A stretch of 64,000 nucleotides of DNA. Source: an uncultured Planctomycetales bacterium (GTDB taxonomy: Bacteria; 4484-113; JAFGCY01). The notes below the pieces were generated by a model that did no database searches, was not told where the DNA came from, and was given only the letters and a program-made list of their open reading frames with translations. Both the position numbers and the translations under genes were made by a program. Within the stretch, counting starts at the first letter, position 1. Every line of letters begins with the position of its first letter. Below are positions 1-64,000 of this stretch, piece by piece. The stretch lies in NCBI GenBank assembly GCA_964609245.1, contig CAZSSB010000003.1, positions 55,854 through 119,853 on the forward strand, given 5' to 3'.

Positions 1-176
1 TGCGCAGCGTCACCTTCTGTGAGCCGGGGGTCAAGGGCGACACCGCCACCGGGGCGACCAAAGCCGCTACCGTCGAAGGCGGTGCGGTGGTCAACGTGCC
101 GTTGTTCATCAACCAGGGCGACCGGATCAAGATCGACACGCGGTCTTTCAGCTACCTCGAGCGCGTCAGGGAATGA
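1..176 (+). CDS. efp: Elongation factor P, C-terminal part (runs off window start)
   Basis: Frame from nt 3 reads [57 protein letters not shown], the EF-P C-terminal OB-domain signature (EPGVKGDT...VPLFI...IDTR). TGA at 174-176. Confidence 0.95.
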
Positions 177-343
177 CACTCGTCAGGTTGCGAAGATAGC
201 CCGAATAGTAGATAATGTATCGATGGCGCTCTCCTGCGCGCCCTGACGGCTAGAGAGCGACACGTTTAAGCTGGGTATAATAGGTCAACCTGTAGAGGAT
301 TGCTTTGGGGCAAGACGACAAAGTGTGTACCAGGAGGCTGGCT

Positions 344-3300
344 ATGTTTAGCAGGTCCAATTGGGTGTGGACCCCGCTTCTGCTCGCCGTGGTTCTGTTT
401 CTGGGAGCCTGCGGTGGTGGGGATGCCACGACGGCGCCTGTCCTTGGCCCGGCGTTCAACCTCTTCATCTCGACGGATCGAGAGGTAGGAGCCGCGCCGC
501 TGACGGTGACTTTCAACGCGGTGCCGTCCGGAGGGCACCTGCCGTACACCTACGCCTGGGACTTCAACGGCGATGACGTCGTTGACTCGAACGCGGCTCA
601 AGGCCAATACACCTATGAGGCCAGCACAGTCGCGACGGTGACCGTGACGGACGCCGAGAACCAGGTGGTGACGGCATCGCGAACGATCACGATTACCGGA
701 GACGCTGTCGTGAATCCCGGCGATCCTCTCGACGTGCGCTTCAACGCCATGCCGCAGGTGGGCAATGTGCCCTTCAACGTGCAGTTCACGGCGTACGTCA
801 CGGGTGGCAAGCAGCCATACAGCTACTCATGGGACTTCGAAGGCGACGGTGTCTACGATAGTTTCATCGAGAATCCGCTGTACACCTACGAGGAAGTGGG
901 GCAGGAGGTTGAGGGGAATCGCAACGTCTTCTATCCCGTGCTGCGGGTGCAGGACAACCGCGGGGTTGTCGGCACCAACTTCGATGACAAGGACAGCAAC
1001 GGCAGTCCGGACTTCAAGATCCAGATTAACGCTGCGCCGCCGCTGACGGGCGGGATGCAAGTCGCCGTCAACGCCAATCCGTTGTCGGGGCAGGCACCAC
1101 TGACCGTTGAGTTCAGCGGAGCGGTAACCGGGGGATCCGGAAACTACGAGTTCGTGTGGAGTTTCGGCGACGGATCGTCCAGCGAGCCGCTGGCGAGTTC
1201 GATGGCCACTCACACCTACCTGCAGTCCGGCGTGTATCAAGCACGAGTGACAGTGCACGATACGACAACCGACGAGGAGGAGACCTCCTATCCGCTGACG
1301 ATCGAGGCCAGTCCTCAGCAGGAATTCACCATCAGCATCGACAGCGACGTCGTCGCTGGACAAGTGCCGTTTGTGGTCAACTTCGAAGCGTTGCCCGCCA
1401 ACGGCAAAGAGCCAATCCTCTACGAATGGGACGTATTCACAGACATGACGCCTGGGGAGGACGAGCCGACGATCGGCAATCCTCCGGCACTGAACGGAGC
1501 CGCCGTCGTAACACCGGATTACACGAACCGGGTTAATCCGACGATCCACTTCGGCAACACCGCGGGCACGGGAGCTGCGTACAGCTACGTGGCTCGCTGC
1601 GTGGCCCATGATGCCAACGGCAACGACGCCGTGAGCAACCTGATCCGGGTCGTGGCGTCGCCCAACACCGCGATGCCGTTCTACGAGTGTGAGCGGCCGC
1701 TGGTGATGGGCAGCACCATCTTCCCGGTCTTCGCCGGCACCGGCGAATCGGCCGACGCGATCTACCAGCCGTATCTGATACCCGTTCCGTGGCCGGCTCG
1801 TGCCAACGCGGCTACGACGGCGCATCCCACAGGTATCACCTACATCCTGGGCGGTGAGCACCTGGATGAGAACGGCAACTTCGAGAGCCTGGTTGACCGC
1901 GGGGACTCGGCCTACATGTTCGTGCCCGCCACCGGCGGCACCGGCACCGGCGAGGGAACGATCGGCAAGTTCAACACCTTGGCCGACGGTTACATCATCA
2001 AATTGAACGATGACACCGCCCCGGCATTCCCCAGTTCCCCGCAGACGCCATTCTCGCCTGAGTGGCGCAGCGACTTCGACGCAGGCGATACGGCTGTCCC
2101 GATTCCGGTGGAGGATCCGCCGACAGCCTCGCCGCCGCCGGTTGGATCGCAGCGCAGTGCGCCGTTCACGATCGTGGGTAGTGCCGCAGCAACGTACATC
2201 AACGAGCGTCCAGAGACCAACCCGGCGGGCGCGTATCCCGGCCCCGGTTACTGGGCCAGTGCCCTGCCGCCGATCGTCCTCGATCGGGATGTCCAGTTCC
2301 TGGATGTGGACAAGCTCTGGCCGTGGCCCGATCAGGCCTGTCACGGCTGGGGCTGCGATGCCGGCAGTTGAGGCACGATAGATGGCACGGGCGTGCCTGT
2401 AATCTACGTGTTTGGTGGGCGTACCGCCGCGACTACTCCGACCGACCTGGTCCAGAAGTACCTCGTCTATGGCTATGGCTCAGAGTATCTGGTGCCGTGG
2501 AGCCAGGACTTTGGCTTCCAGGTGACGTCGAATCAGACCGATATCTGGAGCCCGTATTTCCTGAGGCCTGACACGGATCAGTTCCCGGGTTCGGGGGGCA
2601 ACTTCGATCCACAGATCGATGATCGCCGTGAAGGTGGTTCCGGTGGTTCAGACAACGCGGTACTGCCCAGCCTGCCACAGCCGCTATACGGTCTGATGGC
2701 GGTGCGCGTGCAGAGCGGCGTCGACTCGCCGTCACCTGACTTCCCCTACGGTGGTTTCACTTACATCTACTTGTTCGGCGGCATCACGGCGTCCGGCGTT
2801 GCCTCCGACGAGATGTTGCGCTGGAGTCCGAGCGAAGGTGCGGAAACGACGGGCGGTGGCCAGGCGGAGAACCCGATCCAGATCGTCAGCCAGATGCCGC
2901 GGGCCCGGGCTTACGGCAAGGCCGTGTTTGTGCCGGCTCGTGACTACTTGATCGCGCTGGTGGGCGGCTTTGACGACAACGGCGTGCCGATTGATGAGAT
3001 TGACATCTTCACCTTCGACAGCATCTACAACCCGTCGGGTGGCGGCTGGTCCACCTTTGAGGGATCCCTGCCAGAGGCACTGGTGGCCTGCGGCGCGGGC
3101 TACAACGAGGGCTACCCCGGCGAGGACTGGGTGCTGACGATGGGTGGTTGGAACGGCGAGTTGTATTCGCACCGGATGTATTCCGCCCGTATCGAGAGCG
3201 CCGGCAACCAGGTGATCCGCGAGCTGGTGGTTACGGTGCCGCGCGCGTACGCGGGCAGCACGCAGTCGGGCTCGAACCCGCTGAGTACGCTTCGCGTGGA

Positions 3301-3400
3301 GAACATGCTCTCGCCCATTACGTTCAACCGCTACTTCGTACTGGCGGGCGTGGATGAGAATGGTGCCGAGTCGATTGTGGAGACGCTGAGTCTCCCATAG
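344..3400 (+). CDS. PKD-repeat / Kelch beta-propeller lipoprotein with an in-frame TGA at 2369-2371 (candidate selenocysteine, residue 676 of ~1018)
   Basis: AGGAGG RBS before ATG 344; lipobox FLGAC; several PKD motifs (YxWDFxGDG, VTVTDA). Track ORFs 305..2371 and 2393..3400 are in the same frame, separated only by TGA plus 7 sense codons. Six Kelch-type xxYxxGG blades span the TGA. Confidence 0.8.
2372..2412 (+). promoter_or_regulatory. SECIS-like hairpin directly 3' of the in-frame UGA
   Basis: CACG(2374-77)/CGTG(2407-10), TAGAT(2379-83)/ATCTA(2402-06), GGCAC(2384-88)/GTGCC(2393-97); apical loop GGGC starts with G, 17 nt after UGA. Confidence 0.65.
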
Positions 3401-3413
3401 GAGAAACATCAGG

Positions 3414-3447
3414 CCGGGTCCGGTGTCGGAACAGACACCGGACCCGG
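3414..3447 (+). terminator. Perfect 14-bp intergenic stem-loop (terminator or mRNA-stabilising hairpin)
   Basis: CCGGGTCCGGTGTC-ggaaca-GACACCGGACCCGG; no clear U-tract. Confidence 0.6.
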
Positions 3448-3493
3448 TGATTAGACTAGAGGGATGTTGGTGAAGTTACAGGAGGGTGCTGGA

Positions 3494-6100
3494 GTGAAAC
3501 GGACAGCATTGGTTCTGGGGTTGATCGGCGTGATCCTGCTGCTGGCTGCCTGCGGCGGCGGTAACGATGGCACACCTGATGCGGAGGTTGGCCCACTGGC
3601 GATTGAACTGCTCTGGGCGGAGCCCGCAACGGGTTCGAGCCCGTTGAGGGTTACGTTCACAGCGAATGTCACGGGAGGTCTAGCCCCGTACTATTACGCT
3701 TGGGACTATACCAATGACGGCTCGGTTGACAGATACCTCAACGGTGAATTTCGGCGGACGCTTAGCGTGGCCGAAGACTACTACTTCCGGGCGTCGGATC
3801 CTGGCGGCGTGTCCAGCTACGAGGCAGTCTTGACGGTGACCGACAGTGAGGGCACCATCGTCACCAGTGACCCGGTTGCGATCAACGTGCTTGGCAGCAG
3901 CGGCGTGACCCTCGATCCCGCTGGCACGGGGGCCATTTCGGACGAGGTGGTTGAGGAAGAGATAGACGGCGAGACTGTCTTGGTTTACGTCTACCGGACC
4001 GGAATGCCGGTCTACTTCAGGGCGCAGCCGGTGGGTGGCACCCCTCCCTACGAGTATCAGTGGGACTTCGATGACGACGGAGCGATTGACTCGACAGTCG
4101 CCAACCCGCAGTACATCTTCACCCACACGGGTGTCGGCGTGATGATAGCCGTCGTGAATCTGGAAGTAGTGGACGGGGCCGGCGAGCGGGTGATGTGGCG
4201 GACTTTCCTTGAGATCGAGGGGCCGGATTCCGGCGAAGAGCCCGAACCGCAGTTCGACATCGTCGTCAACTCAACGCCGCCCGCCGATTCCGAGGGCGTG
4301 ATCACAGTCAAATTCGACCCAACCGAGGCTACGGATACGGTGCCCGCGGAGCCCGAGATTGACCTGGCGGTCATCGTGGATCCGTCCGGCGGAGGGATTC
4401 CGCCGTTCGAGTATTACTGGGACTTCGAGAACGATGGCGCATTGGACAGCCAGGCGCTGTCGCCGACGATCCCGTATTACGACAGCAGCCGCAAGATCCT
4501 GATTAACCCCTACTTCCACCAGGAAAGCTCCAAGACGTTCACCCTGCGCTGCATGGTGCTGGATAGCAGCGGCCAGCTGCAGGAAGAGACGCGTACGATC
4601 CTGGCCATCAACGTGGCCAATCGCCCACCCAACGAGATGTCGGTTGAGACCACATATGGCATCGTCAACGAGGGCGGTGCGTTCCTCGATACTCCGCCGC
4701 TGCCCTACGCGGAGGTCGGGGATCGTGAAACGACCACTTACGCCAAGTTCTCGTGTGAGATTAGCGGCAGCACGGGCAATACGTTCGAGTTCCAGTTCGA
4801 TGCCAATGGCGACAACGTTCCGGAGATACCGACGGAGGGCACTGGCTGGTTTGCGATCGAGGGTAGTTCATTCGATGTATTGCAGCCATTCCAGGGCGCA
4901 GGCTATTTCCCGGCCAACGTGCAGATTCGGGCCCTGAACAGCGACCTCAACGTCGTCGATACGACCAGGATCGAACTGCCGATCAGCCTGGTGATCAGGA
5001 AGGACATCCAGCTCACCGAAGGCACACTCGATCCGCGCACGGATCACTGCATGGTCGCGACGTGGACAACCGAGCCCCACGCGTCTAACGGCGAGACCCT
5101 GACTTCGCGAGAGCTGATCATCGTCGGCGGTGCGCGCGGGACCACCCCGCTGAACACAGTTCAGCGCGTGCTGCAGACATATACGCCGCCCAACGAGGAG
5201 GGGCTGATCGAACGGCAGGTCTCGGCAGTGGTGACCGAGCGGCCGTCCATCAACCAGGAGCGACGCGGCAGCGTGATGTGGGCCAACAACGCCGGTTCGG
5301 GCGCGGGAGCCGAGATCCGCATCCACGGTGGCAAGAACGAGGTCAGCGGGATCATGGCGAGCAACGAGCTCTCGAACGGTGGCGGCGGCAACGTGCTCTG
5401 GCTGGTCCTGGCCGAGACGTTGATTCCTGAATACTACCCGCTGCGCGACGCCGCAGGCACGGTGGTGCCCGGACTGGGCTACGTACTAGCGGGTGGCGTC
5501 AACCAGCCGGCCGAGGAGGCCAATACCGTCGTATCGGGCAAAGTGCTGCTCTATGACTCGGTGTTCGACTCCTACGGCGAGATTGCCAACATGATCAAGC
5601 CACGGTACGATGCCAGCGTGGCCTACGTCAATGACCGCCTCTACATCATCGGCGGTCGTTCACCGAGTGGGCAGAGCGTGGCGACGGTTGAATCCTACGA
5701 TCCGAATTCAGGTCAGTGGGACACCTTTGCGCCTCCGATGATTGAGCGGCGCTCCGGCGCGGCGTGTCACGTCGTCGGTGGTCAGATCTACGTGATCGGC
5801 GGCGCGTTCTGGCCTGACAACGAATCAGATCGCATTCTCAAGACGACGGCCGAGGTGTTCAACCCGCAGACCGGAGTCTGGAGCTATACGCTGCCGCTCG
5901 CCAGCGGTGACGAGGCCGACGATCTGGCCTCGACGGCGGCTCCTGCCCCGGGCGGGGTGGCGACCGGTGGCGCGGTAGTCAATTCCATCGTGTGCTTCGG
6001 TGGTGAGCGGCCGGTGGCCGGTGGCGGTAGTGGCGGTGAGGTCAACAACCTCGTCGAGTTCATCTACTTCCACATCGTGGAGCTGCCGCCGGAAGTCTAG
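3494..6100 (+). CDS. PKD-repeat / Kelch-repeat lipoprotein (architecture like the upstream gene)
   Basis: GTG start after GGAGG; lipobox LLAAC; YEYQWDFDDDG and YYWDFENDG PKD motifs; canonical Kelch repeats (PRYDASVAYVNDRLYIIGG...VESYDP; RRSGAACHVVGGQIYVIGG...AEVFNP). Confidence 0.85.
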   Translation: MKRTALVLGLIGVILLLAACGGGNDGTPDAEVGPLAIELLWAEPATGSSPLRVTFTANVTGGLAPYYYAWDYTNDGSVDRYLNGEFRRTLSVAEDYYFRASDPGGVSSYEAVLTVTDSEGTIVTSDPVAINVLGSSGVTLDPAGTGAISDEVVEEEIDGETVLVYVYRTGMPVYFRAQPVGGTPPYEYQWDFDDDGAIDSTVANPQYIFTHTGVGVMIAVVNLEVVDGAGERVMWRTFLEIEGPDSGEEPEPQFDIVVNSTPPADSEGVITVKFDPTEATDTVPAEPEIDLAVIVDPSGGGIPPFEYYWDFENDGALDSQALSPTIPYYDSSRKILINPYFHQESSKTFTLRCMVLDSSGQLQEETRTILAINVANRPPNEMSVETTYGIVNEGGAFLDTPPLPYAEVGDRETTTYAKFSCEISGSTGNTFEFQFDANGDNVPEIPTEGTGWFAIEGSSFDVLQPFQGAGYFPANVQIRALNSDLNVVDTTRIELPISLVIRKDIQLTEGTLDPRTDHCMVATWTTEPHASNGETLTSRELIIVGGARGTTPLNTVQRVLQTYTPPNEEGLIERQVSAVVTERPSINQERRGSVMWANNAGSGAGAEIRIHGGKNEVSGIMASNELSNGGGGNVLWLVLAETLIPEYYPLRDAAGTVVPGLGYVLAGGVNQPAEEANTVVSGKVLLYDSVFDSYGEIANMIKPRYDASVAYVNDRLYIIGGRSPSGQSVATVESYDPNSGQWDTFAPPMIERRSGAACHVVGGQIYVIGGAFWPDNESDRILKTTAEVFNPQTGVWSYTLPLASGDEADDLASTAAPAPGGVATGGAVVNSIVCFGGERPVAGGGSGGEVNNLVEFIYFHIVELPPEV

Positions 6101-6125
6101 GAAGCGAATCAGACATGAACCGCAG

Positions 6126-6165
6126 ACAGGCGGTCCCGTGCTCAGCAGGGAGCGGGGCCGCCTGT
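6126..6165. terminator. GC-rich hairpin between convergent genes
   Basis: ACAGGCGGTCCCG...CGGGGCCGCCTGT inverted repeat between stops at 6100 (+) and 6225 (-). Confidence 0.6.
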
Positions 6166-6224
6166 GGTGTATCTTGGGGAGATCCTTGGGACAGGCTACG
6201 CGGCTGAGCAGCGGTTAGCCCCGG

Positions 6225-6845
6225 TCAGATGCTGGAAGCACCGACCGGCGGCAGCATTTCCTCCAGGCGGTGGAATTCGGGTGGGCGGGCGCCCAAGCGG
6301 TCCAGTTCCGTCAGCGTGCGGTAGCAGCGATCGTACAGGGCGGCCTTCAGCTCTACCTTGAGCTTGAGCGTCCAGATGCCGGGGTCGTTGGTTTCGTAGC
6401 AGACGGCGCGGGCGAGGTGCTGGGCTGCCGGCATGTAGGCGCCCTCACGTGCCGCCGTCAGGGCGTGATTGTAGAGCTCCTGGGCGCGCCGGCGGTCGCG
6501 GTGCCGTGCCTCGAGCTCCGCGCGGACTTCCGCCGCCACCACCGGGCTTAAGTCTGCCAGCAGAGCCTCGGCGCCCGGGGTGTTGCCTTCCAGCATCAGC
6601 AGGCGAGCCGTCAACGCGTTGAGTTCGGCGCTGTCTATCTCGCCCAGCTGTGGCAGCCGCTCAACGATCTGGCGCGCCGCCGGAAGTTCACCGCGGCTGA
6701 GGAGTTCGCTGGCGAGATTCAGGTAGTTTGCGGACAGCATCGCAAGGTCGCGGTAAGGTGACAGGTCCGCCCCGCAGCCGGGACACTGCACCGAGTCCTT
6801 GCTCAGCACCGTCCGGCACAGCGGGCAGGCGTCCAGTTCCTGCAC
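6225..6845 (-). CDS. Zinc-ribbon + TPR-like protein
   Basis: N-terminal CPLC-x10-CPGC; helical TPR-like segments (AQELYNHALTAAREGAY...); begins 3 nt after the Hsp70 stop. Confidence 0.75.
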   Translation of the reverse strand: MQELDACPLCRTVLSKDSVQCPGCGADLSPYRDLAMLSANYLNLASELLSRGELPAARQIVERLPQLGEIDSAELNALTARLLMLEGNTPGAEALLADLSPVVAAEVRAELEARHRDRRRAQELYNHALTAAREGAYMPAAQHLARAVCYETNDPGIWTLKLKVELKAALYDRCYRTLTELDRLGARPPEFHRLEEMLPPVGASSI

Positions 6846-6848
6846 GAT

Positions 6849-8594
6849 CTAGAGTCCCCAGTCTGACAGGTAGTTTCCAACCTTGTCGATAAGCTTCTCG
6901 AGCCCTTCCTCGTCTTCTTCCTTGATCGAGGCTTCCAGCTCTTCCATCATCGAGCGCAGCATCCCCAGCTGCAATTCGTCCATCTTCTTGGCGCCGTCGG
7001 CCGCCTGCTTCTCCAGCGTCTTGGCGCGTTCATAGACGCCCTGAGCTTCGAACAGCGCCTTGCCCTTCTCACGCTGCGCGATCAGCATGCCGCTCATCTG
7101 GGAGACGTCGCGCTCCGCCAGTGAGATGTCGTCCTCGGTCAGACGCGCCTTGGAGGCCTTGATGGTGATCCCCTGTCCAACTCCGGTCTGACGGTCGCGG
7201 GCCGTGACCTTCACGATACCGTTGACGTCGTAGTCGAAGCTGACCTCGACGAGTGATTCGCCGGCGCCGCCGTAGGTGATGCCGCTGAGCACGAACTCGC
7301 CGAGGCTGGCGTTCTCCGTGGCCGCCATGCTCTCGCCCTGAAGCACGTGAATCAGCGCCTCTGTCTGCCCGTCGATCGTGGTCTTGTACAGCTGCTTGCG
7401 TGAGCACGGGACGCTGGTGTTGCGCGGGATGATCGGGCTGAACTTGCCGCCCTCGGTTTCGATGCCCAGCGTAAACGGCGCAACGTCGACTACGACGAGC
7501 TCGTCCAGCTTGCCGCGCTTGATTCCGGCCTGAATGCTGGCCCCCAGCGCCACGCACTCCTCCGGGTTGATGTCGTGGTACGGTTCCTTGTTGGTGATGT
7601 TCTTCACCAACCGCTGCACGGCCGGCGTGCGGGTCATACCGCCGACCAGGATGACGGCGTCGAGATTGTCCGGATCCATATTGGCGTCGGACAGCGCCAG
7701 CTCCATCGGCTGCAGCGTCTGGTCAATCAGGTCCTGGACCAGGTCCTCGTACTTGGCGCGCGTGAGCGTCTCGTTGAGGTGCAGCGGTTCGTCGCCGCCG
7801 GTGTAGATGAACGGCAGATTGATGTTGGTCTCCAGCAGCGATGACAGGTCGATCTTGGCGTTCTCGGCAGCCTCCTTGAGCCGCTGCATGATCGCGCGCT
7901 GCTGGCTGATGTCGGAGATCGTGCGCAGATCGACCTTCTCCTTCTCCTTGAAGCGCTCGATCAGCCACTCCACCACGCGGTAGTCGAAGTCGTCGCCGCC
8001 GAGGTTGTTGTTGCCGGTGGTGGCGAGCACTTTGAACGCGCCCTCGACCAGCCGGATCACACTGACATCGAAGGTCCCGCCGCCCAGGTCGTAAACCATG
8101 ATCGTGCGGCTCTCGCCCTTGTCGAAGCCGTAGACCAGCGCCGCGGCGGTGGGCTCGTTGATGATCCGCTCCACCTTGAAACCGGCGACTTCACCGGCGT
8201 CCTTGGTTGCCTGCCGCTGGGAGTCCGTGAAGTAGGCCGGGACCGTGATGATCGCCTCGTCGACGATGTCGTTAAGGTAGGTTTCGGCGTCGAGCTTGAG
8301 CTTCTTGAGAATGACGGCGCTGATCTCCTGGGGACTGAATTCCTTGTCCCCAACGGTAATGCGCCGGTCGGTACCCATCAGCCGCTTGACGCTGGTGATG
8401 GTACGCTCGGGATTGGCCACCGCCTGGTTCTTGGCGACCTCGCCGACCAGCAGCTCACCGGTCTCCGTAAAGCCGACCACCGACGGAGTGACGAACTTGC
8501 CCCGCTCATTGGGGATTAGCGTCGGCTGGCCGTCGATGATGGCGGCAACCAGTGAATTGGTCGTGCCCAGGTCAATTCCAACAATCTGGCCCAT
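6849..8594 (-). CDS. dnaK: Hsp70/DnaK-family chaperone with a divergent substrate-binding domain
   Basis: GIDLGTTNS, TVPAYF, INEPTAAAL, YDLGGGTFDVS, LGGDDFD, LVGGMTRTP motifs; 581 aa, no acidic DnaK tail. Confidence 0.9.
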   Translation of the reverse strand: MGQIVGIDLGTTNSLVAAIIDGQPTLIPNERGKFVTPSVVGFTETGELLVGEVAKNQAVANPERTITSVKRLMGTDRRITVGDKEFSPQEISAVILKKLKLDAETYLNDIVDEAIITVPAYFTDSQRQATKDAGEVAGFKVERIINEPTAAALVYGFDKGESRTIMVYDLGGGTFDVSVIRLVEGAFKVLATTGNNNLGGDDFDYRVVEWLIERFKEKEKVDLRTISDISQQRAIMQRLKEAAENAKIDLSSLLETNINLPFIYTGGDEPLHLNETLTRAKYEDLVQDLIDQTLQPMELALSDANMDPDNLDAVILVGGMTRTPAVQRLVKNITNKEPYHDINPEECVALGASIQAGIKRGKLDELVVVDVAPFTLGIETEGGKFSPIIPRNTSVPCSRKQLYKTTIDGQTEALIHVLQGESMAATENASLGEFVLSGITYGGAGESLVEVSFDYDVNGIVKVTARDRQTGVGQGITIKASKARLTEDDISLAERDVSQMSGMLIAQREKGKALFEAQGVYERAKTLEKQAADGAKKMDELQLGMLRSMMEELEASIKEEDEEGLEKLIDKVGNYLSDWGL

Positions 8595-8677
8595 TGATTT
8601 ACTCCTTGTCTACCTCGCGTCCACCTACCAATGTACCTTCATCAATCAGCGATCAGGGCCGCCGACAGGCCGGCCGT

Positions 8678-9352
8678 TCACGCCTGTTCGTTCTTCACCA
8701 CCACTACCTGTGCCGTCCGCAGGATCTGCTCGCCGAGGCGGTAGCCCCTGAGCATCACCCGGCTCACCGTTCCGTCAGACATGTCGGTACGCACCTCGGT
8801 TCCCATCGCCAACTGCTCGTGGGGATCGAAGGCGTCGCCGGGCTTGACCTCCAACTGTGTCAGGCCGTGGCGCGCCAGCGTCTCACGTGCCAGGTGATAC
8901 AGGGAATCCAGCCCGGTCCGCACCCCTTCGCTGATTGCCCCGGGTTGCGACTGGGCCAACTCGAATACGCGATCCAGCGTGTCGAGCACCAGCAACAGGT
9001 CTTTCAACAAGCGCCTGACGCGGCCTTCCTCCTCCGCTTGCGACGGCAAGTCGGCCAGAGGCTTAAGCCGCGCTTCAACACTGCGCAATCCATCCGCCAC
9101 GCGATCCAGTCCGACCGCCTCGATGGCCGGCAGACGCAGTTCCTCAACACCACGCCGGAGCCGCGACAACTCGTTACGCAGCTTGCCGATGTCGGCCGTC
9201 AGAGCGCTCAGATTCGCCCACGCTTCCGTGGACAGGTCAGCTGGCGGGGCCTCGCCCGCCGCTTCGAAGTAGAGATTATAGTAATGCTCAGATGCGAAGT
9301 CAATTTGCGTGACCAGCTGCGCGAGCGCTTCATCTGTTGATGCCAGTCTCAC
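8678..9352 (-). CDS. grpE: Nucleotide exchange factor GrpE
   Basis: LLKDLLLVLDTLDR, GDAFDPHEQLAM, VMLRGYRLGEQILRTAQVVV; directly upstream of Hsp70. Confidence 0.9.
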   Translation of the reverse strand: MRLASTDEALAQLVTQIDFASEHYYNLYFEAAGEAPPADLSTEAWANLSALTADIGKLRNELSRLRRGVEELRLPAIEAVGLDRVADGLRSVEARLKPLADLPSQAEEEGRVRRLLKDLLLVLDTLDRVFELAQSQPGAISEGVRTGLDSLYHLARETLARHGLTQLEVKPGDAFDPHEQLAMGTEVRTDMSDGTVSRVMLRGYRLGEQILRTAQVVVVKNEQA

Positions 9353-12300
9353 AGAATCGTCCAGTCCGGAATCTTGAAGTTGATCCTGAGCAGGTCGGCC
9401 AATGGCTCAACCAGCTCTTGTTCATCTGCCTTGGCCGGCTCCAGCTGCTGGAAATCCGGTGGTGGCACGCTGTCGGGCAGCTGCAGCTGCTCGAAACTGA
9501 TGCCGCCGTCGCGTGACAGCCGCGTCAGACGTTGACGCACCGCCGGCACTTCGGTGGGGTTGAACACGAACAGATCGATCAGTTCGCGCCGCGCAGGATC
9601 GGCAAACAGGTTACTGTAGGACTCCTCGACCAGCATGAAGTCGTCCGCGTGCCGCTCGGGGTTGAAGATCTTGATCAACCTGAAGTACTCGTTCTCGATC
9701 TGCTGTTGGGTTGCACGCTTGTCCAGGCTCAGAATCCAGTAGAACTGGTTGGCCTTCTGGTAGTAGTCGATAATGTCCTCGGCGCGCACCTTGGTCAGAT
9801 CGAAGTCACCACGCCCCTTGGTCAGCGCCAGGGTGTTCATTGCGCGTTCCAGATGGCTGATCGATGACTGCAGTTCGTTGTAGCGCTCGCGGTCGGTACG
9901 GCTGGCTTCCTGCCACAGCAGCGCCAGTCGGGTGAACTGCCTCGACGCCTCGTCATAGTCATCGAGCAACAGGTTCACGATCCCGTAGTTCTGGAGGATG
10001 CGCGGGTTATCCGGGTCGAAGCCCAGTGCCTTCTTCCATTCCTCACGCGCCAGTTTGTTCTGATCCTTGCGCGCCAGCTGGTAGGCATTGAGGTCCAGGG
10101 TGGAGGCGTACAGCACGGGCAGGTCCGCGTTGCCCTCGTCGAGTTGACGCAGGTGATCCCAGGTCTGCATCGCCTCCGGGGCGTAGCCGGCGCTGAGGAA
10201 GGCCAGTCCGATCTCAGTGAACTGCCGGATCTTCATCTCGGGTGATCCGGGTCCATCGCCGACGAGGCGGGAGAGTTCCAGCCAGTTGTGAACGGCGAGA
10301 TCGCGTTTGTCCATCCGGGCGTAGGCTTGGCCAAGGTACCAGTGAACCTGGGGTGTAGCGCCCTCCCCACGGATCATCTCCTCGAGCTGCTGAGCCGAGC
10401 GCTTAAACTGGCCGTCGTGGATCAGCAGCGCTGCCAGCAGCAACTTGTCAACGCCCTCGGGGAACTGCACTGGTTCCCACAACTGCCCGTCCACGGCGTC
10501 CTGATCGGCCAGGAAGCAGGAAACCAGCCGCGGGAAGTTCTCGGCCAGCAGGTTGCCGCGGCGCGCGAGGTCCAGAAACACCCGCCAGGCCTTCTCCGGC
10601 TGCTGGTTGGCCAGGTAGGCGTAGGCATGGGAACGCTCCAGCTGCGGATCCTCGTCGGTCCAGGTGATGTCCCGGTAGTAGATAATCGCCTTGGCGTATT
10701 CCTTGAGCCGGTGGTATGCATAGGCCAGGTAGATCTTGGTGCGGGTGCGCTTGGGAAGAATGCGGTGCGCGACCTCCAGAATCCGCGCCGCACGCTCCAG
10801 TTGACCGCCGAAGAACGCCTGTTCGCCATAGAAACTGAGCAACTCGACGATGACCTGCCTCAGCAGGCGGTGATTGCGGTTGACTTCGACCGCTCGGGTG
10901 AACAGCGGCAGTGCTTCGGCAAGCTCATCATTTTGCAGCTGCTCGCGAGCCAGCAGGAAGAGCGACAGGCTGAAGAACAGCTGCTCTGCACGACCGTTCG
11001 GGTTGTGGCGATGAATCTCTTCCAGGTGCTGGCGCGCCTCTTCCAGCCGTCCCAGCTTCATCAGCACGATCCCGCGTTCCAGCTGCAGCCATCGCTGGAA
11101 GCGCGCAACGTCCTCGCCGTCGGTGATTCCGCTGTAGACCTCGAGGCTGTCGTCCAGCTTGTCCTGGAGTTCCAGGTTGATGGCGCTGCGCAGGTCAAGC
11201 AGGAAGGATGGAATCTCGCCGTCACGCGGCAGCTCCGCCAGAATCTTGCCGGCGCGTCCGGGATCGCCCAGCTGCTGGTGGGCCGCGGCCTCCCAGTACC
11301 GGCGCCGGATTGCCATTTCTGGGGCGTCCAGCGCGGCCAGCTGCTCCAGGCTGCGATCGGCGCGATCTTCGAGCAGGTGGATCTTGGCCAGCCGGTAGCG
11401 GATCTCGTCGGTAGGCGACAGCTCATAGCTGGTCTCGAACGCGCGCGCGGCCTGTGGAAAGTTGTAGTGCTCAATGTAGAAGTCGCCGATCTCCTGGAGC
11501 AGCGACTCGCGGTCGTGCCGCTGAGTCAGCGCCACGAGTTGCGCGGCGTCCGCCTCGAAGCAGCGGACCGCCAGATTCAGTACGTTGACCGCCGGCTCTG
11601 GCTGCGAGAAGCAGTCCGCCATGAGCACGAACGCGATCTCGGCATCGGTGGAGAATTTCTGCAGCTCGAACAGCTTGCGGTAGACCCGCATTTCGATGCT
11701 GCCCGGTTCCGGCGGTGCTCCCCGCTCCTTGATGATGTCCGCCAGCAGCGTGACCAGCCGTGGATTGAGGTGCTCGGTCTCCTCGGTGCGCTTGAACAGC
11801 GCGAAGTAGGCCGCCTGAGCCTGTTCGCCGCGGCGTCCGGCCGCCAGGAAGCAGTTGGTCAGCGCTTCATCGTAGACCTCGGCCAGCGGCCCGCGTTCCG
11901 GCCGGCCCATTACGCTCAGGTACTGCAGTGTCTCCTCGTTGTAATCGTTGACCGCAACACGCATCTCGGCCAGCACGGTGGCCAACTCGCGCTTGACCTG
12001 CTCGTCGGCGATCGGGAAGGCGTGCCGGTAGATCTCCTCTGCGGCCTCATCGCGCCGGTCGGCGGCATGGTACGCCCGCGCCAGGATGGTGATCGCCAGC
12101 GGATCAGTCGGGGTGTCGATCAGCGCCTCTTCGTAGATCTTCTGCGCCTGATCGTCAACCCGCGTCAGGTTGGCGTAGTGGTGGGCCAGCACACCGTAGA
12201 TCCGGCGTTGCGGCCGGTCGGGCCAGGTGCTGAGGTAGCTCTCGTAGACCCGAACAGCGAAGTCATCCTCGCGGTCGTTGGCCAGGCAGTGCTCGGTCAG

Positions 12301-13332
12301 AATCAGGATTGCGCGCTTGGAGACCATCCTGAGCTCGAACGCCTTGGTCATCACCTCGATGGCCTCGTCGTCGAACTTATTAGCCTGGGCGAGGAACTCG
12401 CCGAGGAAGGCCAACAGGTCGCGGTCGCTGTAGCCTTGACGGTAGACCGCCAGCAGCAGCTCGCCGCGGTCGAGCAGTTCATTGGTGCTGCCGAGCACAA
12501 TGCCGGACAGCTGTTTAAGTGCCTCCTGCGACAGCTTCGCCTTTTCCAGCGCGCGCGTGATGTAGGGCACCGTGGCGGACGAGAAATCCTCCTGCTGGAT
12601 GTAGTACTCAGCCAGCAGTCGCAGCGCCGCCGGATTCTCGGAGGTCTCTACCGTGTCGCGATAGACTTCGGCGGCGAACTCGTCGGTTTCCTCATTCTCG
12701 ATCAGGCTTTCCAGCAGGACCGCGCGCAGGCGCCGATCGGCCTTGCGGTTGTGGTAGGCGTTCCGGTAGATCGCCAGAGCCTCGGCGTCGCTGCGGCTCT
12801 CACGCAGATAGCGGTCGGCCAGCATGCCCTGGCCTTCCTGCCAGAGCGGGAACGCCGTGGCAGTTTCGGTCAGGAACTTGAGCTCCTCGTCCGCCACATC
12901 CTCGCCGCGAGCCGCGATGATGTTCTTGGCGGCCGTGATCATCAGGCGCCGGTCCTTGGGACTGATCTCGACGGCCTGCTTGGCGAGGGCCAGCACTCGC
13001 GGCTCGATGGCTCCGCTGTCGATGAGCGCGGCGACGATTTGGGGTAGTTCCTTGGGGACCGCCTCTGCCAGCGACTCGGCCAGATCCAGTGCGGAGTCCT
13101 GGAGCCCGGCTGCGAACAGCCCATGGAACAGCCGTACACGCAACGAGTTGAGTTCTGACAGGTCCTCGGCGGAAACGTCCTCAGGCCGTTCCGTCCAGAG
13201 CTTACCCAGCAATTCGGCGGCGTCATCCAGCTTGTCGCCGTCCAGCAGTCGTGCGGCCTGCTTCAGCTTCGGCCCAAGCTTGCTTTTCGAGCCACCTAAT
13301 ATCTTGCCGAGAATCCCCATTGGTCTTCCCAA
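9349..13332 (-). CDS. Giant (~1320 aa) TPR/helical-repeat protein with a C-terminal J-like domain
   Basis: Many TPR-like repeats; C-terminus FYWILSLDKRATQQQIENEYFRLIKIFNPERHADDFMLVEESYSNL matches the J-domain pattern with NPE in place of HPD; overlaps grpE start by 4 nt. Start is TTG 13332 or ATG 13320. Confidence 0.8.
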   Translation of the reverse strand: MGRPMGILGKILGGSKSKLGPKLKQAARLLDGDKLDDAAELLGKLWTERPEDVSAEDLSELNSLRVRLFHGLFAAGLQDSALDLAESLAEAVPKELPQIVAALIDSGAIEPRVLALAKQAVEISPKDRRLMITAAKNIIAARGEDVADEELKFLTETATAFPLWQEGQGMLADRYLRESRSDAEALAIYRNAYHNRKADRRLRAVLLESLIENEETDEFAAEVYRDTVETSENPAALRLLAEYYIQQEDFSSATVPYITRALEKAKLSQEALKQLSGIVLGSTNELLDRGELLLAVYRQGYSDRDLLAFLGEFLAQANKFDDEAIEVMTKAFELRMVSKRAILILTEHCLANDREDDFAVRVYESYLSTWPDRPQRRIYGVLAHHYANLTRVDDQAQKIYEEALIDTPTDPLAITILARAYHAADRRDEAAEEIYRHAFPIADEQVKRELATVLAEMRVAVNDYNEETLQYLSVMGRPERGPLAEVYDEALTNCFLAAGRRGEQAQAAYFALFKRTEETEHLNPRLVTLLADIIKERGAPPEPGSIEMRVYRKLFELQKFSTDAEIAFVLMADCFSQPEPAVNVLNLAVRCFEADAAQLVALTQRHDRESLLQEIGDFYIEHYNFPQAARAFETSYELSPTDEIRYRLAKIHLLEDRADRSLEQLAALDAPEMAIRRRYWEAAAHQQLGDPGRAGKILAELPRDGEIPSFLLDLRSAINLELQDKLDDSLEVYSGITDGEDVARFQRWLQLERGIVLMKLGRLEEARQHLEEIHRHNPNGRAEQLFFSLSLFLLAREQLQNDELAEALPLFTRAVEVNRNHRLLRQVIVELLSFYGEQAFFGGQLERAARILEVAHRILPKRTRTKIYLAYAYHRLKEYAKAIIYYRDITWTDEDPQLERSHAYAYLANQQPEKAWRVFLDLARRGNLLAENFPRLVSCFLADQDAVDGQLWEPVQFPEGVDKLLLAALLIHDGQFKRSAQQLEEMIRGEGATPQVHWYLGQAYARMDKRDLAVHNWLELSRLVGDGPGSPEMKIRQFTEIGLAFLSAGYAPEAMQTWDHLRQLDEGNADLPVLYASTLDLNAYQLARKDQNKLAREEWKKALGFDPDNPRILQNYGIVNLLLDDYDEASRQFTRLALLWQEASRTDRERYNELQSSISHLERAMNTLALTKGRGDFDLTKVRAEDIIDYYQKANQFYWILSLDKRATQQQIENEYFRLIKIFNPERHADDFMLVEESYSNLFADPARRELIDLFVFNPTEVPAVRQRLTRLSRDGGISFEQLQLPDSVPPPDFQQLEPAKADEQELVEPLADLLRINFKIPDWTIL

Positions 13333-13390
13333 ACCAATATTATACAGTCGAGTCGGGCTGCTGGCGCTCGAGGTCCGTGCGCAGAGTCAG

Positions 13391-14518
13391 TTACTGCTGT
13401 CGGCCGTTGAGCAGCTGATACAGGAAGTGACCGGACTTCTGGCTGGCTGCGACGTCTTCCTCACGCAGCTCCTTGAGCAATTCGCGCTGGCGCTTGCTCA
13501 GGCGTTGCGGCACTGCGACCACGACGCGCACGTGCAGTTCGCCGCGCCCGCCGCGTCTGAGCCGCGGCAGTCCGTGTCCGCGCAGCTGGAACACGTGATG
13601 ACTGCGCGTGCCGGCCGGAATCCTGAGCTGCTCCTCGCCCGTCAGGGTCGGCACGCTGACTGTGGCACCGAGGACCAGATCGGCGTAATGCACCGGCAGT
13701 TCCACGTACAGCGAGTCGCCCTCGCGGTGGAACTGCTTGTGAGTCTCCACCGAGACCTGGACCAGCAGACTGCCTGCCGGCGCTCCTCCGCGTCCGCTGT
13801 GGCCCTGGCCGCTGACCCGGATGATGTTGCCGTCGTCGATGCCGGCCGGAATCGTGATCTCGATGGTGCGCTGACGCTCGGTGAATCCCGTGCCACGGCA
13901 GGCCTTGCAGGGGTCAGTGATCGTGTAGCCCGCGCCGCGGCAGGCCGGGCACGTGGTGGTGGTCTGCATCCGTCCCAGCAGGGTGTCTCGCACCTGGATG
14001 ACCACGCCGCGGCCGCCACAGGTCTCGCAGTCCACGGGCTGTGTGCCGGGCTCCGCCCGCGATCCCCCGCAGCTCTCGCAGGTCTCCCGGCGCTGAACCT
14101 GCAGTTCAACGTCCTTGTCTTCCAGGACTTCCTCCAGGCGCAGGTGCACCGCCCGGTGGATATCGGCGCCCGGTTCGTATTTGCGGGGTCGTCCCGGTGC
14201 TGCGGCCCCGGAGAAACCGCCGCCGAAGAAGAAGTCGAAGATATCGTTGATGCTGCCGAAGCCCATGCCACCAAACGGATCACCGCCGGTGGGACCCCCG
14301 GTGGTGCCGAACTGGTCGTATTGCTGGCGCTTCCGGGGATCGGACAGCACCTCGTGCGCCAGGTTGATCTCCTTGAAGCGCTCGTCGGCCTGCGGATCGT
14401 CGCTGACGTCCGGGTGGTGCTGGCGGGCCAGCTTGCGGTAGGCGCGCTTGATGTCGTCCGGGCTGGCGTTGCGCGGTACGCCCAGGATCTCGTACAGGTC
14501 CACCTTGCTGGCCGGCAT
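13391..14518 (-). CDS. dnaJ: Chaperone DnaJ
   Basis: ATG 14518 overlaps the hrcA stop (TGATG); J-domain with HHPD, G/F region, four CxxCxGxG motifs, C-terminal domain. Confidence 0.97.
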   Translation of the reverse strand: MPASKVDLYEILGVPRNASPDDIKRAYRKLARQHHPDVSDDPQADERFKEINLAHEVLSDPRKRQQYDQFGTTGGPTGGDPFGGMGFGSINDIFDFFFGGGFSGAAAPGRPRKYEPGADIHRAVHLRLEEVLEDKDVELQVQRRETCESCGGSRAEPGTQPVDCETCGGRGVVIQVRDTLLGRMQTTTTCPACRGAGYTITDPCKACRGTGFTERQRTIEITIPAGIDDGNIIRVSGQGHSGRGGAPAGSLLVQVSVETHKQFHREGDSLYVELPVHYADLVLGATVSVPTLTGEEQLRIPAGTRSHHVFQLRGHGLPRLRRGGRGELHVRVVVAVPQRLSKRQRELLKELREEDVAASQKSGHFLYQLLNGRQQ

Positions 14519-15585
14519 CAGCTGGTACCCTCGTCCTCGGCAATCTCGCGCAGCGTCTGCGCGACGACCTCGCCGATCGCCTTGACCCAGGGCAGGGTGC
14601 GAGCGTAGAACAGGCGAGTGGGACCGAGCACGCCCACGGTGCCCTCGCCGCTGCTGGGCAGGCTGTAGCGCGACAGCACCAGGCTGCACTCGTGGAGGTC
14701 CGGATCGAGGTTCTCACTGCCGATGATCGTCTGTACTTCGCGTTGGCTGAGCTGCTGATGCACCGTCCGCACGAAACGGTCGCGGTCCTGCAGGACGTTG
14801 ATGACGTTGCTGAGCCGGTCGACGCTGGAGAATTCCGGTTCCAGCGCCAGCTTCAGCGCATTGCCGAACAGCACCCGTTCTCCGCTGCCCGCCAGGCTGA
14901 GGAAGAACTCCTGGATCGCGTCCAGCACTTTCTCGGGAACCGCGACGGTGTCCTCGATCAGGCGTCGCAGCTCGTCGTAGTCAACCTCGATTACGCTGCG
15001 CTCGCGCAGGTAGTTGTTGAGCCGCTCCGTCAGCTGGCCCAACTCGAGTTCGCGGATCGGCACATCGAACGTCAGCCGCCGGCTCTGCATCGCGCCGGCG
15101 CCGGTGACCAGCACCACCAGCAACTCGTGTGTGTCGACTTCAACGAAGTTGATGCTCTTGATGTCCAGCGCCGAGGGAACGGGCAGGCTGACCCAGGCGA
15201 CGTAGCCGGTCATCTCGGTCAGCAGGTCCAGGGTGCCTTCCAGCAGCGCCTCGATCTCGCGTCCCAGCTCACGGTAGACCTGGGAGACGCGCGCCCGCCG
15301 GCCGATAGTATCGGCCAGGCTGTGCACCAGTTCCTCGACCAGGAACCGGTAGGCCTGATCGGTCGGGATGCGCCCGCCGGAGGTGTGCGGCTGCCGCAGG
15401 TACCCCTGTTCCTCCAGCGCGACAAGCTCGTGACGTACGGTGGCCGGACTGACGTGCACTTCGTCGGCGACCACGTTGCTGGACACGGGATGCACCTGGC
15501 GCACGTAGTGGTTGATCACCTGACGCAGAATCTCCCGCTTGCGCGGGCTCAGGCCATCCTCCAGTTCCTCAGGCAGCTTGCTCAC
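14518..15585 (-). CDS. hrcA: Heat-inducible transcription repressor HrcA
   Basis: RKREILRQVINHY...PVSS...VSPATVRHELVALEEQGYLRQPHTSGGRIPTDQAYR; GTVGVLGPTR. Confidence 0.97.
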   Translation of the reverse strand: MSKLPEELEDGLSPRKREILRQVINHYVRQVHPVSSNVVADEVHVSPATVRHELVALEEQGYLRQPHTSGGRIPTDQAYRFLVEELVHSLADTIGRRARVSQVYRELGREIEALLEGTLDLLTEMTGYVAWVSLPVPSALDIKSINFVEVDTHELLVVLVTGAGAMQSRRLTFDVPIRELELGQLTERLNNYLRERSVIEVDYDELRRLIEDTVAVPEKVLDAIQEFFLSLAGSGERVLFGNALKLALEPEFSSVDRLSNVINVLQDRDRFVRTVHQQLSQREVQTIIGSENLDPDLHECSLVLSRYSLPSSGEGTVGVLGPTRLFYARTLPWVKAIGEVVAQTLREIAEDEGTS

Positions 15586-15699
15586 AGCTTAATTCTACCG
15601 GGCGTGTGCCGGTCAGCGTCTACAACGTGGCCGTCGGTCTTCAACGGCCCGGTGGCTTGCGGCCCTGTCCGGGCCCGGCCACAACTCGGTGCCAGCAGT

Positions 15700-16908
15700 C
15701 TAGTGCCCGCCTGGGCTCTTGACAATCCGCGCCTCGGTGATCAGCGCCATCCGGAACGGATCCCAGTACTGGCCGACGTATTGCTGCCAGGCCAGGTCAT
15801 TGAGCAGGTACTGCTCAATCGCCTCTTCTGGGGCCCCGTCGGCCTCCAGCTGGGCGCGCAGGTCGGCTTTGGCGGACTCCATCGCTGGGTTGAACGATTC
15901 CACCAGCCGCTCCACGTTGTCCCGGCCCTCCGTCACGTAGGCGAACGGTGTGAAGTAGGTCTCCTGCGACATGTCGCTGAGGCGGGAGTTGTTGGCAAGA
16001 TTGATGAACGGCTGGGTGGACGCGGTATCCGGACCTCGTTTGGCGAAGCAGACCGTCCACTGCCGGGCCGGGAAGCGCACCGGTTCATCCTTCAACTCGA
16101 CGACCAGACCTTTGCGATCCTCATAGCGCGGATAGACCGGGGGCTCCTCGCCCGGTCGCAGGCTGGCGGCGTCACTGAGGTCGTAGAGGTCGCCCCACTG
16201 CACCACCCAGCCCGGCGCGATGCGGTGGACATGCATGTTGTCATAGAAGCCGGCCTCCACGAGTTCAAGGAAGCGCACCGCGTGGATTGGCGCCAGCTCT
16301 GGATAGACCTCCAAGCTGAACTCGCCGAAGGTGGTGCTGAATTCCACCGTCCAGACCTCGTCCAGCTCATCGCGCAGGTCATCGATCGGCCGCTCCGGCC
16401 CCGTGTAGGGGTCGCCCAGCAGCGCAATGACCATGCCGGCGGGCTCGGTGTCCTCCTCCGGTGCGTCGCCACCGGCCAGGGCCTGCCACTCGCCGGCGAT
16501 CTCGCTGTCGACGCTGGCCAGCACCTCAAGCTCACTGAGCACGGCGTCGCGGTCCTTCTCGGCCAGTTCCTTCAATTCGTCGTCCAGAGCGGCCAGTTCG
16601 TCCTGCAGCTCGGCCACGCGCTCCGGAGCCAGTCCCGGCGTGGCAGCCAGTGTCTCCAGCTCTCGCTCGATTGCCGCACGCTGATCGAACAGGTTGCGGA
16701 CCACGAGTTCCGTCGAGCCCCCGCCGGTGGTTTCTCGGCCGCTGGTCGCCTGGTCGCGTTTTGTGCCGGCGTCATCCGTCGCACCATCGTCCGCTGACGC
16801 CACGGCCGCGGGCTCGACGGTGTCTGATTCATCCCCGCCGCTTGGGCAGCTGCTGATCAGTGGCAGCAGCAGGAGGACAGCCAGCATCGCTGGCAGTATG
16901 CGTTGCAT
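15700..16908 (-). CDS. Cyclophilin-type peptidyl-prolyl isomerase, lipoprotein
   Basis: AAGGAG RBS, ATG 16908; lipobox LISSC; PELAPIHAVRFLELVEAGFYDNMHVHRIAPGWVVQWGD...ASTQPFINL cyclophilin motifs after an acidic helical linker. Confidence 0.88.
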   Translation of the reverse strand: MQRILPAMLAVLLLLPLISSCPSGGDESDTVEPAAVASADDGATDDAGTKRDQATSGRETTGGGSTELVVRNLFDQRAAIERELETLAATPGLAPERVAELQDELAALDDELKELAEKDRDAVLSELEVLASVDSEIAGEWQALAGGDAPEEDTEPAGMVIALLGDPYTGPERPIDDLRDELDEVWTVEFSTTFGEFSLEVYPELAPIHAVRFLELVEAGFYDNMHVHRIAPGWVVQWGDLYDLSDAASLRPGEEPPVYPRYEDRKGLVVELKDEPVRFPARQWTVCFAKRGPDTASTQPFINLANNSRLSDMSQETYFTPFAYVTEGRDNVERLVESFNPAMESAKADLRAQLEADGAPEEAIEQYLLNDLAWQQYVGQYWDPFRMALITEARIVKSPGGH

Positions 16909-17175
16909 CGTCAACTCCTTCGGCTTCCCGCGCCGCCTGGCCAGACGCTGGCCGCATGCGGGCAGGTTCCCGCCTGTACCACGCAATTCCTGAGGTTACC
17001 GGCTACACATTAGCATACCCCTCCTGCAGGGCGCAGGCTCAGTGGTCGCCGCGCGTGATCCGCTGCATCTCGTGCACGCCGCCGTCGGCCGTGCGGTGGC
17101 AGGGGGCTGGACTGACCACCTGGTCAGGCGCGATCAGAGCCGGGTTTGTTGCCACTGGATGGTCAATTCATCGGC

Positions 17176-17181
17176 TATAAT
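17176..17181 (+). promoter_or_regulatory. Putative sigma70 -10 box for citrate synthase
   Basis: Exact TATAAT ~95 nt upstream of ATG 17277 (GGGAGGAAGG RBS); no convincing -35. Confidence 0.45.
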
Positions 17182-17276
17182 GTGTTCAGAAGGGCCGCTT
17201 CGCGATTCTTCCGGGGCCAGCAAGCACCATCGCCGGCGGCACTGCCAACACTTATCTTAGTTCGGGAGGAAGGCAT

Positions 17277-18563
17277 ATGTCGATGCTGAAGGACAAGCTC
17301 GCCGCTCAGATTCCGGGCATTCGCGCGGACCTAAAGGAGCTCGGTAAGAACTACGGCGATGTCAAGATCTCGGATGTGTCGGTGGCCCAGGCCTATGGCG
17401 GCATGCGCGGCGTCAAGGGCATGATCTGCGACACCTCCGTGGTGGAGCCGGACAAGGGCCTGATCATCCGGGGGATTCCGATCCTGGAGATCAAGGACAA
17501 GCTGCCCGAGGAGATCTTCTGGCTGCTGATCACCGGGGAACTGCCCAGCGAGGCTGAGCTCAAGTCGCTGCAGGACGAGTTCCGGGCCGCCGGCAAGGTG
17601 CCGGACTACGTCTGGAAAGTACTGGAGGCGATGCCGAAGGACAGCCACCCGATGACGATGCTGGACACCGCGATCCTGGTGATGCAGGCTGAGTCGAAGT
17701 TCGCGGCGCGCTATCACGAGATGGCCAAGACCGACTACTGGGAGGCGGCGCTGGAAGACGCAATCGCGATCCTGGGCACGATTCCGGTAGTGGCGGCCGG
17801 CATGTATCGGATGCGCTACGACAAGGGCGCGCGGATCGAACCCAATCCGGACCTGGACTGGGCAGCCAACTACGTGCACATGCTGGGTCTCGAGGAGACG
17901 CCGGACTGCTACGACATGATGCGGCTCTACCTCACCCTGCATACCGACCACGAGGGCGGCAACGTCAGCGCCAACACCTGCCACACCGTCGGCAGCGCAC
18001 TCAGCGATCCATACTACTCGGTCAGCGCGGGTCTGAACGGTCTGGCCGGCCCACTGCACGGCCTGGCCAACCAGGAGTGCCTGGGCTTCGTGATCAAGCT
18101 GCGCGACCAGTTCGGCGGCGTGATGAGCGAGGAAGAGCTGACCAAGGCCTGCTGGGATCTGCTCAACGCTGGCCAGGTGGTGCCGGGCTACGGCCACGCC
18201 GTGCTGCGCGTGCCCGATCCCCGCTTTGTCGCCTTCCACGGCTTCGGCAAGGAACACTGCGCCGACGACGATATCTACAAGATCGTCGACCTGCTGTATC
18301 AGGTGGCGCCCAAGGTGCTCAAGGAGCACGGCAAGGCCAAGAACCCGTGGCCGAACGTCGATGCCGGCAGCGGCGCGCTGCTCTATCACTACGGTCTGAC
18401 CGAGTTCCCGTACTACACGGTGCTCTTCAGCGTCAGCCGCGCGATGGGTATGCTCAGCCAGCTGGTGATCAACCGCGCGATCGGCACCTCGATCACGCGG
18501 CCCAAGAGCGTCAGCACGGAGTGGATCAAGAAGACCGTCGGCGCCACGGCGGCGGCCGGCTAG
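17277..18563 (+). CDS. gltA: Citrate (Si)-synthase, eukaryotic/mitochondrial type
   Basis: YGGMRG, DHEGGNVSA, GLAGPLHGLANQE, VVPGYGHAVLR, PWPNVDA motifs. Confidence 0.95.
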   Translation: MSMLKDKLAAQIPGIRADLKELGKNYGDVKISDVSVAQAYGGMRGVKGMICDTSVVEPDKGLIIRGIPILEIKDKLPEEIFWLLITGELPSEAELKSLQDEFRAAGKVPDYVWKVLEAMPKDSHPMTMLDTAILVMQAESKFAARYHEMAKTDYWEAALEDAIAILGTIPVVAAGMYRMRYDKGARIEPNPDLDWAANYVHMLGLEETPDCYDMMRLYLTLHTDHEGGNVSANTCHTVGSALSDPYYSVSAGLNGLAGPLHGLANQECLGFVIKLRDQFGGVMSEEELTKACWDLLNAGQVVPGYGHAVLRVPDPRFVAFHGFGKEHCADDDIYKIVDLLYQVAPKVLKEHGKAKNPWPNVDAGSGALLYHYGLTEFPYYTVLFSVSRAMGMLSQLVINRAIGTSITRPKSVSTEWIKKTVGATAAAG

Positions 18564-18602
18564 CCAGCGCCGACGACCGACTGCGGCAACTTAGGAAAAA
18601 TC

Positions 18603-18630
18603 GCGGGGGAGGAGAGACTCCCTCCCCCGC
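18603..18630. terminator. Stem-loop after citrate synthase
   Basis: GCGGGGGAGG/CCTCCCCCGC 10-bp stem; A-run on the 5' side. Confidence 0.6.
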
Positions 18631-18676
18631 GTACCTCTGCGGTAGCGCGCCGCCAGTGCGCTATGCTACTGCGCGT

Positions 18677-19768
18677 ATGGCAATGCGGCTGGATGCTTCC
18701 CTGATGCCCGAGGCGCGCTGGAACACGCACATCGCGTGCCTGACGCGGCTGTGTGACGCGGCCGGGCGCGGCCTGGACCTGATCGACGTGGCCGGGACGA
18801 CCGGATTGGCCTTCCGCACATCGCTGGCGCGCCGGGTCTCGCCCGCCGGCCAGTACCTTGCCTGGGCCTGGGAGCCGTCCTTCCGGCTGTGGCTGGACGT
18901 CCTGGGGCTGGACGCCGACGTTGCCGCCCACCGCGCCGGCCGTCCGACCTACGACAGCTGGCTTCAGCGCCAGCACGAGCGGATCGCGGACACGCTGGCG
19001 CGGGGTTTTCCGGTGCTCTGGTGGGACAACGTCGGCTTCGCGCTGATCTTGGGGGAGGAGGACGGCGGCTATCTGGTCTCCGGTCTGCCGTCCCAGGTCG
19101 TTCATCCGTTTTGGCTCACCGTGCCGGAGACCGCCGGGCTGGCGGCCCGCCTGCGCGATCCGCGCTCGCGTCAGCCCCAGTCGGTCTTCCGCGTGGAGCG
19201 CGACGACCTGACCTCGGCGGTCGAGCCCGAGGCGCTGCTTGTCTACGTGCACGGCGTGGGTCGGTTCGACCCGGAGCGGGCGCGTGCGCGCAGCATCGCC
19301 CTGGCCTGCGCCGAGCTGGGCGGCCGCGTTGCCTACCCGCGGCTGCGAGGGGACCTCGGGCGCGAATACGAGCCGCAGTTCGGCACGGAGGCCCTGACCC
19401 GCTGGCGCGAGGAGCTGAAGGACGGCCGCGTCCACCCCTTCGGCATGATCCAGGCGCTGCAGTCACTGGGCGAAGCGCGGCGGCTGGGTGCCGAGTATCT
19501 TGGCCGGCTGGCCGACCGCGCGGAGCCGGACCGGGAGCCGGCCCTCAGGCAGGCGGCGCACTTTTTCAAGCAGATCGGCGACTACCTGCGGCCGCTGCTG
19601 CGGGTCTTCGACATGCCGCTCGATCCTGACTCGCAGATGACTCGCGCGCGCTGGGAGTCCGGCCGCGAGGCGCTCTACCAGATGCAGCAGACCGAGGGCA
19701 CCGCCGCCCGCCTGCTGGCCAGCCTGGCTTCCGGCTCGCCGGACGAGGAGCAGGTGGTGGGGGGCTGA
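18677..19768 (+). CDS. Hypothetical protein
   Basis: Coding-like 3' part of track ORF 18077..19768, starting MAMRLDAS; the upstream part overlaps gltA out of frame. Confidence 0.65.
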   Translation: MAMRLDASLMPEARWNTHIACLTRLCDAAGRGLDLIDVAGTTGLAFRTSLARRVSPAGQYLAWAWEPSFRLWLDVLGLDADVAAHRAGRPTYDSWLQRQHERIADTLARGFPVLWWDNVGFALILGEEDGGYLVSGLPSQVVHPFWLTVPETAGLAARLRDPRSRQPQSVFRVERDDLTSAVEPEALLVYVHGVGRFDPERARARSIALACAELGGRVAYPRLRGDLGREYEPQFGTEALTRWREELKDGRVHPFGMIQALQSLGEARRLGAEYLGRLADRAEPDREPALRQAAHFFKQIGDYLRPLLRVFDMPLDPDSQMTRARWESGREALYQMQQTEGTAARLLASLASGSPDEEQVVGG

Positions 19769-19861
19769 GCCGCCGGGCTCAGGCTACAATGAACCGCAGC
19801 TGCCGCCGCCACGTCCAACTGGCGCGCGTGCAATCCTGCTAGGCAGCCAAAGGAGCTGGTT

Positions 19862-20338
19862 ATGGTGACATTCTTCAGGCGCATTCGATTCCAGCTGCTG
19901 ATCGCGGTGGCTTTCGTGCTGGGCTTCGGTTTCGCCGGCGCGCTCAGGCCCCTGCCGGCGACCGCCGGTATTGATCTCGGCGACATCCTGGAAGGCGCCG
20001 TCAAGATCGGCGGCGTCAAACTGGCGATCGACGAGTTCGGCGATGAACTCAACGACCTGATCAACAAGCTGCTGGACAACAATGATGCCAGCGTCGATGC
20101 CGCCACCAAGGTGGTGCCGATCATCTCGCTGATCGGCAACAAGCACATCGGCGCCGCGCAGGTGGTCGGGCCCGAGGACGCCGTGGAGAAGGTCGGCGCG
20201 GTCGTGCAGCTGGAAACCAGCTTCATGGACAAGCTGTTCCGCGTGCGCGCGATGGTGCCGATCGAGGGCGAAGATCCCGCCAAGCTGCACCGCGTCAAGG
20301 GCGTGGCAGTCAGCGCGATGATCGACATCAAGCTCTAG
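19862..20338 (+). CDS. Secreted/membrane-anchored hypothetical protein
   Basis: AAGGAG RBS; N-terminal hydrophobic signal ending LPATA; typical codon usage. Confidence 0.75.
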   Translation: MVTFFRRIRFQLLIAVAFVLGFGFAGALRPLPATAGIDLGDILEGAVKIGGVKLAIDEFGDELNDLINKLLDNNDASVDAATKVVPIISLIGNKHIGAAQVVGPEDAVEKVGAVVQLETSFMDKLFRVRAMVPIEGEDPAKLHRVKGVAVSAMIDIKL

Positions 20339-20601
20339 TCTGCGCGCGTCGCCAGGGCTTGACCGCTGATCTGGTGGGAACTGGGCCGGTCGCGAAGCCG
20401 CATCCGAATGCAAGGGGCGGAGGCTACCCCATGTGGGAACTCACCTCCGCCGATGCTTTGGGGAATCGCACCTTATAGTACCCAGGCGGTCCGCGCACTT
20501 AATCTGCCCTTGCCGAGATTGAACTGAGTCTCGCTTATCAACTCCGGCGCAAGCGTCGGGCCTGGGATTATCACGGCGCACTCGATGAGCCGGGCCCGCG
20601 A

Positions 20602-21381
20602 TCACCCGACCTGCAGCTGGCCGGCCAGGCGCGCGAGCGTCGCGATGGCGGACAGCGCCGCCAGGTAGCTGGTCCGCGGGTTCTCGGGGAATGGCAGGTT
20701 GCGCGAGGTGAACTCCACCTCGCCGGCCGGGCCTCGCGCGTAGACGTGGTGCGTGTTGCGCTCGACGGCCGGGTCCGCGATCAGCCTTACCTGCGTGCGC
20801 TCTGGCCCCAGGCCGGCGAAGCTGAGCGCGATCGCGACGTTGACATTCTTGGGGTAGTCACGGATCACGTCGGCGGCGCTGCCCTCGAACACGATCGTCT
20901 CTGTGGCGACCTCGAGGCCCAGGCTGGCGGGCGGCTTGCGCGTGGTTAGGCGCACCTCGTCGAGGCCGGCCACTGCCATTGCCTGGACCGCGTCCAGGCC
21001 GCCCAGCGCGCCGGAGGGTACGTGAATCACGGGCCCGGCTGCCGCGCGGTCTTTGACGTCCAGCAGGCCGCCAACCGACATCACCAGTACGTGACGGGGG
21101 CGGCCCAAAGCGGCCCCGGTCTGGCGCGCGGCGTCGATGACGGGCGGGACGGCACTGCCCGCGGCGCATTCGACCAGCACATCGGCGGCCGCAGCGGTGT
21201 CGGCCAGACCCAGGACGCGGGCCTCCGTCGCGTAGTCCTTGACCAGCCGTTGCGCGGCTTCCTGATCGACGTCGCACACGCCGGCGAGTTCGTAGGGGAG
21301 GGTGCCCTCGGCGACGGCCTGGGCGATGCGGCGACCGATGCACCCGGCGCCGACGATAGCGAGCGTTCGAAGATCACTCAT
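20602..21381 (-). CDS. nadX: L-aspartate dehydrogenase
   Basis: GAGCIG Rossmann motif, VECA, MSVGGL, PSGALGGLD, TTRKPP, YPKNVNVAIAL, NPRTSYLAALS. Confidence 0.92.
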   Translation of the reverse strand: MSDLRTLAIVGAGCIGRRIAQAVAEGTLPYELAGVCDVDQEAAQRLVKDYATEARVLGLADTAAAADVLVECAAGSAVPPVIDAARQTGAALGRPRHVLVMSVGGLLDVKDRAAAGPVIHVPSGALGGLDAVQAMAVAGLDEVRLTTRKPPASLGLEVATETIVFEGSAADVIRDYPKNVNVAIALSFAGLGPERTQVRLIADPAVERNTHHVYARGPAGEVEFTSRNLPFPENPRTSYLAALSAIATLARLAGQLQVG

Positions 21382-21472
21382 GCTGAATTCACCACCTTGG
21401 GGCTGACCACTGACCTCGTGCCGCCGGGCAGCGTGCCCCGGCTCTTGCCAGCCACCTGACGGGAGAGTGCGT

Positions 21473-22228
21473 CTACTTCAGCCAGCCGGAGTCGTCTGCT
21501 GCTTCCTGGTCGGTGGCCGCATCCGCCGATTCGGCGGGTGCGCCATCCGCGACGCCGATGCGTGTGACCTCCTTGGCCATGACGAAGATCATCATCGTCC
21601 TGCCCTGCAGCGCCGGCTCGTTGGCCATCTCCTCGGCAATCTGCTTGCCGACGAACGGCAGTTTCTCCAGCTCCATCAGGTCCCAGACCATGCACTGCCC
21701 GTAGGCGCGCACTCGATCGCCGACGCCACCGACGGGAGCCTGCTTGGTGATGTCCAGGACCATCACGCTGTTCTCCAGAATGTAAGGAGTCGCGTCCTCC
21801 GCATTGAAGGCGCCCTGCATGTCAGCCATGGGGCCGCTCTGGGAGGTGATGACGCCCTCGATCGCCAGCCACTTGCCCTTGTAGACGGTCGGGTTGGCGG
21901 CCAGGGCCTCGGCGTCCGTTTCCATCGCCTCCGCCTTGATGGTCGCGATGTCGGTGGCCTCTACGGTCTCGGCCACCTGCACCATCTGCATACCGATGTT
22001 GAGGAACGGCTGGGCGAACCGATAGCCGCAGTAGCCGACGACGCCGCCGATGATCAGCAGCACGAGGCACGTGATTCCGCAACAGGCCAGCCAGTTGAAG
22101 CCCTTGCCCTGCGGCGGCGGCGGCACATACCCCCCGGGTGGCTGGGTGGGTGGCTGATAGGGCTGCTGGGCGGGGGGCGCTCCCGTATCGGCCGGCACCT
22201 GGGGCGGTTGCTGCTGGTCGCTGTCCAT
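21473..22228 (-). CDS. Single-pass membrane protein: Pro/Gln-rich N-terminus, Cys-rich TM, OB-fold-like ectodomain
   Basis: GGAG RBS; WLACCGITCLVLLIIGGVVGYC TM; ANPTVYKGKWLAIEGVI and VGDRVRAYG OB-like strands. Confidence 0.7.
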   Translation of the reverse strand: MDSDQQQPPQVPADTGAPPAQQPYQPPTQPPGGYVPPPPQGKGFNWLACCGITCLVLLIIGGVVGYCGYRFAQPFLNIGMQMVQVAETVEATDIATIKAEAMETDAEALAANPTVYKGKWLAIEGVITSQSGPMADMQGAFNAEDATPYILENSVMVLDITKQAPVGGVGDRVRAYGQCMVWDLMELEKLPFVGKQIAEEMANEPALQGRTMMIFVMAKEVTRIGVADGAPAESADAATDQEAADDSGWLK

Positions 22229-22358
22229 GAGTGTCCTCCAATCCAGTTGTCGAAACGCTCGGTCAAGCGGCTGCCGAACGTGAACCGCCTGCGCGCGTCA
22301 CCGGCGCACAGGCGGCTGTTGGCTCTTCACAGGCAACCTGCGGTGGTCGGCCGCACCG

Positions 22359-23126
22359 CTAGGCGCTACCCTCTTCGGGTTCCTCGGTTTCGTTCTCCGC
22401 AGCCTCGTCCTCGGCCGGTTCCTCATCAGGCATCGTCTCATCGGCAGCCGGCTCCTCGGCCATCTCGTCGGTTGCTTCCTCGGTAGTCAGCTCGCCCGGC
22501 ATCGGCTCCGCGCCCTCTTCCGTCGGCAGCGCCGTGACCTCGACGTCCTTGGCGATCAGGAACACGACGGTCTCGGACATACCTTCCACGTCGCCGAATT
22601 CCGTCCTGAGATTCTCGCCGACTACCGGCAGCTCCCAGATGTCGCTGATTCTCAGGACGAACAGCTTGCCGTAGGCCATGATCGTGGTGCCTTCGGCGAC
22701 GTCCGGACCCTCACCACTGATGTCCACGACAACCACGGAGTCGTCGATCACGTAGCCCTTGTAGCTCTCGTCGTCACGGTAGATATTGAGCGCCATGTTC
22801 TGCTCAACACCGATCGACTCCTCCTTGCTGACCATGCCGTCCGTCATAACGTAGCGGTCGTCAAACCCGGTCGGATCCTTGCCCAGCTGCTCCGCTGGTA
22901 CGTAGGCCGCTTCGTTCTCAATCTGGGACCGCGTCATGTCCATCATCTCGGCGATGGCGGGCTCCAGGCGCATTGCCGACTGCACGATTGGGTTTTCCTT
23001 GGCCTTGTTCCAGATAGTAATCGCGTAGATCACGATAAACACCAGGATGACCAAGGCTACAATGCCGAAGATACTAAGCCAGTTAATGCCCTTGGGACTA
23101 TCTTCGATCTGCGGGGTGGTGTCCAT
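22359..23126 (-). CDS. Single-pass membrane protein, paralog of 21473..22228
   Basis: GGAGG RBS; TM INWLSIFGIVALVILVFIVIYAI; DDSVVVVDISGEGPDVAEGTTIMAYG aligns with ENSVMVLDITKQAPVGGVGDRVRAYG; acidic tail. Confidence 0.7.
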   Translation of the reverse strand: MDTTPQIEDSPKGINWLSIFGIVALVILVFIVIYAITIWNKAKENPIVQSAMRLEPAIAEMMDMTRSQIENEAAYVPAEQLGKDPTGFDDRYVMTDGMVSKEESIGVEQNMALNIYRDDESYKGYVIDDSVVVVDISGEGPDVAEGTTIMAYGKLFVLRISDIWELPVVGENLRTEFGDVEGMSETVVFLIAKDVEVTALPTEEGAEPMPGELTTEEATDEMAEEPAADETMPDEEPAEDEAAENETEEPEEGSA

Positions 23127-23246
23127 ACGTCTTCCTCCTGCCAGATTGCCACAATTATAGACGATTCCACTGTCAAGGCCACGCGTTCGGCGCTTTCGCG
23201 CCTGTCCGCTACACTAATGAGGATCACACCGGGCGGGAGGAGTGGT

Positions 23247-24137
23247 ATGGGAGTCCAACCTGCGAGCGGGCCCCAGGCGGCATTGGGCATGGCTGTTCGC
23301 TGGGGGCTGCTGGTGTTGGCAGTCGGCGCGGCGCTGGCTTATCTGCTGCTCAGCAGCGCTGTGGCCGGCGCGGCGCGCAGCGGGCTGTATGACAGCCAAC
23401 TCGGCGGCCAGCAGGCGCTGGTGGTGGCGATGTGCTCACACCTGGACGCCGATGTCCGCAGCGGAGAGGATGCGCTGACCGCATTCGATCGCTTGGCATC
23501 GTTTATGACGCTGCAGCTCGGTTCGGCCGGCGGGGGCCTCAGCTTGGTTGATCCTGAGGGCTCCGTCGTCGCGCAGCAGGGCGCCGGAGAGATCGCCGCC
23601 GCCGGCGAGTTGACCGGGCTGGTCGTCAGAGATCCGCGTTCCGGCGCTGCATTCAGCTTCGATGAGTACCTCTCGCTGCATCGCAAGCTGCAGCAGCCTC
23701 CGGCCGGTTTGCTCTACTCCGCGGCCGGCACGCCCCAGCGGCAGAGCATCGCAACCGCCCGCGTCCCGGCCAACGGGTGGTCGCTGGTGGTGCACCAGGG
23801 CACGCGTCCGATCGAGGAGGTGCTGAGCACGGTGCGTCTTTACCTGCTGGTCTCTTTCCTCTGCCTGGCGATCCTGGTACTGCTGTTCGTACTGCGCATC
23901 TATCACTCGCTGGCTGTCGTGTTCAATACCGCCGTGCGGTCGTCGGAGGCGCTGACGGTGGCATCGACTACCTTCCAGGAAAGCCTGGGTGTGATGCGGG
24001 CGCCACTGCACAACATCCAGGGACTGGCGGACCTGCTCTGTCTGGCGGCCGACAGCGTGGAGCGCGAACGCTACGCCGAAGAGATCAAGACCGAGGTCCG
24101 CAAGCTCATCGAGATGTTCAAGAAAGCGGAGATCTAG
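23247..24137 (+). CDS. Membrane sensor-like protein (2 TM, Cache-like periplasmic domain, degenerate HisKA helix, no HATPase)
   Basis: GGAGGAG RBS, ATG 23247; TM-periplasm-TM; C-terminus LGVMRAPLHNIQGLADLL...ERERYAEEIKTEVRKL. Confidence 0.65.
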   Translation: MGVQPASGPQAALGMAVRWGLLVLAVGAALAYLLLSSAVAGAARSGLYDSQLGGQQALVVAMCSHLDADVRSGEDALTAFDRLASFMTLQLGSAGGGLSLVDPEGSVVAQQGAGEIAAAGELTGLVVRDPRSGAAFSFDEYLSLHRKLQQPPAGLLYSAAGTPQRQSIATARVPANGWSLVVHQGTRPIEEVLSTVRLYLLVSFLCLAILVLLFVLRIYHSLAVVFNTAVRSSEALTVASTTFQESLGVMRAPLHNIQGLADLLCLAADSVERERYAEEIKTEVRKLIEMFKKAEI

Positions 24138-25066
24138 TCGCCCGCCGGCGGCGGTGGGGCCTGGCTGACAATCCGGTTCTTCTTCATCCGCACCTCGTTG
24201 CCGGCCTCGTTGAAGGCCACGCCGTCCATCAGCGACTGAATCAGCAGCAGGCCGCGACCGCTGCTGCGGAACAGCTCCTCCGGGTCAGTGCTCTGCGTCC
24301 GAGCTTGGTGGTCGAAGCCGGGTCCCTCGTCGCGGATCGCCACGGACATCTCCTCCTCGGAGATCACCAGGTTGACGCGGATCTTCTTGTCGCGGTTCTG
24401 CGGATCCTCCATGCACCCCAGCAGGAAGTCACGCCACTCCTGCTGGCCGTGCTCCAGGTACTTGGTCTTGGTGTCGCCGCTGATGCCGAGATTGCCATGC
24501 TCGAACGCGTTGGTCAGCGCCTCGTAGAGGCAGACCTTGACGTCGTGCAGATCCTCATCGCTGACCAGCCAGCGCGCCCTGAGGTGGGAGAAGATGTAGT
24601 TGATCACGGTGTTGAGCAGGTCGAACTCGTTGGGGACCTCGAGATTGATATCCTCGTGGGCGATGTACTTGATAATCTCGCGTTGGTCGGCCTCTTCCGC
24701 CATCTTGCGGAAGGTCTTGTCGATGGTCTCCAGCACCTCATTGATGTCGAAGGGCTTCTTGATGAAGTCCTCTGCGCCAAGGTGGATCGCCTCGATCGCG
24801 TCGTCCAGCGTTCCGTAGCCGGTGATGATGATCACCGGAATGCCGGGCTCGATCGCCTTGAGATTGCGCAATAGCTCGATCCCGTTCATCTCCTTCATCA
24901 GCAGGTCGGAGATGACCAGGTCCACCGGCTGCTCCTTGAACATGTCCAGCGCCACAACGCCGTCATCCGCGGTGAAAACCCGATAGGCCGTGGTCTGCTC
25001 CAGCTTGCGGCGCAGCACGTTGCGGATGATCTCTTCGTCGTCAACAATGAGGATTGACTTGGCCAT
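24134..25066 (-). CDS. Response regulator receiver fused to an RsbW-type (HATPase_c_2) anti-sigma/Ser kinase domain
   Basis: ILIVDD, VISDLLM, IIITGYG, FIKKPF; EALTNAFEHGN, IRDEGPGFD, SGRGLLLI, GNEVRM. Confidence 0.9.
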   Translation of the reverse strand: MAKSILIVDDEEIIRNVLRRKLEQTTAYRVFTADDGVVALDMFKEQPVDLVISDLLMKEMNGIELLRNLKAIEPGIPVIIITGYGTLDDAIEAIHLGAEDFIKKPFDINEVLETIDKTFRKMAEEADQREIIKYIAHEDINLEVPNEFDLLNTVINYIFSHLRARWLVSDEDLHDVKVCLYEALTNAFEHGNLGISGDTKTKYLEHGQQEWRDFLLGCMEDPQNRDKKIRVNLVISEEEMSVAIRDEGPGFDHQARTQSTDPEELFRSSGRGLLLIQSLMDGVAFNEAGNEVRMKKNRIVSQAPPPPAGD

Positions 25067-25154
25067 AGCGCTGCTGCTCGTTGGACTCGTATTATACCTT
25101 TGCGTTGAGTCTGCCGCTGCTCCCACGAGACGTGCCGAGCCGTTATACTCAAGT

Positions 25155-25400
25155 ATGGTGCCCGGCGGCGATGAACTCTGGCTGACGGTTTTCGGTGGGC
25201 TGATCGTGTTGGCGATCATTGCCTTCCTGCGCATTCAGTCCTACATGGAGGATCCCCGCCGCGCGGAGTTCAACGAGTGGTGGTTTGCCCGCTTCGAGGA
25301 GCGGCAGCGCCGACGCTACCACGACCGGCGGCTCCGGTGGCGCATCCACGTGCTCGACGGGGCGTTTCGGGTGCGGGACGGGCGGCGGATGGCGCGCTGA
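25155..25400 (+). CDS. Small single-TM hypothetical protein
   Basis: MVPGGDELWLTVFGGLIVLAIIAFLRIQSY...; similar to the next gene; TATACT 5 nt before ATG. Confidence 0.6.
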   Translation: MVPGGDELWLTVFGGLIVLAIIAFLRIQSYMEDPRRAEFNEWWFARFEERQRRRYHDRRLRWRIHVLDGAFRVRDGRRMAR

Positions 25401-25458
25401 ACCTCCGGGCGTGCCGCGGAGTCTGATATGTGCGGCCAACCGCTATACTGGGGGTGCC

Positions 25459-25761
25459 ATGTACACGCTGGAGTTTCTGATCGATCCGCAGGCACAGGCC
25501 AGTCTGGAACTGGTGTGGTGGGCGCTGGCGCTGGGCGCCGCCCTGCTCGTGTTCATCAATATCCAGGTCTACTACGCTAATCCGCGGCGTCGAGATTTGG
25601 AGCGCAGCTGGGCCCAGGCGTTCGAGGCGGCTCAGCTGCAGCGCTACGCCGACAGCGACATCGAGTGGCGGGCCAAAGACCTGAACCTGCATTTCGGCCA
25701 CCAGCTGACGGGCCGGAATACTCTCGACGAGTGGTTCGATTCCAAGATGTCGGTGTTCTGA
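25459..25761 (+). CDS. Small single-TM hypothetical protein, paralog of 25155..25400
   Basis: MYTLEFLID...WWALALGAALLVFINIQVYYANPRRRDL...; shares the IQxYxxxPRR...W...F...RY......WR pattern. Confidence 0.6.
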   Translation: MYTLEFLIDPQAQASLELVWWALALGAALLVFINIQVYYANPRRRDLERSWAQAFEAAQLQRYADSDIEWRAKDLNLHFGHQLTGRNTLDEWFDSKMSVF

Positions 25762-25762
25762 G

Positions 25763-26347
25763 CTAGCCGCCCAGTCCGGCGAAGCCCTGAAAGGCCATCG
25801 CGACGATGCCCGCGATGACCAGGGCGATCGGCACACCCTCCATTGCCTTGGGCACCTCCATCAGTTCCATCCTCTCGCGGATGCCGGCGAAGATCACAAT
25901 CGCCAGGATGAAGCCGATCGCCGAGCCGAAGGCGAACAGCAGCGCGACCGGGTAGTTGTATTCGTTCTGGATCGCCAGCAGCGCCACGCCCAGGATTGCG
26001 CAGTTGGTGGTGATCAGCGGCAGGTAGATTCCCAGCGCGTCGAACAGGCCCTTGGCCACCTTGCGCAGCACGATCTCGACCAGCTGGACCAGTGAGGCGA
26101 TCACCAGAATGAAGGCCAGCGTACGCAGATAGCCCAGGTCGAGCGGGACGAGCACCAGATGGTAGATCGGCCAGGTCACGGCGACGGCCAGCGTCATCAC
26201 GAAGGTGACTGCGAAGCCCATGCCCAGGGCGGTGTCCAGCTTCTTGGAGACACCCAGGTAGGGGCAGATCCCCAGGAACTGCTGGAAGATGACGTTGTTG
26301 ACCAGGATCGCTCCCAGTACCAGCATCAGGATCTCTGCTACGCCCAT
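25763..26347 (-). CDS. rnfA: Rnf electron transport complex subunit A
   Basis: [29 protein letters not shown]. Confidence 0.96.
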
Positions 26348-27003
26348 TACGCCGCACCTCCCTTGGCCAGCCGCGCCTCACGCTCGCGCGACTTTCTCAG
26401 CTCCTCTTGTCGCTGGGTGATTGCGTTCATGCCGGCGATCAGCAGCCCCAGCGTGATGAACGCTCCCGGTGGCAGGATCATGATGATCCAGGGGTGGGCG
26501 GTGAAGGGCGGGACCGGAAACCCCAGCCAGGTGCCGTTGCCCAGAATCTCACGGACGGTGCCGACGGCCACGAGCGCGAAGGTGAAGCCGATTCCCATCC
26601 CCAGCGCGTCGATCATCGACATGAAGATGCCGTTCTTCGAGGCGAAGGCCTCGGCGCGTCCCAGGATGATGCAGTTGACCACGATCAGCGGCACGAAGAC
26701 CCCCAGGCTCTTGCTAAGCTCGAAGAAGAAGCCTTGCAGCACCAGGTCGACGATGGTGACGAAGGCCGCGATCACCACGATGAAGCACGGGATGCGCATC
26801 CGCGGCGGGATGATCTTGCGCAGCAGGCTGACCACGATGTTGCTGCACAGCAGCACGAAGGTCGCCGCCGCCCCCATCCCCAGTCCGTTCTCGACGCTGG
26901 TGGTGACCGCCAGCACCGGGCAGAGCCCCAGCAGCAGCCTGAGGACCGGGTTGTCCTTCCATATTCCCTTCATGAACTCAGCGGAGACGCTGCTAGTTGC
27001 CAC
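26347..27003 (-). CDS. rnfE: Rnf electron transport complex subunit E
   Basis: GTG 27003 after GGAGG; [41 protein letters not shown]. Confidence 0.96.
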
Positions 27004-27814
27004 TTCCCACCTCCTCGGCGGCAGGTGCCTCTGCCGCGTCCGGCTCCATGGTTTCCTCCGCGACCGCCAACTCCTCTTCGGCCGCCATGGTTGGGGCTGC
27101 CTCGGTCGCACCCGGCTGCTCAGCGGTGTCCGTGGGCCGTGACGCGAACTCCTTGATGCCGCCGGCGGACTCGAACGCCCCGATACCCTGGCTCAGCGCG
27201 CTGCAGACGGCGCGGCTGGTGATCGTCGCGCCGGTAACCGCGTCGATCTCGCCGCCGTCCTTGGCGACCATGAAGCTGTAGTCAAGCGGCTTGCCGTCGA
27301 ACTGGTCGATATAGGGCGACTCGGCCGCCTTGCTGCCGAGGCCCGGCGTTTCGGCGCTTTCCAGCACGCGCACGCGCTCAATCGTGCCGTCGGGCGCGAT
27401 GCCGAAGACGATCGAGAAGTAGCCGGAGTAGCCAGTCTTGACCGCGCTGGTCATCCCGAAGCCCGAGGCCGCGCCCTCGTGCTCGCCGACGTACAGCCTG
27501 ACGTCCTCGCTCAGTTCCTGCTCAGTCGCCAGGATGTCGTTGCCGAAGGCCGGCATCACCTGGGTCAGCTTGTCCTGCTTGTCCTTGCGCTTGGCCTCGG
27601 CGATCGGCTCCTCCGTGACGGCGTAGACCATCGCCAGCAGCAGCCCCATCACGGCGGCGATCAGGACGGGCGGCAGCATGATCAGCGGGCTGATTGTGGC
27701 GGCTCCGCTGCTCTGCGCCAGCGCCTCGCCGATCTGCTCGCGCGCCTCGCTGATCTCCTCGTGCTCCGGTGGCTGCACGCTTCTCTGCTGCTCTTGCTCA
27801 GGCACTGGCCTCAC
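26993..27814 (-). CDS. rnfG: Rnf electron transport complex subunit G
   Basis: TM anchor, GYSG, ETPGLGS, IDAVTGATITSRAV FMN-binding motif. Confidence 0.95.
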   Translation of the reverse strand: MRPVPEQEQQRSVQPPEHEEISEAREQIGEALAQSSGAATISPLIMLPPVLIAAVMGLLLAMVYAVTEEPIAEAKRKDKQDKLTQVMPAFGNDILATEQELSEDVRLYVGEHEGAASGFGMTSAVKTGYSGYFSIVFGIAPDGTIERVRVLESAETPGLGSKAAESPYIDQFDGKPLDYSFMVAKDGGEIDAVTGATITSRAVCSALSQGIGAFESAGGIKEFASRPTDTAEQPGATEAAPTMAAEEELAVAEETMEPDAAEAPAAEEVGSGN

Positions 27815-28859
27815 CTCGCAGTACTGTCTCCGCGCCGAACTTGCGCGGCTTGGTATAGCGGTCGATCAGCGGCGTCAGGCCGTTCATGATCAGGATCGCG
27901 AAGCTGACGCCCTCGGGGAACGATCCGAACAGGCGGATCAGCGCCGTGATCAGCCCGCAGCCGATGCCGAAGATGATCATGCCCTTGGCGCTGACCGGAC
28001 TGGTCACCATGTCTGTCGCCATGAAGAATGCGCCGAGGATCAGGCCGGCGCTGAGTACGTGCAGGATGGGATTGGCGTAGTAGTTGGGATTGACCAGCCA
28101 CATGATGCCGGTCAGCACGAACACGGTGACAACATACGTGACCGGCACGTGCCAGCTGATGTAGCCGCGCCAGAACAGCAGTCCCGCGCCGATCAGCAGC
28201 AGCAGCGCGCTGGTTTCGCCCAGACTGCCGCCGGTGTTGCCGATCAGCATCGACCACAGCGAGGTCCCGCTCTGGGCCATCCAGTCCAGGAACGCCTGCA
28301 GGCCATCGCTCTTGATCATGCCCAGCGGGGTGGCGCCGGTCACCGCGTCGAGATTGTCCGCGGCGAGGCTGGGCAGGTCCATGAACTGCGCACCGCTTCT
28401 CGGGTAAAGCCACGTGGTCATCTCCGCCGGGAACGCCAGGAGCAGGAACACCCGAGCTACCAGCGCCGGGTTGAAGATGTTCTGGCCCAGCCCGCCGAAC
28501 AGGTGCTTGCCGAGCAGCATCGCCACCAGCGCGCCGATCAGAACCAGCCACCACGGCGATGTGGCCGGCAGGTTCAGCGCCAGCAGCACTCCGGTCACCA
28601 CCGCGCTGCCGTCCAGCGACATGCTCATCGCCTTGCGGGCATCGATGCGCAGCCTGAGTAGTACGTATTCGAAGACCACGCAGCCGATCGTCGCGCCGAC
28701 GATCACCAGCAGCGCCCGCAGCCCGAAGAACCAGCAGGCGGCCAGCATCGCGGGCGCCAGCGACAGCACCACCGTCCACATTACGTGCGGCACCTGCTCG
28801 CTGCCCAGCGCGTGCGGGCTCGACCTCAGTACCGCCGATTCAACCTTCACGTCAGCCAA
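27798..28859 (-). CDS. rnfD: Rnf electron transport complex subunit D
   Basis: SSPH, DGSAVVTGVLLA, FGGLGQNIFNPALVAR, DAVTGATPL FMN site, GSLGETS, FFMATD. Confidence 0.96.
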   Translation of the reverse strand: MADVKVESAVLRSSPHALGSEQVPHVMWTVVLSLAPAMLAACWFFGLRALLVIVGATIGCVVFEYVLLRLRIDARKAMSMSLDGSAVVTGVLLALNLPATSPWWLVLIGALVAMLLGKHLFGGLGQNIFNPALVARVFLLLAFPAEMTTWLYPRSGAQFMDLPSLAADNLDAVTGATPLGMIKSDGLQAFLDWMAQSGTSLWSMLIGNTGGSLGETSALLLLIGAGLLFWRGYISWHVPVTYVVTVFVLTGIMWLVNPNYYANPILHVLSAGLILGAFFMATDMVTSPVSAKGMIIFGIGCGLITALIRLFGSFPEGVSFAILIMNGLTPLIDRYTKPRKFGAETVLRGEASA

Positions 28860-28868
28860 TACAACCCC

Positions 28869-30242
28869 CTAACTCTTCGCCGCCTCGGCTTCCTGTTGTT
28901 TCTGCTTCGCCTGCGCGCGCCGGCGCATCCGGTTCAGTTCCCACTTCGCCAGCCTGATCCAGTGAACCAGGCGGCGGTTGCTGGGGCAGATGTAGGCGCA
29001 GGTGCCGCATTCGATGCAGTCCAGCGCGTCGGTGGCTTCCTCGAAGCGGCCACGCATCGCCAGGCCCATCAGCTCCGTCGGCACGAGACCCATCGGGCAG
29101 CCGGCCACGCAGCGCCCGCAGCGGATACAGGGATCTTCCTCGGGCAGCCGGACTTCATCCGGCGCGAGGAACAGGATGCCGCTGGTGGCCTTGGTGGTCG
29201 GCTCCGTGATGTCGCTGGTGGCACGGCCCATCATCGGCCCGCCCATCACCACCTCGGCGACGTCACCCTTCAGCCCGCCGCAGAAGTCGAGCAGCGTTTT
29301 GACGCTGGTGCCCATCGGCACCAGCACGTTCTGCGGACGGGCCACCGCGTGGCCCGAGACGGTCACCAGCCGCCGCATCAGCGGACGGTCGTACTGCAGC
29401 GCCTCGTATACGGCCGCGGCGGTCGCGACGTTCTGCACCACGACGCCGACGCTGAAGGGCAGCTTGCCCGGCGGGACGCGGCGGCCGACCGCGGCTTCGA
29501 TCAACTGCTTCTCCGAGCCCTGTGGATAGCGCGTTCTGCAGCGCAGGATCTCGATGCCGGGCAGTCCCTCGGCGGCCGCGCTCATCACCGCGAACGACTG
29601 CGGCTTGTTGTCCTCGATCCCGATGTAAGCGCGCTCGATGCCGGCCGACTTCATCAGCGCCCGCGTACCCTCCAGCACCTGCACGGGATGATTGCGCATC
29701 AGGCAGTCGTCGGCGGTCAGGTAGGGTTCGCACTCCGCGCCGTTGATGATCAGCACGTCGAGAGTGACGCCCGGCGGCGGGCTGAGCTTGACGTGCGTCG
29801 GAAACGCCGCGCCGCCCATGCCCACCAGTCCGGCATCCTTGATCTTGTCGATGATCTGTTTGGCCTCAAGGCCAGCCAGATCGAGCGGCGGCGGGTTGTG
29901 CTCATAGCCGACCACCGGCTCGGCGTCGTCGGCGGGCTTGATCACCACCGACGGGCTGTTGACCGGTCCGATGTGGACCTTGTCCTGCGAGCGCACCACG
30001 CCCTTGAGGGGCGTATGGATGTTGGCGGAGACGAACCCGCCGGCCTCGGCGATCAGCTGGCCGGCCTTCACCTCATCGCGGTTCTTGACCACCGCCTTGG
30101 CCGGGGCGCCGAGGTGCTGACTCAGTGCGATCACCAGCTGCTCGGGATTGGGCAGGACGCTGTAGGTACTGGGATCACACAGCTCCTTGTGCTCCGGCGG
30201 ATGCGTGCCGCCGCGTCTGAAGGTCGCTCCCCTGCCACTCAT
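28869..30242 (-). CDS. rnfC: Rnf electron transport complex subunit C
   Basis: GLVGMGGAAFPTHVKL, NGAECEPYLTAD, YPQGSEKQLI, CIRCGRCVAGCP, CIECGTCAYICP. Start ATG 30242 or GTG 30245. Confidence 0.96.
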   Translation of the reverse strand: MSGRGATFRRGGTHPPEHKELCDPSTYSVLPNPEQLVIALSQHLGAPAKAVVKNRDEVKAGQLIAEAGGFVSANIHTPLKGVVRSQDKVHIGPVNSPSVVIKPADDAEPVVGYEHNPPPLDLAGLEAKQIIDKIKDAGLVGMGGAAFPTHVKLSPPPGVTLDVLIINGAECEPYLTADDCLMRNHPVQVLEGTRALMKSAGIERAYIGIEDNKPQSFAVMSAAAEGLPGIEILRCRTRYPQGSEKQLIEAAVGRRVPPGKLPFSVGVVVQNVATAAAVYEALQYDRPLMRRLVTVSGHAVARPQNVLVPMGTSVKTLLDFCGGLKGDVAEVVMGGPMMGRATSDITEPTTKATSGILFLAPDEVRLPEEDPCIRCGRCVAGCPMGLVPTELMGLAMRGRFEEATDALDCIECGTCAYICPSNRRLVHWIRLAKWELNRMRRRAQAKQKQQEAEAAKS

Positions 30243-31543
30243 CACTGCGCCTCCTCACCGGTCTGGCTACCGGCGATCTCCGCCGGATCGTGTTCGGCCG
30301 CCTTTGACGCCGGGTCGAGCGCGGCCAGTTTGGCCTTGAATCCCGCCTCGATCTTGGGCAGCCGCTTGGCGTATTCCGGATCATTCTCGGCCTTGGCCCG
30401 GGCATCGTCCAATGCCTGCTGGATCTTCTGCCGCTTGGCCTCCAGCTCCGGATCGACCGCCGGTGCCGCGCCCGGCGGCGGACCAAGCTCCTCCAGTTTC
30501 TTAAGGAAGCCCGCTTCGATCTTGGGTAGTTTCTTGGCGTACTCGGGATCGGCGGCCGCCTTGGCGCGGGCGTCGTCCAGTCCCTGCTGGAACTTGGCGC
30601 GCTTGGCGGCGGTCTCGGGGTCTTCACCGCCGGCCGCCAACTCCGCCTGCCGCTGCTTCTCGGCCTCGGCCTTCTCGCGGGCGCGCTCCGTCCACAGCGC
30701 CTCGGCGATGGTGTCGAAGCCCTGCTTCAGGTCCTCCTCGGTGACCATGAACTCCGCCAGATCACGGACCTTGATGAGGTGGCGCGGGCAGGCCACCACG
30801 CACTCGTAGCACTGCGTGCACTTCTCGTAGTTGATTTCCGCCAGGTTGTCATTGAACCAGATCGCGTCGCTGGGGCAGACCTTGACGCATTTCTGGCAGC
30901 CGATGCAGCCGATCTCGCAGACCTTGCTGACCACCTTGCCGCTGTCCAGGCTCTTGCAGGGGATGAACACCTGCCGCCCCTTGGGGATCATCACGATCAG
31001 CTCGCGCGGGCAGGCCTCCACGCACTTGCCGCAGGCCACGCAGTTCTCGGGGATGATCCGCGCGACGTGGTTGTAGATCTCGATCGCGTCGAACGCGCAG
31101 GCTTCGACACAGGTTCCCATCCCGATGCAGCCGTAGGAGCAGACGCGGTCGACCTGGCCCACCAGATGGGCGGCCCGGCAGTCGTTGATGCCTTGATACA
31201 GGCCGTTGAAGCTGGCGCTGCTCTGCAGGCCCTCGCACATCACGTGCGCGACAACCGGTTCCGCATCCGCCAGCTGTTTTCCCAGCAGCCGCGCGATCTC
31301 GGCCATCGCGTCCTGGCTGCAGACCGGACAGGTGCCGTCCTCGCCGGCTACCAGGGCCTCGGCGAAGGCCTTGCAGCCCGCCTTGCCACAGCCACCGCAG
31401 TTGGCGCCGGGCAATAGCTCCTCGACCTGACCGATGCGCGGGTCCTCGTAGACGTAGAACTTCTTGGCCGCCAGGAGCAGTGCCAGAGAAAGGAGCAGCC
31501 CCAGGCCGCCCATCACGCCCGCCGGTATCAATACTTCGATCAT
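30242..31543 (-). CDS. rnfB: Rnf electron transport complex subunit B with a duplicated helical C-terminal extension
   Basis: ATG 31543 (MIEVLIP); LPGANCGGCG, CSYGCIGMGTCVEAC, multiple CxxCxxCxxxCP; ~150 aa charged tail. Confidence 0.94.
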   Translation of the reverse strand: MIEVLIPAGVMGGLGLLLSLALLLAAKKFYVYEDPRIGQVEELLPGANCGGCGKAGCKAFAEALVAGEDGTCPVCSQDAMAEIARLLGKQLADAEPVVAHVMCEGLQSSASFNGLYQGINDCRAAHLVGQVDRVCSYGCIGMGTCVEACAFDAIEIYNHVARIIPENCVACGKCVEACPRELIVMIPKGRQVFIPCKSLDSGKVVSKVCEIGCIGCQKCVKVCPSDAIWFNDNLAEINYEKCTQCYECVVACPRHLIKVRDLAEFMVTEEDLKQGFDTIAEALWTERAREKAEAEKQRQAELAAGGEDPETAAKRAKFQQGLDDARAKAAADPEYAKKLPKIEAGFLKKLEELGPPPGAAPAVDPELEAKRQKIQQALDDARAKAENDPEYAKRLPKIEAGFKAKLAALDPASKAAEHDPAEIAGSQTGEEAQ

Positions 31544-31547
31544 AAGC

Positions 31548-32057
31548 TCACTCGATCTTGTCCAGATGTATCTCGAGTCCACCGTCCCTGGATGCCACCT
31601 TGTACAGGTGCACGAACGCCAGGCTGATTCCGATCCCCGCCGCGACGCCGATCAGGCTGCCGATGTTGCCGTCGATGCCCAGAAAGGCCTCGGCCACCGC
31701 GAAGCCGGCGAACGAACCCACCAGCACCAGGAGCGCCGGGATCAGGTAGAGCACAAATGACGCTCTTACCACCGCCGCCGCGAAGGTGGTGATCCGTACC
31801 CGGTCCCCGACGCTGAACCCGCTCGCTTGCACTTCCAGCTGCCGGCCACCGAGTTCCGCTACGTGGCAGGACTGCCGTGTCTGACAGGCGTCACAGGCGG
31901 TCGGAGTGGCGACCTCGACCACCACCACCGATTCCCGAACTGCCACAACGCGTCCCTCGCAGGAGGACTGGGCACGCTCGGCGCCCGCGCCGTCTGGCGC
32001 CTGGTCATCCGGATTCCGTCTGCTCATGGCTGCTCGGTCCAGTTCCATGCGCCTCAT
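31548..32057 (-). CDS. rseC: SoxR reducing system RseC family protein
   Basis: EGRVVAV, CDACQTRQSC, VGDRVRI, SFVLYLIP plus 2 TM; first gene of the rnf operon. Confidence 0.85.
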   Translation of the reverse strand: MRRMELDRAAMSRRNPDDQAPDGAGAERAQSSCEGRVVAVRESVVVVEVATPTACDACQTRQSCHVAELGGRQLEVQASGFSVGDRVRITTFAAAVVRASFVLYLIPALLVLVGSFAGFAVAEAFLGIDGNIGSLIGVAAGIGISLAFVHLYKVASRDGGLEIHLDKIE

Positions 32058-32216
32058 GTTGTCTCAGCGCACCGGCAGCGCGCACCGCAGGGACTGATCA
32101 GCTGAGACGGGAACCGGCGCCAGTAGAATACCACCACCCGCGCCGCCGTTCAAGGTATGTGCATATCCGAATGCGATCCGCGCTGGGCAGGCTTTGTCGC
32201 CGCTGGCGAGGACACG

Positions 32217-32672
32217 CTAAGGCGTTTGCCGACGGCTGTCGAGGAAGGTCTGCAGGATGGCGGCGGCGGCCTGAGCGTCCACGGCTGCCCGCGGGCGTTT
32301 GCCGCCCCTGTGGGCTTCGCGGTCCCGGGCCAGCGCCTCGGCTGTCGTGAAGCGTTCATCGACGAAATGCAGTTCGCAGCCGAGTTCAGCGGCGAGCGTG
32401 GTGCCCAGCTCGCGGGCGCGGACGGCGGCCTCGCCTTCGCCGCCGTGCTGGTCCAGTGGCAGGCCGACCACCAGGCCGGCCAGCTGGCGCTGGCCCAGCG
32501 CTGCCCGGAGGCGGGTGGCAAGTGTGTGACGCGGTTCGGTGGGTAGTACAGATAAAGGCAGGGCCAGCGTGGCGCTGGTATCGGCGACGGCCAGTCCGCA
32601 ACGCACAATGCCGGGATCAAGACCGAGCCATTGAGTGTCTATCTCACTGGTGGGTGGTTTCAGGTTGCACAT
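32217..32672 (-). CDS. ruvX: Holliday junction resolvase-like / pre-16S rRNA nuclease RuvX (YqgF)
   Basis: WLGLDPGIVRCGLAVAD, LVVGLPL, FVDERFTT, VDAQAAAAILQTFLD. Confidence 0.92.
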   Translation of the reverse strand: MCNLKPPTSEIDTQWLGLDPGIVRCGLAVADTSATLALPLSVLPTEPRHTLATRLRAALGQRQLAGLVVGLPLDQHGGEGEAAVRARELGTTLAAELGCELHFVDERFTTAEALARDREAHRGGKRPRAAVDAQAAAAILQTFLDSRRQTP

Positions 32673-32727
32673 CGGTATGCTGGAGGATAATATTACACCG
32701 GTGGCCCCGAACCTTAGCGAGGTGGCA

Positions 32728-34719
32728 GTGGCAGCGAGGCTAATCAGTGCATGGCTGTTGGTGACGGCGCTGCTGGCTGCTGGCTGCGGTGGTGGCGGGG
32801 GGCACGTCGACCTCGCTGCCGATGGCCTTGGTGACGCTCTTCCCAGTGTTGATGAGCTTACGCGCGGCACTTCGGGGCTGATGCACGTCAGCGGTGAGGA
32901 CTACGTCCGCCAGCACGGGGGCCAGGTGGAGAACACCGACCTGGTCCTGACCTACGTGCCGCCCGAACTGGTCGGTGGGGGCCCGACCGGACCGGGGCCG
33001 GAGACGCACCTGGCTTATGCGGTCTACGCAATCGACGGCGCCGCCGAACAGCCGCTGACCCTGGAAGTCAAGGTTGGTTACGACAACGAGGCTGTGTACT
33101 GGCTGGGCTTCGCGGACTGGCAGGGCCGGACGTGGAACTTCTCAGATGGCTATCATTACGGCTCCGTGCTGACGGGGATCGAGGATTTGCCTGGCGGCGC
33201 CGAGCGGTTTGTATCGCCCGAGGGCCGGGTCGCCCTGGCGGTGGTGCTGCTGGATGAGAACGTTCCCCTCAGGATTCACTTCGTCGAAGTCACCACAGCC
33301 ACCGAGGTCCAGGACCTGACGGCCAGCACGGACCGCTGGGACGGTGTTCATCTGACCTGGGAAGGCGACGACAACGCCGACGGCTACCACCTGTACCGGC
33401 GCCCGACGATCATTCCGGATGATGCCTGGGAGCAGGTGACCGATGATCCGATCAGTGGGTTCGCCGAGGAGTACCTGGACACCACCGCCCTGGGGGGGCT
33501 CGAGTACGAGTACCGGCTTTCGGTCGGTTTCTGGCGACTGGTGCAGGGCCTGCCGCGCTGGTTCTGGAGCGAGGGGACAACGACGATCGGCAAGCGCCAC
33601 CTGTCTCATCTGAACGTCGATCTCACGGCCTACTGGCCGGCAAACATGTACAAGTACCTGGCTTTCTTCCAGACGCCCACCGCTGCGCCGCAGACGATCA
33701 GCGCGCAGCAGACCACCAGCTATCCGCCGGGCGACGGGTGGATCGCCTACAGCGAGGCGACCGAGGGCTTTGGCGGTATCGAACTGGGTTCGCTCGAGCA
33801 GTTCGGCAGCCCGTTCACGCTCTACCAGGAAGAGGATCTCGACAACCAGACTCTGTGCATGCTGTACAGCAACAGCGCGGGTCTGTTCAGCCATGTGGCG
33901 ACGATCACGCCCGAGGGCGAAGCGGCCTGGGAGACACCGGTCACCGTCCGTGAGGCCGGCCCGCACCTGCTGGGCGTCATCCGCATGCCGCGCCGGATCG
34001 GTGCCGTCACCTGGAATCAGACTCTCGGCCGCATCGAACTGGTCGACAGCATCGACATGATGGGGCGCGACTGGTATCCGTTCGATCCCGACGGCATCGC
34101 CTGGCACGTGGTGGGTGAACGGGTCCCGGATGGCAATCTGGATCTGCGCTACTTCGGTGGTGGCGAGCGGATCACCTATCGCGAGCGCGACACCGGTGAG
34201 ATTGTCTGCTACGAACGTGAAGGAACGTGGAAGGACATCTCCCCGGGCATCGTCTGCGGACCGGGTCCGACCAGCCGGGTCGTTATCAACGGCTTCGGTC
34301 TGCCCGGCTACGCCATCATCTACCTGACGCCGGACGGCAAGCGGATCAAGATGCTGCGTCAGAACAACACCGGAGACTGGCTGACCTTCGAGATCGTGGA
34401 CCTGGTGATCGCCAAGGGGGAGTCGACGATCAGCGAGTTCGCATTGCTGACCAGCGATGAAGTGTCCTGGCAGAACTACCTGGCCTACGTGCTGGACGGC
34501 GAGCTCTACGTGCGCTACACGGAGTACGCCTCCTTCGCCAGTTTCGACAATCCGGCGCTGGTGGACGATGCCCCCGGGATACATGATCTTCGGGTCATCA
34601 GGCTCGGCTCAGGTGAGAACTGGACCAGTCTGAAGTTCGTCACCTACCTCAGCGACGGACCGGGTGGCCAGCAGCGCCTCAACTTCCGGGACATGGACAT
34701 CGCCCGCCTGCCGCAGTAG
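32728..34719 (+). CDS. Surface lipoprotein with FN3-like domain
   Basis: GAGGTG RBS; lipobox LAAGC; VQDLTASTDRWDGVHLTWEG...GYHLYRR...LEYEYRLS FN3 pattern; beta-rich C-terminus. Confidence 0.75.
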   Translation: MAARLISAWLLVTALLAAGCGGGGGHVDLAADGLGDALPSVDELTRGTSGLMHVSGEDYVRQHGGQVENTDLVLTYVPPELVGGGPTGPGPETHLAYAVYAIDGAAEQPLTLEVKVGYDNEAVYWLGFADWQGRTWNFSDGYHYGSVLTGIEDLPGGAERFVSPEGRVALAVVLLDENVPLRIHFVEVTTATEVQDLTASTDRWDGVHLTWEGDDNADGYHLYRRPTIIPDDAWEQVTDDPISGFAEEYLDTTALGGLEYEYRLSVGFWRLVQGLPRWFWSEGTTTIGKRHLSHLNVDLTAYWPANMYKYLAFFQTPTAAPQTISAQQTTSYPPGDGWIAYSEATEGFGGIELGSLEQFGSPFTLYQEEDLDNQTLCMLYSNSAGLFSHVATITPEGEAAWETPVTVREAGPHLLGVIRMPRRIGAVTWNQTLGRIELVDSIDMMGRDWYPFDPDGIAWHVVGERVPDGNLDLRYFGGGERITYRERDTGEIVCYEREGTWKDISPGIVCGPGPTSRVVINGFGLPGYAIIYLTPDGKRIKMLRQNNTGDWLTFEIVDLVIAKGESTISEFALLTSDEVSWQNYLAYVLDGELYVRYTEYASFASFDNPALVDDAPGIHDLRVIRLGSGENWTSLKFVTYLSDGPGGQQRLNFRDMDIARLPQ

Positions 34720-34761
34720 TGTCGCCGGCAGCGGGTTTTCACGATCTGCCGATCCGCTTTC

Positions 34762-35844
34762 TCACACGTGAACCGTGAAGCGTTCGCCCTTGCGCAGGTC
34801 GAGGCAAAATGCGCTCAGCAGCCGCGCGATCTTCTCAAGATCCTTGAGATCGACGGTCTCGACCGGGCTGTGCATATAGCGCTGGGCCAGGCTGACCACC
34901 GCCGTGGGGATGCCGGCGCGCGTGCGGAAGATGCTGTCGCCGTCGGTGCCCGTCCAGCCGGGCGCGGCCTCGTGCTGCAGATTGATCCTGAGGCGCCGCG
35001 CCAGCCTGGTCAGGCGCTCGACCACCACCGGGTGGCAGGCGCTGCCGTGGGCCAGCACCGGGCCCTGGCCGATCTTGTGCTCGCCCCACTTCTTCTTGTC
35101 GCTGTGGGGATGGTCCACGCTCTGGGTAACGTCGACGGCCAGCGCCACGTGCGGATCGATGCGGAAGGAGCCCATGCGGGCTCCGTGGCCGCCGATCTCC
35201 TCCTGGACGGTGGCCAGCGCCACCACCTTGGCCTTGAGCTTGTCGCGTTTGGCCGCGCAGCGGCGCAGACCCTCGGCGGCGGCCCAGATGCCGATCTTGT
35301 TGTCCAGGCCGCGGCTGGCCAGCAGCTCGTTCTGCAACTCCAGCGGTCCGTAGTCGAGGATCATCGGATCGCCGACGCGCACGTGCTGCTCGGCTTCCTT
35401 CTTGTTCCTGGCGCCGATATCAACATAGATGTGCTCGCCGAACTTATAGCGCGCGATCTCGGTGCCGCCCGTCGCCGGATGCTGCAGGTGCGGGGGCTGC
35501 GCGCCGATCACGCCCGCAAGCGGCCCGTCCTTGGTGAAGATCTTGACACGCATGCTGGGCAGGATCTTGGCGTCGTAGCCACCCAGGCTGGCGACCCACA
35601 GGAAGCCCTCGTCGTCGATGTAGGTCACCATCAATCCGATCTCGTCGGCGTGGCCGGTCAGCAGAGCCGTGGGATCGCCGTCCGGGTTGAGTACGGCGAA
35701 GCCGTTGCCGTAGCTGTCGGTGAAAACCTCGTCGGCATATGGCTTCAGGTAGTCGCACCAGGCCTTGACCGCCGGGCCCTCAAAGCCGGTCGGCGCGGGG
35801 CGCTCGATCAGGTCGAGCAGGAACTGCTTGGCGTCCTTGTCCAT
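34762..35844 (-). CDS. M42 family metallopeptidase (TET/Frv type)
   Basis: GHADEIG, SRGLDNKIG, TVQEEIG, AVDVT, GTDGD, RYMHSPVE. Confidence 0.93.
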   Translation of the reverse strand: MDKDAKQFLLDLIERPAPTGFEGPAVKAWCDYLKPYADEVFTDSYGNGFAVLNPDGDPTALLTGHADEIGLMVTYIDDEGFLWVASLGGYDAKILPSMRVKIFTKDGPLAGVIGAQPPHLQHPATGGTEIARYKFGEHIYVDIGARNKKEAEQHVRVGDPMILDYGPLELQNELLASRGLDNKIGIWAAAEGLRRCAAKRDKLKAKVVALATVQEEIGGHGARMGSFRIDPHVALAVDVTQSVDHPHSDKKKWGEHKIGQGPVLAHGSACHPVVVERLTRLARRLRINLQHEAAPGWTGTDGDSIFRTRAGIPTAVVSLAQRYMHSPVETVDLKDLEKIARLLSAFCLDLRKGERFTVHV

Positions 35845-35850
35845 GGCGGG

Positions 35851-36690
35851 CTATTGTAGCGCCTGCGGGGCATGTCCGGGCTTGTCTGCAACGGCCTCGC
35901 CAAACTCCGCCGGCGGTCGCCTGCCGGCGTGCCACAGCACTGCGCCGGCTGCCGCCATCAGCACGATCACCACGACGCGGTAGGCATCGGGTTTCTCCGG
36001 AGCGGTGTTGGCGACGAACCAGAGCAGGAAGATGCACACGACGTACATGGTGCAGGTGCCCATGTGCCACATGAAGCCCTCTTTGCGGCGCAGCAGCACC
36101 AGCCACTGGACGAGCATCGCCAGCAGCACTGCCAGTGCCAGCCAGGAGCCCAGGACGGGTCCGTAGTACGTCCAGTTGCGGCTGATCAGGAAGTAGGTCC
36201 CCGGCAGCAGGTGCGGAACGAGGTTCAGCACCTCAAAGGCCGCGAGCGGGAGGATCAGCAGCCCCAGCGTCCAGCCCAGGGACTGCCGGATGACGTTCGA
36301 GCGTACGGCGGCATAGATGGCTGAGGGCGGGTAGGCGACGAGCAACTCAGGTGGCACCGTCAGGTGCAGCGAATGGTGGATCGCGGCGGCGGCGGCGCCA
36401 AAGACCGCCAGCAGGGCGCTGAACGGCTGCGAGATGAGCGCGGGCTCGAGGAAGCCTCCGGGCGAGCCGTACCACGGCCGGGGTGGCCCGCCTCAACCCC
36501 CGCCGGGGCAGCCGATGCCGAAGGCGCTGAGCACGTTCCAGCCGGTGGCGACGGCCAGCAGCAGCACCGGCAGCCAGACCGCGGCGATCAGCAGCAGCGC
36601 CGGCCAGCGGTAGCGCCGCCACCAGTCGTGCTGCCTGGCCGCCAGCTGGCGCCGCAGTGGCGCAAGCCCGCTGTCAGCCCGCCGTCGCAC
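35851..36690 (-). CDS. Multi-pass membrane protein with an in-frame TGA at 36495-36493 (candidate selenocysteine, residue 66 of 279)
   Basis: Track ORFs 36493..36690 and 35851..36357 are in the same frame (333 nt apart). Reading through gives ...FGIGCPGGG*GGPPRPWYGSPGGFLEPALISQPFSALLAVFGAAAAAIHHSLHLTVPPELL... with no other stop. TACAAT lies 7 nt before GTG 36690. Confidence 0.75.
36459..36490 (-). promoter_or_regulatory. SECIS-like hairpin directly 3' of the in-frame UGA
   Basis: mRNA: UGA GG CGGGC CACCCC G GCCGU GGU ACGGC U C GCCCG; lower stem CGGGC/GCCCG, upper stem GCCGU/ACGGC, loop GGU 19 nt after UGA. Confidence 0.6.
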
Positions 36691-36732
36691 AGTTGGGATT
36701 GTACCCCCATCTCAGGAGCCGCCGCGCCACTG

Positions 36733-38121
36733 CTACTGCTCCCAGCTCAGCGTGGTGTAGTCGAAGGTCTCGATCTCGTCGACCAGCTGCTGGATCCTGC
36801 CGCCAAACGCCTGCTGCTCGAGCAGGGTGTCATCATGCAGCTTCTCGAGGTAGATCAGTGAGAAGCTGCCGCTGCCGGTCAGCAGACTCTCCGCGTACAG
36901 TGGCCAGTACTGGCGGGGGGGCAGCTGGCCCGCCAGATACAGCGTGGACGGGCTGCCGATAGCTCTGAGCTTGGCTCGCAGCCGGTCCTTCTTTGCCTCC
37001 AACTCGTCCAACGCCTTGCGCGCCTCCACGCTGAGAGGCTCGGGCCACTGATCTTTGACAGCCTGAAGTGGCAGGACGATCAGCACGCAGCCGAGCAGGG
37101 CCTGGATCAGGGTGGTTCCTTCTGCGCTGCCAAAACGGCATCCAAACGTGTGGAGTTCGTCCAGAGCGGCCAGGTCCTGGCGTTCAATCGCCTCGGCGAT
37201 CAGCAGCTTGGCTGTGTCCTTGACCATGATGAAGTCGGGGAGCGCCAGCATGAGGGAATGCTCGCACAATCTGCCGCTGACGAGCTTGTCGTTCAGTGGC
37301 CGGCCGGCGCGCATGCCGCCCCATAGTTCGTCGAAGGGGAATCCGGTCAAGGACGTGTTGCGAGGCGCTGCATTGCCCTGACGAAGCTTGTCCACGGCGG
37401 CATCGTAGTTACCGCGCTCGGTCTCATACATCGCTGCGTAGTAGTAAGGCAGTGCTTCGTCCGGCGCAGCGGCGAACAGCTCGGAGAGCAGCAGCTTGTA
37501 CTCGGTGCCGCGGTACTGGTCCACTGCCGCTCGGCGCGCCTGCAGGTACGGTGCCTTGGTCTCGTCGCGATGTTGCGGTGGAGTGACCGCCACATACTGA
37601 TTCGTCGCCTCTCGCCAGGCCCGGTCGCAGGCGCGCAGCAGTCGCAGCAGCACTGCACCGTCGACCGCGCCGCGGCGCCGCGCCTCTTCCAGGTAGCGGG
37701 CACGTGGATCGAGATCGACTTCCGCCCACTCGCTGGAATAGCCTTCCGTCGAGCACCTCGCGAAGTGGTAGCAGAGCATCCAGTAGCGTGGATCGTCCCC
37801 GAATTCCACCTCCCATTCGGCGAGCACGCCCTCACAGATACCTCGGGCATCCGTGGGCATGCCCCACGGGGACAGCGCTGGATCACTCTTGCTGGCGGCG
37901 ATCGTGCCAAGGAGCCTGTCCAGCAAAGGATCGCCGGTGGAGGCGCTCGGCGGAACAGCCGTATAGACCGTCACCAGCAGCGCGCACCAGGCGAGGACGG
38001 GCGCCACGATCAGCGCCAACCAGACGCCGCGCCCCTCCGCCAGCCAGGGCTGCCTTGCAGCTGCATGGGCGTCGGGGCTGCCGCTATCCCGCTCCCGGCT
38101 GCTGTGCTGAGTGTCCGCCAC
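36733..38121 (-). CDS. Membrane-anchored helical/TPR-like hypothetical protein
   Basis: GTG 38121 overlaps the upstream TAG; one TM (VWLALIVAPVLAWCALLVTV); APDEALPYYYAAMYETERGNYDAAVDKL TPR-like segment. Confidence 0.7.
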   Translation of the reverse strand: MADTQHSSRERDSGSPDAHAAARQPWLAEGRGVWLALIVAPVLAWCALLVTVYTAVPPSASTGDPLLDRLLGTIAASKSDPALSPWGMPTDARGICEGVLAEWEVEFGDDPRYWMLCYHFARCSTEGYSSEWAEVDLDPRARYLEEARRRGAVDGAVLLRLLRACDRAWREATNQYVAVTPPQHRDETKAPYLQARRAAVDQYRGTEYKLLLSELFAAAPDEALPYYYAAMYETERGNYDAAVDKLRQGNAAPRNTSLTGFPFDELWGGMRAGRPLNDKLVSGRLCEHSLMLALPDFIMVKDTAKLLIAEAIERQDLAALDELHTFGCRFGSAEGTTLIQALLGCVLIVLPLQAVKDQWPEPLSVEARKALDELEAKKDRLRAKLRAIGSPSTLYLAGQLPPRQYWPLYAESLLTGSGSFSLIYLEKLHDDTLLEQQAFGGRIQQLVDEIETFDYTTLSWEQ

Positions 38122-39326
38122 TACTCCCCCTTCAGCCCCCACTTGCGGCGGCGGATGGCGTCGCGGGCGAACTCGGCGCAGCCCCAGAGCAGGATCAGCT
38201 GCATTGCCAGCAGGATGCCCATCTGCCACCAGCTGCCTGTGATTTCGGGATCGGCATGGTGGCTGAAGGACGCCAGCGAGGTTGCCTCCGCGGGCATCGG
38301 CGCGATGACAGCAAGGCACTGCAGCACCCAGGCAAAACCTACGGTGATCGGCTCCATCCAGAACAGCAGGTCATCACCGAGCGCGAAGGCTCCGAAGACC
38401 AGCATGGCGATGGCGGCCAGCACCAGCGGGAACGCCCAGGCCAGGGCTGCGCGCATCCAGTCCAGCCGCCGCGCCAGATAGAGCAGCAGCCCGACGGTCA
38501 GCACCGTCAGCGTGCCGTACATGACGGCGGCCATCGCGTCGAACTCCTCGCCCTGCATGCCGCGGGAGGCGAATACGGCGTAGAACACGCCGCCCAGCAG
38601 CGCCAGCTGCATCAGCAGCTGCAGCGCCGCCCCGACGCTGGGCATCATGCCGGCCCGCGGCACCAGCCCCACGCTCACCATCAGATAGGTCAGGGCCAGC
38701 ACCGCCAGCGCCCCGCCCAGCACCACGTAGGCCAGCACCAGCAGTGCGGAGCCGAGCGTGTCCAGCGCGCCGCCCAGCGATGCTGGCAGTCCGGTGCGCA
38801 GCACATTTGCACTGACGCGCAGCACGCTGAGCAGCAGCAGTGGCGGCAGTGCCAGTCGCAGGCTGTGCAGGCCGAGCCCGACCAGCGTCTCCTGCTCGCT
38901 GAGCGCCGAGACCGCCAGCATGTCGTCGAGCGTCTGTCTGAGCTGCTGGCGCGGCTGCTTCTCCAGAAAACCCAGCGCCAGCTGCGCGATGGTGTAGAAG
39001 CGACCCAGCAGCCAGGCCCCGGCGAAGATGGTCGCGCCGACCACCAGCAGCCCAGTGCCCGTCCGGACCGCCATGTGGGCATAGCCCGGGCCGTTCTCCG
39101 GCGCCAGCACCTCAAGCGTGAACAGAACCAACCGGATGGTCAGGCCGAGCGAGATCAGGGCCAGCAGGATCAGCAGGCCCAGGTTGCGCTTCCACCAGGC
39201 CACCGTGCTCAGCCGGTGCCGCTCGGCGCGCAGCCAGTAAGCGGCCAGCGGGTTGTGGCGGATGGAGAGCCACGCTTGAGCCCAGCTGCCGCCGATATCG
39301 AGCAGGTGACGTGAAATCGCACTCAT
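38121..39326 (-). CDS. Polytopic membrane protein (ABC-2 permease-like N-terminus)
   Basis: HNPLAAYWLRAE N-terminal motif, about 9 hydrophobic segments. Confidence 0.65.
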   Translation of the reverse strand: MSAISRHLLDIGGSWAQAWLSIRHNPLAAYWLRAERHRLSTVAWWKRNLGLLILLALISLGLTIRLVLFTLEVLAPENGPGYAHMAVRTGTGLLVVGATIFAGAWLLGRFYTIAQLALGFLEKQPRQQLRQTLDDMLAVSALSEQETLVGLGLHSLRLALPPLLLLSVLRVSANVLRTGLPASLGGALDTLGSALLVLAYVVLGGALAVLALTYLMVSVGLVPRAGMMPSVGAALQLLMQLALLGGVFYAVFASRGMQGEEFDAMAAVMYGTLTVLTVGLLLYLARRLDWMRAALAWAFPLVLAAIAMLVFGAFALGDDLLFWMEPITVGFAWVLQCLAVIAPMPAEATSLASFSHHADPEITGSWWQMGILLAMQLILLWGCAEFARDAIRRRKWGLKGE

Positions 39327-39387
39327 CCCACCGGATTATACCGGCGGCTGTGCATGCGAAACGGACCTGAACGGCGAGCAGCCGCTG

Positions 39388-39984
39388 TCACTCTTCCACC
39401 TTGAACACGTCGCCCACCGGGGCATAGCGGCCGCCGCCCATACGCGCCAGCGCCTTGAAGCGGTGCGGGTCGACGCAGCCGTGGTCGTCCAGCAGCGTGT
39501 CCTGGATGTGAAACAGCCTGATCTCGGCCAGCAGCAGCGTGGAGCCCTGCTCGCCGAGTGATATCAGCTGGTGCGTCGTGCACTCCATGCACACCTTCGC
39601 CTCGGCGATCCGCGGCGCGCTGACCGTCTCTCCGGGCAGCGGCGTGAGTCCCGCCGCCTCGAACTCGCTCTGGCCGTAGGGCAGGTCCTGGCCGCAGGCG
39701 TCCACCTGTGCGACCTGGTCCAGCGAGGGCACGCTGACGGTCAGCTCGCCCGTGCGCTCGATGTTGCGCAGGCTGTCCTTGCGGCCCTTCTCATCGTGCG
39801 GGCCGAAACCGATCCCGATGATCGGCGGGGTGCTGGACAGCCCGTTGAAGTAGCTGAACGGCGCCAGGTTGAAGCCGCCGTCCTCATTGACGGTGCCGAC
39901 CCAGGCGATCGGGCGCGGGATGATCGCGCTGATCATCAGGTAGTAGCGGCGGCCGGGACTTAAGCTGGCGGGATCGAGGCGCAT
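39388..39984 (-). CDS. Flavin reductase family (DIM6/NTAB) protein
   Basis: SAIIPRPIAWVGT, NLAPFSYFN, KDSLRNIERTGE, ALARMGG. Confidence 0.93.
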   Translation of the reverse strand: MRLDPASLSPGRRYYLMISAIIPRPIAWVGTVNEDGGFNLAPFSYFNGLSSTPPIIGIGFGPHDEKGRKDSLRNIERTGELTVSVPSLDQVAQVDACGQDLPYGQSEFEAAGLTPLPGETVSAPRIAEAKVCMECTTHQLISLGEQGSTLLLAEIRLFHIQDTLLDDHGCVDPHRFKALARMGGGRYAPVGDVFKVEE

Positions 39985-40044
39985 CGCGCTATCCTCCGTG
40001 GTATATAATCCGCTTTCGGCTATTGTCCCACGGGGAATTCTCTG

Positions 40045-41040
<996 letters not shown>

Positions 41041-41119
41041 GCCCGGCCTGGGTCCAAGCGGAACACGGGGGAGCCGCGCGGCGTCCAGAGCATAGCCTGC
41101 GGTTATCATTAACCAGCGC

Positions 41120-42376
41120 GTGTTCTCGAAGTTCACGATCAATTCGGTTGTCCTGCTGGCGTTGACGGTGTTCAGCGTCGCGGTTGCGGCGATCTACCGC
41201 AATCCGCTGGTGGTCTACACGGCGGTATTCCTGGTCGTGACCAACATCGCGCTGTTCACCTGGGCGCAGCTCAGTGTCGCCGGGCTGACCATCAGGCGGC
41301 GCCATCCGCGTTTCGGCGTGGCCACGCAGCCGACGGAGATTACGATCGAGCTGGTCAACGAGCGGCGCTCACCGCGCTACGGCACCCTTGGCTTCGACGT
41401 CCACGCCCAGCTGACCCCCGGCCAGGACTACACGCCGGTGGCGTTTCTCGATGCGCCACCCCAGCAGCCGGTACTGGCCGACTACACCCTGGTGCCGCAG
41501 CGCCGGGGGGTGTTCCGCATCGGTCCGTTCTACCTGTACGGCGGCGATCCGTTTGGCTTCTACAAGTGCTGGTCGCGGCGTGAGCAGTACAGCGACCTGA
41601 CCGTGCTGCCCTGCCCGGTGGCGTTCAGTTTCCGGCGGCCGGCCAGTATCTCGCAGCTCAAGCAGGACGAAGTCGAGACGGTCCCGCTCAGCGGCGACAG
41701 CACGGAGTTTCTGGGCGTTCGCGACTACGTTGAGGGCGAGCCCCTCAAGCGCGTGCATTGGCGGACCAGCGCGCGCATCGGCCGCTTGATCAGTCGCCAG
41801 TACGAACTCAACGTCGCCGCCTCGCTCAGCGCGCTGGTGCTGGTTGATGAGCCGATGCTGACGGGTACACGCGTGGACAGCCCGCTGGAATACAGCCTGA
41901 CGATGGTGGCCAGCCTGGGCTACGCCACGGTCAGCGAGAATTTCCACTTCAACTACCTGGCGGTGATGGGGGATCAGCACGATATCTGCGCGGGCACCGG
42001 CCGCGGCTTCTACGAGGAGCTCGCGGTGCGGCTGGCGAATCTCAACCAACTCGGTCCCGTCGACTGGGAGAGCCAGGGCCGCGTGGTGCTCAACTACCTG
42101 CCGGCGGGCTCCCACCTGATCGTGTTCACGGCGGACCTGGGCGGCAAGACGCGCGAGCGGCTGCGCCAGCTGGCGACCCGCTTTCGCGGCCTGACGGCGG
42201 TGACGTTCAACCTCGACAGCTTCAAGCACGCGCGGGCGTCGCAGCACGCTGGTCCGCAGTTGGTCCTGGGCGAGGGCTACCTGGTACTTGAGGTTTCCTA
42301 TCGCGATGAGCTGTCGGCCGTACTGGCCCAGTGCCTGAGTGCGCCGGCGATGATCGGGAGGCAGCGATGGGCCTGA
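41120..42376 (+). CDS. DUF58 domain protein
   Basis: RRGVFRIGP...GDPFG, EFLGVRDYVEGEPLKRVHWRTSAR; follows MoxR. Confidence 0.92.
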   Translation: MFSKFTINSVVLLALTVFSVAVAAIYRNPLVVYTAVFLVVTNIALFTWAQLSVAGLTIRRRHPRFGVATQPTEITIELVNERRSPRYGTLGFDVHAQLTPGQDYTPVAFLDAPPQQPVLADYTLVPQRRGVFRIGPFYLYGGDPFGFYKCWSRREQYSDLTVLPCPVAFSFRRPASISQLKQDEVETVPLSGDSTEFLGVRDYVEGEPLKRVHWRTSARIGRLISRQYELNVAASLSALVLVDEPMLTGTRVDSPLEYSLTMVASLGYATVSENFHFNYLAVMGDQHDICAGTGRGFYEELAVRLANLNQLGPVDWESQGRVVLNYLPAGSHLIVFTADLGGKTRERLRQLATRFRGLTAVTFNLDSFKHARASQHAGPQLVLGEGYLVLEVSYRDELSAVLAQCLSAPAMIGRQRWA

Positions 42377-44820
42377 GGCGCAGCCGCCAGCGGCTGGCGG
42401 CGACGGCGGTGCTGGACGCCAACCCGCGGCAGCGGCTGCTGCTCTACCTCTTCGGCTACCTGGCAGCGCTGACCGCACTGCTGATCCTCCACCTCGCGCT
42501 GGACAATCTCAACCTGACCCTTGGGCTGGTGGGCGCGCTGACGGCGGGCTACGTCTACAGCTACTTCCTGGCGCCGGTCTACCGCGCGATTACCACCTAC
42601 AGCATTTCACTGCTGGCCGCCGGCATCTCGGTGTCCTACTTCCTGAAGATCACCGCCAACCTCGCGCAGTACGGCAACTTCCTGGGCGTACTGCTGGGGA
42701 TCCTGACGGCCCTGCTGGCCTACAAGGCGTTCTCGCCCGCCGACCATCGCTTCATCCTGATGGTCTGCGTGATCTTCCTGCTGTTCAGCGGCGTGGCCAG
42801 CTACGACCTGAAGTTCATGGTGCTGCTGCCGCTGTTCCTGATCTTCGCGGGTGTGGCGCTGCACGTCGCCAACCAGATCGACGTGGCGGTGCGGGTCGCT
42901 GGCACGGCGAAGGAGCCGGCCGAAGTGCGCTTTCACGTCGGGCTGCAGTTCCTGGCCGTGCTGTTGCGCGCGATTCTGGGGCTGATCGGGTTGTCGATCG
43001 TCGCCTATGTGATCGCCCCGCATTCGGCGCAGGGGCCGCAGAACCGGGTGCTGACCAAGGCCCCGGAAGTCAGCAATCCCCTCAATGAGCAGGCGGATCT
43101 GACCGGCATGGGTGGGAGCCGCGAGAACCCCGATGAGGTGCAAATCGGCATCGGCAACGAGTTCGACTTGACCGATCAGCGGCGCCTGACCGCGGATCCG
43201 CGGCCGGTACTGCAGCTGAAGAGCCACCGCGCCGGGTATCTGCGAGCCCAGGTCTACGACGTCTACACGGGCAGCGGCTGGGTCAAATCCCCCCGCCTCG
43301 ACGAGAGAAAGGGCGGCAGCCAGATTCTGCGTGACCTCAGCGATATCAGCGAGAGCGGGCAGTTTCACGGCGACTTCTACAAGCTATATCTGGTGCCGCT
43401 GGTCGATTTCCCTTCCGAGGACTACGCCGAGGAGCTGGGACGGAAGCATGGTGTCACCATGGATCCTGAGAACGACTTCTCGGGCGACGAAGTCTCGGAT
43501 CTGAGCTACGACATCCTCCGTCAGGAAATCAAGCTGCTGGAACCGCAGCCACCGTTCTACTACGCGATGTACCAGCCGTTCAGGCTGGAGAATGTTTCCG
43601 AGACTGACGGCCGCGCGCAGCTGGATACCCCGCTGGTGGACGCGGCCTCGGTGGTGCGCCCGCTCTCTCTTGAGGTCATGCACCCGGTTAACTTCGCCTA
43701 CACCGTGTATTCGCTCGAGGTGCGCCCGAAGCCGGCGGCTCTCAGGCAGGTCGTCTCAGGCGGGCCGGCCGGAATCGTCAGGGATTACACCCAACTGCCA
43801 CTGGAGGAGCGCTACGATCCGCAGCTGCATCGCGATCAGCAGGGAATCGCCCGGGAGGAGTACCGCCCGATCAGCCGCCAGCTGGTGAACTTCGCGGGGC
43901 AGTTCTCCCAGCATCCGGCGGGCGTGGATCAGACCGGTCAATTGGTGCCGACCTACGACAAAGTCCAGGCGATCGTCAGCCACCTGCTCGACGAGGACGA
44001 AGGCTATCTCTACGACCGCGAGTTCACCCTGCTGGACAGTGACGCCGAACTGACGGAGGCCTTCGTGCTGGGGACCCGCCAGGGTTACTGCCGTTACTTC
44101 GCGAGTGCGATGGCAGTACTCTGCCGGCTCAACGGCATCCCCGCCCGCGTGGTCACCGGTTATGCACCGGGTTCGTTCAGCTTGATCGAGAACGCCTACA
44201 TCTATCGGGCGAGCAATGCTCACGCCTGGGTCGAGGTCTACTTCGACGGCTACGGCTGGATAATGTTTGACCCCACGCCCACCAGCCGTAGTCCGTACGG
44301 CGGGTCCGACGCCGCGCAGTGGCTGGGCGGGATCGTCGACTTCCTGCAGGATCTGTTCATCATCGACCCGGCCAGAACCCAGCAGATGATCGTCGGAGTG
44401 CTTGGAGACCTTTGGCGCCTGATCGTTGCCCACTGGCCACTGGCCGCGGTTGGCGCGCTGGCGCTGCTGGCGATCGGGGCACTGGTCTGGGCGATGCTGA
44501 GGCTGCGGTGGCGGAAGCGTTCCCGTCGGCTGACGGCGGAAAACCCGGTGGTGGCGGCCTACGACGGCGTCGCTCGCGAGCTCGCGCGCCTCGGATTCCC
44601 GCGCAGACCGGGGCAGACCGCCCGCAGCTATCTCGGTGGCGCGGGCGAGGAGCACGCCGTGCTGGCGGAGCCGCTGGCGCGGTTGGCACCGGCCTATGAG
44701 CGCGCGGCGTTCTCGGTGGGCGGGCCGACCGATGTCGATCTGCGGGTGGCGGCCGCCGCGCTGGCGGCGGTGGAGGACGCTGTCAGCGCCGAGCTGCAGC
44801 GGCGGAGGCGCAGCCGATGA
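42367..44820 (+). CDS. Membrane transglutaminase-like protein (TgpA/DUF3488 type)
   Basis: N-terminal TMs; YLRAQVYDVYTGSGW; GYCRYFASAMAVLCRLNGIPARVVTGY; AHAWVEVYFDGYGWIMFDPTP (C-H-D triad). Confidence 0.92.
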   Translation: MGLRRSRQRLAATAVLDANPRQRLLLYLFGYLAALTALLILHLALDNLNLTLGLVGALTAGYVYSYFLAPVYRAITTYSISLLAAGISVSYFLKITANLAQYGNFLGVLLGILTALLAYKAFSPADHRFILMVCVIFLLFSGVASYDLKFMVLLPLFLIFAGVALHVANQIDVAVRVAGTAKEPAEVRFHVGLQFLAVLLRAILGLIGLSIVAYVIAPHSAQGPQNRVLTKAPEVSNPLNEQADLTGMGGSRENPDEVQIGIGNEFDLTDQRRLTADPRPVLQLKSHRAGYLRAQVYDVYTGSGWVKSPRLDERKGGSQILRDLSDISESGQFHGDFYKLYLVPLVDFPSEDYAEELGRKHGVTMDPENDFSGDEVSDLSYDILRQEIKLLEPQPPFYYAMYQPFRLENVSETDGRAQLDTPLVDAASVVRPLSLEVMHPVNFAYTVYSLEVRPKPAALRQVVSGGPAGIVRDYTQLPLEERYDPQLHRDQQGIAREEYRPISRQLVNFAGQFSQHPAGVDQTGQLVPTYDKVQAIVSHLLDEDEGYLYDREFTLLDSDAELTEAFVLGTRQGYCRYFASAMAVLCRLNGIPARVVTGYAPGSFSLIENAYIYRASNAHAWVEVYFDGYGWIMFDPTPTSRSPYGGSDAAQWLGGIVDFLQDLFIIDPARTQQMIVGVLGDLWRLIVAHWPLAAVGALALLAIGALVWAMLRLRWRKRSRRLTAENPVVAAYDGVARELARLGFPRRPGQTARSYLGGAGEEHAVLAEPLARLAPAYERAAFSVGGPTDVDLRVAAAALAAVEDAVSAELQRRRRSR

Positions 44821-45566
44821 CCAGGCGCGTGATCTTCAACGCCGATGACTATGGCCTCAGCCCGGGCGTCAGCGCCGGCATCCTGGCGGCGGCCGAGGGC
44901 GTTGTGGGGTCAACTACGGTTATGGCCAATCTCGTCTCGCAGCTGGAGGCGGACTTCCTGCGCCGCAGCGGCGTGTCCGTGGGCGCGCACCTGACGATCA
45001 CGGTCGGTCTGCCGCTGAGCGACGAGTACCCGGAGGAGCTGCGGGGTCCTTACGGGGGCTTCAACAAGGAACTGGCGCTGGACGCGGCCACCTGGCGGGA
45101 CGATGCGCGGCGCGAGGCGGTGGAGCGCGAATGGCGCGCGCAGCTGCGCCGCCTGCGTGAACTGGGCTTCGAACTCGATCATCTCGACAGCCACCACCAT
45201 GCCCACCTGCTGGGCCCGCTGCTGCCGATCGCCGTCCAGCTGGCGCGCGAGCGCGGTCTGGCGCTGAGGACCCGGCCCGCGAAGGTCAGTCCGGTGCGGC
45301 GGGCGGGCGTGCTAACCCCCGATCTGCTGATCGAGGGATATTTCGGTATAACAAATGTAGGGATGGATCATCTGCTGGCCCTGCTGGATGCGGCAGATGG
45401 CGACGTGGTTGAAGTGATGTGCCATCCGGGGCGCGTTGACGGGCTGCTGAAGCTGCGTTCAGGCTATGTGGCGGAACGGGAGGCTGAGTTGGACGTGCTC
45501 AGTGATCCAAGGCTGAAACAGGAGGTCAGGCAGCGAGGATGGATACTTTCCGGCTACCGGTGGTAA
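44817..45566 (+). CDS. ChbG/HpnK (YdjC) family deacetylase
   Basis: IFNADDYG, GAHL, HLDSHHHAH, EVMCHPG, REAELDVL. Confidence 0.92.
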   Translation: MTRRVIFNADDYGLSPGVSAGILAAAEGVVGSTTVMANLVSQLEADFLRRSGVSVGAHLTITVGLPLSDEYPEELRGPYGGFNKELALDAATWRDDARREAVEREWRAQLRRLRELGFELDHLDSHHHAHLLGPLLPIAVQLARERGLALRTRPAKVSPVRRAGVLTPDLLIEGYFGITNVGMDHLLALLDAADGDVVEVMCHPGRVDGLLKLRSGYVAEREAELDVLSDPRLKQEVRQRGWILSGYRW

Positions 45567-45583
45567 GACGGCTCGGGGGAGCC

Positions 45584-48500
45584 ATGGCGGCGGCGCTGGG
45601 GGCGCTGGTGCTGAATGCTTGCGGGGGCAGCGCCCATGATGCTACGGCGGTGCCGGTCGCGCAACCGACGGCGGGGCCCGTGCGGGTCTCGGCGCAGTGG
45701 CTGCGGCAGCAGCCGGGTCCGCGCCTGGGCGAGTACAGCTTTCACCTGCTGGACTCTGACGGCCGCGCGCTGAGCGACTGGTCGCGCGTGGGTCTGAGCG
45801 TCTCGGCGGGCGGCCAGGTTGGCCATTACGTAGTAGAGGCGGCCGAGCGGCCAACGGACGATATTTACCTCTATGTCACATACCCGGGCGCGGATGTCCA
45901 CGTTGGCGATGCGCGGCTGGCGAGCGGTCGCGGCGGTGAGTATGTCTTTCTCTCCGTGCCGGGCCGGATCCGCGACGTACTGGTGATCGGGATGGCGCGG
46001 ATCGGCGGCCGGCGAGCGGCGGCCCTGAAGCCCGGGCCGCTGGCGCGGATCAGCTTCGCCGCGGGCGGCGAGCAGGTCGTAAGGGCGGCCAGCCGCGTCA
46101 ACGAGGACCCGCGCAGCGCGGCGGTGTTCGGCGCCAGCGGCGGCGGGGACTGGTTGGTCGCCGACATCTGGTGGGAAGAGCGCAACATCGGCGACTACAA
46201 CAACAACGGCCTGGTGGAAGTGGCCGACATCACGCCGATCGGTGTCTACTTCGACCAGGAAGTGGCAGCCGCGGACGACCCGGCGCTGCTGGAAATCGTC
46301 GACGGCACCCTGGACGGGTTCGTCACGATCCACGACATCACGCCGATCGGCCAGAATTTCGACGCGCGTATCGACGGCTTCCGGCTGTACGCCGCCTATA
46401 CAGAAAACCCCGATCCCGAGGACTTCGAGCTGTTTCCATGGGAGGACTACTCAACCTGGCCGCGCCCGGAGCTCTATGACGCCACGGATGAGCTGGCGCG
46501 GCGCAAGCGCCTGCAGTACCGCGGAAACATGATTCCGATTGATGATCCGGCGGGCATCTGGACGGGAGGCAAGCTGAGCCTGCTGGTGCGTGCATTCGCC
46601 GACGATGGCGGCACGATCGAGGAAGGGCCGCCCAGCAACGCGGTCGAGCTGAACTACAGCGGCCTGCCCGTCAATCACGCGCCAATCTGGGTTGAACAGC
46701 CCGGTCTCACCGCAGCCATTGGCACCGGTGAAGGAATCCTGGTGCGTTGGGGGCAGGCCCTCGATCCGGACGGGGACGAGATCGAATACGTACTGCGCTA
46801 CATCGACGGCGGTCAGGCCATCGGCCTGCCGGGCACGGTGGTGCTGGTGATGCCGCCGGAGACGACTGCCGGAGGTCCACCCTACGAGTACTATGTCGAG
46901 GGGCTGACGCGGGGCGAGGAATACACGCTGCTGATGAAAGCCCGTGACGAGCTTGGGCTGGAGAGCAGCAATTCCGCCACCAGCCTGGTGCGCGTGCCGG
47001 CGCTGGGCGTCAGCGCGGATACCTGGCCCTACCACCGCTTCGATCCGGCGCGGACCGGCTGCAATGCGGAGTGCTTGCTTGAGGAACCTCTTTGTGAGGC
47101 GTGGACTGCGCCGCTCGACTGGCCGACCGCCACGGAAGCGCCCAACGAGCCGCTGATCAGCGCTGAAGGCTGGATCGGCGCGCCGACCGGAGATGGCCTG
47201 TTCAGGCGCTATCTGCTCGAGAGCGGCGCGGATCACTCCTTTGAGCATTTCTACACTGTCGATCGCTTTCGCGGTTCTCTCAGCGGTGGGTACATGGCGT
47301 ACGGCGAGCCCTCATCCGGACTGGTAGTTGAACAGCTATACGGCCCGATGTGGCTTTGGCCGGAGGTTGGCGAGCTGACGGGCGGCCCGTTGGTCCTAGG
47401 TGACCTGGTGTTCGCGGCGGGAGGCAGCGCCGTAGTCGGCGCGGAGATCTACTACGGTTCGGAGTGGTTGTTCGAACCCGGCGGGGATTCCCCGTACACA
47501 CTGTCCCCCGCCGCCGACGAGCAGCACCTCTACACCGTCCGCGACGATGGGCGCGTCGACAAGCTGGATCTGCTGACCGGTGACAACGCCGCGACCGGTG
47601 ACCTGGCGGCCATTCCCAGTGGCGACGCTGTTGCGCTGGACTCCGCGAGCGGCCGGCTGTACGTGGCGACCGAGGATGACTGGCTGGTGGAGCTGAGCGC
47701 GGATGACCTGAGCGTGCTCAATCGCTGGCCGGCGGGCGAGGACGACCACTCGATGACCAGCCCCTGCCTGGTGCTGCATAGCGATCCGCCGCTGGCCGTC
47801 GTCGGTCACGGACTCTACGGCATGATCGAAACGCCGGGCTTCCTGCATGCCATCAACCTGCTGACCGGTGATACGGAGTGGACGCGGGCGATCCGCTTTC
47901 CCTTCGTGCCCCAGCAGATCACCGCCGGGCAGTCACGTCTGTTTGTCGTGTCACGCAACGGCGGGCTGTTCGTGCTCGACTTCGCGGGCAACGTGCGCCA
48001 GGAGGTGGACTTGCAGGCGCCGATGCACTCATCCGCGGTGCTGGCCGCGGACCGGCTGGCGCTGGTCAGCACCGACAGCCTGCGCGTCTTCGAGGCGGCG
48101 GCCGACGAACCGCCGGTGTGGGTCGGGACCGAAGGGGTGCGCGAACTGACTACCGGCGACGGCAGTGTCACCGCGCACTGGGATCACGCCGTCGATGACA
48201 ACGGCGAGCCGGTTCACTACGCGCTCTACTATCGGGCGGGCGCTGCTCCCGTCTTCAGCCAGCCGCTGGGCGATACGCAGCTGATCACCGGTATCGAGGA
48301 CAACGGCTTCGGCCACTCATACATGATCGACGGCCTGGACAACGGCACGCGCTACTACGTGGCGGTGCGGGCATATGACGGCCGCTGGGACGATCTGCCC
48401 AACGTCGAGCAGAACACGAACGTGTTGGCCGCCACGCCGCCCTGGCAGCGCGAGCAGCTGGTGCTCGGCGGCGACCTGCCTGCCGGCGAGATTCTGTTTA

Positions 48501-49651
48501 TGCGCGGGGTGCTCGATCCGACCGGTGAGATCAACCTGGTATACAGCGACGCCGATGACGCACAGCTGATGCGCGTCTGGGGCGGTGCGGGCAGCTGGCA
48601 GTGGGAGCAGGTGATCGACGACACCAGCTGGCTGGTCGCGGCCCAGGCCTTCGATCTGGGCTGGAACACGACCGCCGACGCGCTGCTGATCGGGATGGCC
48701 AACACCAACTTCGTCGGGCACTCCGCCCTGCTGCTGCGGCTGCCCTCCGGGGCGTATGACCTGCGCAGCTTTGACGATACCGATCCGGGGCTCAATCCGC
48801 AGGTCTCGCTGGGCTACGGCGCCGAGGCGGCGCTGGCCTATACCGAGAACGCCGGCAGCGGTGTCGAGCGCCCCGTCGACTACTACCTGAAGCGCACGAT
48901 CGCGGGCGTCTGGCAACCGGTGGAGCCGCTGGACCAGACCAATCTCTCCGGCCGCGACCTGGATCTGGTGCTGTCGCCGGCGGACGATGCCTCGCCGTGG
49001 GTCGCCCTGCAGCGCGGCGGCGAGAGCACCCCCAACCGCTACACTCCGCAGGAAGGCGAGTGCGTGTACGCCCGGTGGGACAGCGGCGGATCAACCTGGA
49101 GCTTCGATCTGGTGGACGCCGGCGACAACGCACCGGACAGCGATTGCGGCAAGCGCGTCGTGCAGATGGTTGACGACGACGACCGTCCCCGGCTGGCCTA
49201 TCTCGACCTGAACGCCGATCCGGCGGACCCCAGCGGCCAGCTCAAGTACGCCTGGTACGACGCCGGCGACTGGTACATCGAGATCGTGGATAGCTTCCCG
49301 TTGCAGTTCAACTACGCCTCGGACCAGTTCATCTGGCCGGAGCTTGGTCTGGCGCTCTACGAGCCCGGCGGCGGCCAGCAGGCGCTGATCGCCCAGCTGC
49401 AGGTCACCACGGCCCGGACACTCAGTATGCCGCAGCGGGCGGTCCTGGAGGTCTGGGTGCGGCAGGGCGCCGACGACTGGCGGCGCGAGCAGCTGGCGGA
49501 CGAGGAGTGGATCTTCACCGAGGATCGGGCGCCCTGCGTGCTGCTCGTCACCCCCAACGGCAGCTGGCACGTCCTCTACGCCACCACCCATGACCAGCAG
49601 GTAGTGGACGGCGCCGATGCACTCGTGCACTACTGGCGGCCGGCGGCCTAG
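45584..49651 (+). CDS. Large surface lipoprotein: cohesin-like, dockerin-like, FN3, PQQ-type propeller, FN3, second propeller
   Basis: Lipobox VLNAC; [18 protein letters not shown]...[20 protein letters not shown]; NHAPIW...VRWGQALDPDG and PPVW...AHWDHAVDDNG FN3 units; WPYHRFDPARTG PQQ-like start. Confidence 0.8.
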   Translation: MAAALGALVLNACGGSAHDATAVPVAQPTAGPVRVSAQWLRQQPGPRLGEYSFHLLDSDGRALSDWSRVGLSVSAGGQVGHYVVEAAERPTDDIYLYVTYPGADVHVGDARLASGRGGEYVFLSVPGRIRDVLVIGMARIGGRRAAALKPGPLARISFAAGGEQVVRAASRVNEDPRSAAVFGASGGGDWLVADIWWEERNIGDYNNNGLVEVADITPIGVYFDQEVAAADDPALLEIVDGTLDGFVTIHDITPIGQNFDARIDGFRLYAAYTENPDPEDFELFPWEDYSTWPRPELYDATDELARRKRLQYRGNMIPIDDPAGIWTGGKLSLLVRAFADDGGTIEEGPPSNAVELNYSGLPVNHAPIWVEQPGLTAAIGTGEGILVRWGQALDPDGDEIEYVLRYIDGGQAIGLPGTVVLVMPPETTAGGPPYEYYVEGLTRGEEYTLLMKARDELGLESSNSATSLVRVPALGVSADTWPYHRFDPARTGCNAECLLEEPLCEAWTAPLDWPTATEAPNEPLISAEGWIGAPTGDGLFRRYLLESGADHSFEHFYTVDRFRGSLSGGYMAYGEPSSGLVVEQLYGPMWLWPEVGELTGGPLVLGDLVFAAGGSAVVGAEIYYGSEWLFEPGGDSPYTLSPAADEQHLYTVRDDGRVDKLDLLTGDNAATGDLAAIPSGDAVALDSASGRLYVATEDDWLVELSADDLSVLNRWPAGEDDHSMTSPCLVLHSDPPLAVVGHGLYGMIETPGFLHAINLLTGDTEWTRAIRFPFVPQQITAGQSRLFVVSRNGGLFVLDFAGNVRQEVDLQAPMHSSAVLAADRLALVSTDSLRVFEAAADEPPVWVGTEGVRELTTGDGSVTAHWDHAVDDNGEPVHYALYYRAGAAPVFSQPLGDTQLITGIEDNGFGHSYMIDGLDNGTRYYVAVRAYDGRWDDLPNVEQNTNVLAATPPWQREQLVLGGDLPAGEILFMRGVLDPTGEINLVYSDADDAQLMRVWGGAGSWQWEQVIDDTSWLVAAQAFDLGWNTTADALLIGMANTNFVGHSALLLRLPSGAYDLRSFDDTDPGLNPQVSLGYGAEAALAYTENAGSGVERPVDYYLKRTIAGVWQPVEPLDQTNLSGRDLDLVLSPADDASPWVALQRGGESTPNRYTPQEGECVYARWDSGGSTWSFDLVDAGDNAPDSDCGKRVVQMVDDDDRPRLAYLDLNADPADPSGQLKYAWYDAGDWYIEIVDSFPLQFNYASDQFIWPELGLALYEPGGGQQALIAQLQVTTARTLSMPQRAVLEVWVRQGADDWRREQLADEEWIFTEDRAPCVLLVTPNGSWHVLYATTHDQQVVDGADALVHYWRPAA

Positions 49652-49684
49652 CCTGGTCCGAGCGTCCGCGCGCGGTGCCGCCGG

Positions 49685-51391
49685 CTAGTTGACGTTAACT
49701 ACCACGGCATTGCTGACGCGCCGCTGGTTGTCGTAAAGCGTGACGTTGGCTGTCCGCGGATACTCGCAGCGCACGACCAGTTCCGCCCCGCCGGCGCCGG
49801 TGGTGTCGAGCACGCCGGCGAAGGTGTCGATCGCGTATGTTGCGGTGTCAGGGGTGGGCGTCGCGGTCCAGTTGCACCAACTGGTCAGATCCTGGACAAC
49901 CTCGTTGCCGTTGTCCAGCCCGTCCCAGTCGAAGGTGCCCTCGATCGCGAACTGCACGTCATCGCCGTCGTTGGCGGCGATCGGCCCGCTGCCGCCGCCG
50001 CTGCTGAGCGCCAGGTCCTGGATGCTGAGCAGCACGAAGCCCGCCGTTTGCGTCTTGGTGAAGTTGCCCGGGATCTGGGCGGTGACCTCGATCCTGCCGC
50101 GGTTGACGAAGGTCAGCAGCCCCTTGAGGTCGCTGGGATCGCCGCCCTCGGCGTTGCCGACCTTGGCCAGACCGCCGCCGTCGCTGACGTACCAGACCAG
50201 ATGCTCGCTGTCCTCGTAAGTGTTACCGGGATCCTCGACAATCTCCACGGTGGCGGTCAGCTGCAGTGACTCGGGCGCGAACGGCTCGGCGTTGCCGTCG
50301 ATGTCGTCCACCGACCACTCGCTGAGCAGCACGATGTAGTTGCCATCGCCGTCCGTCGGGAGGCCGGACGGCACGTTGATCGCCAGCACCTCGGTCGGCG
50401 TGAACGTCGGGTTCGCCGCCTCGATCAGCACGCCGTAGTCGCTGGGGTAGGCGCTCAGTGCGCCGTCGCGGTCGTAGGCGTGGACCCAGAAGCGCGTATC
50501 CTCGGCCAGCTCTGTGCTGCCGGTCCAGGTCCAGCGCAGTTCGCCATCGATGGTGGTCGGCGCGGTCGGGAACATCGCGACGCGGTCGAAGCGGACGAGT
50601 TCGGTCAGACTGCCGGCGCTCTCGCCGGTCATGATCGCGTAGCCGCCCAGCGTGACGTCGAGCTGCTGGCTGATGACCGTGATGTCCGAAACACCCACCT
50701 CGCCGTCGCGGTTGTAGTCGGCATCGCGTGCCTGCTTGTCCGCGTCGCCGGTCGCGGCCGGCGTGGCGCCGAACTGCTGGCCGATCTGGGTGTAGTCGCT
50801 GACCGTCACCTGCCCGTCGTTACTGCCGTCGGCGACCAGCCGCTCGACCCAGGTCAACTGCGGGTAATCGTCTTCAGTCAGGTCGCCGCTGAGCGAGGAA
50901 TCGATGTGGTTGTAGACGCCATCCGGACCCCGCAGGACCTGCTTGGTCACCTCGGAGGCGCCGGCGGCGAACCGCAGGCGGCACAGCTCCTGGGTGCCCG
51001 ATACGCCCTCGCGCTCGCCGAAGCGTGGCAGCAGCCAGCCGACCTCGACCACGCCCTGGTCGGGCCGGTCGATGCACAGCACCATCCCGTCCTCCAGCCG
51101 CTCGGCCGCGGTCTCCCCGGCCGCGAAGTGCAGCGCCGCGGGATCGTAGGCGACCCGGGCGTAGAGCACCTTCGCGTTGACGAGCTCGGTCGCCGAGAGG
51201 GTCAGCTCCGTGCTCTCGCCGGTCAGCTCCAGCCCGCCGACGCCGTCCGCGATGCTGTGCTCACGGTCGAGCTGCGCACTCAGACGCGGGGCGTCCAGGG
51301 TCTGGTTCTCGTTCAGCGTGTCGGCGCAGGCCGACAGCGCCAGAGCGGCCAGGCCGCTCACCAGCACGGTAATCGCCAGGTTCTTCAGCAT
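49685..51391 (-). CDS. Surface lipoprotein: cohesin-like + dockerin-like + Ig-like domains
   Basis: Lipobox LSAC; VLYARVAYDP...ELCRLRFAAG cohesin-like segment; ADGSNDGQVTVSD...ADYNRDGEVGVSD duplicated Ca-binding loops. Confidence 0.75.
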   Translation of the reverse strand: MLKNLAITVLVSGLAALALSACADTLNENQTLDAPRLSAQLDREHSIADGVGGLELTGESTELTLSATELVNAKVLYARVAYDPAALHFAAGETAAERLEDGMVLCIDRPDQGVVEVGWLLPRFGEREGVSGTQELCRLRFAAGASEVTKQVLRGPDGVYNHIDSSLSGDLTEDDYPQLTWVERLVADGSNDGQVTVSDYTQIGQQFGATPAATGDADKQARDADYNRDGEVGVSDITVISQQLDVTLGGYAIMTGESAGSLTELVRFDRVAMFPTAPTTIDGELRWTWTGSTELAEDTRFWVHAYDRDGALSAYPSDYGVLIEAANPTFTPTEVLAINVPSGLPTDGDGNYIVLLSEWSVDDIDGNAEPFAPESLQLTATVEIVEDPGNTYEDSEHLVWYVSDGGGLAKVGNAEGGDPSDLKGLLTFVNRGRIEVTAQIPGNFTKTQTAGFVLLSIQDLALSSGGGSGPIAANDGDDVQFAIEGTFDWDGLDNGNEVVQDLTSWCNWTATPTPDTATYAIDTFAGVLDTTGAGGAELVVRCEYPRTANVTLYDNQRRVSNAVVVNVN

Positions 51392-51470
51392 GATGCACCC
51401 GGTAGTTGATATCTGGATTGATGACAGCGAATAATCCTATTAACTATACCCGATGGCCGCCCTAGCGCGC

Positions 51471-52748
51471 CTAGCTGCCCGGCGTCGGGGCCAGCAGACC
51501 CAGCACGGCCTCCACCGCCCGCTGGGCGGCTCCGCGGTTGGCCAGCGTAGCTTCGCGCGCGGCGGCGCCGATGCGGGCGGCGGCCGCCGGCTGGCCAAGC
51601 AGGCGGGTCAATTCGGCGGCAAGCGCTTCGCTATCCCGGACCTCGACGATGCCGCCAACCTGCCTGAGCAGTTCCAGCTGGGCGGTGATCGAGAAGGTGT
51701 GCGGCCCGACGAGCACCGGCTTGCCCAGCACGGTGGCCTCCAGGATGTTGTGGCCGCCGACTTGGCGGCTGAAGGTACCGCCCATCACCACCACGTCTGC
51801 CAGCCGGTAAGTGTCCGTCAGCACGCCGTAGCGGTCCACCACCAGCACGTCCCAGGGCTCGGCTGCCGGCAGGTCCTTCAGCAGGACGGCGCCGAGTCCC
51901 TGCTGGGCGGCCAGCTTCGCCACCTCCGCGGCGCGCTCGACGTGGCGGGGGGCGACAATCAGGCGCAGCCGACCGCCGGCCAGCGAAGCCGGAGCGCCGC
52001 CCAGGGTCCTCAGCAGCAGTTCCTCTTCCCCAGGGTGCGTGCTGCCCGCCACGATCACGCGCTCATCGCCGAGGCCGAAGTGCACCCGGGCCGCGCCCAG
52101 CAACTCTCCGTCCCAGTCCTTGAGCTCGAAGTCGAACTTGGTGTTGCCGCTGACGGTCAGCTTGTCAGGTCTCAGCCCGAACTTCAGGAAGTTGACGCGC
52201 TGCTGCTCGCTCTGGCAGACGACCAGGTCCACCAGTTCGTAGAGCCGCTGGTGCAGGGCGGCGCGCCAGCCGTGCTTGTTATGCAGGTAGATTCGCGCGT
52301 TGACCAGCGCCACCGGAATCTTGCGCTGGCGGCAGCCGGTCATGATGTTGGGCCACAGCTCGGCCTCGGTGGTGACGTAGAGGTCGGGCTTCAGCCGGTC
52401 CAGATAGCGCCGGACGATGAATGGCAGGTCGATCAGCGGGAAGTAGGCCAGCAGCGCCAGCTGGTCGCCCAGCTTCTCCCTGGCCATCGTCTGGCCGCTC
52501 TCGGTGGTGGTCAGCAGCGCTATCTGCGCGTCCGGCCGCTGCCGGAGCAGTTCGGTGACGAAGGGGGTGATCGCCACCACCTCGCCGGCGCTGACGGCGT
52601 TGATCAGGACGCGCGGACCGGCGGCCCTGGGGTCATAGCGGCCCAGTTCGAAGCGCCCCAGCCGCCGGCCGATGGTGCCGCGAAAGGGCGGATAGAGGTA
52701 GAGGGCCGGCCAGCCAAGTGTGATCAGCGTGTTCCACAGCGGCAGCAC
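51471..52748 (-). CDS. kdtA: 3-deoxy-D-manno-octulosonic acid transferase
   Basis: INAVSAGEV, TTTTESG, ELWPN, LVNARI, SGNTKFD, AGSTHPGEE, PRHVER, GGHNILE. GTG 52748 is 7 nt after TATAAT. Confidence 0.95.
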   Translation of the reverse strand: MLPLWNTLITLGWPALYLYPPFRGTIGRRLGRFELGRYDPRAAGPRVLINAVSAGEVVAITPFVTELLRQRPDAQIALLTTTESGQTMAREKLGDQLALLAYFPLIDLPFIVRRYLDRLKPDLYVTTEAELWPNIMTGCRQRKIPVALVNARIYLHNKHGWRAALHQRLYELVDLVVCQSEQQRVNFLKFGLRPDKLTVSGNTKFDFELKDWDGELLGAARVHFGLGDERVIVAGSTHPGEEELLLRTLGGAPASLAGGRLRLIVAPRHVERAAEVAKLAAQQGLGAVLLKDLPAAEPWDVLVVDRYGVLTDTYRLADVVVMGGTFSRQVGGHNILEATVLGKPVLVGPHTFSITAQLELLRQVGGIVEVRDSEALAAELTRLLGQPAAAARIGAAAREATLANRGAAQRAVEAVLGLLAPTPGS

Positions 52749-52821
52749 GGGCTCGATTATAGCCCCGTGCAGCAACCTTGGGCCGCGACCTGCGGTGCCC
52801 GGGCGCGAAATAGCGGCTTGC

Positions 52822-53526
52822 TCAGAATCCCACCATGCTCACGCGGCGGCAGTCGTTGCTGCGCGCGATCAGCGCAATCTGGGCGTGGCGGCCCATTGCC
52901 ACCTGCTGAGCCTGGGACTCGGCGGCGCGCCAGGCTGCGACCACCTTGCGCTCCTCGGCTTCGGTCCGGCCCAGCACGGAGTACGCCAGCATCTCGCGCA
53001 CGCTGACGCGGAAGGGCAGCAGCGGCTGCGTGATGGTGTAAGGCGTGCCGTTCAGTTCCGGCACCCGCTGCATCACGTCGCGCAGCCAGTCGTTGGCCTC
53101 GGTGTAGCTGACGCCGATAATCCCCAGCTGCAAGAAGTAGCTATCGTCCGAGCCCTGCCGGTAGTCCACGATCAGGCTGTGACCCCCATGGTCCGCCAGC
53201 GCCTCGGCGTGGTTGGCGAAGACGCCGACCCAGTGCGGATAGGCGGCCGGCACGAAGCTGTCCGGCGCCTGGATGGTGATCAGCTGGCCGTCGTCCCAGC
53301 CGATGACGGGCGCCCCGCTGGCCCAGCCTCCCAGCGCCAGCAGGCCGGTGATGAACGCCAGCACCTTGATCGCAGTGCTCACGCGGCGGCGCCTGGGCCG
53401 GCGCTCGAGGCTGCGCTCCAGCCTGAGGCGGGCGATCACGGGATCGGCCTGGCCGGTCAGGCGGTCGAACACGCTCTGGATCAGCTGTTCGGCGTTGTTA
53501 TCCGGTCTGGTGTTGAACTCACTCAT
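52822..53526 (-). CDS. Putative transmembrane anti-sigma factor
   Basis: Overlaps the ECF sigma stop; ~50 aa cytoplasmic N-terminus, one TM, periplasmic domain. Confidence 0.6.
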   Translation of the reverse strand: MSEFNTRPDNNAEQLIQSVFDRLTGQADPVIARLRLERSLERRPRRRRVSTAIKVLAFITGLLALGGWASGAPVIGWDDGQLITIQAPDSFVPAAYPHWVGVFANHAEALADHGGHSLIVDYRQGSDDSYFLQLGIIGVSYTEANDWLRDVMQRVPELNGTPYTITQPLLPFRVSVREMLAYSVLGRTEAEERKVVAAWRAAESQAQQVAMGRHAQIALIARSNDCRRVSMVGF

Positions 53527-54196
53527 GGTTGGTCACTCCCGGTGCCGGGATGTTAAGAAAGGACAGCGCGCCCTCGGGCAGCATCGCCCTCAGTTTGCGC
53601 CGCGCACGGTAGGCCAGCTGAATCACCGCCCGCTGGCTGATGCGCTGGATGCGCGCCACTTCCTCCGGAGTGAATCCGGCGGGCCCCAGCAGCAGAATCA
53701 CGTCGCGCTCACGCGCGCTGAGCCGTCCCAGCAGCTCCCTGACCAGAGTAAGTTGGTAGCCGAGCTCGGCGGGATCGCCGCTTACGCTCGCTGTGGCTTC
53801 CAGAATACTGTGCGAACTGCCCAGCTCGGCTACCAACTTGAACGGTCGCAACCGCCAGCGGTTGCGAAGGTTCCTGAAGCGGTTCAGGAGGATTGCAAAG
53901 AACCACTCGCGGAAGCGTTCGCGGTTCCGGAGTGTGTCAAACCGCGAGTAGGCTGAAAGCACCGCATCCTGGACCAGGTCCTCGCCGTCCATCAGGCTTC
54001 CACTGATCGACTGCGCATAGGCCAGGGCTCTGGGGTAGACGGGCATCAGCAGGCTGAGAAACTCATCCCGGTGGTTGCTCTCCAGAACTGCGCCGCCAGC
54101 TGTCCTCGAACCTCCATCCTCGGATCGCTGGCCGTGCGCCGGCTTCTCGCCCCGCCGAGTGCCCTTCTTCCCTGCGGATGTGTGCTTATCGCCCAC
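53519..54196 (-). CDS. ECF-type sigma-70 factor
   Basis: DGEDLVQDAVLSAY...FREWFFAILLNRFRN (region 2); LSARERDVILL...FTPEEVA (region 4). Confidence 0.9.
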   Translation of the reverse strand: MGDKHTSAGKKGTRRGEKPAHGQRSEDGGSRTAGGAVLESNHRDEFLSLLMPVYPRALAYAQSISGSLMDGEDLVQDAVLSAYSRFDTLRNRERFREWFFAILLNRFRNLRNRWRLRPFKLVAELGSSHSILEATASVSGDPAELGYQLTLVRELLGRLSARERDVILLLGPAGFTPEEVARIQRISQRAVIQLAYRARRKLRAMLPEGALSFLNIPAPGVTNHE

Positions 54197-54340
54197 TACT
54201 TACGGTGACAATCCTTCAAGTTGGTAGTAACGCCGGGTCACAGTAATTGTAACGAACACTCTGACTGCCGGGCTAAACATCTGTTCCAGTGCCGCGCCGG
54301 ACACAGCTGCCGGTCCTCTGCCAAGAGCTGGCGATGTGCC

Positions 54341-54390
54341 GATAATACGTTATCATTTCAACAGATGGATCTCGCGGGGAGGTGGGCGCG
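54341..54390 (+). repeat. Promoter/RBS block duplicated at 58023-58072
   Basis: GATAATxCGxTATCATTTCAxCAGxTGGAxCTCGCGGGGAGGTGGGCGCG precedes both ATG 54391 and ATG 58073. Confidence 0.85.
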
Positions 54391-57300
54391 ATGCGCGCTT
54401 ACGCTGTGCTGATGACGTTGACCCGCGCAGCCGTGTTGATGCTCGTAATTGCTGGTGCTACTGGTTGCGGAGGCGGTAGGAGTGGTGCGGTGGACATGGC
54501 GGCCGAACAGCTGGCCGCTGCGCCGCTGAAAGAGAGTCCCGGGCTGGATGATGCGACAGAAGGCATGCGTGCCGAGTCACTGGCTGAAGCGCTTCAGCAG
54601 GTGGAGTCCGCGCAGGCTCCGGCGGGCGTTGATCCGGCGCTGTACGCCGAGCTGCAGGCCGAGCTGGTCCGGGTGATCAGAGAGGCGGCGGAGAAGGGCG
54701 CCTCGATTCCGCCCTCGGGCGAGAAGAACGAGGTGACGGACCTGCTGCTGATGGGCGATGACGGCGAGGGCTACACGCTGGAGTGGAGCTACTGCAACGT
54801 CGGGGATTACAACCTCGACGGCCTGGTGGGGGTCAGCGATCTGACGCCGGTGGGGATGTACTTCGAGTGCGCCACGGGCGATCCGGACTGGCCCGACGGC
54901 CGGATGGCGGACGGCAACGAGGATGGCATGGTGACGGTGGCGGACATCACGCCGATCGGGCAGAACTACGATGCGTTCATCGCCGGCTTCAACATCTACG
55001 GAGGCAGCTCGGTCACCGGGCCCTGGACGCTGGTCGATGCGCTGGACCGGCCGGCGCCGCCGGAGGATGGCTGGTTTCTGGTCAGCTACGACCTCGGTGC
55101 GGGGGGCCACGATGTTTACCGCGTGGTGCCCTACGACGGTGACGGCGTAGAGGGCCAGGGCAGCACGGCCAGCGCGATCTGCGCCAACGGCGCGCAGGTG
55201 ACCTTTGGCGACTACTTCGAGGATGCCAGCGCCACCATCGGTGCCGCTGGCGGTGAGTTGCACGGCCTGGCCGGCTCGCCGCTGGAAGGGGTGGAGGTGC
55301 ACTTCCCGGAGGGCGCCCTGCCGGAGGACACGCTGGTCACGCTGGGCTACAACGACGGCTCGATCACGCCGGTCGAGGGCGAGTTCCACGGCCCGCTGCT
55401 GTCACTTACGGCGGGCGACCTGACCTCGTTTGAGGAGCCGGTGGAGATCGTGATGCCGTTCGACGGCGATGAGGAGACCGTGCCCGTGCCGTTCTGCGTC
55501 TACGAGGATGGCAGCCTGGGACTGATGCAGCTGGTGGACGTGGACTACGAAGCGGACACGATGACGCTGATGACCATGCATCCGACCTCACGCGATGCAC
55601 ACGCTACATCTGATGTCTCGCCCGTGGACGATGCTTTTCTGGGCGCGTTAATTGGCGCTATCTACGAGCGCTTCGAGAGCGCAAATGTAGTCGTACCGCA
55701 CGTGACATCGTTCAGGCCGGAGCGGGATGGATTCTCTTTCAGTGAGAATGCCAGCAGCACAACGGCAAAGGGCATGTGCGCCTTTGCTCTTTGGTACTGG
55801 ACTCACCATCGCAATGACGGCCGGTTTTACGGTCGGTTCTCCGAGTACAGCCAGGAACCGCCCGCGGGCGGTGATAACGGATTCGTGCCTAAGACAGTTG
55901 AAGAGATAATCGCTTCGCGGGCCACGATATCAGTGGTGCAGCAATGGGACAAGTACGAGGCCAACTGCGCCGCAGAGCATGATGCTGGTCCCACTGCCAA
56001 TTGTGCGATCGCTCGTTGTGCGATACTGAACACGCGACATCCCGTCTGGACACAGATTACTCTCCTTGGGGAGGATGTGTACGGGCAGCATTGCCTGATA
56101 TACGGCTTCGATGACAGCCACTACTTCTTCTATCTGCCTGACAGTCCTGGCGAAGAGAGGTGGTGCTACTCCTACCGTGCGACCCCATGGTATGTTGCAG
56201 GTCCTGACTCCCTTGCCATGACTGAGTCCTTCGAGAACATCCTCACTGACGCTGAGCACAACTTCGACTACGGCTACGGCAGAGCGGTGATCAATATCGA
56301 TTCACACTACGAGGGTGAGGTAGTGAACCACGACAAGGCAACTCTCGCCGGCGTGGTCGAAAGCGGCGACTTGCTGGTTGACAAGCTGATCATCATCAAC
56401 GAGAGCATGGGACACCAGATGTACAACCTGGTGCTGGATGAAACCGGTGTGTTCTCGCAGGAAATCCAATTGGGTGTCGGCACAAACAACCTCGACTTCA
56501 AGTGCTGGGGGAAAGCTGAGGACAGCCAGAGGGTGCCGATACCGTGGGTGCTTGACATCCGCGAGGATGAAGATGTGTACAAGCGCCTTTACCATGGAAT
56601 CAAGCTAGAGTGCATGATCAACCCGATTGAGATCACGATCATTAACTACTTCGACGAGGAGGAGGTAACGGACGAGAAGGTCTTCCTTGAGGGCCAGCTT
56701 GATGAGGGAGCGTATGATGTGACACGCCTGCTGGCTTTTAGCTTCTCCGAGACTAGGATTCCCCTGCCCGGTCGCCTGGTAACAATTGAACCGGACAACA
56801 GCTTCACTCTGGGCGTACCGTTGGACCCCGGTGAGAATGAGATCAAGTTCCAGACGTCGGCGCAGCTTGACACAGGCAAAACCGTGATTGTGGAAAACAA
56901 CTACCAAAACGAGCCGTTCACCATCATCCGTACGGTCGCGCCAGCCACGCTCACGATCACCTCGCACACCAGCGGCGATACGGTGCAGGACCGCAGCGTT
57001 CTGTTGAAAGGAACCTACAGCGAAGGCGGCGCGCCGCTGGACAGGCTGGCGGTACTGGTCAACTACGAGGATGAGCACAGTGTGGACCTGGACGGTAGCG
57101 GGGGATTCGAGATCAGCATCCCGCTGTGCTTCGGCGACAACTACTTGCTGTTCAGGCTGCTCAGCGAGAACAGTGAAGGCCAGCTGATCGAAGTGCCCAG
57201 CAACATGAAGGATGTGCTCTTCACATTGGATGCCAACTTCGAGCGCTACGTTATCTGGGCGGAGCTGACCTGGCCGTTTGTCGACGAATACATGATCTAC

Positions 57301-57744
57301 AACCCGGATACGCTTAACGAGCCTGATGGTAAGAGCGATCACAACTTCGATCTGATGGTGTACGAGCCAGGCGGACGTACCTATGGGCCGGGGGGGAGCA
57401 ACGACCTGAAGGGCTTTGTCGGCCAGGCCGGCACGTATCCCAATTATCACCCGAAGTACTTCATTCGTGATGATGACGGTGTTGAGTATGGTTCAGAGTA
57501 CCGCTTCCGCGTGTACTACCAGTGGGCCGCGTACATCTCCTACTACCCGAGCTCACCCGGTACGGTTGAGTTGCCGATGGACTTCACGCTGACGGTTACC
57601 GTCAACGAAGGCCAACCCCATGAGTACACAGAGGTGTTCACAGGAACGCTGACTTATCCGTTGGGAACCAGTGAGGACTGGGTGATCGACGGAACTGGGC
57701 CGCAGATCTCGGAGTACTTCTCGGTGACGCCGACTCTGCAGTAG
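54391..57744 (+). CDS. Surface lipoprotein: dockerin-in-FN3, ZU5-like, degenerate papain-like domain, Ig repeats, YfaP-like C-terminus
   Basis: GGAGG RBS; lipobox ATGC; [16 protein letters not shown]...ADGNEDGMVTVADITP; VHFPEGALPEDTLVTL; AELTW...FDLMVYEPGG. Confidence 0.8.
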   Translation: MRAYAVLMTLTRAAVLMLVIAGATGCGGGRSGAVDMAAEQLAAAPLKESPGLDDATEGMRAESLAEALQQVESAQAPAGVDPALYAELQAELVRVIREAAEKGASIPPSGEKNEVTDLLLMGDDGEGYTLEWSYCNVGDYNLDGLVGVSDLTPVGMYFECATGDPDWPDGRMADGNEDGMVTVADITPIGQNYDAFIAGFNIYGGSSVTGPWTLVDALDRPAPPEDGWFLVSYDLGAGGHDVYRVVPYDGDGVEGQGSTASAICANGAQVTFGDYFEDASATIGAAGGELHGLAGSPLEGVEVHFPEGALPEDTLVTLGYNDGSITPVEGEFHGPLLSLTAGDLTSFEEPVEIVMPFDGDEETVPVPFCVYEDGSLGLMQLVDVDYEADTMTLMTMHPTSRDAHATSDVSPVDDAFLGALIGAIYERFESANVVVPHVTSFRPERDGFSFSENASSTTAKGMCAFALWYWTHHRNDGRFYGRFSEYSQEPPAGGDNGFVPKTVEEIIASRATISVVQQWDKYEANCAAEHDAGPTANCAIARCAILNTRHPVWTQITLLGEDVYGQHCLIYGFDDSHYFFYLPDSPGEERWCYSYRATPWYVAGPDSLAMTESFENILTDAEHNFDYGYGRAVINIDSHYEGEVVNHDKATLAGVVESGDLLVDKLIIINESMGHQMYNLVLDETGVFSQEIQLGVGTNNLDFKCWGKAEDSQRVPIPWVLDIREDEDVYKRLYHGIKLECMINPIEITIINYFDEEEVTDEKVFLEGQLDEGAYDVTRLLAFSFSETRIPLPGRLVTIEPDNSFTLGVPLDPGENEIKFQTSAQLDTGKTVIVENNYQNEPFTIIRTVAPATLTITSHTSGDTVQDRSVLLKGTYSEGGAPLDRLAVLVNYEDEHSVDLDGSGGFEISIPLCFGDNYLLFRLLSENSEGQLIEVPSNMKDVLFTLDANFERYVIWAELTWPFVDEYMIYNPDTLNEPDGKSDHNFDLMVYEPGGRTYGPGGSNDLKGFVGQAGTYPNYHPKYFIRDDDGVEYGSEYRFRVYYQWAAYISYYPSSPGTVELPMDFTLTVTVNEGQPHEYTEVFTGTLTYPLGTSEDWVIDGTGPQISEYFSVTPTLQ

Positions 57745-57816
57745 GTTCTCTTCTTCACGTAAAGCGGGGCTGGTGCGGGACAACAGCTTAGCGGCTCAGT
57801 TCGCGGGGCCGACTGC

Positions 57817-58010
57817 CTAGTCCGTCTTGCCCCGGACCGCGCGGCCCAGCACCTGGCGGGCGATGACCATGCGCTGAATCTCGCTGGTGCCCTCGCCGAT
57901 CGTGCACAGCTTGGCGTCGCGCCACATCCGCTCCACCTCGTACTCCCGCGTATAGCCGTAGCCGTCGTGCAGCTGCACCGCCAGTTCGGTGATGCGCATC
58001 GCCACCTCGC
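57817..58010 (-). pseudogene. Displaced 3' fragment (~195 bp) of the acyl-CoA dehydrogenase gene
   Basis: Encodes [63 protein letters not shown], nearly identical to the C-terminus of the gene ending at 63186. Confidence 0.92.
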
Positions 58011-58072
58011 CGGCGAAACATAGATAATGCGCTATCATTTCAGCAGGTGGAACTCGCGGGGAGGTGGGCGCG

Positions 58073-61000
58073 ATGCGCGCTTACGCTGGGCTGATGACGT
58101 TAACCCGCGCAGCCGTGTTAATGCTCGTGATTGCTGGTGCTACTGGTTGCGGAGGTGGCAGGAGTGGTGCGGTGGACATGACGGCTGAGCCGATGGCTGC
58201 TGCGCCGCTGATAGAGAGTCTTGGGCAGGATGATGCAACGCCCGGGATGCGTGCCGAATCGCTGGCTGAAGCCATCGCGCAGGTGGAGACCGCACCGGTG
58301 CCGGCGGAAGTCGACCCGGCGCTGTTCGCCGAGCTCCAGGCCGAGCTTGTCCGCGTGATCAGGGAAGCGGCGGAGAAGGGCGCCTCGATTCCGCCGTCGG
58401 GTGAGCACAATCGTGTCACCGACCTGGCGCTGGTCGAGTCCGCCGATGGCTGGGAGCTGAGCTGGAGCTACTTGAACACCGGCGACTACAACCTCGACGG
58501 TCTGGTGGGGGTCAGTGATCTGACGCCGGTGGGGGTGCACTTCGATGCGGAGCAGGGCGATCCTGCCTGGCCCCAGGCACAGTGCGCCGATGGCAACCAT
58601 GACGGCATGATTACGGTCGCGGACATCACGCCGATCGGCCAGAACTTCGGCGCCTTTGTGGCCGGCTACAACGTCTATGGATCGGACGAAGCGGATGGCC
58701 CCTGGACGGAAATCGGGTACAGCCAGCGCCCCGCCGCCTTTACCGCGGGCTCGCTGGCCTGCAGCTTTGAACTGGCCGCACGCGAGCATGAATACTACCG
58801 GGTCGAGGCGGTCGACGCGCAGGGCTCGGCCGGCGATCCCAGCGATGAGGTGCTTGCTCCTGGCGAACCGGCGCAGGTCAGCCTGGGGACGGACACAATC
58901 CTTACAAGCGAGGTGGTTCCCGACGGCGGCTCGCTGCTGCATGGTCCGGCAGGCTCGCCGCTGGAGGGAATGGAGTTCTACTTCCCCTCGGGTGTGATCG
59001 GCGAGAACATGGAGGTCGGGCTGGGCTACAACGACGGCTCGATCGCCCCCGTCGACGGAGTGTTCCAGCCACCGATCATCGTGATTGACTGCGGCGATGT
59101 CGACGTCCTGCCGATGCCGCTGGAAATCCGCCTGCCGTTCCCCGCCGATCAGCCGGTTGTGCCCGTGCTGTATGACATCGGAGAAGACGGCATTCTGCTG
59201 CCGATCGCTTATCAGGAGATCAACTACGAAACGGGCATGGCTGTCTACCGGACGATGCACGCCTCGCGAAAGGCCCTGATACTGGGCCGCCTGCATTTTG
59301 CCTCCACTGCCGATATCGGCCAGTGGGACACGGGGTTCCGCCCGCGCAAGGACGGCTTCTTCATTGTCAACAAGGGCAGCATGGTCTATCCGAAGGGCGA
59401 GTGCATGGGGATGACGGCGTTCAGCATGTGGTACTACCGCCTGAAGCACTACTGGAATCACGGCTTTTTGTATCTCAGCTTCCGGCAGCTCCTGGAGCCA
59501 GGCCCTGAGATCGTACAGGACGTGATTGCGACGCGCGCCCACACCTCGATCCACACCCAGTACAATTCGCTGTACCGCCCGCTGGCGCACACCCGCTTCC
59601 AGCTGCCGGCACCATACCGCTTCGCGATGATCCGCACCGCGCTGCTCAACAGCGGCGGGCCAATCACGATGACGGCGCAGGATGAGGCGGTAACCTGCGG
59701 CCATTCAATGCTGGTCTGTCGCATGAGTACGTACAGCCAGTTCCCGAACGCAGTGATTCTGGGTGTCTACGATCCCAACAAGCCCGGCAGGCTGTCAGAG
59801 GTTGGCTACTACTGCGACGAGCCGGTTAACTGGGATCTGGGCAAATTCGCGCCATATGCCAGCGGCGTGGTGTATGACGAGACCGAAATCGTGTTCGCCG
59901 ACTTCATACTGGAGGGGGAAGCATCGCTGCGCTTCAGGGAACACTTCGCATCGATCCTCGAGGATGCCCTGGATGATCCGCCATTCGGCGGCAGCAACCA
60001 GGTAACGATTCGGATCAGCGAACCAGCGGACGGATCGGCGCTGGATGTTCGGGATGTGGTTATCCGCGGCCAGGCGCTGAGTGGCGAAGTCCTGGTCGAT
60101 AGCCTGGGAATCTCAGCCATACCTGAGACGCGGTTTCACGCCAATACCGCGTTTGATCAACTGCCAAACCAGAGCAAGCTGGTCATGCCGGACGCCGAGG
60201 GCTATTTCGCGGCAGCGCTGACACTGCTGCCGGGGCCGAACACGATTGGGTTCGCGCCGTTCGGCTATGACGCGGATGAGAACCACCGGCTGCTGCCGGT
60301 GCGCATGCATCCCGACGATCTGGAGTTGGACGAAGGTTTCCCGGTGAACAATGGCTACGATCTTGAGGCTCCCTTCGGCCTCGTGGAGATCGGTATCAAC
60401 GGACTGAGTTCCGGACAGCAGGTTCCGCAAGCTCCGCTTGCGCTTTCCGGTACCTTGACATGTGGGGATACGCCAGCCGACAGGCTGGAAATGCTGAACG
60501 GCGCGGACAGGTACGAGGCAATCCTGACACAGACTGGTGATCTCACTGCCAGTTTCGCACTGAGCGGAGTGAACATCGGGTCCGGAGTGAATAACCTGCT
60601 GTTCAAAGCCTGGGCTGAGGATGTCTGCCTCTACGAATACTACGAGATGCCGACGACGTACAGCGAGCACCCCTTCGTGCTCATCGGAGCGGAAGCACCG
60701 CCTCCCGGCCAGGTGACGATCGAGGTGGAGTGGGGCAATGGTGCGGATTGCGGCATCGTGCTTTCCTGTCCGTGGATGGATGGCGCGTATCACTACGTCA
60801 GCAAACAGAACCCGGGCAGCATTGGCAGCGTTCCGTACGCGCTGTTCGAGGATTCGAGCGTCTATGGCGCTGGCGATGTGGTGTGGCCCGGCAACGGGCA
60901 CTACACGATCACTATCGCGCATCTGGAGCCCGGTGGCTACGCGCTTAAGGAAGATGTCTGGCACACCACGCGCAAGACCACTTTGGTGAAGGTCAGCAAA

Positions 61001-61141
61001 GGCGGCAGCCTGGAGCACACGATCATCCCGACCAGCGATCCCAAGCCCCCCGACGGCGAGTACAGCAACGACTGGGTGGTGTTGAGGATCGACGGAGAAA
61101 CGGGTGAGATCACGGTGGTAAACGAGTATCAGACATTCTGA
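58073..61141 (+). CDS. Surface lipoprotein, paralog of 54391..57744, with a putative papain-like Cys-His-Asp/Asn domain
   Basis: Near-identical signal peptide and N-terminus; dockerin-like pair; ZU5-like segment; [10 protein letters not shown]...GECMGM...CGHSML...YDPNKPG. Confidence 0.8.
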
Positions 61142-61337
61142 GGGGGGCTGCTGATGCAGCCGGCCTTCTGATCGGCTGGCGGGATGGATCAACTGCCGGC
61201 AGGAAATCGATCCGGCGGTAGAGGAATCGAGCCTGCCAGGCACAAGGCGGACTGCACCGTACTGCCAGCGTCCCTGCCTGGAGATCCCAGCCGTGCAGCC
61301 ACCGGGGCTTGTACAGCTCCAGTGCAAGCGCTACACG

Positions 61338-61388
61338 TCAGTCCGTTTTGCCCTTGACCGCGCGGCCCGGCACCTGGCGGGCGATCAC
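61338..61388 (-). pseudogene. Second, shorter displaced 3' fragment of the acyl-CoA dehydrogenase gene
   Basis: Encodes VIARQVPGRAVKGKTD*; core ACCGCGCGGCCCxGCACCTGGCGGGCGATxAC is shared with 57817 and 63186. Confidence 0.85.
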
Positions 61389-61491
61389 GGTGCTGTGTTT
61401 CGATCCGACCGCGAGGGCATTACGATGGTACAATATCAGCGACGACGCTGTAGGGGCGTTATCGGTTGGCTGTGCAGCCGTGGAGGTTGTG

Positions 61492-63168
61492 ATGCGTAAC
61501 GGTGCACGGCGAGAGAGACCCTCTCCCATTGCTTTAGTGGCGGTGGCTTGCGCCATCACGGCGCTCTGCGCGCTGGGCTGCGAGGCGAACAGCGTTGAGC
61601 CGCGCCTGCGCGATGACCAGCTTGATCCGTCCCTGGAGCGGCCACTGCCTGCCGCTGATTTCGGGCTGGCGTCGCCGACGGAGCTGGCGCGGGAGACGGC
61701 GGCGGCAACCGGTGGCTGCTTCCGCTACGGCGCGGCCTACAACGCCGCACTGCCCACACGCCATGCCAGCATTTCCGGGGCAAGCCTGTGGCTCGACCCG
61801 CCAGCGTGGTCCACGGGACTGGATGAAGACCCAACCGAGCCGGCATTCGCAATCTACAGCTTCGACGTCAGCGATTTCGCGGGTGCAGCCCGGTTCACAG
61901 TCAGGTCCCGCAGCGGCGTGCCCTACGCCGGGCTGGCCAACTACAAGCGTGACAGCTGGGACTGGTTCGCGGTTCCCCCCGATGGCGATGTGGCGATCGA
62001 CAGCTTTGCCTCATACGCGTCCGACACGGGCGTGTGCTATCTGGCGGTTGTCTCGATCAACGATGCTCAAGACGTCCACCGCACCGACGTCGTCGACTGG
62101 GTGCGGATCGGCGCCGATCCCTGGGAGTATTCCCCGCTGGCAGGCAGCGAATCAGGCAAGTACTACCAGTCACTGGCGCTGGACTCACAGGACCGGTCAT
62201 GGGTGGCGTGGTCAACGGCCGAACCCGAGCACGCCAGCGGGGTGGCGTTCTGCGGCGATGCGGGCCTGGTTCACGAAGCGATCAGCGACCACTACGCCCT
62301 CGGCCAGTCGCTGCGCCTGGACACCGATGACAGGCCACAGCTGTGCTACGTGATCCTGGCAGAGACGCAGTACGAGATCCGCTATGCCTGCCGCGAGCAA
62401 GGCGAGTGGCTTGACGAGCGGATCGCCGGGGTAGCCTACTCGCACACCACAAGCCAGGGCGCGCCGGAGCCCACCGCGCTGGACTACCTGCCCGCCGTGG
62501 ACTTGTCCCTCGATTCGGGTGGCCGGCCGCGGATTGCCTTGGTGGATACCGGCGACTCGGCGGTACGTTTCTGGTGGCACGACGGGTCGGACTGGCGCGC
62601 CGAGCTGGTGGACGACGACGCGATCGAGAAGCACCGCAGCGACATCAGCCTGGCACTTGATGTCGCTGGCAATCCGCGGCTTGTGTACAGCGGTGGCCAC
62701 CCACTCGAGCTTCGCTATGCCGTAAACGACGGCCCGGGCTGGGTTGTCGAGGCCGTGCTGCCTGAGGAAGGAGGATATCGGCATGTGTCGCTGGTGCTGG
62801 ATGAGACGGACAGGCCCATTCTGGCCTGCGGTTATGGATCGCTGGTGACAATCCTTCGCCGGAGCCAGGAGTGGGAGAGCACGACTCGCCCTGAAACGTA
62901 CGCTGTGCAGTACCTCGATCTGGCCTGCGCCGGCACTGCGCCTGCGCAGCTCTGTTACGGTCCGCTGGTCGACTACTGGGACCTGCAGTACGGGAGCCTT
63001 AACGGTGATACCTGGCAAATGGAAACCGTGTACCCGGCAGACCACCTCAGCTATTACCGGGAGACTCCGCCCGACGCTCTCGCGCTGGACTCCACCGGTG
63101 CACCGGTGATCCTGCTCCTGGAGGATTGCATAGAGGGGCGCGCCTGGTTCCTGATAACCCGCAGGTGA
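61492..63168 (+). CDS. Surface lipoprotein with beta-propeller-type repeats
   Basis: GGAGG RBS, ATG 61492; lipobox ALGC; repeats SLALDSQDRSWVAW, SLRLDTDDRPQLCY, DLSLDSGGRPRIAL, SLALDVAGNPRLVY, SLVLDETDRPILAC. Confidence 0.8.
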   Translation: MRNGARRERPSPIALVAVACAITALCALGCEANSVEPRLRDDQLDPSLERPLPAADFGLASPTELARETAAATGGCFRYGAAYNAALPTRHASISGASLWLDPPAWSTGLDEDPTEPAFAIYSFDVSDFAGAARFTVRSRSGVPYAGLANYKRDSWDWFAVPPDGDVAIDSFASYASDTGVCYLAVVSINDAQDVHRTDVVDWVRIGADPWEYSPLAGSESGKYYQSLALDSQDRSWVAWSTAEPEHASGVAFCGDAGLVHEAISDHYALGQSLRLDTDDRPQLCYVILAETQYEIRYACREQGEWLDERIAGVAYSHTTSQGAPEPTALDYLPAVDLSLDSGGRPRIALVDTGDSAVRFWWHDGSDWRAELVDDDAIEKHRSDISLALDVAGNPRLVYSGGHPLELRYAVNDGPGWVVEAVLPEEGGYRHVSLVLDETDRPILACGYGSLVTILRRSQEWESTTRPETYAVQYLDLACAGTAPAQLCYGPLVDYWDLQYGSLNGDTWQMETVYPADHLSYYRETPPDALALDSTGAPVILLLEDCIEGRAWFLITRR

Positions 63169-63185
63169 TTCGGCTTTCTGGACGG

Positions 63186-64000
63186 CTAGTCTACCTTGCC
63201 TCTAACCGCGCGGCCCAGCACCTGGCGGGCGATCACCATCCGCTGGATCTCGCTGGTGCCCTCGCCGATGGTGCACAGCTTGGCGTCGCGCCACATCCGC
63301 TCCACCTCGTACTCGCGGGTATAGCCATAGCCGCCGTGCAGCTGGACCGCCAGCTCCGTGATGCGCATCGCCACCTCGCTGGCATACAGCTTGGCCATCG
63401 CGGCCTCCTTGGTGATGTGCATCCCCTGGTCCTTCATCCACGCCGCGCGGTAGACCATCAGCCGCGCCGCCTCCAGCTCGGTGGCCATGTTGGCGATGAA
63501 GTGCTGGATCGGCTCGTGCTGGGCCAGCAGCTTGTCAAAGGTCTTGCGCTCCCTGACGTAGGCCACGGCGCGCTCGTAGGCGCCCTGGGCCAGACCCAGC
63601 GCCATCGCGCCGATACCGATCCGCCCGCCCTCCAGTGTCTGCATGAAGGCGCCGAAACCGGTGTTCTCCTCGCCGAGCAGGTTCTCAACCGGCACGCGGA
63701 CGTTGTCGAGGAAGATCTGCGACGTGCTGGAGCCGCGCAGGCCCAGCTTGTCCTCGACCTTGGGCACGCTGACGCCCTCGCTCTGCATGTCGATGATCAG
63801 CGCGCTGATGCCGTGGCTGCGGCGTGCCGAGGGATCGGTCTTGACGGTGGCGACCATCGTCCGGGCCTCGCGGCCGTTGGTGATCCACTGCTTGGCGCCA
63901 TTGACCACGTAGTGGTCACCCTCGCGGATCGCAGTGGTGCGGCAATTGCCGGCGTCGCTGCCCGCCTCGGGCTCGCTGAGGCCGAAGCAGCCGATATGCT
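63186..64000 (-). CDS. Acyl-CoA dehydrogenase (5' part beyond window end)
   Basis: [64 protein letters not shown]. Confidence 0.96.

Follow-up and report, generated by a model that had tools for sequence, protein, structure and literature searches.

Displaced 3' ends of an acyl-CoA dehydrogenase gene in a surface-lipoprotein array of an uncultured Planctomycetales bacterium: a probable footprint of recombination between diverged strains

Organization of the locus

The DNA described here is a window of 64,000 nucleotides, toward one end of which three lipoprotein genes alternate with copies of the 3' end of an acyl-CoA dehydrogenase (ACAD) gene. This array had been recognized in an initial annotation of the window, and it is present with coordinates that needed almost no adjustment. 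The features are as follows (positions are those of the window).

52822..53526, - strand: ORF for a 234-aa protein, overlapping the sigma-factor gene by 8 nt; conserved left flank
53519..54196, - strand: ECF-type sigma-70 factor, by gene calls and Pfam matches (Sigma70_r2, 1.8e-8; Sigma70_r4_2, 1e-6)
54341..54381, + strand: lipoprotein 1 upstream region, 36/41 nt shared with the lipoprotein 2 upstream region
54382..57744, + strand: lipoprotein 1, 1120 aa from GTG (ATG at 54391)
57745..57816: spacer of 72 nt from the lipoprotein 1 stop to remnant 1, unrelated to the other two spacers
57817..58014, - strand: remnant 1, the last 66 codons and stop of an ACAD allele ending VRGKTD, frame intact
58010..58022: junction where remnant 1 meets the lipoprotein 2 upstream region, showing microhomology (direct sequence reading)
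58023..58063, + strand: lipoprotein 2 upstream region, homologous to 54341-54381
58064..61141, + strand: lipoprotein 2, 1025 aa, paralogue or alternative allele of lipoprotein 1
61142..61337: spacer of ~196 nt from the lipoprotein 2 stop to remnant 2, with a palindrome at 61179-61216
61338..61388, - strand: remnant 2, the last 16 codons and stop (TGA) of a third ACAD allele, ending VKGKTD
61389..61491, + strand: lipoprotein 3 upstream region, whose join to remnant 2 is the second junction
61492..63168, + strand: lipoprotein 3, 558 aa, with repeated blade-like motifs
63186..64000, continuing to ~64373 outside the window, - strand: intact ACAD gene (domain match, gene calls)

Remnants 1 and 2 lie on the ACAD strand, each convergent to and immediately behind a + strand lipoprotein gene (1 and 2, respectively), and the intact ACAD gene, which runs off the window and is complete on the source contig (395 aa), stands behind lipoprotein 3. 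By BLAST within the window, the ACAD-end copies are the only repeats in the 64 kb besides the paralogy of the lipoproteins and an internal repeat of an rnf gene. On the left, the sigma-factor gene (start placed by the gene callers at 54046, for 175 aa) is divergent from lipoprotein 1. The gene for the 234-aa protein is called beside it on every contig; the protein is without a Pfam or NCBIfam match and is, on positional grounds, a candidate anti-sigma factor.

The same gene order, at 99.9+% identity, is found on contigs under ten sample accessions in JGI and ENA assemblies, several of them apparently re-assemblies of shared samples, such that about six or more metagenome samples are represented. 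Contigs from different samples are 1-5 SNPs apart and are therefore not identical copies of each other. These observations bear on the concern, raised in the initial annotation, that the repeats might have arisen by mis-assembly. The source is a metagenome assembly and some contigs of other samples terminate within the locus, as might be expected if an assembler had concatenated strain variants of one locus. Mis-assembly is nevertheless unlikely, and we give it next to no weight, given that order and junctions recur across the ten accessions with these SNP differences, that the longest exact repeat block (44 nt) is far below k=141, and that non-homologous sequence is connected at both junctions, something no assembler could produce unless reads spanned them.

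A comparison of the locus across samples found every sampled copy to be of the same 99.9% strain, so that acquisition is never seen as polymorphism. No relative with an intermediate state was found among the contigs and relatives sampled. With all sampled copies identical and no such intermediate, the label of insertion "hotspot" is unproven.

Three ends of the ACAD gene

Similarity between the three ACAD ends begins exactly at their stop codons (TAG, TGA and TAG for remnant 1, remnant 2 and the intact gene); beyond the stops the sequences are unrelated, and all 4 known downstream flanks are without mutual similarity. The terminal residues KTD, KTD and KVD were read correctly in the initial annotation and belong to the distinct ends VRGKTD, VKGKTD and VRGKVD. 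An intact ACAD gene with the KTD ending was found in another sample.

Remnant 1 aligns without gaps to window positions 63186-63383, the end of the resident ACAD gene, and 18 of the 198 nt are mismatched (89.9-91% identity; E = 1e-74 by BLAST within the window). Its identity to the ACAD gene of strain L126 is 92.9%, and its last 54 nt are 96% identical to L126 and 87% identical to the resident gene. By these measures, the ACAD gene of another strain is at least as close to remnant 1 as the resident gene is. The protein changes noted previously, G>D (at codon -50) and V>T, were confirmed, and two further changes, F and G, occur at the codons adjoining the junction. The ratio dN/dS, proposed earlier as a check and computed for remnant 1, is 0.08 against the resident gene (Sd 13.8, Nd 4.2, dS 0.38) and 0.05 against L126 (dS 0.28), these statistics being based on 64 codons. 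Neutral decay since a duplication in place, under which 61% of the differences are expected to be non-synonymous, is rejected (4/18 seen; P=0.001). The proposal that the long copy represents the end of a functional allele, differing mostly by synonymous changes, is thus upheld.

Remnant 2 carries an L>P change; along its ~51 nt it is mismatched with remnant 1 at 7 positions and with the intact gene at 10 (BLAST within the window: 49 nt at 90%, E 5e-11; 41 nt at 90%, E 2e-8). It looks more decayed than remnant 1. Since the differences of remnant 1 are almost only synonymous and L126 is at least as close to it as the resident gene, the comparisons indicate that the three ends come from three different once-functional ACAD alleles.

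The lipoprotein genes

Lipoproteins 1 and 2 share a promoter region and their first ~120 nt (88-94%), and are 39% identical in amino acid sequence overall, as against 95% over the first 40 codons. In lipoprotein 1, the lipobox cysteine (Cys29, invariant) is followed by a dockerin-like Ca-binding pair and then by beta-sandwich domains. Its upstream region starts with GATAAT..TATCAT (inverted GATAA/TTATC) and has a GGAGG ribosome-binding site inside. Promoter-like sites, by consensus match, occur at 54318-54346 for lipoprotein 1 (CTGCCA-17-GATAAT) and at 57999-58028 for lipoprotein 2 (TCGCCA-18-GATAAT), the -35 element of the latter lying within remnant 1. Between the two genes, dS is lowest in codons 1-40 (0.17), ranges over 0.2-0.75 as far as codon 200 and exceeds 1.5 (saturation) thereafter. 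The pair is therefore no recent tandem duplication, and the lipoprotein bodies diverged long before the ACAD alleles did. An anciently diverged body between conserved flanks is what alternative alleles are expected to show.

Lipoprotein 3 is unrelated to these two paralogues. Its distant relatives bear BNR_4 (PF15892), and one distant relative has a homologue (33% aa) 4 kb downstream of its ACAD gene. The GC content of lipoprotein 3 is typical of its surroundings; GC decreases within the bodies of lipoproteins 1 and 2, down to 0.55 over the 3' two-thirds of lipoprotein 1, and rises along the array from 0.55 through 0.60 to 0.66 in lipoproteins 1, 2 and 3. In other genomes, the homologues of lipoproteins 1 and 2 have no ACAD gene beside them, and the gene downstream of ACAD is different in every relative examined. 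The spacer at 61142..61337 had no similarity among the sequences fetched for comparison.

Duplication in place or acquisition

The simplest origin for such an array would be in-place tandem duplication, once or twice, of a unit consisting of a lipoprotein gene and the ACAD 3' end, followed by divergence and with no entry of foreign DNA. The expected junction is present: the ACAD fragment ends at 58014, next to where the upstream homology begins (58023), and the unit period is 3682 nt. Lipoproteins 1 and 2 are also paralogous and have their promoter region in common. We nevertheless regard this explanation as improbable. Divergence across the supposed unit is very uneven, with a remnant that is 91% identical beside lipoprotein bodies that are synonymously saturated; the differences in remnant 1 are almost all synonymous, which is impossible for a pseudogene copy (P=0.001); remnant 1 is nearer to the ACAD gene of L126 than to the resident gene (92.9% against 89.9%); and lipoprotein 3 shows no relationship to the other two, which means that the second remnant cannot have arisen by duplication of that unit. 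As the sole cause, tandem duplication is effectively refuted by the uneven divergence, the synonymous-only differences and the unrelated lipoprotein 3. The contrast in dS between the start and the body of lipoproteins 1 and 2 (0.17 versus >1.5) points to separate histories for the units, with which repeated acquisition is in agreement and plain tandem duplication, the alternative offered in the initial annotation, is not. A mixed course, in which a duplication came first and a foreign allele then replaced one copy by homologous recombination, may also have been followed.

Absence of the marks of a mobile element

The repeated acquisition of units made up of a lipoprotein gene and an ACAD end, as the initial annotation proposed, is thus retained here in preference to duplication, and it is the cassette-like mechanism suggested for it that does not fit. 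That mechanism would require a tyrosine or serine recombinase, with its gene located elsewhere, to insert small units site-specifically into the ACAD 3' end; each unit would bring a lipoprotein gene together with a surrogate ACAD 3' end, and each insertion would displace the end before it. A regenerated target with displaced, direct-orientation fragments downstream is what is described for tRNA-gene islands (PMC4383910). The codons at the resident end (the A/T-ending GTT, AGA and GTA, in a gene with a GC3 of 0.93) resemble a foreign surrogate end, and all three copies have a near-exact stretch of ~29 nt in common.

Site-specific integration is nonetheless very unlikely in our estimation. The displaced ends are unequal (198 versus ~51 nt), and so there is no fixed crossover site. 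The "~32-bp core" of the initial annotation is really a 29-nt exact block (57836-57864) that is flanked by mismatches on both sides, has a mismatch inside it in remnant 2, and is shorter than a 44-nt exact block further in; the mismatches of remnant 1 are spread over its 198 nt with no privileged block of identity. Neither a hairpin (z-scores -0.5 to +1.0) nor an attC-like structure is present in the shared stretch. Neither the scanned ORFs of the window nor the genes of the next 10 kb past ACAD yielded an integrase, transposase or other recombinase domain, which agrees with, and extends, the earlier report of no integrase in the window. The "island" would amount to 5.2 kb with two lipoprotein genes and nothing else, presence/absence polymorphism occurs in none of the sampled contigs, and neither the ACAD-end core nor the lipoprotein family was found in viral contigs.

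The readable junction also argues against integration at a defined site. Here GCCGGCGA, equivalent to GCTGGC in ACAD and to GCTGGCGA upstream of lipoprotein 1, lies between ACAD ...CTCGCTGGCATAC and lipoprotein-upstream ...GAGCTGGCGATGT. This microhomology to the lipoprotein upstream region is a match of 5-8 nt between present-day sequences, the ancestral partners being inferred and not observed, and it can be read at one of the two junctions.

A proposed course of events

We consider it probable that the array was left behind by additive recombination among diverged strains of a single lineage and was not produced by a mobile element. The ancestral locus would have had a highly variable surface-lipoprotein gene, with a conserved promoter and first ~120 nt and a hypervariable body, flanked on one side by the ECF sigma-factor gene and on the other by ACAD, in convergent orientation. 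At least twice, it would have received DNA of other strains that included an alternative lipoprotein allele and part of the neighbouring ACAD gene, each time with one end recombining homologously in a conserved flank and the other joining illegitimately at a short microhomology. With one homologous and one illegitimate end, the incoming allele would not replace the resident gene but come to lie next to it. After each event, a truncated ACAD 3' end would remain between two lipoprotein genes, its length (198 nt, then ~51 nt) fixed by where the illegitimate join fell. We infer both this mechanism and the existence of single-unit donor haplotypes; the collections searched contained none with the order sigma-lipoprotein 1-ACAD or sigma-lipoprotein 2-ACAD. 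A Campbell-type single crossover of a circularised fragment, or an unequal exchange, would fit equally well as a route to the array.

The homologous anchor could equally have been the sigma-factor side or ACAD, the sigma-factor gene itself being a possible left-hand anchor. If ACAD was the anchor, the newest unit adjoins ACAD; if the sigma side was, lipoprotein 3 and ACAD would be the native pair and lipoprotein 1 the newest arrival. We lean slightly toward the latter because of the decay of remnant 2, the GC gradient (0.55/0.60/0.66) and the lipoprotein 3 homologue near ACAD in a distant relative.

Relationship to known systems

Homology-facilitated illegitimate recombination is a process in which a single homologous anchor brings adjoining foreign DNA into the chromosome and GC-rich microhomology of a few bases serves to join the other end, with no need for an element-encoded enzyme; it was reportedly described during natural transformation by de Vries and Wackernagel in 2002 and by Prudhomme et al. 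in 2002. The experimental cases usually delete or replace recipient DNA by the anchor and do not leave the anchor duplicated. The anchor and microhomology join are as proposed for the ACAD array, whereas the array is additive and duplicates a piece of the flanking gene. The term itself occurs in PMC6382021.

In the rhs and cdiA arrays (PMC5727410, PMC3150448), a full-length gene is followed by same-strand truncated 3' ends, each with a companion gene, and recombination in the conserved part of the gene builds the array as a new end arrives from another strain; the discussion of PMC5727410 cites Jackson 2009 and Koskiniemi 2014 on this subject. These C-terminal displacement arrays (orphan toxin ends) resemble the present locus in having truncated 3' ends of the same gene in series. 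Their displaced ends are the variable cargo (toxin domains, with immunity genes), whereas here the displaced ends, from a conserved metabolic enzyme, are bystanders, and it is the convergent lipoprotein gene beside them that forms the variable cargo. Domain searches found no toxin or immunity features at the array.

Tyrosine-integrase islands in the 3' ends of tRNA or protein genes, including tandem islands, are bounded by displaced direct-orientation fragments of a regenerated target (PMC4383910). The ACAD array shares the regenerated gene and displaced fragments with them, but differs in its single-gene units and microhomology junction and in lacking an integrase, a fixed crossover (198 versus ~51 nt) and an identity core. 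Integron cassette arrays likewise consist of single-gene units in the same orientation, each followed by a recurring short sequence; here, in contrast, the recurring sequence is a coding fragment without an imperfect palindrome, integrase and attI are both lacking, every gene comes with a promoter-like region of its own, and the units are 2-3.7 kb long. At the minimal mobile elements of Neisseria and at capsule and O-antigen loci, alternative contents between conserved flanks, as here, are exchanged through flank homology without mobility genes (PMC3787668). Exchange at those loci is by replacement, with one cassette per strain, whereas in the ACAD array, known here from one strain, alternative alleles are stacked in one chromosome with flank remnants between them. 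The array represents no new system and is a neat evolutionary scar that marks lipoprotein genes spliced in from related strains, most likely by ordinary recombination.

Organization and integrity of the locus

The locus consists of three plus-strand genes, each coding for a large protein that has a lipoprotein signal peptide and each followed convergently by a truncated or intact 3' end of an acyl-CoA dehydrogenase (ACAD) gene. Its features are the following.

53519-54196, minus strand: ECF sigma-factor gene (Pfam Sigma70_r2 and r4)
Downstream of the sigma-factor gene and overlapping it, minus strand (the sigma-factor strand): gene for a 234-aa protein of no family
54382-57744, plus strand: lipoprotein 1, large protein with a lipoprotein signal peptide
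57817-58014, ACAD strand: remnant 1, 198-nt copy of the ACAD 3' end behind lipoprotein 1
58064-61141, plus strand: lipoprotein 2, large protein with a lipoprotein signal peptide (gene callers choose a later GTG start)
61338-61388, ACAD strand: remnant 2, ACAD 3'-end copy of ~51 nt behind lipoprotein 2
61492-63168, plus strand: lipoprotein 3, large protein with a lipoprotein signal peptide
Stop codon at 63186-63188, continuing past the window edge, convergent to the lipoproteins: ACAD (Pfam Acyl-CoA_dh_1, 3e-55)

The lipoproteins range from 558 to 1120 aa and have no family assignment. On the source contig, an ENA metagenome contig of 137.8 kb, ACAD is full-length (395 aa), and the remnants lie downstream of it on the same strand and in direct orientation, with lipoprotein 2, remnant 2 and lipoprotein 3, and nothing else, between remnant 1 and ACAD. 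Elsewhere in the window (GC content 65%) further large putative surface proteins are encoded at 305-6100 and 45539-51391, with PKD, Kelch, FN3 and dockerin-like domains, and the presence of a Kdo transferase gene suggests a diderm envelope.

The order ACAD-lipoprotein 3-remnant 2-lipoprotein 2-remnant 1-lipoprotein 1-sigma recurs in contigs under ten JGI/ENA sample accessions, several of which resemble re-assemblies of the same samples, and is uniform across all contigs with the locus; contigs from other samples differ from the window by 1-5 substitutions across 8-16 kb. The longest exact block among the ACAD copies (44 nt) is well under the assembler k of 141, both junctions connect non-homologous DNA, and an assembly artefact is very unlikely. 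The contigs L137 and L138, which are probably two assemblies of one sample, stop within 5 nt of one another (~61277-61282) in the intergenic stretch that separates lipoprotein 2 from remnant 2; these ends could mark a co-existing haplotype that differs leftward, or merely low coverage.

The remnants as ends of functional alleles

The displaced ACAD ends reported in the initial annotation are real and far beyond chance, since self-comparison of the whole window assigned the remnant repeats E values of 1e-74, 5e-11 and 2e-8 and, apart from the similarity of the paralogous lipoprotein genes and a repeat within an rnf gene, detected no others. Remnant 1 differs from the ACAD 3' end by 18 mismatches and no gaps in 198 nt (91% identity), with its reading frame intact. 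In all three copies the similarity starts precisely at the stop codon, and the flanks past the stops are unrelated; the intergenic spacers yielded no additional remnants when compared with all fetched sequences. Exact blocks of 29, 23, 44, 10 and 22 nt, with mismatches in between, are found between the copies. What had been described as a ~32-bp core corresponds to the 29-nt block, which is shorter than the 44-nt block, is flanked by mismatches and is itself mismatched in remnant 2.

The three ACAD ends read VRGKTD, VKGKTD and VRGKVD. At the end of the resident gene, whose GC3 is 0.93, three codons finish in A or T (GTT, AGA, GTA). The KTD ending of both remnants is found again in L126, an intact ACAD gene of another strain on a 1240-bp contig from run SRR24270824, which is the closest other ACAD found (89.6% nucleotide and 95% aa identity to the resident gene across its whole length) and whose 11-nt downstream flank is unlike that of remnant 1. 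No other close relatives were found in the genome, metagenome and protein collections.

The last 64 codons of remnant 1 were compared with those of the resident ACAD, L126 and two further orthologues. Against the resident gene there are 13.8 synonymous and 4.2 non-synonymous differences (dS 0.38, dN/dS 0.08), and against L126 dS is 0.28 and dN/dS 0.05. Had the copy been dead since a duplication in place, ~61% of the differences would be expected to be non-synonymous; 4 of 18 are (P=0.001). The origin of remnant 1 from a functional allele, as initially proposed, is thus supported by this rejection of neutral decay, because the differences are mostly synonymous and because L126 is nearer to remnant 1 than is the resident ACAD only 5 kb away (92.9% against 89.9% identity across 198 nt, and 96% against 87% in the last 54 nt). 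Judged from these codon comparisons, the remnants are the ends of different, once-functional ACAD alleles. The inserted DNA and the flank fragment attached to it come from a diverged functional copy and not from the resident gene, a pattern expected of additive inter-strain recombination. Divergence between the resident ACAD and L126 is uniform (~86-93% identity in all twelve 99-nt windows), and no crossover point could therefore be located from a mosaic.

Divergence and nature of the lipoproteins

Lipoproteins 1 and 2 are paralogous (39% aa identity, E 4e-164), and lipoprotein 3 is unrelated to them. A simple tandem duplication, which had been held out as an alternative origin of the array, would be expected to leave similar divergence across the duplicated unit. 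The 5' ends of the two genes are indeed close: 36 of 41 nt match upstream of the start codons from a GATAAT..TATCAT motif onward, and codons 1-40 are 94% identical in nucleotides (dS 0.17). From there dS rises through 0.2-0.75 up to codon 200, and later codons are saturated (>1.5 or not computable), the bodies being 32-50% identical in nucleotides next to a remnant 91% identical to its partner. This saturation rules out that the two genes are recent duplicates, and one duplicated unit could not contain both a neutral fragment of 91% identity and, adjoining it, a gene body saturated at silent sites. The promoter/signal-peptide end and the ACAD end share ~6-12% divergence on either side of an anciently diverged body, a pattern that looks like that of alternative alleles of one variable locus. 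The body of lipoprotein 1 (55500-57500) has a lowered GC content of 0.55-0.56 and that of lipoprotein 2 (59000-61000) one of 0.60-0.61; around these genes and in lipoprotein 3 it is 0.65-0.70, and the 5' ends of lipoproteins 1 and 2 are normal.

Promoter-like sites, recognized by consensus match only, precede lipoprotein 1 (54318-54346, CTGCCA-17-GATAAT) and lipoprotein 2 (57999-58028, TCGCCA-18-GATAAT), the -35 hexamer of the latter lying inside remnant 1.

That the lipoproteins are surface proteins is a reasonable inference but no more than that. In lipoproteins 1 and 2 the lipobox cysteine C29 is invariant, and both have paired dockerin-like calcium-binding repeats (a weak PDB match to a dockerin; the neighbouring gene at 49685-51391 has a related Pfam Dockerin_1 match) and a long stretch predicted as strings of beta-sandwiches at a low mean AlphaFold confidence (pLDDT 57). 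Fold matches of the model are only to generic Ig/FN3-like strings, multi-Ig adhesins and macroglobulins, with TM scores below 0.25. The N-terminal module of lipoproteins 1 and 2 is common to many proteins with different C-terminal domains, and lipoprotein 3 has distant relatives that carry the BNR_4 propeller family. Searches for a function gave no NCBIfam match, and nothing in PDB sequences beyond the weak dockerin match; lipoprotein 2, looked up exactly from either start codon, gave no match. The lipoprotein 1/2 family also conserves KGxC...WY and GxH..YG motifs at aa ~460-580, in an alpha+beta region; a papain-like peptidase core suspected from these Cys and His residues was not confirmed by Pfam, NCBIfam, PDB sequence search or the low-confidence model.

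In one sample (contig L133, JGI 3300029267) lipoprotein 1 has lost 135 nt in two deletions, at window positions ~55104-55189 and 55421-55460, carries a 1-nt indel as well, and is called as three ORFs of 752, 76 and 206 aa; the remainder of the locus is unchanged. For some members of the population this gene may be dispensable or in the course of decay.

Tests of an integrative mechanism

The initial annotation had inferred a repeated acquisition of units, each made of a lipoprotein gene and an ACAD 3' end, at this protein-coding anchor; integrative elements that target the 3' end of a gene restore that gene and displace its old end. The form of such an integration is present, in that a regenerated ACAD is accompanied by fragments in direct orientation; the integrase and the fixed core are not. 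Among the scanned window ORFs and the genes up to 10 kb past ACAD, none was found to encode a domain of an integrase, a transposase or another recombinase. The window ORFs concerned encode chaperones, citrate synthase, Rnf, MoxR and other surface proteins, and the scan covered the window apart from the rnf genes and a few short ORFs. There are no tRNA genes in the window, and neither the core sequence nor the lipoprotein family was found in the viral contig collection. Because the two displaced ends differ in length (198 and ~51 nt), there is no common crossover position.

The ACAD 3' end might serve as an attachment site at which a recombinase encoded elsewhere in the genome, acting in trans, captures single lipoprotein genes as cassettes, with later trimming to account for the unequal remnants; this would amount to integron-like gene capture that uses a protein-coding gene as its anchor. 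When the three copies were folded as DNA, neither strand showed an imperfect inverted repeat of the attC type (z-scores -0.49 to +0.99), and no IntI/attI/Pc head of the array was seen, the flanks being the ECF sigma-factor gene and ACAD, with no integrase domain. We regard such capture as highly improbable.

At the junction of remnant 1 and lipoprotein 2, GCCGGCGA aligns with GCTGGC of ACAD and with GCTGGCGA, equidistant upstream of lipoprotein 1. This junction looks like a microhomology join, on a match of a few bases between present-day sequences and with a second junction that has no partner sequence.

The locus in related genomes

A scan of the genome collection anchored on ACAD found one relative above 55% ACAD identity, the Zodletone MAG L013 (isolate Zod_Metabat.1143, JAFGCY01), in which gene order is not conserved with the window. 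The metagenome scan found five relatives with 82-92% aa identity in ACAD, on contigs of 1.8-3.8 kb whose downstream genes are unrelated to the lipoproteins. The contexts of the orthologues and of lipoprotein homologues were read.

Genes downstream of ACAD in its relatives (contig; ACAD identity; downstream side)
L072 and L076; 91-92% aa; 229-aa membrane protein
L075; 88% aa; no recognisable gene
L071; 84% aa; rnf operon
L013; 82% aa; small genes, then a dockerin-type lipoprotein and a homologue of lipoprotein 3

The lipoprotein 3 homologue of L013 (33% identity) lies 4 kb from ACAD and is convergent to it; a search for homologues of lipoprotein 3 otherwise gave nothing above 30% identity beyond its own population. 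The rnf operon is directly convergent to ACAD in L071 (5143-10887) and lies 31 kb from ACAD, on the ACAD strand, in the window (25644-31900), and a large rearrangement with a breakpoint at the ACAD 3' end must therefore separate the two. Every lineage seen thus shows rearrangement downstream of ACAD, with different neighbours in each relative. These lineages are too distant for intermediate states to be visible. Within the sampled population the locus is invariant apart from the two lipoprotein 1 deletions in one sample. A "hotspot" at this locus is therefore only an inference, given both the distance of the relatives and the invariance within the population.

In other genomes, the homologues of lipoproteins 1 and 2 (P0006, P0004 and P0008) are encoded away from any ACAD. 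In one of these other genomes (L129, 2525-16810) the family forms a tandem array whose members have no gene remnants between them; the array encodes four proteins of 866-1114 aa, some of them putative family members, beside an ECF sigma/putative anti-sigma pair. ECF-linked arrays of such surface proteins may be a theme of the lineage.

On the other side of ACAD, beyond the window, and divergent from it is a gene for an 829-aa protein of no family (L001, 20279-22768). In one sample (L137) this gene has 44 clustered substitutions (equivalent positions 65410-66022; 8352-8964 on L131), against one in the adjacent ACAD-lipoprotein 3, and in another sample (L130) a 62-nt indel splits it. Such changes suggest a patch acquired by recombination, in what would be a second variable gene beside ACAD.

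Proposed history of the locus

Additive recombination between strains is the most likely history. DNA of sister strains, carrying a different lipoprotein allele and part of the adjoining ACAD, would have integrated at least two times, each time by a homologous crossover within a conserved flank at one end and an illegitimate join at the other. The outcome would be additive and not a replacement, with a truncated donor or recipient ACAD end left between the genes. In a two-step variant, a duplication may have come first, and a foreign allele may then have replaced one of the copies via flank homology.

The order of such additions depends on the anchor. With ACAD as the anchor, as in the initial annotation, lipoprotein 3 would have been the last unit added, and remnant 1 would be the oldest. 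With the anchor on the sigma side, the lipoprotein 3-ACAD pair would be native, and lipoprotein 1 with remnant 1 would be newest. Three observations weakly favour the sigma side: remnant 2 has proportionally more private changes than remnant 1 (L>P and an altered stop), GC content rises from lipoprotein 1 to lipoprotein 3, and a lipoprotein 3 homologue lies near ACAD in L013.

Relationship to known systems

In form, the locus comes nearest to the arrays of displaced C-terminal ends at rhs and cdiA loci, where truncated 3' ends pile up downstream of the full gene by recombination in its conserved part (PMC5727410, PMC3150448). Here too a full-length gene is followed by same-strand truncated 3' ends that start in a conserved region. 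Unlike the polymorphic toxin domains of those loci, with their immunity genes, the displaced ends encode conserved C-termini of ACAD (Pfam Acyl-CoA_dh_1), with lipoproteins as their companions; they are bystanders derived from a housekeeping gene, and its neighbour is the variable cargo. A regenerated target with a displaced fragment is also a feature of integrase-borne islands (PMC4383910), but here there is no fixed core and, in the ORFs and genes scanned, no integrase. In mechanism the proposed events resemble homology-facilitated illegitimate recombination, as well as the exchange, through their flanks, of variable loci such as the minimal mobile elements of Neisseria (PMC3787668); in both comparisons the outcome here differs in being additive and not a replacement. 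On these comparisons we take the process to be of a known type. The locus is a further example of it, reveals no new machinery and opens no long-standing question.

A regenerated gene plus a displaced end is, by itself, no signature of an integrase-borne element, and automated island finders keyed to displaced gene fragments could mis-call such loci. If the proposed history is true, the locus provides a clear case from nature, in an uncultivated bacterial lineage, of a surface-protein repertoire that grows by the stacking of sister-strain alleles, and the fragments of the neighbouring housekeeping gene would be dated receipts, one for each import.
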